From Tricharina praecox (lineage: Eukaryota), in contig NW_026250423.1 in NCBI RefSeq assembly GCF_024521635.1, positions 558,001-622,000 of the forward strand: a stretch of DNA of 64,000 nt, in the 5' to 3' direction. The notes beneath the pieces were generated by a model. That model did no database searches, was not told where the DNA came from, and was given only the letters and a program-made list of their open reading frames with translations. A program made the position numbers and the translations under genes. This document shows, in pieces, positions 1 to 64,000 of the stretch (position 1 is its first letter; each line of letters opens with the position of its first letter).

Positions 1-2361
1 AGGCTTCCGGCCGGGTGCTTCCACGCCCGAAGCTACCAGTAGCACACTACAGAACCCGGCGCCTTTCGGTAGAGGATTCGTTTCCTCCTCAGCAGCAGCA
101 CGGGCTGCGACTCCTAAGTTCAATCCAGCAGCGCCATCTTACGAAGCACCCCCTGTTGTACGCCCTAGCGCGTTTGGCACACCAGATCCAACCGGACGGA
201 AGAGCAAAGGCAAAGGTCGTGGAAATGACTCCGATGGGATACTCGCTGTGAATCCTAACAGTTTTGCCGCAAGGATGATGGCAAAGATGGGCTACAAGAC
301 GGGGGAAGGTCTCGGAAAGGCCGGTCAGGGTCGACTCGAGCCGGTAGCACCCAAAGTGAGACCTCAGGGTGTTGGTGTCGGTGCGGTCAGGGAAATGTCA
401 GAGCAGGAGAAGAAAGAGGCTCGGAGGGCAGCTCTTCTGCGAGGAGAGATCTTGTCGGACAGCGAGGAAGAGAAGAAGAAGGCACGGAGGAAGAAGCATG
501 CTGGGTCTACCGAAACCACACCCAGCTCGACACCGTTGAGGATCAGGAAGGAGAAGACGAGGTTTAAGACGGCAGAAGAGATTTCGGCGAGTGTTGAGGG
601 CTTGGAGATTCCATCATCGCTGAAAAACATCATCGATTTCACCGGCAAAGAGCAGAAGCTTTTGTCGTCGGCTACTGGACTCATGGTGCAGGCGCCGTCG
701 ATGGACGACGAGAACACGAAACTCGCAAAGATGGCAAGGAGAGACTTGGAAAGCTTCGCAGGGGAGTGGAAGGGACTACAAGATCGAAAAGCATTCATCG
801 ATAAGGAGGAATCGCGACTTGGTGCTGAGATTGATGCGCAGGTTGCCGAGTTGAAACGGCTGGACGACATGGTCAACATTGCGAAGACACTGCAAGCCTT
901 GTCGCTGCAGCGAACAGCCGGGTCCGAGGCTATAGAGGCACTTGTGGTTCAGCTTGAAATGCTACAGGTAGAGTTCAAGAACGAGATTGAAAGTCACGAC
1001 TTGTCCGACCTAGCTGTTTCCGCGTTGCATCCATTGGTACGTTCATTCTTTCCATTCCCCTATCTAATCCAATACTAACTGTTTTGCAGTTCAAAGCAGA
1101 GCTAGCAGATTGGCAACCTCTCAAGGATCCTTTCATGTATCGAGACTATTTCCGCCGTTTAAGCAGAGTCTTTGCTATCCGTTCGAGAGAAGATCTTGAA
1201 TACGAGTATTCCAAGAACGGGTTTATTGAACGCAGCAAATACGCAACACCATACGAGAGCATGATTTTGACTCTGTGGCTCCCTAAAGTGCGTGCAGTCA
1301 TCAACAACGAGTGGGATGTCCACAAGCCGGCACCGGTCATATCCCTCCTCGATATTTGGAGTTCTGTAATCCCATCTTACATACAGTCCAACATCCTCGG
1401 CCAGATCATCTTCCCGAAACTCCGCGCTGCCGTGACCGCATGGAATCCCCGTCTCCAAAAGAAGAAACGAACACCGCCTCCCCACATCTGGGTGTTTCAA
1501 TGGCTGCCATATCTAGGTGGGCACAACATGGACGAGATCCTCCGTGAAATGCGCACCAAATTTGGCGTGATCCTCGACACATGGGATCTTTCTCGCGGCA
1601 CAATCGAAGGTCTTGAAGCGTGGAAGGAAGTCTTCGGCACGGACAAGCTGGAGCAAATCCTAATCCGCCACCTCCTACCACGCCTCGCCGTGCGCCTTCG
1701 CGCCGACTTCGAAATAAACCCCGCCGACCAGATCCTCCAGCCACTCGAAGACGTCTTTAAATGGTCCGACTTCTTCAAACCTTCCACCCTCGGCCGCCTC
1801 ATGGACGCAGAATTTTTCCCGAAGTGGCTATCCATCCTACACCAGTGGCTCACCGCCGACCCGGTCTTTACCGAAGTTCAGCAGTGGTACCTCTTCTGGC
1901 AGGATGTCTTCCCTGCGGACGTCCGCGCTTCTCCCGCTGTCATTGAAGGCTTCCGGAAAGGACTAGACATGGTGAACGATGCTCTTGACCTTGGCGACCG
2001 CGCAGCCAAAGAACTGCCCATGCCCGCCGCCGGTCTTGTCAAGTCCTCCCGCACTACCACCAAGGAAGTCCCGCCACCGCTCAAGCCACAACCCCCAGGC
2101 GAGCTGAAGGAAACAACATTCAGAGACGTGGTCGAGGACTGGTGTGCGGAACACAATGTTCTGCTCATTCCACTACGGAAGGCACACGATGGAAGCGGGA
2201 GCCCGCTATTCAGGATTACGGCGAGCGCGAGTGGTGCTGGAGGCGTGGTATGTTACTTCCGTGGCGACGTTGTGTGGTGCCAGGACCGTAAGGACAAGGA
2301 GATGTGGAGGCCGATGGGGTTGGGAGAAATTTTGGAACTTGTGGAGGGGGTACACCGTTAG
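1..2361 (+). CDS. SPP382: TFIP11/Spp382(Ntr1)-like spliceosome disassembly factor (G-patch + GCFC/TIP domain), 5'-truncated
   Basis: Frame is open from base 2. G-patch motif 'NSFAARMMAKMGYKTGEGLGKAGQGRLEPV'. Intron 1037-1089 (GTACGT...TACTAAC...GCAG) joins in frame to the Trp-rich helical ORF that ends at TAG 2361. Confidence 0.88.
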
Positions 2362-3002
2362 GATATGCTGGGGAGGGGGGAATATGATTAATGAATGACA
2401 CGGGAAATTGCCAGGCGAGGCGGAAGTTGCTGTGATATTCCTTCACGTGATTGTAACCGCTCATAGAGCGGGTGAATTGGCCCGAAAATCCGAGACGGAT
2501 TCCTCGCCAGCTGGGCAACAGATTCGCTATGTTTGGGCTGCGGTTCTCCGGCGCCCCGTCGATACAGGTCTAAATCAGTAGCCTAGGTTGATTTGATTCG
2601 ATATTCCCATATTCACGGGCGAGACCTCTACTGTGTGGGTGTGTGAAGGTACCTACCCTGCTTATGCTCTGAGCCATCAGGCGCAAGCCATCCGCCAAAG
2701 AAACGAACCCATGTAAGTCCTGAAGTATGTACAGTAACTTGAGCTTGTATTCTCTCCACCAAAATCTGGGGGGGGGGGGGGAACACCCAGATTCAGAGCG
2801 AACAGGAACCCCGAGTTCCACCAAAAGTTGAAGTTGAGGATTCAAGCACAAGTGAACGATGATTACTACCTACTATATAGGGAGTATAGCCAACCACTCA
2901 AACCATCGGCACACGGAGCTCAAGGGTATAGGTATGTAAGTAAGCAGGTAAGGAAAATCGAATGCCCAAAGCCATAGGTAGTAGTACGGATACGGTAGGT
3001 AC

Positions 3003-3740
3003 CTATCCAGCTTCATTCGGCTTCTCTCTCTCCCTCAGAGCCAAGTAAAACCAGAAATCAATTCCCTCCGGCACCGGTTCCTTCTCATCCAACTTTTGCA
3101 GCCACGCCAGCACCCTCGTCCTGCGCACCGCCATCTCCCTCCTCGCCTTCTCCTCGTCAACGGGGCGGGCATCTAGTATCACCGCGCACCTTAGCCTTGC
3201 TCTCCACGCACCCCCACCCACGCACCCCACCCACCAAGAAAAACACACGCACGGGATGCACATACTAACCCCACCACTCCTCACCGCCGATGAGCACGCA
3301 CTCCTCATCATCCAAGCGCTCATCCTCGCTATTCTTGCACTTATCGTCGATGAATCTGGGGTCCTTCTTCTTTTTCACTTTGAGGCGCACATGCAGCGCA
3401 CGGATGCACTCGTGCAGCTCCGCGAGCGACAGCAGCGGCACCGTCGCACGCTGGCATAGCGCCTGGAATATGAATTGTGAGCCCCGACGTGTCAGCTTGC
3501 GCGACGTGATGTGCGATAGAAGCTCTGTGAAGTCCATCTTTGCGATCTCGGAGGGCTTGGGCGACCGCAGCGGGTAGTAGCGGAATATGCCGGAGACAGA
3601 CATGGCTGCTTGGTGAGGGGGGAGGGAAGAAGACTGCTGATGGAAACTTGAGAGGAGGCTGGGTGATGGTGCGGGTTCTGCTCGAGTGAGTTGGAGAAGC
3701 TGGACAGGTCGGTGAGCTTCTTCGTGATGAGGAAGGGGAC
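3003..3740 (-). CDS. Hypothetical spliced protein; 5' end uncertain
   Basis: ORFs 3265-3603 and 3003-3323 look joinable across an intron near 3175-3270. The frame is open upstream to an acceptor near 3741, with a GTGAGT donor near 3818. No family recognised. Confidence 0.4.
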
Positions 3741-4934
3741 CTGAACGGGGCCGTTAGTCTACCTGATCTGAGCTTCTGAAGACTCGCAAAACCTGCGAGA
3801 CATGTAGTACCGACTCACCTTGAGCAATGAACTTGTGCTGTGTCTTTTCGGGTCCGAAGTCTGAGATATAGGGAAGTCTCCGAGCTCTCCTGGTGGCTTT
3901 CCCGGTCATCTGTCAAATTCTGATACTACTAGTCGTTTTCCGCGAGTTGGATTTACCCACCTATGGTCTTGTCGTCGTCGAGCTTTGGGTAGTGTGAAAG
4001 ACCCCTCTTCGTGAACTTCTTCTGGCCGGCGATTGATCAGACGGGCGCCCTGTCTTCCTGGATCGATTCACCCTACACACCTGTCACAACGTCTTTACCT
4101 TCTCCTTCGCAAAGACGGTATGGTAGGTATGTTGGAAGAACTGCTAGCTCGTATGTCGTATTTCCTCCCGTTCTCTGCGAAATTTATCAGCCCCACTATA
4201 TAGATATGCCACACCCACCCACCCACCCGTCCACCAGTCCATCACTCGCCCACTTACCTAGATACCTTCTTCTTCTCGTAGGTATATCCTGTTCGTATGT
4301 CGTATGTCGCTTGCTATGTCGTGTGGCACTTCTGTCTAAGACTGTTTCCAACGCAACGTGTGGAGCTGCAGTCTGCAGATGCCCGCGCTTCTGCAGCCGG
4401 TATTTCTCGTAGTTGTGCCCTCTGTCGTATCCTGTGGTTGGTGTTGTTCGCAGTGGAGTCGGGTAAAAGACGGATGTCGAGAGGGAGGGAGGATATTTTA
4501 AGCTGGTGGGAGGCCGAATAAAATGCTAGGGGGAGGGCGGGCGGGCAAGAGCGGGTAAGAGCGGGCGAGTGTCGGCGATGATGTCGCCGGCCCGTTGCCG
4601 GTCTGTCGCCGCTTTGGCACTTGACATCGCCATGTCTGATTATGGGAGAACACTCCAAAACGATGTAAGTACATACCAGGAAAAAAAATAGACGCAAGCA
4701 CCAACATGAAACCTCCCGACCGAACCGAAGTATGCTCTAAGTAAATAGGACAACTCTTTCCTGTACATCACCGCCCTGTCCCCTCCATCGTTCAATCCAT
4801 CGCCCCCATTGTCGATACTAACTCCCGCCCGTTGCTTGCCGAAAACTTTTCCCCCACTCTGATTGGTCATACGTCAAAATGAAGTCCACTCGCCCCGCTC
4901 GGCGCCCGGCCCGGCCCGCACCGTTCCCGTCGAT

Positions 4935-6078
4935 TCATTGAGGGATAAGCCCGCACTTTTCACCCAAGAATTCCACAATATCATCGATCTCGTCTGGCTC
5001 CTGATTACGAGGAAATCTCATCAGTCATCATCATTATCATCATCTCTCTCTTTCTCTCTCGTTCTTCGCCCCACATCCATATGGAGGGGGATACATCGGG
5101 TACAACAGGAAGCGGTGAGGACGAGACCGGACAGCAACGAACCTTGTACCAATGTCCAAACTCCTTGTATCGTTTCCACGTAACGTCCATCCCTAGTCCG
5201 TGTCGGAGCGCACTGTATATATTCCTTCCCAGCTTGTAGTCCACAGTCTCGTCCTCATCGCCATGGGCGAGGAAACACGGGGTCTTGAGAGCATTCAGCG
5301 GCGAGACCCCCGACGGCGGCGGCGGCATCGACAAATTCTCCCTCACGAACGCCAACGCCTCCACCTGCTTCGCAGCGGACGGCGTGGGATATCGGAGTTT
5401 CCGGCCCGATCCCCACTGCATCTTCAGAACAGCATCGATATGATCGGCCTCGGCGCCCCCGGCCTTCTCATCCTCCTCCTCCTCTTCCTCCTCATACTCC
5501 TCCTCGCTCTCACTATCGTCGTCGGTATCATTCGGCCTTGCCGCTGACGCCCTCAGTCCGGCGCCGGACCCGAGTCCGCAGATCTCCCGGATGTTGCTGG
5601 CAAACGGTAACCACCCGCTCATCCCCACGAAGCCGCCGAGCTGATGGCCGAGCGCAAGGAGCACGTGCAGGGCGGTTGCGCAGCCCTGGCTGATGCCTCC
5701 GACGATGATATGGTCGTGCGGGATACCGTTGCGCACCTCGGCCTCGATCAGGGCCGAGAGGTGGATCACAGCTTCCCGCAAGCCCTCTCGCTGCAGGTGG
5801 CCCTGCTCCTCGGGGAAGGTGAGCGACGCCGTGTCGAACCACTCGTTCATGTCCTCCCTGAACGTGGTCGAGTAGCGCACCGCCGTGGTCGGGAACATGA
5901 ATTTGAGGCCTGGGTACAGCGACGGCAGGCTAAACCCGCTGGAGGGGGTGGCGATGTACAGGCCCGAGCCGAACGAGGGCCCGCTGTCACCTCGGCCATG
6001 GAGAAGGATGAGCGTGTGCGTGTGCTCGCCTATCGGAGAGACCACGAACGGTGTGGGGAAAATGTGTGGTTCGGCCAT
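4935..6078 (-). CDS. Phospholipase/carboxylesterase (acyl-protein thioesterase-like alpha/beta hydrolase)
   Basis: Motifs 'LILLHGRGDSG', 'EWFD', nucleophile 'GGISQG', 'AHGDEDETV', 'GHWYK'. Intron 5001-5142 adds the last exon EPDEIDDIVEFLGEKCGLIPQ*. Internal acidic insert. Confidence 0.9.
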
Positions 6079-6456
6079 AGTGTCGGATGGGGTGGGGGCG
6101 GGGAATGGCCGAGATGGCGACTGATGGGCCGTAACTCGTCTGTGGGGCGCGCCCGAACTTGTGGAAGGGGAAGGAGGAGGGCAGTATGAGGAAGGATTTG
6201 CCCGCTACCCACGGATAATCGCACAATTGCCACGCTTTCGACTGACTGACTGAGTGAGTGACGAAAGAAGATGGGGGGTGGGGGGGTGGGGCGGTGGAGC
6301 GGTGGAGCGGAGGAATTTCGAGCTGAGATGGAGGAGTGCACCAGATTGCCGAAAACGCCCTTACTGCTCCTAGGGACTATTCAGCTCGCTTTTTTTCGTT
6401 GGCAGGCCGGACAGGGAAGGTTTGGCGAGGGGAAAGGGGAAGGGGATTTGCCGTAC

Positions 6457-6510
6457 GGAGGGGGATTTGCAGAGAACGGAGGGGATTTGCAGAGAACGGA
6501 GGGGATTTAC
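6457..6510. repeat. 21-bp tandem repeat (CGGAGGGGGATTTGCAGAGAA), about 2.5 copies
   Basis: Directly visible. Confidence 0.8.
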
Positions 6511-9500
6511 AGTGCAGAGGGGAAAGGCTCGAGCGGATTCCGAACTGGCCCCGCCTGGCGCACACATGTCCGCTGTACGCTTTTAGCTGCCTGCAGCCAG
6601 CTCCCAAGAAACGTAGAGACGCAGAGCAAATGTTCTCGACCGACCTGGAGGCTCCGCGTGGGCGAACGAACCAGTGGGATTCCCTCCCTCGTCGAAGCAA
6701 CTGCTGCTTGATGGCCGATCGATGTCCGGCGGAACCGTCGTATCCGGCTGGACACATCCCCGGATCGGGCGGGACTCGTTCGTCCCTTCCCCCTCCCCCT
6801 CTCCCCCACCACCACACCTCCCCCCGCCAACGAACTATTTGTGATGGATCCGATTCTCGCCATGCCCCGCACCACACTACGGAGGGGGCGAAGCTCAGCA
6901 CGTTTTGAGAAGTGCCCGGTGAACCCAGCGGTAATTTGCTGGTGGGGATATGCATGTCTCGTTGTGGACTCCCTCCTGTGGAGTGAGACATAGATTGATA
7001 CGCGCCTCGTCCACAAACAGGTTGTAGATCTCGTCTCCGAGAAGGGTGGACCGCCACTACGCAGCCCATTGGTTCAGCATCCATACCCAGTGCTTTTGTA
7101 ACCGTAGTGGTGGTGGTGGCGGCGGGTCGGCGGTGGTGGTGGTGGTGCGGTTCACGTTCTCAAATCTATGTGTGAGGCGGGCGGATGTCCACGGGAACCT
7201 GTCTACATGTAGAGTACCCGCTCTGGACTAGCCGGCCTGTGGGGCCAGAACGGCTGGGTACCAAAGGCTTCGTTCTGCGGAATGCATGAACCTATCAAAC
7301 CATTCACTAGGCCCTTCTTCAAATCCGAACCTTACGGCCATGCCGCGACTGCTACTGGAAATCCAGCACGATTTATGTACTGAATCATACAGGTACGGAA
7401 TCTTCCCCATTGCTGCATAACGCGTGCACAGTTGTCATAATCTGCCACCGCCCGCGCCGCTCTGGTGATCGGAAAGAAGAAGGAGCTCTAATACTCAGGC
7501 GGCTGTCAGAAACATACTCTAGGGATTCTGCTACAGTACGGTTCGCCTTGTGTATGTTCGAAAGGGGATTCCCCAGTGTCAAGAACCATGCCACCCATTA
7601 CTCCGAACCTGAGGCCTGAGGCCTGAGCTCTGATGTTTGAGGCTTGAGGCTTGAGGCCTGCAGCATAACTAACGATGGCTGCAGTGGACGGCCAACCACT
7701 CCGGACGATCGAGACCGACGAGCCCCAAATTCTTCTCCGTGGATTCATAGGGAGCATACCTGTGTACTAAGTATACATGAGAACTCTGGAGTGGAGTCTG
7801 GACACGAAACTGAAACGGCAACCAACAAGGCAGACAAAGAGGCGAGACGCACACTACATACGATAACGATAACCTGGGCATTTTTCCCTATCCTTATCCC
7901 TATCTAGGGGCCCTGTCTGGCCACCTTCAACTATGTAGAGTACCGCACATATCGTAGCCCCATCATCGACATCGGGTTTCTGAATCTGATACTGCAGAGG
8001 CATGGGATTCTGTGCGTGGAAAATCGAGTGGAGCCGCTCCAAGTCCATGGGCGCTCTAGATCGCCGACCGACCCACCACAGCTCTATGCTCCTGCCTCTA
8101 TAGTAGCGTCACCTACCCGCGACTGCCCGTCGCATATATACCACCGAGGGTACATATCATACTATGGCAGCGGCGGAGGACAGACGGAATACTGCAACAC
8201 ATCTGATTGATTCCGATTCGTAAGAGACACCAGGAAAACAGGCCACCCACACGCCAGATTGTGATCTGTGGTGGCTTGCATAAGTTTGATATGTCCAGTC
8301 GGCCCTCTCCAGGGCTAGCTACCTAGATGGTTCGTTAGCGGTGCTTTTTTCCGTTCATCATTCGGTATTCGTCCCGTACGAGGTTAGCGCCACATCTGGA
8401 GGGAGCAGCTGCTTGGCACGAGTGCGCGGTCGTGACCGCGCCTGCCACCGTCGACAGCGCGGACGAGTGGTTAAAGGCCAGACTTCAGTGGTTCTGCGGG
8501 ATTGTGGGTTTCTCGTTCCTCGCCGCCTCTGGACGGCGCGGTAGGAACGGCTTACCATGGGAACCCGAGACTCCGTAGACTGGGCCGTCCCACCTCCTCC
8601 TCCTGTTGACCATCTACCTACTCACAGCCTTGGTCGGTGATCACCCGTCAACCAGCCACATGGCGATGTCATGAGTGGACAGCTCCACCTAGAGTAGGTA
8701 TTGTACATACAGCTTCGGACCGGCATCGGCGCACATTCACGCAGTCACTTTTCACCGCTCCCCGCGCCGAAGAACCCGCCGCCGATCGACACCTGTGAAT
8801 TGTCGCCGTCAGGGCAGCTCGTAAGGCCATTGGCCACAAACGTCGACGAGGCATCCACAATCCTCCACTCCACCGGAGCCACAAGCCGACACGCTCGGAA
8901 ATCGCTCATCGGGCAGTCCATAGGCAGACAGGCAGGTAGGCAGTCGATGTGGGTTTGAACTTTGAACTTTGGACCCTGAACTTATGCACTCCCGAGTACG
9001 GTAGAGTAAGGCCTAGCCCATCGCCCCCTTGCAAAGAAGTCTTGTGCTACCACATGCGAAGAAGTCAAGCATCCCCCCCCCACCACCACCACCACGTTGG
9101 ATATTCTTCCCGTTGCTAACTACTGCCGTCGCTGCTGGCTGCTGCTGGCTGCTGTGAGTTCCACGTGCGACAGAAAACCGCTGCAGATTTTGCAGATCGT
9201 CACGTACGGTATGTACATACAGAACTAACCCAAACAGCCATATCAGCCAGATTGTGTGGATTTGTTCGCTCCAATGGTTAAATGCAACTCAACTGCCGGC
9301 CGAGTGGGATGTGGAGATGGATTGATGCGATGGATGGGTGGGAAGTAGGTATCTAAACCGGTGGCGAAATGTGAAGACACCGGGAGGTACATACGGTACA
9401 TGCGCGCTGGCTTTCATACATAGAGCCCATGCTTGGGATGACTTTGGGCGGGCGAAACGTGACGCTGCTTCTGACAGATGTGCGTACATACTAGTATATT

Positions 9501-10918
9501 TATGTATCACTCGGCGGTCACGATGATTCGGTTTCAAGCACATGGAAAAGACGGATCTCGGGGTTCATGAAATGTTTGGCCATCGTCTGTGTAAGATTAT
9601 AGATATATCCTATTCTTAACCTCACTCACTCCACCCCCCATCTTTCCCCGCTACTCTACTATCCAAATCTCTTTCCTCAACCCCACGCCTTTCTCTTTTG
9701 AAAGAAAGCCTAGCAGCAGATGAAAAAGAAAAGAAAAAGAGCACCGCCTGTCAGACCTCCATCGCCGCCCACCCTCGTCCCCACCGCACTCGAAAGCACA
9801 GTATACGGGAACTCAGGTTGAGATCATCACCCACCCGTCCCTAAGGACCGGCAAAACAGGCTTCACTCTGGGGCCGCGAGGAAATAGATCATCGTCCAGG
9901 TTGGAGATTCTGTGGCTCTTGTAAAGAGTTCAGATGAGACGATTTACTATAGAAATGATCCCTGATGTGGGGGTTAGTACTCTGTTTGGTGGTGGAGGCG
10001 CGGAAATGGAGGTGGCTGTTGGGGGGTACTCACTATGAAGTAAAATCGCATGAGGTTTGAAAGTTGGGGGAGAAAGGGACTTTTATACTTGGGCCGGCGC
10101 GGCTCAACTACCGGTGAAAATTTCGGTGCGGACTAGTGGCGGTGAAAATGTGCGGTGCGGCGCGGCTTGGCTTGGCTTCGGTTTGGCTTCGGTTTGGCTT
10201 CGGTTTGCCGTTACCCTTCACCACGAGCGCTACAAACAACGCCAGTAGCGTCTCGGTTTGATTCAATCCTTTGAGAGAGAGAAAACATCAATTGGAGAGA
10301 GCAAACATCAATTTGTTGTCGCATATGGCCTGTATAAATTATCTCAATCTTTTGCAAACCATGCTCCCGATTGGCGGTTGTCAGCGAGTGATACTGCATG
10401 CCGCAGCACACTGCTCTCCCCCGTCTCGGGCCGTCTGCATGTTACCACTGTTTTCCGCGGAGTCAAAACGCACTGCAGAAGTCTACATATTGCTCTTCCT
10501 CTCTTGTAGCTGGTTTGGAGCCGTCCCCTCATTGACGAAGATCCACGAGTGAGGACGTGTGAATCGCCCTACTTATAGAGTAAGTACCTACCAGGTCGCC
10601 GATTTTACGGACAGGGGAGATGCTAACAACCTAGGTATTAGGGTGGAAGGGCTGTGATGTTTTTCTCACGACGTGTGGAGCGAGTGGGAGAAGAGCAGTG
10701 AGCCCTGATACTTGCCCAGAAGACAATACGAAATTACGAATCTACGATGGACGGGGATCACAGTTTGGATGATGGAGAAGATCAATGTGGAGCACTTATT
10801 CAACCGTCGAAACCCAGTGACATTGTTATCCCAGCAGAACACTTGATCTATAGACGCATCAGGTGAACCCCAAATCGTTCGTGACATCCTCGGGAGTCGG
10901 GACGTATCAGATGAAAAC

Positions 10919-11545
10919 CTAAAGGTTCTTGACATCCTCAGCGAGCGGCTGTCCGGAATTGTCGACATTTTCCTGTTCCTCGGTCGGCGGCTGTTCGTAA
11001 TTCTCAACCTGCTCCTTCTCTTTGGGCGGATGTTCTTGATTCTCCTCCTTCTCCTGTTTCTTGCTAGTCCTGATGAGCTCGAGCTGCTTCTCGATCTTCC
11101 TGATCTGCTCCTGCACATCCACAGTCTTCTGATCCAGATCCCGCAGCTTCGATTCCTTGTATAGATCACTCCTAGTGTCGTCGAGAGCAACGCATATCTT
11201 CTCGCCCATGATGCGGAGAAGCTCAGATTTGAAAGCGTTCCATTGCAGCACCAGGCATTTCTCGGTGTCGTTGGCCCCCACCATTCCTTGGAAGGTACTC
11301 AAGACTTCCTGGAACGTATCGACGTATTCTTCAATACTCTCTTTGACCTCTGTGCCCATTCCACGGCAGATGCGCGTTTGGTTCTGGGAGACGGCGGCGA
11401 AATCTTCTGCTTCTTCTTGGTAGCGGACAAATTGGTTGTCGCTGTCGGTGTCGTTGTCGGACATCGCGGGCGCTTTCTGTTGGACTGGTGTCAGAAGCTT
11501 GAAGTCGTCTTTTCGTCGTATTCTGTGACCTGTCAGCCCATCCAT
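10919..11545 (-). CDS. Hypothetical coiled-coil protein, 208 aa
   Basis: Open ORF with E/K/Q-rich heptad-like segment. No family recognised. Confidence 0.55.
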   Translation of the reverse strand: MDGLTGHRIRRKDDFKLLTPVQQKAPAMSDNDTDSDNQFVRYQEEAEDFAAVSQNQTRICRGMGTEVKESIEEYVDTFQEVLSTFQGMVGANDTEKCLVLQWNAFKSELLRIMGEKICVALDDTRSDLYKESKLRDLDQKTVDVQEQIRKIEKQLELIRTSKKQEKEENQEHPPKEKEQVENYEQPPTEEQENVDNSGQPLAEDVKNL

Positions 11546-11624
11546 AATGTGACGCCATCTCGAAGAAGAGATGAAATGGTGGGTTTGGTAATGTACTTAC
11601 GTTGCTGGTGGTTGAGAACTTTTC

Positions 11625-12040
11625 TACTCGAGTGAGTGAACGAGATTCGGCTGATGGAAATCGGAACCAAAAGATCACAGGCTTATTCGGTCAGTTTTGA
11701 TACAACACTGTAACTGGTCTGGAAGAGACCAGTGAAGAGAGAGAGAAAGGAGAGAGAGTACACACCTGCGTAGTATGTTCTTGTTGATCCACGAGGAGGA
11801 TCGAAAGCTGTAAGACCGACTCAAAAATCTCACGAGTGACTGAACGAGATTCGGCTGATGGAACTTCGGACTGGATGAACACTGGCTTATTCGGTCAGTT
11901 TTGATACAACACTACCACATGTCCGGAAGCGACATGTGGAGTGTGAGAAAGAGAGAGAGAGAGAGTACACACCTGCGTAGTACGTTCTTGTTGATCAACA
12001 ATGAGAGCCAAAAGCTGCAAAGCCGACCGACTCAAAGATC
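11625..12040. repeat. Tandem duplication of about 204 bp including splice-like signals
   Basis: TGAACGAGATTCGGCTGATGGAA, CTTATTCGGTCAGTTTTGATACAACACT and GAGAGTACACACCTGCGTAGTA each occur twice about 204-207 bp apart. Confidence 0.85.
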
Positions 12041-12449
12041 TATCTCGGTGTCTTCGGTGATGAAAACCTGCACGCCGGCAACGGGGACTTATCCAGTATC
12101 CAGTCAGCTCATCCACGATACCTACTGCATTAATAATTCAGAAAAATGATGATTGCCTTTTGATTGTATTGTTTGAGCTCGTCGAGTCGTCGTTGGTTGG
12201 TAGTGAACTATGAAGAAGTCGGAAGGAACGAGCTTAATCGGTCGAATTTGTCAGGGTTAGTGGGCTCGGTGTGGGCTACGTTTTTCGCTGTGTGGGCTGG
12301 TTGCGACGTGTTTTTCGTGACGGACACGGTTGAGGCCTACACTCCAGCTTGCGAAGTCACTCGTGGTAAAGCCCTCTCTCGTTCGCCGGACCACGAGGCT
12401 CTGGCTGCTTATCTCGTATCTTCCGCACTCCACGAGCTCTCTGGCTGGC

Positions 12450-13225
12450 TGCTTAACCGTCTCCAATATATGGCCTTGAGCATCTCAATATTCCGGCACA
12501 TTGTTGCCCATAAACACGCCATCCGGCCAAACCATTTTACGCACAACAGGGACCGCCGTCTGTGATCTACGACTTGCTTAAGCTTTAGCTACTGGTCTTC
12601 CAAAAGACCAGTACCTTGACGAGGGCACAAGACCGAGAGTTCCTTTTCGGACGATTAGACAATGCAGCGCCTGATTGTAGCTGTTGATTGCGCCTTTGTG
12701 CGTTTGCGTAACCCTCTCCAATGTATGGCCTCTAGCCCCTCAATATTCCAGCACATCATTGCCTATAAACACTCTATCCGGCAAACCCATTTACGCACAA
12801 CAGGGACCCCAGTCTATAACTGCCGACTGGCTTAAAATTTAGCGACTGGTGACTGGTCTTCCAACAAATCTGTACCTTGACGAGGTCACAAGTCCGGGAG
12901 TTCCTTTCCGGACGATTAGACAATGCACTGCTTGACTGTGGTTGTCGAGTGCGCCTTCATGATCTTGCTTAACCCTCTCCAATATGTATCCATGAGCTTC
13001 TGAATATTGCGGCACATCGATGCCTACTCCCCATAAACACCCCATCCGGCAAACCCATGTTACGCCCAGCAGTGACCACAGTCTGTAATCTCCGACTGGC
13101 TTACGGTTTAGCTACTTGTCTTCCAACAAATCGGTACCATTACGAGGCCACTAGACCGAGACTTCGTTTTCGGACGATTAGACAATGCACTACTTGACTG
13201 TACTTCTCGAGTGCGCCTTCATGAT
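12450..13225. repeat. Three diverged tandem copies of a unit of about 260 bp
   Basis: GGACGATTAGACAATGCA at about 12649, 12910 and 13172; TAACC(G/C)TCTCCAAT at about 12453, 12709 and 12970. Confidence 0.88.
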
Positions 13226-13445
13226 TGATAGTCGCACAAGCAGCACGTGTTAGAGTAGTTACTAATAGTATAGTAGCACAGGACATGCCTGCAATTTTAC
13301 GCCCTCCTTGGCAACCCGTCCATTGCACCTCCCACGCGTCCCTCACGAAGCTCCGTCACGTCGTCCCACATCCTACTCCCCGCACGCATCACTACCAGCA
13401 TCAACACCAGCACCCCTCCACCACCCCTCACCACCCTTCCTCACG

Positions 13446-14013
13446 ATGTCGGTAACACTACACACAACCCACGGCCCCCTCAAGCTCGAGCTATACTGCG
13501 AAGCATGTCCCAAGACGTGCGAGAACTTTCTCGCGCTGTGCGCCTCCGGTTACTACGACGACGTGCCTTTCCACCGGAACCTCGCTGGGTTCATCGTGCA
13601 GACAGGGGACGGCGAGCTCAAGACCGGAAAGGGCGGGAAGAGCATCTGGGGAGGATTGTTCGAAGACGAGATATCCCCCGCACTGAGGCATAACGCGAGG
13701 GGGGTGGTTAGTATGGCGAATAAGGGCGAGGGGACCAATGGCAGTCAGTTTTTTGTTTGTTATGCCCCACAGGTACATCTGGATGGGAGGAATACGGTTT
13801 TTGCGAAGGTGAGTGGAAAAGGGGCGGGGTGGATGTGGGTGTCTTAGGAGGTTGGGTGTTAATGTGTGATAGGTCATCGAGTATGCGGATACGACGCTCA
13901 ATAAGATCGAGGAGGTCAAGGTCGATAAGAAGAATCGCCCCAAGGTGCCGGTGCGCATACAGCGCGTCACCATACATGCAAACCCGTTGGCCGAGATGGA
14001 TCCGGGCGAGTGA
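13446..14013 (+). CDS. cyp10: Cyclophilin-type peptidyl-prolyl isomerase-like 3 (Cyp10/PPIL3)
   Basis: MSVTLHTTHG...PKTCENFLALCASGYY...FHRN...GTNGSQFF. Intron 13809-13872. Last exon ends VTIHANPLAEMDPGE*. Confidence 0.93.
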
Positions 14014-14202
14014 ATGGGATGGAACGGATGTTTGTACATTTCACATCATTTACGGCGTTTGAACTTTGGGTTGTTACAGCATTACTAGTATATTGATGGC
14101 TCTCATACCAGCCACCTCCGCACTGCATTCCCATCCACCGCGTCCCACCTCCATACCACCTCACCAACAAAACTCCCACTCACACTCCCCCCTCAACGAG
14201 CT

Positions 14203-14831
14203 CTACGCGCTCTGAGGATACCTACACTCCGTCGCCTTACCAACAGTCAAACTAACCCTACTGCACCCCTCCGTCTTCGCCAGGGTACCATTTCCATCCC
14301 AATTGATCTTCCAACTTCCCGACGCCTCCGTCTCGGGGGACTTACAGGCGACCCACATCTCAGCGGGCCCGCTGCCAGTGTCGAGCTGAAACTTCCCGTC
14401 CCAGCTGCCGAAGCCAACTGTCTGCGCGCCCGCAGGGATCGACGCAGAGTGCGGCGTCGTAAACGCCAGCGGCGCGCTCGCGTTCGCGAATACGTACAGT
14501 GTGCGCCACCCCGTCGGCGTCGCGTGGAACGACGTGAAGGAGATACCGTAGCTGGGGGAGCCGCCGGATACTATATGCGTTGGCCTGTTAGATAAGAGAC
14601 AGAGGAGGGGAGGGGCAGGGGGGACATACGCAGCAGAGGCTCTGAGGACGAAGCGTATTTCACGTTGCCGACATAGGCGTTGCCGCCGGAGAACATCACG
14701 TTGTTCCAGACCAGACCGTCGAGGCCGTCGGTGCTGCTGCTTAGGTCGAACAGGGCCGGCGTGTCGTCGGCGTGCACGGCCGAGGGCGCGAGGAGGACGA
14801 TGGCGGAGAGGAGGAGGGTAGTGAACTTCAT
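14203..14831 (-). CDS. Small secreted protein, PhiA/'IgE-binding protein'-like cell wall family
   Basis: Signal peptide MKFTTLLLSAIVLLAPSAVHA. Intron 14571-14629. Motif 'PTGWRTLYV...LAFTTPHSASIPAGA' and a C-terminal cysteine pair. Confidence 0.72.
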
Positions 14832-15609
14832 TGTTGATGGATTGGTAGTGGTGTTGATGAGTGTGTAAAGAAGTTGATGCGCTGCTGGCTGGTGAGTGGA
14901 AGTCTGGAGAGCAGGAGGGGGCGGGTTTATATCCTCTTCTACGGAATGGGGGAGACAATCTACACGACACACTGCTGGCCGACGTGATGGATCATGGATG
15001 TACCTTCCCGCTCTCATCCGCCATCGATCCGCCATCGCCACCCGAGCTCGGAGTTTTACCGGCGCATGTGCTCTGCCAGGTAGGTACCCAATTGACTTCA
15101 AAGTGGTATCACGATCAGGGCCATGGGCTCTGTAGACTACGGGTTTCGGGGCCTGTGGACTGTAGGACACTGTACTCTACACAACGGCCAGCGACGTCAT
15201 TACAGCGGAGAATCCGCTTAATCGGGAAATAACGTTGCGGGTCCGGAAGACTGCGGATGAGTGCGTATATCTATCACCCTGACACCCTAATCGCAAGGTT
15301 CAATTTAGAGCTCTGCGGGAAATTGCCGGCCGAGCCGGAGCTCAGCTACCCAGGAACAGCCCGAATCCAGCTGGGAGACCCCCGGACGCCTATGTACAGC
15401 TAACTAGCGGAGCGAAGAAGAGGTGCCGTGAACGCCGTGTGGACATACCCTAAGACAGCCCACATGTCGATCTCCCGCCCAGATCCGTGGATGAATGTAC
15501 GATTTACGATTTACGTCCTGCTTTCGACGGCAATGAGGTAACCATCTCATCGAGATGTGTCCTTGTCCAGCGATTCAGCCAGTTGATCTAGATCCGCAGC
15601 TCCAACTAT

Positions 15610-17082
15610 CTACAAGCCCTCGCCGGGTGTATATACCTCTTCCGCCTTCCGCGTAACCATACTCCAGATCCCCGGCAAGAAAACCCCCTCCTCAACCGCC
15701 TCCTCGAGCACCTCCCTCGCGCCTCTATCCCCCTCCCTAATCCCGCCCGCCTCTTCCACCCCATCCTCGACCCTAACGGCCAACTCCTTCACCTCCGCCT
15801 CCCTCTTTGTCTTACCCTCCCTCTCGCCCACGAGCCTGACCGCCCCACGATAAAACACGCCCGCATTCCTGCGCAGCACCGCTCTGGTCTCGGGAGTACA
15901 CGCCTCAGTCCGGCTGCGAAGCAGCTCCGTATCGCCGCGCGCCACATGTATCCGCGCGGTCTTCCCGCCGTCGAGGCTGGCGGCTGCGGCAAGGGCCTGC
16001 GAAGACAGGGCGTAGTGTCGCCAGGCCGCGGCGGGGACCGTCGAAGCGAGGGATATGTGGCAGTCTGATTTCGCGCAGAGCGCTTCTGGGGAGTGCGGCC
16101 ACGGCCAGGTGGGTGAGAAGGCGCTGGTTAGGGTGGATTCCCAGGTGCTGAGGCTGGAGGGGGAGGGCGAGACGCGGTGCGCAGATTCGGCGATCGCGCA
16201 TTGTGTGACTGCCGAGGCGATGGAGAGCTCGGTTTGCCGCGAGGGGAGGGAGGCGTGCAGTAAGTGGAGTTGTTGTAACAGCTCCGACGCTGATGCAGCT
16301 GCTTTGCGCGGATCGGGCAGCAGCGGTAGCAGTGTGCTCAGCGTCTTTAGCAGTTCCACGAGGGTGTCCGCAATCACGCCCTCTGTCACAGGCTCTTGGA
16401 TAACCGCGTACTCCTCCCCCTCCTCCCTCCTCTCCTCGCCCAGCTCCACCCCGCCCATCTCCATATCCTCATCCTCATCCTCCCCCGTCCCGTCCCCCGC
16501 CCCCATCCCAATCCCCATCCTCATCCCCATCCCCTGCCCAACCAGCGCAGGCTCACTGTAGCTCTCAAACACCCCCCTCTGCCATCTTAAACACTCAGCG
16601 AACATATCCCTCGCCTTGAGCAGATGCGCGACCGCCTCCCCCGCCTCCCCCCCATCCCCGCTACCCCCCCTCTCCAGCACCTCCGCAACAGCCGTATGCA
16701 CCTGCGCAGTATTAAACAAGACATCGACCCTGCCGCCCCCGTCCCTGGCCAACTCCAGCGCACGATAGTGCGCCTGTAGCACACCCTGCCACTCTTTTTT
16801 TCCCACCCCACCCCCCACCCCCTCCCCCACCCCCCCCTCAACTTCAGCAATCCTAAACCTTACCCGCGCAAGATTATACGCCGCGTCAAAATCCAGTGCC
16901 AGGTTGAGAGAGCTCTCATACGCCTCCGCAGCGCGCACCCAGAAGCGCAGCGCCTTTTTGGCGTCGCCGGCGCTCCACCGGTCGCCGGCTTCTTCGTACT
17001 CGATTGCGGCGCTGAAGAACTCGGCCGAGGTCGTGGGGACTTGGCGCCGCTTGGAGTGGGTGTGGTATTTTTTTGGGGGCAT
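15610..17082 (-). CDS. Conserved fungal TPR-like helical protein (UPF0656-like)
   Basis: 490-aa single ORF. N-terminal 'EEAGDRWSAGDAKKALRF...FDAAYNLAR' and 'DVLFNTAQV' recalled from this family; family name from memory. Confidence 0.7.
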   Translation of the reverse strand: MPPKKYHTHSKRRQVPTTSAEFFSAAIEYEEAGDRWSAGDAKKALRFWVRAAEAYESSLNLALDFDAAYNLARVRFRIAEVEGGVGEGVGGGVGKKEWQGVLQAHYRALELARDGGGRVDVLFNTAQVHTAVAEVLERGGSGDGGEAGEAVAHLLKARDMFAECLRWQRGVFESYSEPALVGQGMGMRMGIGMGAGDGTGEDEDEDMEMGGVELGEERREEGEEYAVIQEPVTEGVIADTLVELLKTLSTLLPLLPDPRKAAASASELLQQLHLLHASLPSRQTELSIASAVTQCAIAESAHRVSPSPSSLSTWESTLTSAFSPTWPWPHSPEALCAKSDCHISLASTVPAAAWRHYALSSQALAAAASLDGGKTARIHVARGDTELLRSRTEACTPETRAVLRRNAGVFYRGAVRLVGEREGKTKREAEVKELAVRVEDGVEEAGGIREGDRGAREVLEEAVEEGVFLPGIWSMVTRKAEEVYTPGEGL

Positions 17083-18287
17083 GGTGTGCTGGTGCTGGTG
17101 CTGGTGGTGGCGGTGGTGGTGGTGAGGGGGGGGGGAGGGGGTGCGATCTGGGGGGCGGGCGGTGGGTGGGCCGTGGGTGGTGAGTGGAATTGAGTTGCAG
17201 AGGTGGAGAGTTGAGAGTTGGTGGAAAGTCTGCCCTACAGGAGTGCCCTAGTGGAATGCGGGGTGGTGAATCGTGATGACATCGACTTTTGACTTTCGAT
17301 TCTGCAGGTGTGTATAAGCAGCAGCTCACGCTCAAAATCTTGTACATATGCATTATGTATTCAGCCTCCTCAACTTCCTCAATTCCCGCTGGCACTTCCT
17401 AAGTTCCCCATTCTTTCTCTATCCACCGTAACGGCCAGCCAACCCAATGTTATTCCAGATACCACTACAGTTCGAGTTTGAGTCCCCCATTCAAGCCCTC
17501 ATTCAAGCCACATCTTCATCTTCCAAGTCTACACCAACGCTCCCCACCACGCTCCCCACCACGAACTATTTCCACGGAACAGAATTTCAGCAACCCGCCC
17601 AAATCCCCAACCTGCCCAACACACCCAAATCCCCAACCCGCCCAATCCCAACATTCCCCAAGCAAAGAACACAGAAAGAAGGGGTATAAACACGCACTCC
17701 ACAACAGCAGAAGCAGCCGCGTCAGAAAGAAAGAAAGAAAAACTGAAGGCAATTAATAACCAGCCCATAAAAATCAAATACAACCACAACCACAACCACA
17801 ACCTCCCACCCTGCCACCCTGCGCACATGGGGTATTGAAAGAAGAAAAAAAAAATGCACATAACCCCCTCAATCACCATCACCATCACCGTCAAAAAAAC
17901 CATCCATGAAAAATCGGCAGCGCCTCCAGCAGCTCGCTCAAACAGGATGACATAAAAAAACAGAAAAAAAGCCGGCCAATCCCATCCCATCCCATCAGAA
18001 AGAAGAGAAGAGAATAAGAATGAATGAATGGGAACCAAGGGGAGGAGGGGAGTAATGAAGAAAACAATATAAAACTCCATAAAAAAACCAAAGGAGCAGA
18101 GCAGGTGGAATATTCACAGAGGCCGAAACGAAAAGCGAAAGCGAAAGGGAAAACACCGTCATTAGAAACAGAAAAATCATTAGTTTGAGAAAAACGATTG
18201 CGCGCAAAAGCGAAAAAGCGAAAAAGCGAGAGAAAAAAAAAAGTGAATAGAAAAAAGAAGAAAAAAGGTGTCCGGTTAAGGTTAAGG

Positions 18288-20492
18288 TTAACGTCGCGGT
18301 ACGTTCAGATCATCCTTGAACCGACTGGAGCTCTTTTCACCGAGGCGGCGACCTGGGTATGCTTCAGCTCGCGGATCGCCATAGTGACTGTCGTCGAGGT
18401 TCTGGCTGCGCTGGGAGGAGGAGGATTCATACTCAGGTGCCACTTCATTCTCGATCGTTTTCTGCCAGTGGTCGGGAAGACAGACGCAGACGAGCGGGAA
18501 CGCTTTGATCTCGCCGTCGACGTCGGGAGAGGATGGGTCGCGGCGGTGCGAGCCGTGCGATGACCCGCCGCGGCGGTGCGAGTGCGATGCCGACACTCCG
18601 CTGTCCCGCATTTCGCGTCGTCGCCGGGACGCGTCTTCGGCGCGGTCGGGGAGGAAAATTCCGGTTGCCCAGCCTAGAAACGTCAGTAAACCCCCCACAT
18701 CCTCAGACAAAACAATATAACTCACCATCATCCCAAATTCCAACCACCTTCAACATATCACCCCGCTCGAGCTCGAATTCATCCGGCGCGCGCGGTGCAT
18801 ACGCCCACAGCACAGAGACCTTATCGCCGGGATGGATATCTTCGTTAGAGTAGTAATCCCTAAAGTACGGCAGCTGTTCCGAAGTCGAGCCCGAAAACCG
18901 TCTCGATCCCTTCTCACTCGATGCAACCAGGGATGTCAGGCCTCCCTCAGACATGAGGACCGACGAGCTGGACAACGACGCATTCCGTCCACGCGGCGGG
19001 GGATGCAGCGGTCTATGCTGTGGCGATCGATCCCGACGGGATATTGGGCTGTCCTGGAGTCCGAATTCGGACGACGAGGATGATTCAGCGCCAATGATTG
19101 CGCGCGAGATGTGCGGTGGTGCCGCGCTACCGGCTGAAGAAGCAATATCGATCCGAGAAGTGCTCTCCTCAAGAGCCGACATGCGGGCGACGCGACTTCC
19201 AGTAAGCGCTTCGTACCCGTGGCCGGTTTGTACTGGGCCCACCGTGGTGAAGGTCATGGACGGTGGTCCACGCGCGGGGTGATTGAAGATGGGAGTTTGA
19301 TTTCCGTACCGGTTCCGACGCCTCCACCAGAAGAGCAACGCGAACACGAGAAACCCCACACCGACCAACGCTCCAATTGTGATCCCCGCAATGACGCCGC
19401 CGCTCAACTCATCGTCGTCACTACCCGAGGCTGAAGACGTCGATGTTGCTGTCGTTGTCGTGGTGGCTGTGGTGATTGGCGGCAGGTTCGTAAACGTTGG
19501 CAGAACCAGCCCAGCGCATTTCGTTTCGGCGCCCGAGGAATAACAGCAAGTATCCGTAGAATTCGGCGAATTTTCGGCGCAATACAGACACAATCCCAAG
19601 AGATTATCCCTTCGCATGGAAATTAGCGACGATCGCCCCGTAGCATGTACCGAACCAGCATACCTGAAACCACAATTCTCATACTCGTTGTCGGACCCCA
19701 GGATACAAGACTGATCCAGAGAATCGGGGGGCGAGCAGATTGTGTAATCGGAGAAGACGATGCTGAAGGCATCGTCCCTTGCGTTCGAGCACGTGTCTGG
19801 GTTCGACACGATCATCTGTTCACTCCTCCCGAACTGGGCCTACACAAATCATCAGACGCGGAACCCACATCGAATCACGGGACACAAAAACATACACAAG
19901 ATTCGGCACAGAGCGGCTTAGCAGTTTCGTCCGTCAGCCCGCAGTCCGTCCTCGAGTCTTGTATCATCCTCGAGCAGAGAACCGTCGACGTGAAGCGAGC
20001 ATAGTACTCGTCCGTATTCGGTAACGACGTCGTGACATTGTCGCATCCGAACAGTAGTCCAAACCTATCCTCGCCGGCGGCAATCAGCAAACCCGTCCCC
20101 CCTCATCACTCCGCAAGGCATCAACTAACTTGCTCGTAACGTATTCCTCTTTCGTGAAGGTCTCGAACTTTTCATCGAAGTGGGTAAGGTTGGAGACAAA
20201 TCTCAGGAATGGGCTGTAACACATCCACAAATCAGAATCCCTCTCCTCTGCACTCGGGCTCGATCCAATCTCACAATTGACCCGTAAGTGCGTCCCCCGT
20301 CGAAATCTGCGACTTCCCAAAGGCAGAGCACATTGTCGATCCGGCGAGCGGTATGCATGCGGCAGCAGCCAACGACGACGCCGGCAACAGTATCACGGCC
20401 ATTCCCATCGCGCCGACGACCCCGATCCCGCCCCTCCTCTTGCTCCTCCTACCCCCTCCTCCCCATCCCCCTCCTCCTCCTCTCCTGCTCAT
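18288..20492 (-). CDS. Single-pass membrane protein with Cys-rich ectodomain and C-terminal SH3 domain
   Basis: Signal-like hydrophobic stretch, Cys-rich exons, S/T stalk, TM 'VIAGITIGALVGVGFLVFALLFWW' followed by RRRR. SH3 'VLWAYAPRAPDEFELERGDMLKVVGIWDDG|WATG'. About 4 introns. Start could be 20615. Confidence 0.85.
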
Positions 20493-23179
20493 GGTGACTT
20501 GCTGTGGCTGTGGTTGTGGTTGTGGACGAGATGTCGAAGTCGAAGTCGAAGCCGCAATCAAAACTGCATGGCGATCCTTGTTGTTGTTCTTAATACTGGA
20601 GGTACTGGCCGTCATCGACCGCGTTCGTCCGTCCCTCGGTCCGTCCGTCCCTCCCCAGGTTTTGTATTGTATTTTGCCGGTTCGTGTTATCGTCGTTTAT
20701 GCTGACTGCTGGAAGCTGAAAGAACTGCACTGTGCTGGACTGCACTGGACTGCACTGGACTAAGGAGCGACTATGAATGACGGGGTACCCGAACGAACTG
20801 TCTAATCGGAACTTTTCTATCGCTGGGCTGGCTGGCTGGCTGGCTGACTGGCTGAATGGTGAAGGAGTGTGGTGAGTGTAGGTAGCACTGTAGCTTGCAA
20901 ACAGGAGAAGCGAGCGAAGAGAGCGTGCGTGGTGGTGGTGGTGGTGGTGGTGGTGTGTACTCTATGTGTGAGTGTGAGTGCTCTGATCTCCTCGCTCCTT
21001 CCTTCCTTCCTCTCCTCCCCCTCGTCCACCTCCCTCCCTCGTCTCCCCCCGTCTCCCTCCATGCCTCCATGCTACTCTAGGTACTCTAGTTAGTTAGCGG
21101 AGCGGACCCGGCATGACAGGGGTGGGTGCAGCCAGCGCTCGTTATGGTTCCTGGTTCCTGCATTCGCACTCATTTTAATTTCTTGCGAGGCGAAGAAGAA
21201 GAAGAAGCAACCAGCAACCAACCCAGCACTCCACCTCTCTACTCTGCACAGTCGGCCCAATCGTGGCGGCGTGATATGGGGGCATATGGACGTCAGCCAG
21301 TGGATAACCTCCATTTCGCGATGATGATGCAGTATGTGCTCTTTCAATAACCTGCACTGCAGAAGAGTGGAGTGGACGCGATTCTATTTGCCGCGCGCGC
21401 AGAATTGTGTACTCAGAGTACCCGGGTCGCTGGGCGATGGATCCCTCGTGAGTCGTTGGTCCGCGAGGCCATTGTGGGGAGATGCACGAGTGGCTGGTAT
21501 CAGCTTGGGCGACCAACCCTCTGTCTCCGCGACCGGAGACTCGTACTCACTATTCTGCATAGGTACGACAGGGCATCGTATATCACTCGTCTTCACCCGC
21601 CCGCACTTCCAAGTTCCGTTCCCGAGCGAGCGATCTCTCGTCAGACTCCTGACGGCAGGCAGGATACCTAGAGTAGAGTACGCGGGTTATGATCCGTAGA
21701 GGTCGCACTCTATATTTACCAGTACTATGAAGAATAGGAAGTAGGAGGAGGCAAACAAGCGATCAGGAATCAAGATCTCAGCCCTTCTCAGCCGAGCATC
21801 CTGCCTACTCTATGGAGCAGATACGACCTGAAGGCCGTAGCCCGTCCCACAAACGAGCTTGATCCACAGCCGAGCTTGATTCACACAAAGCATCGTGATA
21901 CCTACCGTAAGAACACACCCGTATGATGTACCGGTATCATGTAAGCATGCCATGGCCATCCGCTGCCAGCCCAGCTAGCTCAGGAGGAGGAGGGCCAGAT
22001 GTAGATGCCACATAGTACCTAAACAAGCCATGGCCATATTCAGGTACTGAGACCTATTCCTAGCTATTCCTGGTTATCCCGCGGTATTTTCGTCGTCAGC
22101 CTTCAGGCGGGCGGAAGCCAGCCCAGCCGAGCCAGCCCAGCCAGCCCAGCTCCTCCCCCTCACATGCATGGCATCAGGCTGAACGAGAAGGAAGGAAGGA
22201 AGTATCTCCGAGAGAGGCAGAAGCAAAGCGGAAGGAAGGGCTTGGGCTGCCGCTCTCCACACGCAGCGCCACGGGGCATCACTCCTCAAGTTCACCCCGG
22301 ATTCCGCGTTCTTGTTCCTCTTCCTGTTCCTGATCTCCCGGCTGGGGCGAGCATGCAGTGGGGAGGGGGAGATGTCCCCGCCAGTTCTTCTGGCTCCGAC
22401 GATCGTTCAGTGGCCACATCCATGGTCCGCCCTCCCATCCCTCCTTTTCCCCTAAGAACCACAGCCACAGCCCCATCCGGCGTCATCCATCCATCCATCC
22501 TTCCTGTCCAGACTCCAGACTCCAAACATTCACAAAACTCCGCAAGATATATACCATCCCTCAAACCTCAAACCTCGCAACTCGCAAGGAAGAGCTGGTA
22601 CAGTGGTACAGTGGTACTCGTCTCAACCGTAATCTCGCTACTCTACTTAGTCTGGTCGGTTCTTAGGGATGTGTGTGTAAGGATAGGAATTCATCCATCG
22701 AGTGATCATAATAGCTCGCTATTATATCGGCACCGACACCGACACCGATAAAGTGCTTACCAGCCCCACACACATGTGAATCTCCATCCTCACCGCGATC
22801 CTCACCGCAATCCCCACCGCAAATCAATTGATTTCAGTTTAAGCAATCGGAAGAAGAAGATGTATAAAAGGTAAAAGCAAGGTATATAACACGCACACAC
22901 TTCGCACACACTTCGCACATCGCAGTTCGCACGCACAAACTACCATATCCCCATCTTTCACCCATCCACCCACACACACACGCGCACACACACACACACA
23001 GCAAGTCCAGATCAAAAAGCTGTCTGTCCACCACCACACGCCTCAAACGAAACGCAGCAAAGCAAACAATACTCCCAACGCCAACCGCTCCACACCACGT
23101 AACGTAACGCACGTAAGTACCCGCCTTACCCACTTTCCAACCAACCAACCGCCCATCCACCCCTCCATCCGTCCGCCGC

Positions 23180-24141
23180 CTATAAAATAATACAGCTCTT
23201 CTTCTTCTTCCTCTTCCCGCCGATGCCGACGGCTGGCCCTTTGCCGTTGACCCCTATGGTCATGTCCATAGCGAGGTCGAACACCTCGTTTACGCCGACC
23301 ATCTCCTTGCTCGAGCACTCAGCGTAGGTGGCGTTCATGCGCTTCGCGACCTCGCTGCCTTGCGCCGCCGATACGGGCGTCATGCCGTGCGTGCGCAGGA
23401 GGTCGATCACGTTGCGGTTCTTGCGGAGATCCGTCTTCAGGCCTACGAGCACCACGGGCGTTTGCGGACAGAAGTGAAGGACTTCGGGATACCACTGTTA
23501 AGATCCCGTGGGTTAGCATGTGTCGTCGTCATCGAGGGGAGAGGGGGGAGGAATACCTTGTCGAGCACGTTCTCGAGCGAGTGGGGTGAGTCGACGGCGA
23601 AGCACACAAAGAGTACGTTGGTCTCGGGGTAGGATAGTGGACGTAGACGGTCGTACTCCTCCTGGCCGGCAGTGTCCCACAACGCCAGCTCGACGGTTTT
23701 CCCGGAGTTGGGGTGCACCTTGTGCGTGATGTAGTTCTCAAACACCGTCGGGACGTATTTCTAAGGCGACGCGAGGGGTTAGCTACGCTCGGACGGAAGT
23801 GAAGGGGATGGCGGCGGGGAGAGGGGGGAGGGGGGCTGGGGTCCGTACCTCGGGGAAAATCCCTTGCGAGTATGCAATCAGCAAACAGGTCTTTCCGCAA
23901 CCTCCATCGCCGACGACGACGAGCTTTTTCGAGTACGCGGGGGTGGGGCCGGGTGTAGTGGCTCCTGTGGAACGGGTAGCACGTGTGTTTACGGTGGAGG
24001 TGCCGGACTCCATACTGACGGGAGTGGAGCTTTTCAAGCTGACGGGAGTGGAGCTGTTGTCTGTGAGCGGGATGCTGTTTGCACTGTTGCTTGAAACGAA
24101 ACGCGAACGTACACTCTGGAGATGGTCGATGCTCTTCTCAT
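23180..24141 (-). CDS. RHO4: Rho-family GTPase Rho4
   Basis: [50 protein letters not shown] box KKKKSCIIL. Introns 23761-23848 and 23495-23556. Start at 24141 needs a further short intron; an alternative Met lies near 24013. Confidence 0.9.
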
Positions 24142-25383
24142 GACAGGTGTCTTAGATCGGATGCAGAACGATCGTTTCGTAGCAGTGCTCTGAGGATGCT
24201 TGGACCGATCAATTCCGCGAACGAGTGACTGGTGTTGTTATTTCTTTCGCAGCTGTCGGATATAGCGACCACAAACAGCGATGTGTTTTCTCGGGAATTG
24301 CGGCGATAAATGACAGCGAGATGGTTGGTTGTAGTTGTGGAGGAGGAGGCGGAGGGGGGTGTTTCTTGTTTGGTGAGCGAGTGGTGGTGAGTGAGCGAGC
24401 GCGAGTGTAAGTGGTGTGTGTGTTATGAAGTGGGAGTGGTGACGTTTTTGAAGTGCTGGCAGATGCGTCCACTGGTTGGCGCATCACCACAGCAACCAAC
24501 CCGACACAACCTTCCTTCCAACTCTAAACACAGGCAGCAGCCCGCAGGCAACAAGCAGCAAAAACATCCCCCCCCCTTCTTTCCCTTCTTCTCGCTCTCG
24601 CCTTTCTCTTCCCGACTCGGCTTCGGAAGCGAGTGCTGCATCTCCGCCCTCTGCTCGATCTACTTTTCTGGGGGGCGAGCGAGGCCCGTCTAACGCGACC
24701 AATCGGTCCGGTCCGCCTCCCCCTTAAACGACAACGGCTAGTATTCCGTGCAGCGTGCTCCCCAAGAGCAAATGAAGCTGCTGGTTCCGGGCCGAGCTGA
24801 TCTTCGTTACTGCCCCCTTCCCTCACCGTATGTAAGATCTTCGCATATTCCCAGAGCTTAGATGGAATGTGTAATTGAAAGCTCCACCCGGCACCCTCAT
24901 CTATGCATACCTCCAGTTCATCAATTCCGCTGTTGCATAGGTACGAGCTCGAGTATAAAAGAATGAAGATAGCGCGCGTTATGTATCGGACGGCGCCAAA
25001 CGCCGCATCCGCCCCAACATGCACGCTGTTTGAGATGGCTGGTACGCAGGTGAGCGCGGGATCAAGCCTAGACTTGCCGCCGGTGAAAAAAATATGCTCC
25101 TTATTTCGTGATCTCCAACTTGCGGAGATGCTTTTCCGATAAAAGGCTTCACAGGAATTTCATAGGTATCCTTATGATCAATCGCAGTCGCAGTCGCGGC
25201 TCGGTGGTGATGGAGGAATTGAGTTAGATGCCTCTAGCGAGTTGGACGCGAAGGAGGTGGGAAGGAAGGGTTACACGTGCAGCCTGCAGCCCCACCAAAA
25301 AAAAAGTTCGCGAGACAGCCCACCTTAATCTCCCCACCACCATCACCACCTATACAACTCTCACACAACCACGACCACACACA

Positions 25384-26331
25384 ATGCCCAGTAACAAACG
25401 CAAGCAAGACCCCACTGACGATGGCGACATCACCATGGAATCCGCAGCGTCAGACAACGGGAACGACAGTGGCTCGGACGACGTACCTCTCCCCGTGCCC
25501 CACCATCTTACACGCACGCACTAACACATTCCGCAGGACATGGACATGGTGAACGTAGATTTCGAGATGTTCGACCCGCAGCCCGCGCACGATTTCCACG
25601 GGATCAAGAATCTTTTGCGGCAGCTATTCGACGCAGACTCGACACTATTCGACCTATCGTCGCTCACGGACCTGATCCTATCGCAGCCGCTCCTCGGCAC
25701 CACCGTCAAGACCGACGGCAACGAATCGGACCCGTTCGCCTTCCTGACCGTGATCAACCTGCACACGCACGCGGCGCACCCCGCGGTCGCCACGCTCGCA
25801 AACTACATCCTGAGCAAATCGGCCTCCAACTCGGCGCTGCGCACGAAGCTGGCAGGACTTCTCGCGCCGAGCAGCACAGCCCAGGTCGGACTGATCCTGA
25901 CTGAAAGGCTGATCAATATGCCCGTGCAGGTCATCCCGCCGATGTACAAGATGCTGCTGGAGGAGATCGAGTGGGCCCTGCAGGAGGGCGAGCCCTACAA
26001 CTTCTCGCACTTCATCGTGCTGTCGAAGAGCTACGTTGAGGTCGCGTCGAAGCTCGACGAGATGGAGGATCGCCCCAGTAAGAAGGGGAAGAAGCAGAAG
26101 AGGAAGGGGAAGAGTGAGATTTTCTATTACCATCCTGAGGATGAGACGATCCGTAGAAGGTGTGGCGAGGATAGCGTGGCGGATTTTAGGTTTGAGAAGG
26201 AGGGCGAGGTTGCGGATTCGAAGAGGGCGTTCAGCGATATGGGGATCAAGCCGCAAGGGCTCATGATGTGCGTGGAGAAAGACGGGTTCAAGACCATGCT
26301 GGAGGACTTGGAGGGACTGTTCAAGCCGTGA
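25384..26331 (+). CDS. BCP1: Bcp1/BCCIP protein
   Basis: 'VNVDFEMFDP...DFHGIKNLLRQLF', 'VGLILTERLINMP'. Intron 25483-25536. Confidence 0.93.
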
Positions 26332-26508
26332 TGGTACCGAATCTTGTTCAAATCATTCAGACTCAATCATAAATAATCACTCTTCGCATGATCAAGTGAT
26401 CCACGATTACCCTCCCATCCGGCGGGCACACCCCACCCCCACCAACCCACGAGAAACCGAGCACCATCAACGCGTTCCCCCCACCACCGCGTCGTCGCCA
26501 CAACAACA

Positions 26509-26879
26509 ATGTCCTCGCCGCCCCCCGCCCTCTCGTCTAACAACAACCTCCTCTCGCCGCTCGAGCAACAGGTGCTCGACGAGTACTCGCGGCTGCTCGA
26601 CAACCTGCACCGGGTACCTACCTTCCTTCACTGATGCCGCCGGTTTCCACTCCGCTGACAAACAGTTCGCAGCTATCGTCCACCACCGCGGCGCTCGCCG
26701 ACACCCCCGCCGCAGAGATAATGGACTCGCTGCGCCTGCTCGAGCGGAAGACGGGGCTGGTGTTTACGCTGCTGAAGGCGAGCGTTTACTCCATGGTGCT
26801 GCAGCAGCAGCTGGACACCGAGGGGCAGGGGCAGGGATACGAGGGGGGTGGTGCTGGGGATGAGATGGATATGGATTGA
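26509..26879 (+). CDS. DAD3: DASH complex subunit Dad3
   Basis: 'LSPLEQQVLDEYSRL...LRLLERKTGLVFTLLKASVYS'. Intron 26614-26672. Confidence 0.93.
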
Positions 26880-27172
26880 TCGTGGGGCGGGATGGAATGG
26901 AACGATATGGATTGATTGTATGCGCGGGCTCGGAGCTGGGCGTTTGGGCGTTTTGAGTGTTTTGGTTGATTACCTATTCGGAGAGCGTGGAGAAATGCAA
27001 ATGCACTGCATAAGATATATGCTACTAGTAGATGATATCGTCACAAACACCATGCGATACATAGCAAAAGCAAAGGAACGCACGAAAGAACAAAATCATT
27101 ACGCCGCCCAACAACAACATCTACCCTCCGCCCAACATCTGCCCCTGCCATTCACGTATCTATCCCCCGTTT

Positions 27173-27956
27173 TTACGCAGTGCTACCCTTCAAGAAATTG
27201 GGATCATTCTCGCACTCCTCGCGTACGATGTCGAGACCTCCGAGGAGTTGTCCGTCGAGGTAGAGCTGGGGGAACGTGGGCCAATCGGAGAATGTCTTGA
27301 GGCCCTGGCGGACCTCGTCGTCGGCGAGGATGTTGAAGAAGCCGTATCTGACCTCGCGCTCGCGCAGCAGGGCGACGAGCTGCCTCGAGAAACCGCACTG
27401 TGGTGCAGCCGGAGTTCCCTTCATGAACAGCATTACCGGCGCGGCGGAGACGAGCTTCGTCAGGCGCGTGTTGATGTCTTCTTCTGCTGCGGGCTGTGAT
27501 GTCGTCGACGAGGAGGTGTTGGCGGTTATGGGCTGTGCGGGAGGGAGCGTCACCGCGCCGTCGCTGTGCTTCATCACCGACGAGGTGAGCTTCGACGGGT
27601 CGGCGCCCGAAATCTTCTCCAGGATCGCGCCGGCCTTGATCAGCACGAAGAAGGGAACCGCGGAGACCTCGTACGACTCTGAGATGTCCGGATGCTCTTC
27701 GGCATCAATGCTGATGAACAGGGTTTTGTCGGCTGAGGATTGTTCCGCGAGAGCTTCGAATACCCTGATTCTGTTAGAGAATGGGAGCGGGAGAGAGGGG
27801 GGCGGCGGAATGGCTGTGGGGGCACAACTGGTTCATCTGGGCGCATGGTGCTGCCCATGGTGCGTGAAAGTTCAACGCCACAAGAATGTCGGATGTGGCG
27901 TTGGTGACGAGCTCGTTGAACTGCTCGACCGACTTGATTTCGCGAACTTTCGACAT
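27173..27956 (-). CDS. GRX4: Monothiol glutaredoxin with thioredoxin domain (Grx3/4)
   Basis: Trx domain with WAAPC; Grx domain 'MLFMKGTP..PQCGFS', 'WPTFPQLY', 'GGLDI'. Intron 27765-27828. Confidence 0.95.
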
Positions 27957-28188
27957 TTCGAGTGGTATTGGTGGTAGGAATGAGGGAGGACGGAAGGGAG
28001 GGGGTGAAAGAGACGGGGTGGTTGCTGTGTTGTGTTGCGACTTGTGCTGTGGTGGGGCAGAGTTGGATGGTTATCGGAAGTGGGGTGGTGGGGGCACAGA
28101 GACATCTCGTCATTTTTTTCTTGTACCACCACATCATCACCGAATATCAGCCCGACAAGACTTGATCACAAATCCTCTCCTTCAGAGA

Positions 28189-28559
28189 AAAGGTACAGAA
28201 TGCCCACTGTGGTTCCAAAAAGCTATCCTCTACCATTCACGTTTCAGTGACGGGCTCAATACATTTTAATGACAAGTCACTAGGTATTCTCATAGCGAGT
28301 CAGTAGCTTTTATGCCTCAAGCGTAAATTCCACTCATCTCGTCTGCGCTATTCACAACGCGCGACTGGAAACAAATTGGCCATTCAACAATTGTGAGTAA
28401 ATTCTTAGTAAAATGATTTCAATTAATTACAGTATCCCAGGTTGCATTCTTTTTCCCACGCCAGTCTTTGAGCAGCATTTCTGTGGCCGGTGAGGGTATC
28501 GCGTATCGTGAAGGGTACCGGATAACTTTTTAGCATCACAGTGGGCATTCTGCACCTTT
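28189..28559. mobile_element. Diverged MITE-like element with imperfect inverted repeats of about 55 bp
   Basis: AAAGGTACAGAATGCCCACTGTGGTTCCAAAAAGCTATCC at the left end versus GGATAACTTTTTAGCATCACAGTGGGCATTCTGCACCTTT at the right end; AT-rich interior. Confidence 0.6.
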
Positions 28560-28680
28560 GCTCAAATTCTTCACCTTTACGATAGTGAAGGAATTTACTT
28601 TTTCTCAACAAACTAAACAGAGCAAACACCAGGATTCAACCGAAGCAAAAAGCAGACACCAAACAAGTAAATTACCCCGT

Positions 28681-29638
28681 CTAACGGTACCGGTGCAACT
28701 GCAGAGTGTTGTGTCTCTTCCAGGTCTTGCGCCGCCCAGCAGTGGTCTTGTTGTACCTGTGTCCCTTGCCCAACCCGCGGTTCCTCTTACCCGTGGCAGT
28801 CAATCCCCTAAGCTCACGGTGTTTGTGGACCGGCTTGACTATCCAGTTGATTCTGGCGTCGCGGCGGATCGCTTTGTGCTGTGGGTCGACAAGGATCACC
28901 TCAAAATATTTGTATGTAGCATCTTGGTTGATCCAGTAGGAGTCTGTTTCTCGTCAGTTGCCGGCATGGTGGATGCTGATGGCTGGGGGGACTCACTCAG
29001 CACTCGCAAGTTCGCACAGCGTCTGCCGACACGCTCCTCGGCCACGGAGCGGAGAGACCTCTGGAACTTGAGTTGGTTCACACTGTGTGTACACTTGTCA
29101 GCATCTCAATTCACAATTGTACTGTTTCTCCTTTGGCCGCCGAGGTTTGCCTGTACAACACAACACATTAGCATCAAAGCATACCAGAGGGTACGAGTAG
29201 AACAAACATTGGAGCCCGGCGTCCGGAACATGTAACACAGTGGTCCCGGACAGCTGAGAGCTCCAAACCTCTCATCTTAATGAGTCAACGAGGAAGAGGA
29301 GATCAGCACTAACCCCTGGTTCGTGGGTTTTCCATAAGTGGCACCTTTCTATTGCAGGAGTCAGGCATCACCCTCAAGACATCAAACAAAACACTGGATA
29401 TGAATCATACTAGCACGGGCTTCTTGCGGTTACCGCGACGCACACGGATACGGTAGATGACATAGCCCTGCTTCGCCTTGTAGCCGAGACGGTGAGCCTT
29501 GTCGGGGCGGGAAGGCCGCGATGCACGGTGAATGACGTTGAGCTGGCGGTATTCCCAGCAGCGTACGCGGAGGAGGAAGCGCAGAATGTCGGACTGCTTC
29601 TTCTTCGCGATCTCTTCGACATATTTGAGGGCACCCAT
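28681..29638 (-). CDS. RPL15: 60S ribosomal protein L15 (eL15)
   Basis: MGALKYVEE...[11 protein letters not shown]...; [17 protein letters not shown]; ...[10 protein letters not shown]. Four exons; intron 2 (29083-29313) is 231 nt. Confidence 0.97.
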
Positions 29639-29977
29639 TGTGTGTACTGTAGTTTGGAGTTACTGGGTCGATTGAGTGGTTGAGTGGTGGAATTGACTGG
29701 AAAGTGATGATGATGGAGAGCGGGGAGCGGGGAGAGTCGAATTCTAGAGCTCGCTTTAAACATCTTCGGCTTGGCTGGGAGCACAATCCATGCCGTAAAT
29801 AGAATAGCCTCCCTCCTTCCTCTATGTATCTACTCTAAATCCATCAAACACGTCCCCCAATACCGTTGTGCCAAAAAGTTGCTTCATCATCTCAACCCGC
29901 GTTCCACCCTTCACCAACCCCGACCCCACGAAAACCCGCTCGCGTACCTGCCGCACCTCGCGGCTCCTCTCTCTCAA

Positions 29978-32900
29978 ATGGTGCAATTCATCAAACCTCG
30001 ATGGCTGACACATTCTTGTATGTTTCACGTGATTGCGCACCGCGCGTGTCGGGATGAACGCGAGAAGAAAGAAGTTCTGTAGAATGGGTTGAACTGACTC
30101 GACCCTATGTTCTAGCGCCGGACAAGAAAGCGTGCGAGGTCTATTCATTACACATATCTGCCGACGCGCAGAGATTAGCAACCGGAGGACTAGGTACCAA
30201 TCCTCGGCCCTCCAAACGTAACCGCAAGCTCGGTGATTGACAGACAGCTTTGAACGACAGATGGAACGGTACGCATCTGGTCGATGGAGGCTATCTTCGC
30301 CTCGCAGGGCGAGGAAGATGTCGAAATGCCGAAACAGCTATGCTCGCTGTCGCACCACTCGGGCGCGGTCCTCGCTGTGCGCTTCTCGGGCAACAACCGC
30401 TTCCTAGCTTCTGGCTCGGACGACAAGATCGTGCTGATCTACGAGCACGACAAGACGGCGGGAGCACGGCCGGTGTTTGGGAATGGCGAGTCGCAGACGG
30501 AGGTTTGGAGGACACATCGACGGCTTGCTGGGCATGAAAACGATGTGCAGGATCTGGGGTGGTCTGCGGATTCGTCGATCCTGGTGTCGGTCGGATTGGA
30601 CTCGAAGATCATTGTGTGGTCGGGCAGTACGTTTGAGCGGCTGAAGAGGATCGATGTGCATCAGTCACACGTCAAGGGCATCGCCTTTGATCCGGCGAAT
30701 AAGTACTTTGCGACTGCGAGCGACGATCGGACGGTCAAGGTACATAGGTACGCGTCGCCAGCAAGCAACGCGACAGCGAACGACCAGGCGGGGAACTTCT
30801 CGTTGGCAGTCTCGATTGAAGGGCCATTTCAGGATTCGCCGTTGACCACATACTTCCGGAGATGTTCGTGGTCGCCAGATGGAGCGCACATTGCAGCGTC
30901 CAACGCGGTCAATGGACCCGTGAGCTCGGTGGCTATCATTACACGTGGTAGCTGGGATAGCGAAATCAATCTCATCGGCCACGAAGGACCCGTCGAAGTG
31001 TGTGCATTTGCCCCACGGATGTTCACCAATACCGACCCAGAGACTGATCTACCGCCGACAGGTCCTGTCACAGTGATCGCGTGTGCTGGACAAGACAAGG
31101 CGTTGTCGATTTGGAATACTCTCAACTCAAGGCCCCTGATGATCATCCAGAATATAGCAGTGAAGGCGATCTCGGATCTAGCATGGTGTCCCGACGGCAA
31201 AAGCATGTTCGTTTCGTCTCTGGATGGTTGTATCCTCTGTGTTGCCTTCGATGAAGGCGATCTAGGATGGGTCTTACCCATTGAAGAGAATGAGCGTATC
31301 TTACAAAAGTTCGGTGCTGGAAGAAAGGGTGCCACCCTGCCCGAGGGTCCCGAGAGCTTGAAGCTGGAGGAAATGTCGAAGGCCGGCGAGAGGAGGGAGG
31401 TGGAAAGCAAAATGGGGGCGCTGATGATGGATGGACAGAACGGAGATGTCCCGATGGCTAATACCGGGGCTGCTGTAGGGCCGCAGTGGCAGGCGCAACT
31501 ACTTACTCCCGCAACCGCCGCTCCTGGAGAGCCCGTGGAGAAGGAGAAGCCATACAAACAGAAAGTTACCATCACCAAAGACGGCAAGAAGCGTGTTGCA
31601 CCTTTGCTGGTGTCAACAGGCGGCGGTCACCGTTCGAACCTTCCAAATGCACATCTGTTACAAGCTGCGGCAACCGGCTCGACAGCGAATCTTGACCCCA
31701 AGACGACATTGGATCTATCGCGTCCCTACGATGGTCTCCCTAAGGGTGGTATGGCGGCTCTGATAATCGGTAACAAGAGGAAACTTATAGAGGAGCCCGT
31801 CGATGAAGGGCAGCCACCACCGCCTACTACCAATAGCAAGCGGGTTTCAATAATTCAGCCATCGGACCAAAAGGCGCCAAAAGGGACTCCGGAATTCCTT
31901 AGGCCAGCAGTCGTCTGTCAAGCCCAGGCGGTATCACAAGTGCGCCTGGCTGTGCCCAAAATCAGATACACCGTTAGCCGAGTGATCGATGCGTCAGGCC
32001 ATCCTTCCAACAGCATCCCAGGTGTGACGGCGGCAGCATCAAGCACCAACACCGGCCCGGCACCGACAGACACGATCTTCGAAGCTAAGAACTCTCGAGA
32101 TCCCACGCGTCTGACAATATCGAAGGCCGGACAAATTCTATGGGTTGACTTTCTGCCAAAACCTGTAGTCCTAGTCACCGGCAACTCCAACTTCTGGGTT
32201 GCAGCATGCGAGGACGGCACCATCCACGTCTTTACCCCCGTTGGACGCCGCATGCTCAACGCAATAGTGATCGAAGCCATCCCATGCATCATCGACTGCC
32301 GCGGCTGGTGGCTCAGTTGCGTCTCCGCCGTCGGCGTAGCGCACGTCTGGAACCTCAAAACCGGCAAAGCCGCACACCCGCCTATCTCTCTCGCCCCCAT
32401 CCTCGACGTAGCTAACACCTACCTCAAATCCGACGGCGTCTCGCGCGCCGAAGCCATCCAAGAAGTGACCATCAACTCCAACGGTGTGCTGATCGTCTCT
32501 CTCACCGACGGCGACGGCTACGCCTACAACCGCGATCTCTGCAGCTGGCAAAAACTCAGCGAAAGCTGGTGGGCAGTCGGTAGCCAATACTGGGACACGT
32601 CGGGCTCCGTACGCCCCTCCGCGGCCACCACCGACTCCCTCAACGGCGAGCCGCCCCTCTCGATCGGAATCATCCCACACCTGGAGCGCCGCACAACAAC
32701 CGAAGTCCTCCTGCATCCACGCGGCCGCTTCCTGCAAAGGATCGTAAAGCAATGTCTCAGTCGAGAGGGCTTCGAGGGATTCGAAACCGCTGTGTCAATC
32801 GCCCACCTGGAGAATCGTATGGCCGCCGCCATCATGCTCGGCGCGAAAGATGAGTTCAAGAGCTACCTCATGACTTACGTCCGGAGGATCGCGAGCGAGG

Positions 32901-33198
32901 GGATGAGGGGGAAGGTTGAGGAGCTGCTGAGAGAGCTCATGGGACGGATGGATGTGGAGGAGGGCGAGGAGGATACAGAGGAAGAGGACACAATCTGTGG
33001 ATGCAGTAAGAGGGAGCTGCTGCAGAGTGTGCTCCTGGTTGTTGGTATGTTCTTCACTACGAGCCCCCCGTCACTCGACACTGCTGATACATTTGCACAG
33101 GCAAACACAGGGAACTCCAGCGCATCACGGTGCCGTACGCCAAAACGATTGGGACGCTGGATATGGAAGTTGACGAGGCGGCGGACGCGGAGCTGTAG
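29978..33198 (+). CDS. HIR1: HIR complex subunit Hir1/HIRA (WD40 + B motif + Hira domain)
   Basis: MVQFIKPRWLTHS exon, WD40 repeats, B motif 'QKVTITKDGKKRVAP', 'SIAHLENRM'. Introns near 30018-30115, 30193-30260 and 33045-33100. Real stop is TAG 33198. Confidence 0.95.
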
Positions 33199-34195
33199 GC
33201 GCCATCACCATCACCACTATCTATTACAATAGCTTTGTGTTTCTTACTGTAGACGGCTTTTACTTGTTCTCGGGGCGATCATCTGTTTTCACCTCTTCTG
33301 TCTGTCTGGGATTGCAACGGAGTGCTTTTTTGCTGCTTGTATCTGTGTTTATGTTTTGTTTTGGGGAACATTTTTCTCTTCTGTCTGACTATCAATCCAA
33401 CCCAACCCATCCCATCCCATCTCCAGTTCCCGTCCACCCACCCCAAGTATCCCCCTCCTCCTCCGATCATCAATCCAGATTATCCTACCTACCTTCCATC
33501 GCATACGAACTTCCCAATATCTTTGCATCAATATATACACCCACCATACAAACTTACAAAGTTGCAGTCCCAGTCGCAGTCCAGTCCCAGTTCCAGTCCC
33601 ATCCCAGTCCACCATCCCATCCCCCACCATCCCCCCCCCCAACCACCCCGGCAATCCTGAAACGCCTTACCAGCCCCTTCCCCCACACCCCTGCAAAGTC
33701 GTCGTAAGCTCCCACCCCGGGCCCCCCATGTCCCATGTCCCATGTCCCACCATGTCCCCCCACCACCCACCACCCACCACCCACCAAACAAACAAAACAA
33801 AACAAAAAAAGGGAATTCCAGTCCATTTTTTTTATACTTTCCTTCCCTTCCCTTCCCTTCCCTCCTGAGTAACACCGATAAAAATCACAGACAGAGACAG
33901 AGACAGAGATGAATCAAAAAAAAACCACATTGGAAGAGAAATAAAATCGATAAAAAAAAACCTGCCGTGGGCTTATTTGGTTGGTTTGGTTGGGCCTAGC
34001 TGAGTAGTAGTGGTGCTGAACACACAAACATGTAAAAATAAAAAAAATAAAAAAAAACACCGCCAAAGAATATCGCATGCAAACAGCAGAAGAAAAATGA
34101 AAACCCAGAACAAAGGAAACTCAAAAATCTAAAGAGCGTCCTATCCCTATCAACCCAACCCATACATCCCATCGTGATCTAAAGCGAAGAAGAAA

Positions 34196-35961
34196 CTACT
34201 GGCTACCGCCAACCGACAACCCAATCCGTCGGTACACGCCTTCGGCCTGTTTGAGCATGTGATTGGACTTATTGACAGTAGCACAACGCCTGGGGGCCTC
34301 GGCGACGGCGCGGGGCTCTGGCACATCGGGTGTCTCCATCTCGAAGACGTCCTCTGGCCGAGCCTCGCCGCCAGCAACCATCTCCAGCTTCTCGAGGAAG
34401 TCGTTGACGCCGACGCCGGGGAAGAGGTCGTCGAGGTTCTGCTTCGACTGCTCCTCCTCGAGGTACACATCTTCGAGGTTGTCGGGTGCTTGGTAGTAGC
34501 TGTCCTCGTCCTCGTCCATGCGGTTGTAGTCGATGTCGCCCTTGGTGTCGCGGATGCCCGAGAAGAAGCCGTCCGCGATGGTGTAGTCCTCTTCGACGGC
34601 GCCACAGACGCCCTTTCCGTCCAGATCCTGCAGAACTGCAGGGCCCGAGGGGAGCTCAACGTTGTAAACGTGGGACAGGTTGTTGCTGTTGTTCCACGTG
34701 GTTGCGTAGGCAAGAGGCCATTGCTCTTCGGCCGAGACATTGGGGTTGGCATCACGAGCGGAGTTGTAGAGGGGCTCAGCTACGGCGGCGGGAGCCACAG
34801 TTACGGCGGCGCGGCTGACAGTTGGCTGGTTGATTAGAGGGGCACTGAGATCTTTGAGGAACTCCTGAAAAGCAGAGTGCTTCATCAGCATCTCTGAGAA
34901 GCTCCGTAGTCGGGTGTTCTCCTCTTCGAGACGGCGATGCGCTTCCTTGACAGCTTCTGCCTCCTGGGTCTTCTTTGCCACTTCTGCCTCCAACTGAGAG
35001 ATGTATTCTAGAGACGACGTGTTAGTGAAACCTTGTCTCCAAACATGGACTGGCTAATAGTCATACCTTTTCTCCGACTGCGGAAAGCGCGTGCGGAAAC
35101 CTTATTCCTGAGCTGCCTTCTTTCCTTGCTGCTTAACTTCTTTCCTTCCTCGCTAGCCAGTAACCGTTCATCCTCATCCATATCCTCCTCTTCCTTCTTC
35201 ATGCGCGCAATATGCGGCAGTATGTCACTCGAGTTTTTGCAACCATTTATCGGCGACGACGAGATCCGGAACGAATCCAGAATTGCATCTATCTCACCCT
35301 GTCGCGGGTGCGATGGTGCCTTGGGCATGGCTGTAGCTGCTGCCTTCTGGCGTGCCAACTTTTGCTGTTGCAGACGCATGTTCTCCTGGTACATTTGCTG
35401 ATGATAGCCAGGGTAATACTGCATCCTTTGTGGTTGTTGTGGTTGTTGGGGTTGAGCAACTGCTACGGGCACCGGTGGCGCTTGTTGCTGCTGCTGTTGT
35501 TGCTGCTGAGGATTCATTTCTCCGATCGTCATCATCGGCGAAATTCCCTGCGACAATGAGTCCGCTCCCGATCTCGGCGGTGCCGTCGTTTCGGGGAAGA
35601 AGTACGCCGGCTGCTGCGCAGCCCCTACGTCGGCGTCCAACCGCATGAACTCCGAAGTCGTACTGTCACCAAAAAAGCCTCCATCCTGAACATCGAGTCC
35701 GAGTAGATCGGTCTGTTGTGGGTGCAGGTTGTAGGGGTGACTTGGTGCAGGAAATCCGGACGACGATGGGTGCGCTTGTCTCATCGTAGGTGTGCTTTGT
35801 GCTGACGAGGCGGATGACGACGAAAACGACGATCGGATGTTGCTGTTTGGTGCTAGGAAGCTGTTGTTGTTGTCGAAGTCGAGGAAGGAGTCGATTTCGC
35901 TTGCGAATCTGGTCTCTTCTCCGAAAGAAGGAGACGAGCGGTCTCGTTGTTGTGTTGACAT
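34196..35961 (-). CDS. bZIP transcription factor (LziP-like)
   Basis: 'LLASEEGKKLSSKERRQLRNKVSARAFRSRRK|EYISQLE' across intron 35008-35066; Q-rich N-terminus. Start codon uncertain. Confidence 0.9.
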
Positions 35962-36823
35962 TTCGGGGGCGACGGCCACACTATTGCTGCTGTATTTGAG
36001 TGTTGTTGGAAGCGACTTTCGTTCTCGACGTAAGGTTTAGTGACGTTGATGTAGGTTCGGATAGCTGAGCGAGAGTGGAAGTTTTGGTGGATAGAGTTGA
36101 CTTCAAGGGGGGGGGCGAAGGTCAAGTAACTTGGGAGGCTAGGCGGAGCTGTATGCTGGGCTCTGGTTGAAGGATTGGCTTGGGAGATGACGACTGCTCA
36201 GTGATGCTAAGAATGGATGCTCAGATGGTGTGGGTGAAATTATGTGTGGCCAAGGCTTAGGCAGTGGTCGGTATATACGGTGTGTATGTGTACGGGATCG
36301 TGTGGTGGGAGGAGGAGGAGAGGAGAATGGGTGATGAGCGAGAGTGCGTTGTGGTTCTGAAGATGGAGAGCGGCGGTGGTGGTGGTGGTGGTGGTTGAGG
36401 GATGGATGTGGATGTGGATGCTGTTAGGAAGCAGCAGGGGAGCGAGACGGGGCAGTGCACTCTCGCACACCCTCCACTCCACTCATCCTTCCCACACCAT
36501 CCCTTCAGCATGTCTCGGCATGATGATTCGTACACTTTCCGCGTTGTAGCGCCGAAACAGGAAGTCGGGCGAGGCTGAGTTATGGCAGACCAAGCGAAAG
36601 TGCGCAGGGGACTTGTGAGAGAGAGTACTGAGAATGAACGAATAATAATGAAAGAACTGGTGAACAGGATCCCACCGGCGTAGCCACACTTTCCCACCAT
36701 GGGGATCGATACATCAGACATAAGGCACTGGCGTTGTGGCAGCATTTTGTCCCCTTGCCGGAGCAGAACTTCGGAATCTGTTGCACCGTCCAGGCAGTCC
36801 AGGCAGATGGAGTTTCTGGGTGC

Positions 36824-36905
36824 TATTGATTGCTGCCAGAGTCTATTGACTGCTGCCAGAGTCTATTGACTGCTGCCAGAGTCTATTAACTGCTGCTAGA
36901 GTCTG
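36824..36905. repeat. 20-bp minisatellite (TATTGACTGCTGCCAGAGTC) x4
   Basis: Directly visible, upstream of the bZIP gene. Confidence 0.9.
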
Positions 36906-39900
36906 TTGCAGACGGTTCGGTTGGCCCCGGTGCGGTTTACCTATGTGGGGTATACCTACTAATATGTGCTCCGTGTTAGTTATGGCCGTGGAGGCAGACA
37001 TCTGAAGTCGCAGTACAGCATCGCTGCGAATACCTTTACCATACTCTACACGAATCCTCGACAGGCACATGCACAGCAAGTCGAGCACACGGATAACTAG
37101 CCTGCACCGGTATATGCCGCACGAACTGCCATGCCACCGGCCGGTAGACCGATAATTACTATAGGCAGGCGAAAGGACCATTGTTGTTCCGAGTATGTGA
37201 TATACCTGGGGGCTACTTTACCTACCTACTTTGCGAGTGTTGATGGAAGACCGCAGGATCTCGGTTCTTGTGGGGAGGTAGCATAAAGTTGCCTCGTGCT
37301 TTTCGAAAATGTTCTCACCTTCTTCTCTCTTCCTTCTTTTCACCTTCTCCGCCGGCCACCAGTCCCTCTTGCGTTAGGCGTCCCAAGTCTCCGAAACAAA
37401 ACAGACGCCAAAGCCATCCTGGTCCCCATCGTCTCGGCTCATTCTTCCCAGCGCAAGTGGATCTGCTAGAGCAGACCAACTCTAAGGATCGTGAGTCTCA
37501 AGGAACGAGTCGGGATTCGGCAGGCCTATGTAGACTGTAGTACCAAATGTCGCCAATATATCGATACTCCTTACGTTACGTGATATCTCTTCAAAGCCTT
37601 CTCCATGTCAGTTAAGCAACCCGAAGAAAGTTTCGGGTCCGCCTTATGGGGAGGTTCCTCCAGTCCATAGATAGCTAGTCACGGGTCACTTTTTTTTCCG
37701 GCTCGGAGTATTGTACATAATAAAGTTCGGAATATTACCTGCTGCTCAGGCCACAGTGTTCAATTGGGAAAGTCCGTCAGTGATGTTGTCATGTGTCGCA
37801 TTTTCGGCCTGAAGATGTTCAAGATAACATTGTTCGAATCCTCAGTCTACTACCGGTAGGTATACTAGAGTACATAGAGGACCTCTCCGAAGCTCTCTGG
37901 AATGATGGTCCATTCGATGCTACATACCCCGAGTCCGATTACCCGCAAGTATATACCTACCAAAGAGACGGAGAGCCCAGGCCGCAAATCCTAGCATCCA
38001 CCGACGCCAGTAAAAGCCAGCAAGAGCCAGCAAGATCCACCGAAGCCAGCAAGAAGCTTCTTTCCCGTCAGGTAGATTATCCAGTCCAGGGACCGCAGGG
38101 CGTCAGACCGGAGAAAGCTCTTCGATTGGTGATCGTGCGAGAACTTGTCTAGGTATAGCGAGCACAAAGGCAAGTTGCAAGGAGATACCTGGCAACGAGA
38201 CCCGAATCCGAGACACCGATTGTGGGTATGGACTCTGTATCCGGCGAACTGGGGGAGTAAGCTCGGGGAAGGGGGGAAAGATGTGCTCTCGGGAAAAATG
38301 TCTTCGGAATTCAACTTCAGTCGAAGAGATGCTGTATGTAGGTACTGCGATCGATCATTGCGTCGAATCTTCGGGGATGGGGCCCACGCAAGGGGTTATC
38401 GAAGGGGATTACCTAGTTCAAACTTCAAGCAGAAGTACATATATAGTATATACTCCATACCCCATACCTCATGGGCCATAGTTAGTTTGAACCTCAGTGA
38501 AAAAACTTCCCTCTGCCAGTATTCACTCAGCCCTCAAAGATTGAAGTATTCGCCTTCGCCTACAATCCCTTATTGTGGACTCCAAAGGTAAGTACATATC
38601 CCCACAGTAGTTCCGCACTGACCTTCACGGTGGTAGGCCCGAGATTGAGATATACTACTATATCTACTCCACCCCGAGCAGGCTCCGGTCTCCGAATCCA
38701 CAGGGCCATGGATGATGGCAGGACATGCGGTAGCGGTAACGGCAGCTGCCGTGATATCTGATCCCGCCGGGGCAAATTCCTCTCGAAGGCTGTCGTTACT
38801 AACGAGACACATCTTTTCTGTTCCAGATGCCCCACTGCTCAAGAACCGGCGGAGTTTTGTGCTGACTTTCGACATCAACATAGGAAGTATTTACCTATGT
38901 ACCCAGGGAACCTACCTCAGGCTTCGGAGATAACCACTCGAGTATTTTCTACTACATATACGCTAGGAACGATACACACATACCACCTAGGTCCCTGCCA
39001 GGGGTCCGAATGAATCTGCAGCACTGAGCAGTGCAGCCCCGCCCTAGTTGGAGCAGAGTAGAGTTGATGCGCAGTTGCAAGATTGCCGGTGCTCCCGTTA
39101 GTGGTCACTCTACTCTACTGTTGCTAAAGAAAACTCGGTCTCCGATTCGCCTGGGGGCGAGTCGAGTGGCTATGTAGGTAGAGTACGGTACTCGAGTTCT
39201 CCATGACTTGAAGCCTCCAATCCTTTGAATGCCGCTCTCTCCGTGCCTATCTCCATCCATCATCACGTCCCACCGAGAAAAGAAGAAAAAAGAAAGAAAA
39301 AAGCCACAATGACGCCCTTGGGATTGTTACGTTTCGAGTTTTCTGCCCCGAGAGGGGGGGGGAGAGGGGGGGCCGAAGATCTTCAAAGCTTCCTGGGCCT
39401 GCCTACCTATCACATCCAGTACATCCAGTACGGTACTGTATGTAGAATGCGACTTCCGTTACATATGTACAAGTAGGTAGACCAGCCCTGTCCAGTGTCC
39501 CCCCCCCCCACCCCCTGAAACACCTCCGGTTCCGAGTCCCGCGCGGTCTGGTCTGGTCTACCGTTTGGTGGGCCGTTGCGATCGATGTATCCGCCCTGGT
39601 TGGATAGTTATGTGTGTACATATGTGTGTAGGAGATCTCGCATTCCAACGTACGGATGCCGGGAGCGTTTCATGCTCAGGCTCGGGCTCAGGTACGGCCA
39701 CCCTGGCGATGAAAAAATAATGCGTCGGTATCATTCAAAAACGCACCACATGTAGCGATTTTGACCATGAATTTCTCATTGTTGTCGCGTGGTGACTTCG
39801 TATCTGTGTGGGGTCGGGCTGGTTGACGGACGGCTCTTATAGTAGATACCTAAAACTCGCGATGGTCGAAGACGGCCCGAAGGTAAATTTTAGATTCGGT

Positions 39901-41548
39901 AGGATTACGGACACATCTGTGGCTCAAACGAATTGACAATCGAATATGATAGTCGCTAGAGAAGTCTTGAGACGCAGTAATGTTTTCAGATGGGGCTGTC
40001 AGCAAAAGTGGCGGTGTCCGAACTTCGAGGGTCTCAAGTTTCAACATGTCCACTTTAGGCAAGAAGCAAAGGAATATATCCACATTATATTTCCCGCCAA
40101 GGCCGTGTCTAACTACCTACCTCCTGATCTCCAGGAGCGGTATCATACTATACATGTGGTCGTCGTCGGGACTCGGGAAGCAAGTGGGCGCGCGCGCGCG
40201 AGACCGATGGTATGTACCGGTAGATGCTTTATCGCCGACACGCAGAGACGGGTCACGGATGGCGTACCGACGACGACGATGGATTCGACCCCGATATCTA
40301 AACAATCAACTTGTTACCTACTCTATCGTACTCGACTTTGGAGTGGACTGAGCTCGCTTTCTCGGCCGAGCTCTCCGGCGATTCGCGAAACGGCGGATGC
40401 GGACGAAAAGTTGTATGTACTGTAACGTGTATGTACTATACGCCCCGGATCTCTGGGCTTGGGTTTCCCCATCTTCTTCCATGGTCGAGCGAGCAACTCA
40501 CTTCGTGATAATTACCTACCTGATACTTACCCCGCAGCAAGTAGGTATGATCATAGATACATATTCGATAACCAATTATCGATTGCGTCAGATCTGCGCT
40601 GGCCTGGCGAGCGCAACTGTACGCACGAATCGGGGGAAAGCTAAATCCACGAATGGGAGGGAGAAGGTGATGCTGCAACATTAACATTTTACGAATGGCT
40701 TGCATGTTGGTGTTGATTGACGGCTTGCATGCTGGAGGTACCAAGGTGATGGCCGTCATGGGTGGGTGGTATGTATTTGCGGATATGTACCGATGCTTTA
40801 CCGTATCATGCTAGTGGAGGTGGCGTTGTGGCTTGTGGAGGAACAGAGATTCAGAGAAGACCGTGCAGACTAGGTACTCCAGAGCGACTGTTGGGAACTT
40901 GGGATAGAGGGCTGAGGTACTCGTACATACAAACATATGCAACTAAGAGGGTGGACGGCCTGATGTTCCTCCGAGTGACGGGGCTGAGCCACGTCGGACG
41001 CGTCAGTAGAGCGGCATACCCAACATTTGGTCGCTTGGCGCTGACTTCGGTACGACGAGTGATGTACCGGTAGGTAGTACATACCTCATATCACGGAGAG
41101 TAACTATCATCAATTGAGAGTGCCTTCCGTTCGTGTGCCGCTGTGATTACTCCACGGAAGGTTTGAACACCCTGCGGATGTCACGGAGATCAATCCCAGT
41201 ACTAGTTGGGCATCGGTATATCTACATAGCCCCGCTTTATAGATAGACTACAACTCCTACTCCGGCGCCATTCGCTTTTCTGCTTCTTTCAAATACTATC
41301 TTTATCTCCCCATAGCCCCGCGAGCTAAAGATACACAGATCACTACCCGTCACTCACCATCACTCGGCTCTAGCGTTGACCGGGAGGCTGGAATAAATGA
41401 CGGTCGGGGGCTTTGACGGCGACGGGGGAGGCTAGAACCTTCTTTTACTGGACGACGGCCCCATATATCATTAGCAGTTCTCGTGGTCTCGTTTCCAGAT
41501 ACGACTGCCTCTAAGCCTTTCTTCTCTCTTATCCCATCCCATCATCTC

Positions 41549-42186
41549 ATGGAACCACCACCCGGCTCGCCCAACCCACTGTCCTCTTCGTCAGGAGTCC
41601 TTCATTCTCACAGCTCCGCACCGGCCCCGATCAATTCGCAGCCTCGTTGTAGGATTTGGTATGGACAAAACCTGCTCGGAACTGAGGATTCACTCGACCC
41701 TCGGCTTGTGAGCTACCTACCCAAACAGGGACGCAAATTGATGCTCCGCGGGAGGGTTGAATTTCGAAAGGCAAGTTACCTATACCCTTCAGCCAGTTGA
41801 TGGAGTCACGAAGTTTATCGGCAGTAGTGAAAATTTGCAGCAAAGTTCTCCGATGGATCCACAAAGCTGGCCCAAGTACGTACTTTTCGTACCAATCCAA
41901 CGGCACGTGCCACTCCACTCCACTCTGCTCCAATATGGCCTGCTTCAAGAGCCTGAGAAGACAGTACTATACCGGTGCATGGAAAGTCACTTTGCCACGA
42001 CCACGCATACGTTAATCCGGCGTACGTTCGATATGGATCTGAACATACAATCCAGTACCTACCACGAGTTTGTCGAGCTCTCATCGAAGAACGCTAATCT
42101 CCTAAATACCTACCATTTTGAGACCGCACGCAACGTCATCTCGTTTGTCCATCTTAACGACTCCAAACTTGAGGAACTGCTCTTAA
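41549..42186 (+). pseudogene. Lineage-specific ORF(s) interrupted at the 3' end by a MITE
   Basis: ORF 41757-42290 runs into the MITE. Its 3' part is duplicated in decayed form at 42660-42900. Confidence 0.4.
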
Positions 42187-42620
42187 GGCCCGTTTGGATG
42201 GCCTCAGTTTTAGCGAAAACTGTCAGTTTTTCAAGAAACCGAGCAAACAAAACTGTAACCCTGTTTGGATGGCACAAAAACTTTTTTTAAAAAAAACTGA
42301 AACTGTGCGGCTCCGGTGCCGGCGATGAAACGGGAACTGACCTCTGGAGGTCTTTTCTTCACCACCACTCAGTACCACATTTTAACTTCAACCATGGACT
42401 CCCTTTACGGGGAAGAGAAAAAACACAATTTGTCCACTATTAAAGTTCTGGTGAAGCCTATTTATTATTCAGACCTATGGCTGAGTATACTGAGAACTGC
42501 CAAACACTCTGTTCACCTCGCAGTTCTCCGGAAACTAAAACTGGGCAGTATTCGGTGTCCCGGCGGGGAACAATTTGGCTCTGAAACTGAAACTGAAAAC
42601 TGAGGCCATCCAAACGGGCC
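42187..42620. mobile_element. PIF/Harbinger (Tourist-like) MITE, 434 bp
   Basis: Perfect 25-bp TIR GGCCCGTTTGGATGGCCTCAGTTTT. Flanks are TAA on the left and AA on the right. Internal AAACTG repeats; no transposase. Confidence 0.88.
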
Positions 42621-43213
42621 AAGCATTATTAGTCCTGGCCCGAAGGATCAATTGATCTAAGCTGACCCGAGTGCATTATGTACTCTTCCAGTACCAATCC
42701 GACAGCACGTGCCACGAACCCTCCACTCTACTCCAACATGGCCTGCTTCAATTTTCTAGAGCCTGAAAAGACATTACTACCTGGAGTCACTCTGCCACGA
42801 CTGCGCATAACTACCTAACCCGGCGTACGTTTGATGTGGACCTGAACCTACATACCTAAGGTAGGTACCACGAGTTTGTCGAGCTCTTACTGAAGAACGC
42901 CAAAGCCTCCCCATGTCCAACCCTTATACTCCGCCGAGCTCTGTGGCTGCGCCACATCATGAACTGTGATTCGGAAACTCATAGATTCCGGTGGGGATGT
43001 ACATACTATTATCGTAGTGTGGCTTAACATGGCTTGAGCCTTGAAGTTTACTGCGACGGAACTAATATATACAGAGACAATGATGATCAGATTAATAGAA
43101 AGATTAGATGGATATTACACACCTACATAGGGTGTGCTCAGCACGGATGTGCCAAGTACTCTACTCGGATGCCAGGACGCTAGTTGGAGATTGTTCTTTT
43201 TTTCGGGGCTGAC

Positions 43214-43317
43214 AAGCTTCGGTGAAAAGTAAAGAGCTGCAGGGCTGAAAAGCTTCAGCCGGTGAGAAGAACTGCAGGGCTGAAAAGCTTCGGTCGGTGA
43301 GAAGAGCTGCAGGCTGA
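43214..43317. repeat. 33-bp tandem repeat (GCTGCAGGGCTGAAAAGCTTC...GGTGAGAAGA), about 3 copies
   Basis: Directly visible. Confidence 0.8.
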
Positions 43318-46300
43318 TTGGTAAGTATTCACCCTTTAATCATGTTTTCGACACCGACGGAACATGTTGGCCATTTTTGCTACAATAAAGGTCTACCAGC
43401 GAGCTTCTCAGCGGTGAGCCGCGTTACGATAGGTAGTACTAGAGTATATACTGGCTTTTACCACGAGGTGTTGCTTTCATGTCATATTTTCCTGAAGGAA
43501 CCGTAAGTACCAGAAGCCGCATCCACAATTGTAGTTAATGGTCTACTCTACTATCTATTCGATGATGGATTCAAGCCCTTGCTTGTCTTAACTGGACTAA
43601 ACCCGGCTGAGAACGAGAGGCGCTCCCTCACAGACTGAAGCTTCAAACTGTGCGTATAAATTTCCCTGGCCGGCGAAGAATCACGAACGATCAGGCTTGC
43701 CAAGAGACACTGGCCGTACTACTTCTTAGCGTCCCGGCATCCTAACTACCAGGCACATGTGACCCTGGGTCTCCGGTGCGAATAGCAGGTGTGTAGTAGA
43801 GTACGTAATAGTAGGTACAGAATCCAGATCGCGTCTGCCTACTACTAATTAACAAACACCATCATCAAAGTTTTAACCAATAGGTAGCTAATAGCTAAGC
43901 GTATAATATGCATCTTCCTTTACTCCTCACAGACGCCCAAAGTGATGGCACGTGCCGTTCATATGTATGCGGGGACTCCCGAGTCCCTGGCCCAACTCGG
44001 AGTCGTCCTTTCCTCCGCAGGCCGCTAAAAACAACTCGCAAATGATCTTTCTACACTATTGCCGCTGCCGCTGTTGATGGCAAGGAGGTTCGCGATTTCC
44101 TAGGGCAGTTGCTGGAGGCTGGAGGTCAACGAGTAGGAAATACGCTGGTTCCGGTAGTAGTGACTAGTCTGACTTGAGAAATCGTCTGAAGCTTGATAAG
44201 AGGAAGTCGAAGAGTGCGGGGAAGAAGCATGAGAATTACCTAGCAGGAGAAGGGAGGGTAGGAGGAGGAAGGGGAGGAGGAGGAGGAGGAGGAGAAAGAC
44301 GGTGCTACCGGAGGATATTGCGGATGATGTTGCTTCTACATATGGAGGAGGAGTATGATGATGGAGGCGATTGAAGCGACCACCACCGGGGTACATCTAC
44401 TGAACGATGGCGGTAGATCCATCGCTACATAGTGAGATATTATTAGCTATGTTCCGATCTCCTCATCATCGTGCTGTTACTCCTCACACTATGTACTCTA
44501 CAGGAAGCCATGACCGCAGACTGCCAGACACACCTCGTGTTCCGTAGTTCCGTGTCCCCCGACTAAGATACCTACATAAGGACATACGTTCGCCATCATA
44601 CGACGAGCGGGGAAGTGAATGCGACTTCGACTTCGATCTCAGCTCGCACAGCATTGCATATGGACTGTAAGTTGGGCCCGTAGTGATACGGTGATACGGT
44701 GATACCTGATGCGCTGGGTACCCGATACCTCGGCCTTTGTTGCCTCGAATCGCCTTGATCGCCATGTCATACAGCCTACAGCCTACAGGCGCCCAACTCA
44801 CGCGTCAGCGCTCGGCCGATGGAGGCGAGTAAGCCGGGCGACGGACGACGGACGTCCAACTTTCGAGTTCTTCATCGTTTCTTCTTGATGATTCAAGCGA
44901 CTCTCGGTACTCTATGCTGGAAAAGGACAGGTAGGAAGAGGCCGGTCCGAAGGGAAGGGAAAGAATTCGGTGTCTCCTGATGGCAGGCCCGGGGAGGCAA
45001 CAAGTATAGTGGAGATGGCCGATGGCGAATGGGAGGTACTTAGAGTGGCCAGGTCTCGAGCTAAACGGGACTTTAGGATTACTATAGTTACAGCTGCAGT
45101 TCTAATAGGTGACAGAAACTTTCTATGGATGATCTAGATAAATGGATAGTAAGGTAGGTATTGAATAGTGAGTGTCCTACTAGGGTGCTTTGACGGGGGT
45201 TAATATTATTTTGACAGTTGTCTACCTATTATCGCGATTCATGACTGCTCGGGCATGCGATTGGTGGTGGGATTATAGTACAATACACTGGAGCTCGAGA
45301 AGGGAGAATAGATGGGGAAGTGGGTAAGTAAATGTAACTACTGCATAACCCCCACCACGCCTCTAGATCTCTCTTCTCTTCCTAGGGAATCTTCACCTTT
45401 ATACCCCCTCACCCTATAGTACCGCTTGGCTGCTGCCTACCGGAGTAGTTAATCACAACCTCTCACCTACTGGTACTCCCACGCATGCGTCTCGGCAACA
45501 TCAGTACGGATCGGTGAAGATCGGTGAACGTTACACACCGACCGAATGGATTACGTTTTCCGGTCCTTTCAATTCCGCTCGGCCAGCCGGTGTATCCACT
45601 ACATACCGTACCGGTACCGCTTTTTCCACCTCTAAACCGCCCACCCTCCACCGGCGATCGGCGGTATCCCGGGTGGGCCCGTGGGGGCTCGAGTTATTCC
45701 GAGTAACAGCTAGCCTTACCGACGACCGTACTATACACAACTATACACAACTAAACACACCGCGTGCTGTTCAATTATACATTCTTATGTATGCAGTGAT
45801 CCCGCCTGTCGACTGCTGCCTGTTATATGTACGATTGCTGCCTGCTGCCTGCTGCCTGCGTGGGTGGGGGTGTAGTAACTATAGTAACTAGCCCTATCGG
45901 CTGCAAGGAAGTGCAACGTCAACGCCAAAGTCAAGGCGTTGAACGGTGAACATTCCCTCGTGTTCACCATGCCCAGTGCACACAGGCATAGGTGTTTGTA
46001 CTCTACCATAATTGCATCTGCCTCTGCCTGAGCCTGGGCCTGAGACGACTACCTCACCATGGAGGACGATATCCGGTTCACGATACCCACTTCTGTGGGT
46101 TCGACTAACGTCAGAGTTGTCTGATTATGCCGTGGTGGTGGTGATATCGTGGTATTTGTTTTGAGGTATCAAAATTATCGGCTGCTACATAACTAATCAA
46201 GTAACCCAGCAGGTAAGTAGGTATGTAGACCAACATCATCACCGGGCCAGCAGCCAGCTGGGTTACCTGGCCTAGTTACCAAACGCTCGTCTGCCTCTAT

Positions 46301-46747
46301 ACCATGTAGCATATCGGCTTACCCGTTATAGTATCCGCTGGTGTTGGCCGTCTATCAAATGTACTACTCAGCCCGCAGGGCTGAGTAAGAGTATCGTGGG
46401 TGGTGAGTGGTGCGTGGGGGAAAACCACACCAGCGGGAAATGAAAGGAATCACGATGCGTACCGAACAGCTCACCATTGGGGGTTGATACCTACACCGGT
46501 ACCGCTTGGCAGAGCCGGCGGCGAGTGGCGGCGGTGGTGGTGGCTGGGAGACACGGGAGGGGAGGCGGGAGGGAGGGGGAGGGAATGGATATATGGATCC
46601 CATTGAGTCCCCGGATTGACGATTTTTTGATCACCAGCAGACAATTGGCACCCTAATCAGACCTTTAAATTCTAATCATCCATCCTCGCCCTTCCTCCAC
46701 TTCAATCCCCCCTCCCCCCCACACACAAACCCAACAAGATAACAAGA

Positions 46748-47547
46748 ATGCACCTCCGCCCCGCGCACCGCCGCGACATCCCCGCGATCTCGTTGCTATG
46801 CACGCAAGCCTTCGCGACAGAGCCACTCTTCACAGCACGCCACCCCTACCGACAACAGCACGCCGACGACTTCCGCCGGGCCTTCTCGCGCTCGCTGCAC
46901 ACGCACCTGCTGTCGCGCAACACGCTGATCCTCGTCGTCGAGGCCGTCGGCCAGGTCGTCGGTGTGGCCGTGTGGATTGCTGATGGCACCACCGGGCCGT
47001 GGTTGGAGATGAATACCGGGTGCGGGATCTTGACTGGTTTGTATCCCCTCCCCATACTGTGGGGATATGGCTGACTGAGGGTGTAGATCTCGAGCGCTAC
47101 TTCCTTCACCTCACGACGCCACTGCAGCCAACAGACCGCAGCATGTCACCCGCAGTATCCTCCGAGCTGACCCGCGCGTTCACCGCGCTGTCGACGCTGG
47201 TGCCAGCGCGACGCCTGCACCTTGCGCTGCTGGGGGTGCACCCGGAGTGGCAGCGGCGCGGGGTGGGAAGGCTGATGGTCGAGGAGGGCATGCGGATTGC
47301 GGCCGAGGAGGGCGTCCCCGTAATGCTCGAGGCCACTGGGAGTCCTGACAGGTCCGGGTTGTATAGGAAACTCGGCTGGAGGGATGTGGGTGAGCTCGTC
47401 CTGGAGCAGGCGAAGCATAGGGGCCCTGTGATGCGGTGGGATCCGCCGATAGTGGAGGGGATGGAGAGGAAAGAGAGGGAGAAGGGGGAGAAGGGGGAGA
47501 AAAGGGAGAAGGAGGTGTGGGATCTGTTTGGTGCCGTTGTCGTGTAA
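46748..47547 (+). CDS. GNAT-family N-acetyltransferase
   Basis: MHLRPA start; motif A 'LALLGVHPEWQRRGVGRLMV'; motif B 'LEAT...LYRKLGW'. Intron 47037-47086. Confidence 0.9.
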
Positions 47548-47790
47548 TGGCTGGATTGAGGGTTGGGTGTTGGAGATGGGGTATGGCGTATATGTGCTGG
47601 TTATTTGGTCCTGGGCGGAACTTGGAAGGAAACTGGGAAGGAGAAGGAGAAGGAACAGGAGGAACAGGTTTGGGATCTATTTGGTGCGGTTGTTGTGTAA
47701 TAGCTGAATTTCGGGTTGAGATTTGGAGCTGGGGTATGGCGTATATATGCTGGTTATTTGGTCCTGTGGGGAACTTGGGAAGGAGGACGA
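47505..47790. repeat. Tandem duplication of about 153 bp covering the GNAT stop codon and 3' UTR
   Basis: GGGATCT(G/A)TTTGGTGC...GGGGTATGGCGTATAT..GCTGGTTATTTGGTCCTG occurs twice. Confidence 0.85.
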
Positions 47791-48521
47791 GGAGGACGAG
47801 GAGGAACAGGCGTTATTCTGATTCATTATATTTGACTTGAGCTCTACACGAGAATTTCTGTTTTTCTTTTTCTTTTGCTGCATTTCCCATTAGCAAATAC
47901 ATAGTGCTGGGTGTTAAATACCTACTACATACATTCATTTCCTTACCTACGGCATTGTGGATGCGACCCTATGGACCATAGTAGCAGCAATCCCCATGAT
48001 CCCATCAATCTCCATCAATCTCCATCACTCGCACGCACAAGGATTCACGGGGACCGCCTCCACCAAAAACGAAGTATATCAACCTCGTGGGAAACTCACA
48101 TGCCCCTACAATGTATTCGACCTCTGTACATATCCTACCTCCTTTGTAGATCACGGCATATAGTACGCATCTAGTCCACTCTAGACCTAGAGTTCGGCAC
48201 AGTGCAACCAGCTGCCCTCTAAGTTCTCTCTCTCCACACTTGGGTACATAGTTAATCACTCGCCAACTTACCGTAGATAGTGAAGAGGATAAAATGTACG
48301 CCGCCGCAGTCCCCCCCTTCATCTCTTCAAGATCAAATACTACATACATTGTGATGGTGCTGCTGCTGCTAGAGACGTGCGAACAGCACTCTCGGCTTCT
48401 CCATGTTATTTTTTATTTTTTGCTATGATATGACATGACATGACGCCGTAAGGCCTAGTTAAGCCCTATGTGGTAGCGGCGAGAACCCGACGAGGCTACT
48501 AGTGTCCCTCCAACAGCTATG

Positions 48522-48528
48522 TATAAAA
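48522..48528 (+). promoter_or_regulatory. TATA box upstream of the U2 snRNA gene
   Basis: TATAAAA about 40 nt upstream of the predicted U2 5' end, followed by a pyrimidine tract. Confidence 0.7.
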
Positions 48529-48567
48529 GGCTCTTCTCCCTCCTTCCCCTCCGCTTCTTTTCTCTTC

Positions 48568-48858
48568 AGCTCTCTTTGGTATGTCATCCCCACCCCAAGT
48601 CCAACATCCAACATTCAACATTCAACACCATCGAATATCCACAGTCCACTAACAATCCCCCCTCTACATACACACAGCCTTTTGGCTTAGATCAAGTGTA
48701 GTATCTGTTCTTTTCAGTTTTAATATCTGAGAACCGATCACATAGTATCGGTGTTAATATTAATCTTGTTTTTGGATCCTGGGAGCTGCTGGCCACTGTG
48801 CTTACGCATGCTGGCTCCTAACTGTGTCACTGGTATTACACTGCATCCAGGTGATGCG
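48568..48858 (+). ncRNA. U2: U2 spliceosomal snRNA, split by a 99-nt spliceosomal intron (48579-48677)
   Basis: Spliced 5' end AGCTCTCTTTG|CCTTTTGGCTTAGATCAAGTGTAGTATCTGTTCTTTTCAGTTTAATATCTGA matches the fungal U2 consensus. Branch-recognition GTAGTA at 48698-48703; stem IIb ACCGAT/ATCGGT; Sm region ATTAATCTTGTTTTTGG; stems III and IV follow. Mature length about 190 nt; exact ends approximate. Confidence 0.95.
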
Positions 48859-49193
48859 AATATTCATCCAGTCTGCGTCTGCGCTTCATTGTCGCTCTGG
48901 ATGTATGCGAGAGCACGAGGAAAGATTGCGGCCGTTGGCGGTGAATGGCACGTGCGCATGTCATGTTCCGACTCTTGCCCTTTGGCACATAGTTTATCAC
49001 TCGTCCCGGACTGTTTATCTAGCGTCTTCTGGCTGTCTTCCCCCCCGATCGGCGAGGAGCCGGTTTGTATCTGCCTTAGGTAATCCAAGAATGTCGAACT
49101 GCAATGATGATTAACCAAGCAAGTGTATTAATCCCCCATAACCTCCCATAATCCCTCATGGCCCCCATAATCCCCCATAACCCCCCCATAACT

Positions 49194-49230
<37 letters not shown>

Positions 49231-50143
49231 AGCCCTCTGTACATTTACATAAATCTCCTCTCCTCGCCTCCTGCATACATCTACCTACACAATATACGCC
49301 TATAACCCATAACCCACATCTCATAACCCATGACTCATGCCACACAAATATCAAACAACATATGCAAAGAAAGAAACACGAGAAAACCCCAATGCAAAGA
49401 AATATCATACGAGAAAGCCCAATGCAAACTTCAAAGTGGTAAAGGAAATTATAAAAAACACAACCATAAACATGAACATGAACATAAACATGAACCTTCA
49501 CCCGGTCCCATCACCCAGTTCTCAAAAATCAAAACCAGTCCTAGAAACCAACCCAAGAACCAACCCAAAAACGACCAAAAACGAGCCAAAACCCAACCCA
49601 AAAACCCAAAAACGACCCCCCACCATAGTAGAAAGCTGAAACACCCTTATTAAAACCCATACATGGACTTTTACACAAGAAGCAGTCTCCGTGCGTGCTC
49701 TCGTAACCGGGACGAAGGAGAAAAAGGAAACACAAAAGGAAACGGGAAGTGGAAGGGGAAGGAAGACAAAGCGTGGTAGCATCCAACATAGGTACATACA
49801 GGTCGTATTGATATACAAAATGAAAATGGAAAAAATGGAAATGGAAAAATCAAAACCGTCCTGTCCCGTCCCAGAAGAAAAGAAAAGAAGAAAAGAAAAG
49901 AAAACCCGCCAGTCCAAACAAGACAGATGACAGGGAGAAATAAAAGAAACCCCAAAAAGCCGACTACATCCTTGGTATCGTGACACGCTCCGCCGGAAAT
50001 CGAAAGGAAGAAAGGAAGAAAGGAAGAAAGGAAGAAAGGAAGGAAGGAAGGAAGCGAATGCAATATTGTGACGGGTATATGCAGGGGTACGTTATGTTGT
50101 TCCGGAGTCCAGAAATCATGGGAGGCCTCCTGTGTACTTCCTA

Positions 50144-52621
50144 TCAGCATTGAACATCCGCGAAACCTTCCTCTGGTACAGTGCATAACATACATGTGAG
50201 GTAGCTGTAGTTCATCCACTGCTCGGTATCCAACCCATCGTTGCCACCAAAAGTGTTCGCATCCGGCTGCTGCATCTGGGAGGGAGTTGGTTGTTGTTGT
50301 TGTTGCTGTGGTTGCTGTTGCTGCTGCTGCTGAGGAACCGGTTGCATCGGCCACTGCTGCTCAAACGGTTTCTGGTTGCTGTCGTTGTTGTTGGGGCGCA
50401 TGTATAGTGGGGTGTATCCTCCTAGGGGCGGAGGGTTCAGACTGCCGTACGACGAGCTGCGCGTCGTCAGGGACTTGTCGTTCGTGAGGGCGGGAGTGCC
50501 GCCGGCTGTAGCAGGTGCGCTGATTTGCGCTCCCGAAGTGACCATATCCGTGTACGAAGGGAATCCATAACTGGGTGTGTTGGAGACTGTGATGTGTTAG
50601 CAGTGTATAAAGGGAGGAGGTGGTGGTGGTTGTCGAGGACTCACCAGCACCGCTGGAACGCCGTCTCTCTCGTTTGTCCAGTTCCTTCTCGGCCGATGCG
50701 GCTATGCTGTCGAGTACCCGTCGTAGGTGCTCTTTACATGATGCTCGTGTGGGCGAGGATGAGGCGCTGAAATTGAGGTTCTCAACGTGCGGGACTAGAA
50801 CATTATTGACGAATTCCATGAACTGATCACTAGTGTCAACCCTGGGGCCGCAGTAGCCTGGGATGCGGGCCGCCGGGAGTAGGCCTGCGGCGCTAGGATA
50901 TCCTGACGGAATGCTGTCGGCGAAGGTGATGCTGGGAGGAGCGCTGGGAGGAGCGCTGGGTCCGGCTCCGGCTCCGGCTCTGACTCCGAGTTCGGCTCCG
51001 AGTCCGGCTCCGTAGATGCTGGTGCGCGGGAGAAGAGAGGTGGGAGAGACCGGAACACTGTTGGTCTCTTGCCTGACTGCGAGGCCTTGATAGGTGCGGC
51101 CTGGGGGTTTTATGGTTAGCAAGCGATGCCACACAGAATCCTTGACTACAGGCTACTAACCATCACTTCCCCGTGGCTCATCGAGCTCCTCGACGCTCTT
51201 CGCCTGACAAATCTTGACGATTCGCTCGTACGAGATGGCGCGCTCGCTCAGCATTTTCAGCTGCTTGGCAGCGAGACCATCGTTGGTCTGGTCTTTATAC
51301 TGCTTTGGGTCCTCATTCGGGTGTTTGTTCTCCCTGTGTCGTTTAATCTGGTGTTTATCCCCCTTGCGCATTTCGCAGGAATCGCACATGTATGGCCATA
51401 GATGCTTTCGACGCAAGTGTTCCCTTTTCGAAGTGATCAGCCATCGCTATCTTAGTACATAGCATCGGGGAGGGGGAGGGGGGGAGGGGGGGTTGTGGAA
51501 CCCACTTGAGACGATTGGATTCAAAGAGATTGGTGTCCCTGGTGCCATCGCAGCCGGGCCACGGGCACGGGTTTTTGCTGTCACCAGTACTGGCGGTCGA
51601 TCCGTTGCGACCTGGAGGGGACGCTGGTCCCTTACCCTTCGCGGACACGGGTGATGCCGTCTCGGGCGACGCCGGCAGGGAAGCAACCTGTCCATTGGTT
51701 GGGGAGCCTCTGCTGATAACGGCAGCAGACAGATCATTGACGGTGGAAACTGTTCTCTTGTAGCGATCCTCGTGGATCCCGCGTAGCGTGGCCGAGCGAT
51801 CGAGTTGATTCAAGTCGTGGATGGGGCCTTCTACGTAGGCGTGGTGTGGGGGAGGCGTTATGGATGGACTTCCTAGAATATGGGCTCTGGATGTTGTCGT
51901 GGCGTGTTCGTTCCAGTCATTGGGTGGATATGCCTCTACGTTGGTGTTTATATAGGGCACGGTGATATTGTGGGTTGCAAAGGCGGACACGGGATGCGAT
52001 GCGATCGGCGCGCTGTCCAACAGCATGGGAGTTGAAAACATAGAATCACCGAGTTGCTGTTGTTGCTGCACATTGTATTGCTGGATAGTATTGTTCGTCT
52101 CGTAGTAGTCGATAGGATCGGTAGGATAGCTACTCTGGCCGGCATGTATCTGGGAATCCAATACCGACAATTGGGCGTTCGACGGATCTTGTTGTTGTTG
52201 TAGTTGCGAGCTTGTTGGGTAGGGCGGATGGTAGTCGGTGCACGAAGGTCTACATACCTCAGGATTTAGCATTGCCGGAACGAACAGCATCCGATCGTAG
52301 GCCGTGGAGGGGGAGGGGACAATACAGTACATACCTCTGTTCGTGAGCATTAACCCTAGGTTCAAAGCTCCTCGGACTGGTCGACGACGCCCTGCCCAGC
52401 ACCTTCTCCACCGTCTTCGAGACCATCATCTTGGCTCTCTTTCCCGGCCCTGGCCCTGAAGAATGGCCGGACGAATGCGCCCTCGACCCGATGTTCGAAC
52501 TCATCCTCCGTTTGAGATTCGTAAAATCGTCGTGCAGCGCCTTCCGCGCTCCTCGTATGTTGTTCCGTACATCTCGTAGGCTCGATCTCGTGTCCGAGCG
52601 CCGTGGTGGGGTGGCAGACAT
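50144..52621 (-). CDS. C2H2 zinc-finger protein (two fingers) with Q-rich regions, putative transcription factor
   Basis: Five-exon model read by eye joins CPWPGC...NRLK|EHLRRKH and PYMCDSC...IKRHRENKH. The last exon is the Q-rich ORF ending at 50144. Start could be 52714. Confidence 0.72.
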
Positions 52622-54279
52622 AGTAGAAGGTAAGGATAGTAGGTAGCTTGGTAGGTATAGCCTCGTCTTCGTGGTCGCAGCGGTGGAGGGCCTAGGCAGG
52701 AGTGGGGTTGCCAATGGCCGAAGGTAGGTAACAGAACGGAAAGGTGACGGGAGTCCTCAGGTTCTCCCCCGAGAGATAAGTATGTTCTGCTAGGCGCCCG
52801 AACAGCTAAAGCTAAGCTCCTCCACTTCGCGTACCGGACAAGTCGGATGGTGGTGTTTAAGTAAGAAAGTAAGTTGATCTTAAGGTAAGATAGTGGTGAA
52901 TGCCGGCAGGTGGTAGCAAGCTGCTGTGTAACTAATTCTCCATCAAAAGGAACGCTGTCTATACTATGGTGGTGTATGTACACACTCTCTCCCGGATGAA
53001 CCTGGAGCTAGCTACTATATAGATAGCACGGAGCCCTGAGGTCGGTCGAAGAGGTATATACCAGGTGATGGAGAGTACTGTCCCGTGTGGTCGTGTCGTG
53101 TCGTGTCGTCGCAGTGCTGTTCGTGAAGAGAAAACAAGAATGGTCCTCTCAATTGCGCGGGCATCGTGCTGTAAAATAGGTAGAGGCAGAATGTGTGCGC
53201 GCGCAACTCTGCCGGAGGCCCCAGGGTGTTGTTCTGGGGGTTCAAGGATTGTGTCCACCCACCTACCCATCCACACTCGATCCACCTCCGTCCAGCCACC
53301 ATCCACTCATTCATCCCTCCCATCCATTCCCCCATCCGCTGCCCCATCCATTCCCCCATCCGCCGCCCCGTCCACCGCCCCATCCACCCCTCCACCCATT
53401 CATCCCAGCTGGCCAAACCTCCCCCCCTCCACATCGTACCTTACCCCCCTCCCACCATCCCGCGCCCATCCCAGGCCCGCACCCCCTCCCACCCAACCCA
53501 TTCCTGCAAGCAACCATGAAACTTCTGTGCGTTCATCCCGACAGGCCCGCTGCGATTTTGACGTCGGTTGTCCCCTTCCTAACTACTGTTCCTAGCTTGA
53601 GCAACTACGGTATGTAACAAGTACCATCGCGCTTGGTGGCGCCCAGGCTGAGTTTAAAGCGGCGGCTGTGGGAAAAGCTGGTGGAACGCACCACCCGGGA
53701 GTGGCGCGGCATGCAGGATGGATGGTCCGTCTCATTTGAAGCCACGACGTGGTGAAAGATAACCTACCTGAGTAAGAACTAGTTCGAGGATGGGGCTTCT
53801 TCATACACAGGTACATAGTACAGACACATCACATCGTAATTGAAGCTCCGCGGACGTCATGTCCTGCTGCTCCATAGCAACTCCCTACCTACCCGTGGCG
53901 GTGAGTTTGGAGAAGAACTGCTCCCCGCACTTCTTGACGTCAGGTCCTATGGCTTCAGCCTCTCTCAAGATTTCGGTGAGAAGACGGCCGCCAACTTCCC
54001 CGCCGCGGGGAAGGCGTAGCTACGGTAGTTGCCTATCGACGATAGTAGCCATGGCGCCAATACGGGTTTCGCCAGCGGATTACGGCTGGTTCGAGACTCT
54101 GACGATCCATCCTGAATCATTCTTTCGAATCCACCGACCCGGTTCTTCGGGGTCCCTGTTGATGGATATTCCGTCTGCGCTTCTGGAGTGGGTTGGCCCA
54201 CGCCAACTGCACTCTGTAACCCAACCACTCTACTATACTCTACTCTGATGAGGTTAGCGTGCAGCTGCCTCCCACAGGG

Positions 54280-54380
54280 CCACCACCACCACTCACCACC
54301 ACCACTACCACCACCACCACCACTACCACCACCATTATTACCACCACCACCATTATTACCACCATCACCAGCATTACCAC
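54280..54380. repeat. (CCA)n-rich microsatellite
   Basis: Directly visible. Confidence 0.85.
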
Positions 54381-55268
54381 TTGTGTACGACCACTCCACC
54401 ACACAAAACCCACGCAGGCAGGCAGACTGTGCAAGTGAGCGATGCCGCCTTGTCCGCCCATGTCGAGATGCGTGCATCGCACATAACACATCGCATACCT
54501 ATCGTGCATCAGAAATCGAAATCTAAATCTAAACCTAAAGCAAGCACGGAGATTGGTTTCTTCCCCATCTTCTCCTCCGGGAATCTGGGTATCTGGGTAT
54601 CTGGGTATGCACGCATCAATGGATTCTGGCAGAATGCGAGAGTTAGGTACGGAAAGACAGCCAGAAAGAGGCCCGGAAAGAGAGCTGGGAAGAGAGTCCT
54701 ATCTCGGAAAGGCCCAAAGGCGGGCGAACGCAAGAGCGCGCCGAAATTAGTACCTATCGTACATTACCGTACACAGTAATGGCAGTGGTATTATCCGATA
54801 CCGAGGCTCGCTGCTCGCTGCTGGAGATCTTCCCTCCAGGCCCCCGCCAGCGACTGCCAGCGGCTGTCGTAATCCGCTCGTAATCCGGATTGTCCTGTGA
54901 CGAAACATTCGCTTCCTGTCGCGTGAGTTAACCCGTCGGCGACGAACAATCCGAATCGCTAACCAACACACTCAGAAGCCAGCGGGGACAGTTATGGAAG
55001 CGCAGCATCTGTGTATCGGCTTGCATGCATCAAGGTGGTGGTGGGGGGCTGAAACGGCCGGCATGCCAAAAGTGTCGGTCGCATCATGCAGCCATTCATT
55101 CAACATTACCCTCCATACTCTGCATTCTGCACGATCCTGTACCGACCCGTGGGGCTGTACAGTCACAAGTGTACCGTATTACCGTACCGTACCGAATCTC
55201 TTGCAACTTTCAACTTCAGACTTTCATCTTTCATCTTTCAAGGCGCATGCGCATGCGATTGCGATTGC

Positions 55269-55745
55269 TAATCGAGCCGGAGTTTGAATAATCGGACCGT
55301 CATGCTTCGCATGGCCGCGACTACACCTGAGTAAGCAAGCAGTGCTCTATGTAGAGTAACCACAGCTCGTCTACCGACCCGAGTCGGCAGAAAGTGTACC
55401 CGGAAGATCGTCGCTGGTGCTGGATGTCTTGACGCTTGACGCTTGACTGTTGACTTGACTTCGCCTCGCTGCCACGCTGGCTTGGCCTGGTTCGGCGCCG
55501 GCTTGTGTGGAGTATGTAATCGAGCCGGAGTTTGAATAATCGGGCCGTCATGCTTCGCATGGCCGCACCTACACCTGAGTAAGCAAGCAGTACTCTACTC
55601 TGGAGTAACCACAGCTCGTCTACCTACCCGACTCGGCAGGAAGTGTACCCGGAAGATCGTCGCTGGTTGTCTTGAACTCTTGACGCTTGACGCTTGATTG
55701 TTGACTTCGCCTCGCTGGCTTGGCCCCGCCGGCTTGTGTGGAGGT
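55269..55745. repeat. Tandem duplication of about 249 bp
   Basis: AATCGAGCCGGAGTTTGAATAATCGG...CTACACCTGAGTAAGCAAGCAGT...GTGTACCCGGAAGATCGTCGCTGG starts at about 55270 and again at about 55519. Confidence 0.9.
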
Positions 55746-56676
55746 GTGGAGGTGTTCGCCCCACCTTAAACCATGAACCACGAACCCTACTCTTTACATA
55801 GCCGTAGCGGTCGGCTCGCACAGACGGTTTCGGCTGCGGTACCCAGGAAAGCTCGAACCACTTGTTTACTTATGTAAGTGCTCGGCGAGTATCCTACAGA
55901 GATGCTAGTTGGTTACATAACTACCTTTCTACTAGAAGGGAGTCAAGGGACCAGTTAGATGGGGCGGGCCGAGGGCTGAGGAATGTGGGTGGACAAGAGC
56001 TTCAGCGCCAAGTGCAAACGCCCGGCACCTGTCCAGTCCAGCACAGCCCAGCAAAGCCGGTACGCACACACCCACCTTACAGACCACCCATACCACGGGG
56101 TAAATGTCCAAGAACTCGCCTCACCCAATCGCTTATAATCTAGCATCTGGAAGTTAGAAAACTTCAGCTCTCTGAGCTCTCCCATGCCGAGTTCTCCGTT
56201 AGTGTCCAGAAGCCAGACACCGTCACGCCGGTGCAGATCCTTCAAGGTTTTCCGCTCAACTCCACTGCGCCCACGAACAAATACGTGGTGTATGTACTCT
56301 ACTAGGTGGTACCGTGTCGTCTCCGTATCCACCGACTGGTCACGGCCACTAAGTGGAAATGTTTTTCTCAACACGCCGCCCCCCACCTGTCACAGTGTCA
56401 CTTCACCGCCCGGAACGCCAATTAAGACATTCATGCGTGGCTACTCGCTAGAGTACCCCAAGTTGCCAAGTAATCGCTTGCTTACTTACATCCTACCACA
56501 TGTCACCCCAAGTTCTCTTCACAAACGGAACGGGACGAGACAAAAATGGTGCCTGGCTGTGGGCTTGGATGACGGGTCGGTGGTTACCATACCGCACCGT
56601 ACCGTACCGTACTGTAAGGCATCGTTCGCCAGGAGCACTACTACTATTAGTATGTAACTACAGGTGGGTAACATGC

Positions 56677-58222
56677 CCCTAGGGTACAAGGAATGCGGCA
56701 AGCCGCATTTAAGTAAATGCGAGCCTGCTTGTAAACTGGCTTTGACACAAAATGCGGCTCATTTGCTCTGATAATTTAGGCTTCTGCTAGTAAATTGGCC
56801 CAAGTCGAGTCAATAGGCGTTTGGCAATAATTGCGGCCAGTTTACAATAGTCAAATTGGGCTCTTATGCCTAATTTGGCTGTCGATACTCAACCCACCAA
56901 CGTTTATTCCTAACATTGATGCCCACTACTACCTAAGGCCTAGTTTGGGTGTCAACTACACATTGTCGACTGAGCCACAGTACAAATAAACTCTACGGAC
57001 AACCACTAGTAGCAGGTACATGCCAGCACCCCCCCGTAGTCAACCCCGCCATAGTCAACCCCACCATAGTCCCTCTTCATTCCGCCTACGATGTCCGACA
57101 CCAGCCACGTTCTACGGTTCTTTGATTGTTTCCACCGAGTCGAGCTACGGCACGGGCGGGTGGAGAGACAGGTGGGTAGAGGCAACTAGTGTGTAGGTGA
57201 TGATGTTGGGCTGATGTCAAGTGGTATGGTGAGACGACTATGCGGCCGACTAAGAGATCCCTCGCCGCCACCGCACCACCTATGCCCGCACCACAAGCCA
57301 GCCTTCTTCAGCCGGCTGGTGGCCGGTAGCCCAGAAGTAAAACAGAGTTTACAACAGGACACGCTGTGATAACGAGCTTAAATAATCGACTCTTGGTGCC
57401 GAGACAACAGCAAAACCTAGCCACGGTGGCCCCACCGCCGCCGGTGCTTCAATACTCCTCTCGCTAACAGCTCCTCCTCTCCTCCTCTCGCTCACAGCTT
57501 CTGCTCTCCTCCTCTCTCTGACAGTTCTTCCTCCTCTCACGAACATCTCCTCCTTCACTTTCTCCTCTCGCCGATAGCGCCCCCTCTCGCAGCCCCTCCC
57601 CTCGCCGATAGCTGTTCTCGCTCCTCTTCTTGCTAACAGCTCATCCGCTTACTAACAGCTCCTCATCTCGCTCCTTATTTCTCCAACAACTCCTCTGACT
57701 CCTCCTCTCGCTTCCACCGGTCGTCGATAGCTCCTCCATCACCGTCGTTCACTCCCTCGGTCTCTGGTCTTCCTACAGCAAGTACGTATTGCGCTCCTAG
57801 ACCTAGCTTGCTGCGGATACCTCACTGCCATCGCCAGTACTAACAGACTGTCTATTCAGCCCGCCGGTCATGTTGAATGTGTGCTAAGATGTCAGTGAAT
57901 GCCGGCGAGCGGGGGAGGCTGAAGAGCAGGGTGGAGGCTGAAGAGCGGGAAAAGCTGGGGGAGATATATGTGTATATATTGGGCGAGCAGCAGTAACTAG
58001 AACCTAAAATAAATATATTATCAACGCCAGCTGAGCAACTGTGCCCTTATAGCCATAGAGCCGTAATAGAGCCATAGGGCTGTAATAGAGACAAGGGCCG
58101 TAATAGAGATGAGGGCCGTAATAGCGCCGTAATAGAGCCGTAATAGAGCCCTAAGAGTGGCCGGATTAGACACGCGCCCTTTTACTGTAATTGCGACTTG
58201 TCCGATTCCTTGTACCCTAGGG
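56677..58222. mobile_element. Non-autonomous DNA transposon, 1546 bp, 18-bp TIR, 4-bp TSD
   Basis: CCCTAGGGTACAAGGAAT at 56677 and its exact reverse complement ending at 58222. ATGC on both flanks (56673-56676 and 58223-58226). Subterminal GCCGTAATAGAG repeats. Confidence 0.85.
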
Positions 58223-59821
58223 ATGCACTCTACTCTATGATGAAGCCACACGTTCACCGCTGTTGGAGCCTTGCCTACCCGTCGGCGACCGCGGCAACCT
58301 CCCCTCCCCTCCCTCACAGTCACCCGGCACCCGCCACACCCTCCTCTCGCCCCACAATCTGCTTACATCTCGACCGATTAATAATACTAGCCAATATAAC
58401 TACTGAGTACTGCACGGGGCTGTGATGAGGTAGTCACCCAGGTAACCAACGCTTGGAGAGCCGCATATTATCGAGGTTTTGCACACCCGAGCGTCCGTAA
58501 GTTATCTAATCTGGGTATACTGCCGGTATGTACGGTAATACCTAAACGGTGGTTAGTTGGTCCGCCAGGTGCCGGGTGGCTACTCGAGTACTCTATACTC
58601 TATTAACCATGAATCTGACTGATATGATATGTCTGTATGGCTGTAGACTGTATGTCTGTAGGCGAAGCCGGGCCCATACCTATCAAGATAATCTTGTTTC
58701 TTCCCCATGGCGCACGCCGGTACCGATCGTGAAAACCCCCATTCTGACACCTCCGTACTCACCTTCAGTACTACTATTATAGATAATGGGTTGCGCGGTA
58801 GGTACTATATCTGCTACACATGTACATCCATAGGTACGGCGAACAGAGGCGAACAGAGGCGAACAGAGGCGGACGGAATTTCTGATTTACCACTCGCGAC
58901 TTCGCCGACGACGGTTTCGGAAGTCACGCCCGTGTGCGCTTATCTGCCATGTACCTGCCTGTGTATGTACAGTTACAACTTTGGAACGGGGTATTTTGGT
59001 AACCTGACTCCCATCTATCTATCATCTATGTTAGGTGTATGATATATCCGCCGCGGCGCCGCCCCCATTTACCAGCCGACAACTCTATTTACATATTTAT
59101 TATGTAGTATGTATAGTAGATGTAGCAGCCGACAAGTTGACAATTCTTGAACTCTAGGCAGCCAGCCAGACTTCGGCATGCACGCACTCGGCATGGAGGT
59201 CACTTTCACATGCTCTTTGACTTTTACTTTGACTTTGTATTTGCCTCCTTGTCTTTAATTTTGGCGTAGGTGCACGCCCGTTATTTCGGTTGGGTTTTGG
59301 GAGTGAACCGAATGTCGCCATCACGAAAGTCCCGGTCAGCATAGATATATGTGAGATTAATCATCGACCGACCGACCGAGCGGATGCGCGGTGCGCATGA
59401 GAAACAAGAAACTTGAAAGGGGTGTAAATATAGTATCTATCGGTGGTTGTATATAGTATGTAGTACATACTCGGGGTGCACGGAGTACACGGAGTTGCGG
59501 AGTTGCGGTGGGATGATATGGTATATGGGATGTCACTCGGTCACAGACCGTAATCCGGTCTGGAGGCTGGCTCGCTGGCTGCATATCGAGTATATAATAC
59601 TGGTACTGTCGCCAACGACTATAGCCAAACCCCGTGAAATCTGAAGGGTACACCTTGAGCTCCTTCGGAAACGTCCATCTCTGTGCAAATAGCCAAAGTC
59701 CTCTCTCTCACACACACCCTCCCTCCCTCCCTCTCTCGTATCTCATATTCAGTCAAATCGATCTTCATGATCGAACCAACCTAGAACCAACAGGCCCCAA
59801 GTTCCCAACCCACTCATCCAC

Positions 59822-60140
59822 CCCTAGGGTACAGGGAATGAGACGAGGCTCCATTAGTTGAATGCGAGTCTGCATGTAAACTGGCTATCAGCACAAAGTG
59901 CGGCTCATTTGCACTGGTAATTCAGGCTTCAGCCAGTAAATTGGCCTTTTTTCCTCAGCGTACAAGTTGCCATGTTTATTTGGGCGGAGCCGAGTCAATG
60001 GGCGGTTAGTAGTAATTGCGGCCAGTTTACGATGGTCATATTGGGCGAAGCCTAGTCAATAGGCGGTTGGTAGTAATTGCGGGCCAGTTTGCGATGGTCA
60101 TATTGGGTTCTTTCACCTAATTTGGCTGTCAATACTCAAT
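59822..60140. mobile_element. Diverged second copy of the left end of the 56677 element
   Basis: CCCTAGGGTACAGGGAATG...TGCGGCTCATTTGC...TAATTGCGGCCAGTTTAC...CCTAATTTGGCTGTC.ATACTCAA is colinear with 56677-56892 and has an internal duplication of about 59 bp. No right TIR found. Confidence 0.8.
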
Positions 60141-62415
60141 ATGACGAATAGACAGAGGCCAAATTTGGCGTTGAGGTGTATATTGACATTTGGCAGTGAA
60201 TGCAATGTCTTTCCACCACTCTCTTCGGACATCCGTTGGTAAAAAGATAAATTTCCGCTCATTAGGCTTCCGGCGTGAGTGAAAATGGGCTTCGGTTTAT
60301 AAATGGAGCATTTTCTCCTTATTCGGCCGCCCCCGCCATGCCCCCCGCCATGCGCACCAACGTTGATGCCCACCACATACTAACCACATTCGCTTCCTCC
60401 CGCCGACAGCTCCTCCATCACTACGTCATCCTCTCACCACCATTACGCATTATAAGCGTAAGATGAGGCACGCTTACCCTCACACCCGAGTACATACCAA
60501 TTCTCAGAGCATGCGGCCTCAGCCAATCCCGGCCACCATCCCCGCATTGATCCCCGCCGGTATTCCGTCGTCGAGCCCGCATTACCCACGCTGGAAGGCC
60601 TACTCCCCTCGTCTTCCCTGGGGTTAACCCCCTAATATTCAGCAACATCGGGATGTAACTCCATCTAAGCATCCATCCGCATCCTGCGGAGTAGGTATCC
60701 TCGCGGTCCGCTGGATTATCACCACCTTCACCTCGGCAGCTTCGTCAGGCGGGAGAAGCGGATTTGGTTAAGTTGGTTAGAGGCGGATATTTCATCTTTC
60801 TTTACTTTCAACCGGCCTTCTTCTCATCGATGCCGCACTATCTTACGGTATTAGAGGGAGTGGTATGAAGAATATAGTGCCCTGGTTCCGTTGAGTAAGT
60901 ACGTTATTAGAGTATAGACGTCTCAAGCTGTTGAATCCTGTGATGAGATGTTCATGCACGATCACTCGCCTGGCTCAAGAAAAGGGAAAGTTTCGGAAGC
61001 TATATATCATCCTTATGTCTATCACTCCTTGTATAGATATAGGGTGATGGCGATCGGTAGGTTAGCACGTACGGGAAGCCCCTCGTGAACCAAAGCAGTT
61101 CCGTCCCTCGTTCTCCAGTGCCGGATAGGGCCACGCAACATCGACACTTCAACGGCTACATCACCGTATCGAGAGTTTTCCCCAGCGGAATCCAGATGCG
61201 TAAGGACATGTGTCCGTCCAGACATTGCATGAAGAAATGAGATGCAAAAAAAAAAGAAAATACTCCAAAGTAAAAATATCAACTTTGGGATTTCCGGATC
61301 CCGATTCGCACATCTCATGATGGTCGCCGTAGCAACCGATCGCGTGCCACTGCCGTTCTAGCTCTCGGATAGGGCCAAACACCCATCATCATTGATCGTC
61401 CCCAGCTTGCAGCGCGCGCCTCGCCAGCCAGCCAGCACAACACGCCCAGCCCAGCCAGCCCACCCGCCACCACCACCACCACCACCGTCCGGATCATCCA
61501 TTGATCGCCTGTCCGAACGTTGCTGAGCGAATCGACCGTCGATCTCCTGCTACCACTCGTTGTCGCGCGTTGGGCCACGGCGAAGCCACACCCACAAACA
61601 CCCACACACACCCACAACTTATCGCAAAAAAAAAAGGAAGGGCCTGTCAGCGGGCGGGCGGCCAACGGACAACGCGCTTTTTCCATGCTTCCCTAGCCTC
61701 CAATCCTCTCGATAGGCTAGTACTATACCGCACCTCAGACCTTGTACTCTGTGCTCCCGGCCAGTTCTAACTATCGATATCGCCAACCACCACGCACCAA
61801 CCATCACCGATACATACTGGCCTAGCTAGCCACAGTGCACGCACGCTGTCCTGTCCCAGCAGCTGCAGTCCGCTTCGCCCCGATCTTCTTCTTCGATTCG
61901 TCACACTCGCTCTCATCTCTTTTCTTCCTTCTTCTCTTCTCTCGGATTCCTTCCCTATGGCTTCTTCGTGATCTCCAACATCTCGTACCTCCCCCCCCCA
62001 TCCCGCCCCTCCACCTGGGCCCAGCCCCAATAATAACGAACTCGCAACGACTTTCCCCCCCACCGCCCGTAGGGCCACCGGCCACAATTCCAATTCCAAT
62101 TCACGCGCTTCTCTCTTACATACTCACTCGTGCATTACAACAACAACAAACACCTACTCCACCGCCGCCGCCGACCGCCGAAACAACAAACTACCCGCCC
62201 AACTCCCTATATATACTAACCCATCACCACCTCCATCTCCAAGCGCCGCCTGCCCGCCACATCTAAATCGGGACCGTGTTCAATTTCCGCGCGCGAATTG
62301 ACATCACCCTGCGCTTCCTACAAATTCCCACACACCCCCGACCGTCCCGGGATAGCGACGACGACGACTGTTACGACTGTTGCGACTCGACGAACGAAAA
62401 AGAAAAAAACCCTAA

Positions 62416-64000
62416 ATGGCGGACCGCAGCTGGGTCGACGACCTCGACGAGGACTGGATATCGCAGCCACGCTCGTCCTCCCCGATCATGCCGCACCACT
62501 CACCTTCTCAAGCAGGCACGGTCAACGTGCAGCGCCATCCGCAGCAGCAGCATTATACCCACACCAACAATGGCACGACGAACCGGCACATGCGGCGACG
62601 GAGCAGTGATACCCTGGGCAGTGGTGTATCCAATTCCTACGGGACCACGCAGCTGCACAACAGCCGGCGGACCGCGGATACCCCCGAGTGGAAACGCCAT
62701 CTGATGCGGAATTTTGATCCGAGTGCCGGCGGCAAGGATTTGTTCTCGCCGTTGGAGCTGGAGAGCCTTTTCCGGCCGCCGACGGCGCCGCGCTCGTCCT
62801 CGCCTGGCCTGCCGTCGAAAACTCACCATTATCAGCCGCAGCAGGAACAACAGCTGCAACACCACCAGCAGCAGCAACAGCAGCAACAGCAGCAACAGCA
62901 ACAGAGTTTCCCGGGCCTACCACCGCCGAAATCACCGCGGAGGAGTTATCTACAGGCACCGCATTCCTCCGGATTTCCATCTGGGCTGTCGACGCTCGCG
63001 GAGGAGACGGGAAGCGGCAGTGTAGCGGGTGCACTGGAGCCGATAAAGCAGAGTATTCCGCAACGTCAAGATGCGGGTGGAAAACCGGTACTGAGGCCGC
63101 TGAACCGCCATTCGCTAATGTCAAACGGACTCCGCCGAACGCAGTCTTCTCCCGCGGCGGAACGAGCGTCGGAAAGGTTCGAGAGGTTCTCGGAGGGCCT
63201 GAAGGGGAGGCGGAAAGTCACGGGGTTTTATTCGGATGTCAACGGCGGCGGCGTGGAGCATGGTGCGGCTGCGGGTACAGGTGTGGGCGCGGGTGCGGCT
63301 GCGGATAGGGCTTCCGTCGCCTCAAGTTCGCACTCGTCGAGGCAACCGAGTACACGTTCGGGACAGGGACAGGCTGGAACGCGATGGTGGAGGTCGAGAT
63401 CACGGCAGTCGCAGGAGTCGAGTGATGACCGAAGGGATGAGAGTATTTCCCCGGTTTCAGTGGGGGCCGCTGGGTTCAACAGCAACCCCGGTTTCCCGGT
63501 GCTACGGCGTGGAAACAGCAATCCCGAGCCGGATCGGTCGTCTCGTCGGAGCAGGAATGGGTACTATAGGGATCGGGAAGATACGGCGGAGGAGACGCAC
63601 AGTGATACTGCGAGTGTGGGGAGGTTCATGCATGCAGAAGCTTCGGTGTATCCGTCCAGTCCGCCCATACCCGGCCAGTACATGCTCAGGCGAGAGTATA
63701 GCAGGGGGCGCGGGGATAGGTTGATGGAAGAGGATGAAGAGGAGGACGAGCATCCGGACGACCAGCACTATATTGAGGACGGGCATCCGGACGACCAGCA
63801 TTACATTGAGGACAACCACTACATGGAGGAAGAGGAAGAGGAGGACGAGGACACTGGGTCTTCTCTTCCTGCGGCATTCATTGCTCCCCGGAGACCACCG
63901 CCGACACCACCGTTTCCGGACAGGCGTTCCGTGCTTCAAAGCAGCTCCAACAGTGCAGATCCCGATGGTAACGGCTTGCTCAGTAATATCCGTAACCATC
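62416..64000 (+). CDS. Septation initiation network scaffold Cdc11/Nud1-like protein, N-terminal part (3'-truncated)
   Basis: ATG at 62416; frame appears open to the window end, so it is absent from the ORF track. Motifs 'WVDDLDEDW', 'TPEWKR', 'DLFSPLELESLFRPP' recalled from filamentous ascomycete Cdc11/Nud1 proteins. The LRRs would lie outside the window. Confidence 0.7.
   Translation, partial: MADRSWVDDLDEDWISQPRSSSPIMPHHSPSQAGTVNVQRHPQQQHYTHTNNGTTNRHMRRRSSDTLGSGVSNSYGTTQLHNSRRTADTPEWKRHLMRNFDPSAGGKDLFSPLELESLFRPPTAPRSSSPGLPSKTHHYQPQQEQQLQHHQQQQQQQQQQQQQSFPGLPPPKSPRRSYLQAPHSSGFPSGLSTLAEETGSGSVAGALEPIKQSIPQRQDAGGKPVLRPLNRHSLMSNGLRRTQSSPAAERASERFERFSEGLKGRRKVTGFYSDVNGGGVEHGAAAGTGVGAGAAADRASVASSSHSSRQPSTRSGQGQAGTRWWRSRSRQSQESSDDRRDESISPVSVGAAGFNSNPGFPVLRRGNSNPEPDRSSRRSRNGYYRDREDTAEETHSDTASVGRFMHAEASVYPSSPPIPGQYMLRREYSRGRGDRLMEEDEEEDEHPDDQHYIEDGHPDDQHYIEDNHYMEEEEEEDEDTGSSLPAAFIAPRRPPPTPPFPDRRSVLQSSSNSADPDGNGLLSNIRNH

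Follow-up and report, generated by a model that had tools for sequence, protein, structure and literature searches.

An 11-nucleotide first exon and a probable spliceosomal intron at the 5' end of a Pezizales U2 snRNA gene

The window, which denotes the whole 64,000-nt (64 kb) stretch of DNA analysed here, contains one U2 snRNA gene, and it is most probable (about 0.88) that this is a working Pezizales U2 gene in which a mini-exon of 11 nt supplies the 5' end. The putative exon 1 (AGCTCTCTTTG, 48568..48578, plus strand), which was recognised as the start of mature U2 by its sequence, profile coverage, conservation and fit to stem I, is followed by a 99-nt spliceosomal GT-AG intron (48579..48677, plus strand), assigned from its splice signals and from same-site introns in relatives. 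Exon 2, the U2 body of about 189 nt (48678..48866, plus strand), begins with CCTTTTGGCTTAGATC and is matched by the Rfam model RF00004. In the DNA the conserved U2 5' segment is interrupted, and it becomes contiguous with stem I only once 48579-48677 are removed. Judged from these features, the U2 encoded here most likely requires splicing before it can function.

The intron carries the 5' splice site GTATGT (48579-48584, plus strand), the branch site CACTAAC (48647-48653, plus strand) with its A at 48652, which precedes the 3' splice site by 25 nt, and the 3' splice site CAG (48675-48677, plus strand), which lies within a CACAG ending at 48677 and followed by CC. The first AG 3' of the branch site is the one at 48676-48677, with none in between. 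It thus shows a GTRNGT-like 5' splice site, a CTRAY branch motif 10-45 nt from its end and a first AG in the form YAG, as is typical of a U2-type intron. The original prediction had named the TATA box, exon 1, GTATGT, CACTAAC, CACAG and the start of the U2 core, all of which were found at the positions given when checked against the sequence. Its placement of the intron inside stem I is accurate as well, the intron lying between the first and the second base of the upper helix, and its central claim of a U2 gene with a canonical intron between positions 11 and 12 is supported by splicing in silico, by relatives, by the promoter and by the U2 body. To stem I, exon 1 contributes the lower helix's 5' half together with the initial base of the upper helix, and it also provides the strand of helix II. 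Exon 2 holds the loop and 3' strand of stem I, the helix I region, the branchpoint-interacting stem-loop with the branch-site recognition sequence GTAGTA (GUAGUA in RNA, 48698-48703, plus strand), stem IIa, the T-rich Sm site (about 48767-48775, plus strand) and stems III and IV. From work in yeast and human, we take U2 positions 1-11 to be the strand of U2/U6 helix II and the GCU seven nt further 3' to be that of helix Ib.

RF00004 matches the window's U2 gene at 48666-48866 (plus strand) over model positions 1-192; the score, 106.2 bits, exceeds the gathering score of 46. To accommodate model positions 1-11 this alignment must draw on the intron, and two stem I pairs become non-canonical. 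The 15-mer spanning exon 1 and the 5' splice site occurs only once in the window and was absent from all of 100 dinucleotide-preserving shuffles. A permissive Rfam scan of 40000-58000 yielded nothing besides U2, and ARAGORN, run on the whole window, detected no other RNA near the locus.

For in-silico splicing an nhmmer profile was built from 24 unique intronless ascomycete-type U2 genes of the metagenome scan described below. Against this profile the genomic U2 scored 118.2 bits and covered positions 11-190, and after excision of 48579-48677 the score rose to 131.7 bits (+13.5) with positions 1-190 covered. The spliced form had been predicted to score higher and to reach the 5' end, and removal of exactly this segment to restore the latter; both expectations were borne out, with profile position 1 reached and stem I complete. 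Five of six excisions shifted by 1-3 nt scored below the unshifted one. The sixth, shifted by -1, leads to an identical product because of a G at both ends, but its termini are not GT-AG. Folding of the initial 27 nt of the spliced RNA gives a stem I with both helices (-7.7 kcal/mol), and the unspliced equivalent forms the upper hairpin only (-5.4 kcal/mol), the lower helix being lost.

Related U2 loci were collected by scanning metagenomes for an exact 35-nt pattern taken where exon 2 begins; with 400 nt of flank retained on either side, this returned at least 116 loci. The resulting 119 rows comprise the listed loci, second copies in two loci and the window; the loci lie on metagenome contigs and were typed by their U2 sequence. 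When the rows were classed by the sequence preceding CCTTTTGG, 47 among the matches listed showed a 5' end of the form ...CACTCTGG or ...CACTCGGG, presumably basidiomycete-type, 40 a contiguous ascomycete-type 5' end, 27 (window included) other 5' ends, and five had less than 40 nt upstream. A stricter search for split 5' ends was then run on those 112 rows that have 100 nt or more of upstream sequence, demanding a GT...AG segment of 40-250 nt with a branch motif 8-45 nt from its 3' end. Among the matches listed, the exact 11-mer was contiguous with exon 2 in 32 of these 112 rows, 21 rows including the window had exactly one split solution each, and 59 had other 5' ends. Shuffled upstream regions gave a split solution in only 2 of 4200 cases, and none of the 76 intronless or basidiomycete-type rows among the matches listed carried AGCTCTCTTTG followed by GT elsewhere upstream.

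The original prediction had proposed a survey of related U2 loci for the same intron position, and this position was indeed found in at least nine metagenome loci. Among the matches listed, 10 of the 21 split rows have the intron at 11/12, namely the window and L040, L062, L063, L064, L070, L082, L113, L110 and L114. In the nine loci the introns measure 51-66 nt, start with GTAHGT and carry CTAAC or CTAAT 12-19 nt before a YAG; with the window included, the same-site introns start with GTAAGT, GTACGT or GTATGT and have the branch site 12-25 nt from their end. Conservation was determined for nine same-position rows (36 pairs), L082 being omitted on account of an exon 2 identical to that of L070. 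Mean pairwise identity amounted to 100% in exon 1, 79% in exon 2, 63% in the upstream 80 nt and 62% in the intron, falling to 52% in the intron interior. L062, L063 and L064 are tandem U2 genes on one 17.5 kb contig, and their introns (66, 51 and 63 nt) differ in length and sequence, which indicates that the splice signals have been kept independently in the paralogues.

With 99 nt versus 51-66 nt the intron of the window is longer than those of its relatives because it contains a 7-nt TCCAACA repeat in four copies (48600..48627, plus strand; period 7, 4.0 copies, 95% matches). In an alignment of nine rows this stretch is an insertion private to the window. The long intron of L059 shows a similar expansion of a short, CAAATCACC-like repeat. 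Small tandem repeats seem to be the way in which these U2 introns grow.

Upstream of exon 1 we located a CTAGYG-type box, ACTAGTGTCC (48498..48507, plus strand), 69 nt 5' of the first base of the exon, and the TATA box TATAAAAG (48522..48529, plus strand), 46 nt 5' of it. Among the ascomycete-type rows of the matches listed, a TATA-like box, where found, lies 37-59 nt 5' of mature position 1 in intronless and intron-bearing genes alike. A [AC]TAG[CT]G box 45-130 nt 5' of position 1 was seen in 23 of 53 such rows among the matches listed, with or without an intron; in these rows the CTAGYG box mostly lies 56-72 nt upstream, the value for the window being 69 nt. The U2 boxes are thus spaced relative to exon 1 and not to exon 2, which suggests that transcription starts at exon 1 and that the intron is inside the transcript. 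The CTAGYG box probably functions as a promoter element.

In our proposed course of events RNA polymerase II would initiate at A48568 or close to it, about 46 nt 3' of the TATA box, giving a precursor that consists of exon 1 (48568-48578), the 99-nt intron and the U2 body of about 189 nt. The spliceosome would then excise 48579-48677 by means of GUAUGU, CACUAAC with A48652 and the first downstream AG, that of CAG. Joining of G11 to C12 would generate the conserved U2 5' end, complete stem I and yield a mature U2 of about 200 nt. Since exon 1 would be supplied by splicing, mature U2 from this gene would need spliceosomes that already hold U2. Going by the sequence features, this U2 gene is presumably expressed and its transcript spliced in vivo. 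A word search of sequencing runs returned 23 runs, each with at most 0.05 of the 41 locus words, a result that bears neither on expression nor on habitat; these matches are most simply explained by the conserved U2 core common to many fungi.

The lineage of the window was deduced from one of its protein-coding genes. Pfam identified three housekeeping genes of ordinary kind, for a GCFC-domain protein (991-2361, plus strand), an Abhydrolase_2 esterase (5005-6204, minus strand) and a HIRA/HIR1 histone chaperone (30254-33232, plus strand, with a 992-aa open reading frame at 30254-33229; Hira domain and CAF1B/HIR1 beta-propeller). Among named species, the identity of the latter was highest with Sphaerosporella brunnea (72%), followed by Pyronema omphalodes (69%), Geopyxis carbonaria (67%), Rhizina undulata (66%), Orbilia oligospora (56%) and Neurospora crassa (51%). 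As the HIRA protein is nearest to that of Sphaerosporella (Pyronemataceae, Pezizales, Pezizomycetes), the lineage of the window is assigned to the Pezizales.

Introns at the 5' end of U2 were found well beyond position 11/12. In total 21 of the 53 rows with a canonical ascomycete-type 5' end, among the matches listed, have an intron somewhere in their first 11 nt, and six positions are represented. Besides 11/12 these are 5/6 (L028), 6/7 (L006, L019, L074, L083, L115), 7/8 (L004, L029, L050), 9/10 (L030) and 10/11 (L036), and the introns at these five other positions each restore the same 11-mer. L059 and L020 resemble split loci and both end at a contig edge. The 6/7 and 7/8 classes frequently have one of the unusual 5' splice sites GTCAGT, GTCCGT or GTTCGT, the first being common to both. 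Furthermore, seven GT-AG introns further 3' were read by eye among the matches listed, at 51/52 (L084, L092, L110), 54/55 (L031, L068) and 63/64 (L087 and L102, the latter ending at a contig edge), all of them within the branchpoint-interacting stem-loop or next to it. Two introns, at 11/12 and at 51/52, are present in L110, where exon 2 belongs to the other main type. Apparently, this abundance of U2 introns in ascomycete-type loci has not been described previously.

A maximum-likelihood tree was calculated from 54 exon-2 rows, omitting basidiomycete-type rows, rows with less than 185 nt downstream, rows with a differing downstream part or a second intron, and L107 for its long branch. It is short and rough, with 28 of 49 inner branches drawn open. 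Split rows are scattered among intronless ones, and sister rows with different intron positions occur (L004/L059 with support 100/99, L050/L083 with 92/89). The clade into which the window falls is starred (97/92). Its eight rows each have the 11/12 intron, with no intronless row among them, and its label denotes one side of a branch present in 88% of the bootstrap trees. L114 takes no clear position in the exon-2 tree.

The staggered positions make it less likely that 11/12 is special, and they point either to repeated insertion or to an old intron that was retained and shifted. The latter reading, a serious rival to the reverse-splicing origin suggested in the original prediction, concerns the origin of the intron only and is compatible with a working split gene: an old U2 intron of the Pezizomycotina would have been retained and have slid by 1-6 nt in each lineage, instead of having been reverse-spliced into the core. 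We rate the chance of such a history as appreciable, though somewhat below even. It is favoured by the six staggered positions from 5/6 to 11/12 in 20 listed loci amid intronless relatives, by the two sister pairs that differ in position, by the GTCAGT common to the 6/7 and 7/8 classes and by the presence of 11/12 also in L110 with its different exon 2. Reverse-transcript-mediated intron loss, moreover, tends to spare 5'-terminal introns. On the other hand, no alignment is apparent to the eye between introns of different position classes, the U2 tree is short with most of the counted inner branches open, and the introns at 51/52, 54/55 and 63/64 fit repeated insertion at least as well.

As a further alternative, the window's gene might be a silent or decaying copy, the cell being supplied by an intronless U2 elsewhere and the split being tolerated rather than used. 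Twenty metagenome loci were scored with Rfam, including eight of the nine same-position loci (L082 was not among them), and all of them are U2 above the gathering score, with 105.6-160.5 bits. The 106.2 bits of the window are the second-lowest of these 21 values, 19 of the 20 metagenome loci scoring higher, and its end branch in the tree is long (0.23 versus a median of 0.074). Taken together, score and branch make relaxed constraint on the window's U2 conceivable, and fungi often have several U2 genes, as the three in tandem on one contig illustrate. However, exon 1 is 100% identical and the splice signals are intact in relatives whose intron bodies have diverged, which speaks for purifying selection on splicing. 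The U2 clade of the window is also devoid of intronless rows, and its promoter boxes are intact. All U2 stems are retained as well: the consensus structure of exon 2, derived from an alignment of 12 sequences (the window, seven same-position and four intronless loci), comprises 39 pairs, 14 of them with compensatory changes. No decay is visible in the window's copy, and a silent gene is accordingly regarded as improbable.

Even less credible, to the point that it was rejected, is a gene that has no intron and starts near 48667 with a divergent, unpaired U2 5' end, the upstream 11-mer being a coincidence or a promoter remnant: RF00004 does align its full model to the unspliced DNA, but at the price of the stem I defects described above and with the TATA and CTAGYG boxes displaced to about 145 and 170 nt upstream, against 37-59 and mostly 56-72 nt elsewhere, and neither the uniqueness of the junction 15-mer in the window and its absence from the shuffles, nor the conservation of exon 1 and the splice signals in nine relatives, nor the lack of AGCTCTCTTTG plus GT in 76 intronless or basidiomycete-type loci would be expected of it. 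A chance match to splice signals was dismissed; 2 of 4200 shuffles gave a split solution, versus one in each of the 21 split rows. A snoRNA-host arrangement was likewise discarded, and the Rfam scan detected no known RNA family inside the intron.

For the working split gene, the weight of the case lies in the restored 5' end and its conservation. Its first exon of 11 nt is very short, and matches to splice signals alone are weak evidence. Fungal splice signals are described as low in information in the available part of PMC4408805.

The window harbours a second split small RNA gene, that of the U3 snoRNA (9746-10051, minus strand), which Rfam detects as Fungi_U3 with 118.8 bits at 9746-9978. 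Its exon 1 of about 18 nt ends at 10034 (minus strand) and is followed by a 72-nt intron (10033-9962, minus strand) with GTGAGT, TACTAAC and CAG, which is the known fungal U3 intron type. As with U2, Rfam puts the U3 5' end wrongly on the intron tail. Given a U3 gene of U2-like architecture in the same window, such a gene layout is, by analogy, evidently processed in this organism. Both genes share an ACTAGT box (U3, 10131-10137, minus strand; U2, 48498-48504, plus strand) and an identical TATA element, GTATAAAAG (10080-10087, minus strand, in U3). The ACTAGT/CTAGCG-type box looks like a candidate snRNA promoter element of the Pezizomycotina. In most of the U2 5' introns C is strikingly abundant and G scarce over the first 10-30 nt past the 5' splice site (CCCACCCC-like tracts), and the same kind of tract occurs in the U3 intron of the window (10027-9985, minus strand). 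It could reflect local strand composition or a need to stay unpaired.

Introns in snRNA genes are rare, and for a long time they have been referred to as possible traces of reverse-splicing events at the spliceosome's active site. The intron described here, a spliceosomal one inside the mature region of a U-snRNA between G11 and C12, belongs to the class of mRNA-type snRNA introns associated with Tani, Ohshima and Takahashi, its position and its lineage both being new. The nearest counterpart, the U2 intron of Rhodotorula hasegawae, is reportedly a single one of 60 bp just 3' of the branch-site recognition sequence. In both cases a canonical intron lies within a conserved functional region of a polymerase II-type gene, which would make splicing necessary. 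Unlike in Rhodotorula hasegawae, however, the intron of the window is at 11/12 behind an 11-nt exon 1, and it occurs not in a basidiomycetous yeast but in a filamentous ascomycete, where the split is common to a clade of loci. The original prediction had named the Rhodotorula U2 intron, which agrees with the citation of an mRNA-type intron (Takahashi et al. 1993) in the available text of PMC5855946. According to the same part of that paper, spliceosomal introns are also present in several fungal U6 genes, with further cases in the U1 and U5 genes of Rhodotorula hasegawae (Takahashi 1996), and what determines intron insertion into snRNAs is unclear.

In analogy to fungal U6 introns, which occur at many positions and in a lineage-specific manner, the intron of the window is a spliceosomal one in a snRNA of the catalytic core. 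U6 introns have been taken as hints of reverse splicing. Unlike U6, the gene of the window is a U2 gene with a TATA promoter and its intron lies at the extreme 5' end. U6 introns are documented for Schizosaccharomyces pombe (Tani and Ohshima 1989) and in a survey by Canzler et al. 2016, both as cited in the accessible sections of PMC5855946 and PMC5832005. The vast majority of analysed Pezizomycotina have U3 introns (Canzler et al. 2017, PMC5832005), and the Neurospora U3 genes are described in PMC2780460, each as far as the available text of these papers goes. Like a fungal U3 gene, the U2 gene of the window appears to be transcribed on its own, encodes a small RNA and combines a very short exon 1 with a short 5'-proximal GT-AG intron. 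In the accessible part of the survey PMC5832005 (2017), U3 and U6 are the sole small structured RNAs said to be interrupted frequently, and U2 is absent there.

A literature search, which covered few of the subscription papers, found a U2 intron reported for no filamentous ascomycete, a provisional result. The U2 passages available from PMC2377427, PMC2780460 and PMC4408805 contain no such intron in a filamentous ascomycete. In the available text of Jochl 2008 the Aspergillus U2 'could only be partially aligned', and an intron is unmentioned. The sole example of a U2 intron in the accessible literature, as far as its available portions extend, is that of one basidiomycete yeast. To this example the present analysis would add a conserved, clade-wide U2 intron of the Pezizales and, from other ascomycete-type loci, many more U2 introns whose 5' positions are staggered.

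There is about an even chance that three points hold jointly: that U2 is, after U3 and U6, the third small RNA often split in filamentous ascomycetes, that every U2 copy in the window's own Pezizales lineage carries the 11/12 intron, and that the cluster of sites reflects either a hot spot of reverse splicing on the helix II strand of U2 or a clear case of sliding in a gene without a reading frame. If every copy were split, the biogenesis of U2 would obligatorily depend on pre-existing U2, which raises the question how cells manage a U2 supply that depends on U2. The staggered U2 introns furthermore constitute a natural data set for weighing reverse splicing against sliding or retention. For annotation, it is of consequence that covariance models place the U2 5' end wrongly in such genomes.

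Finally, the second matches in L033 and L056 consist of the promoter-proximal region and the first ~53 nt of U2, arranged divergently to a complete U2 gene. They run into unrelated sequence with a conserved GC-rich hairpin, GGAGGACC TTCG GCCCTCC, and these partial copies may be duplicates that were truncated, or else chimeric genes for small RNAs.
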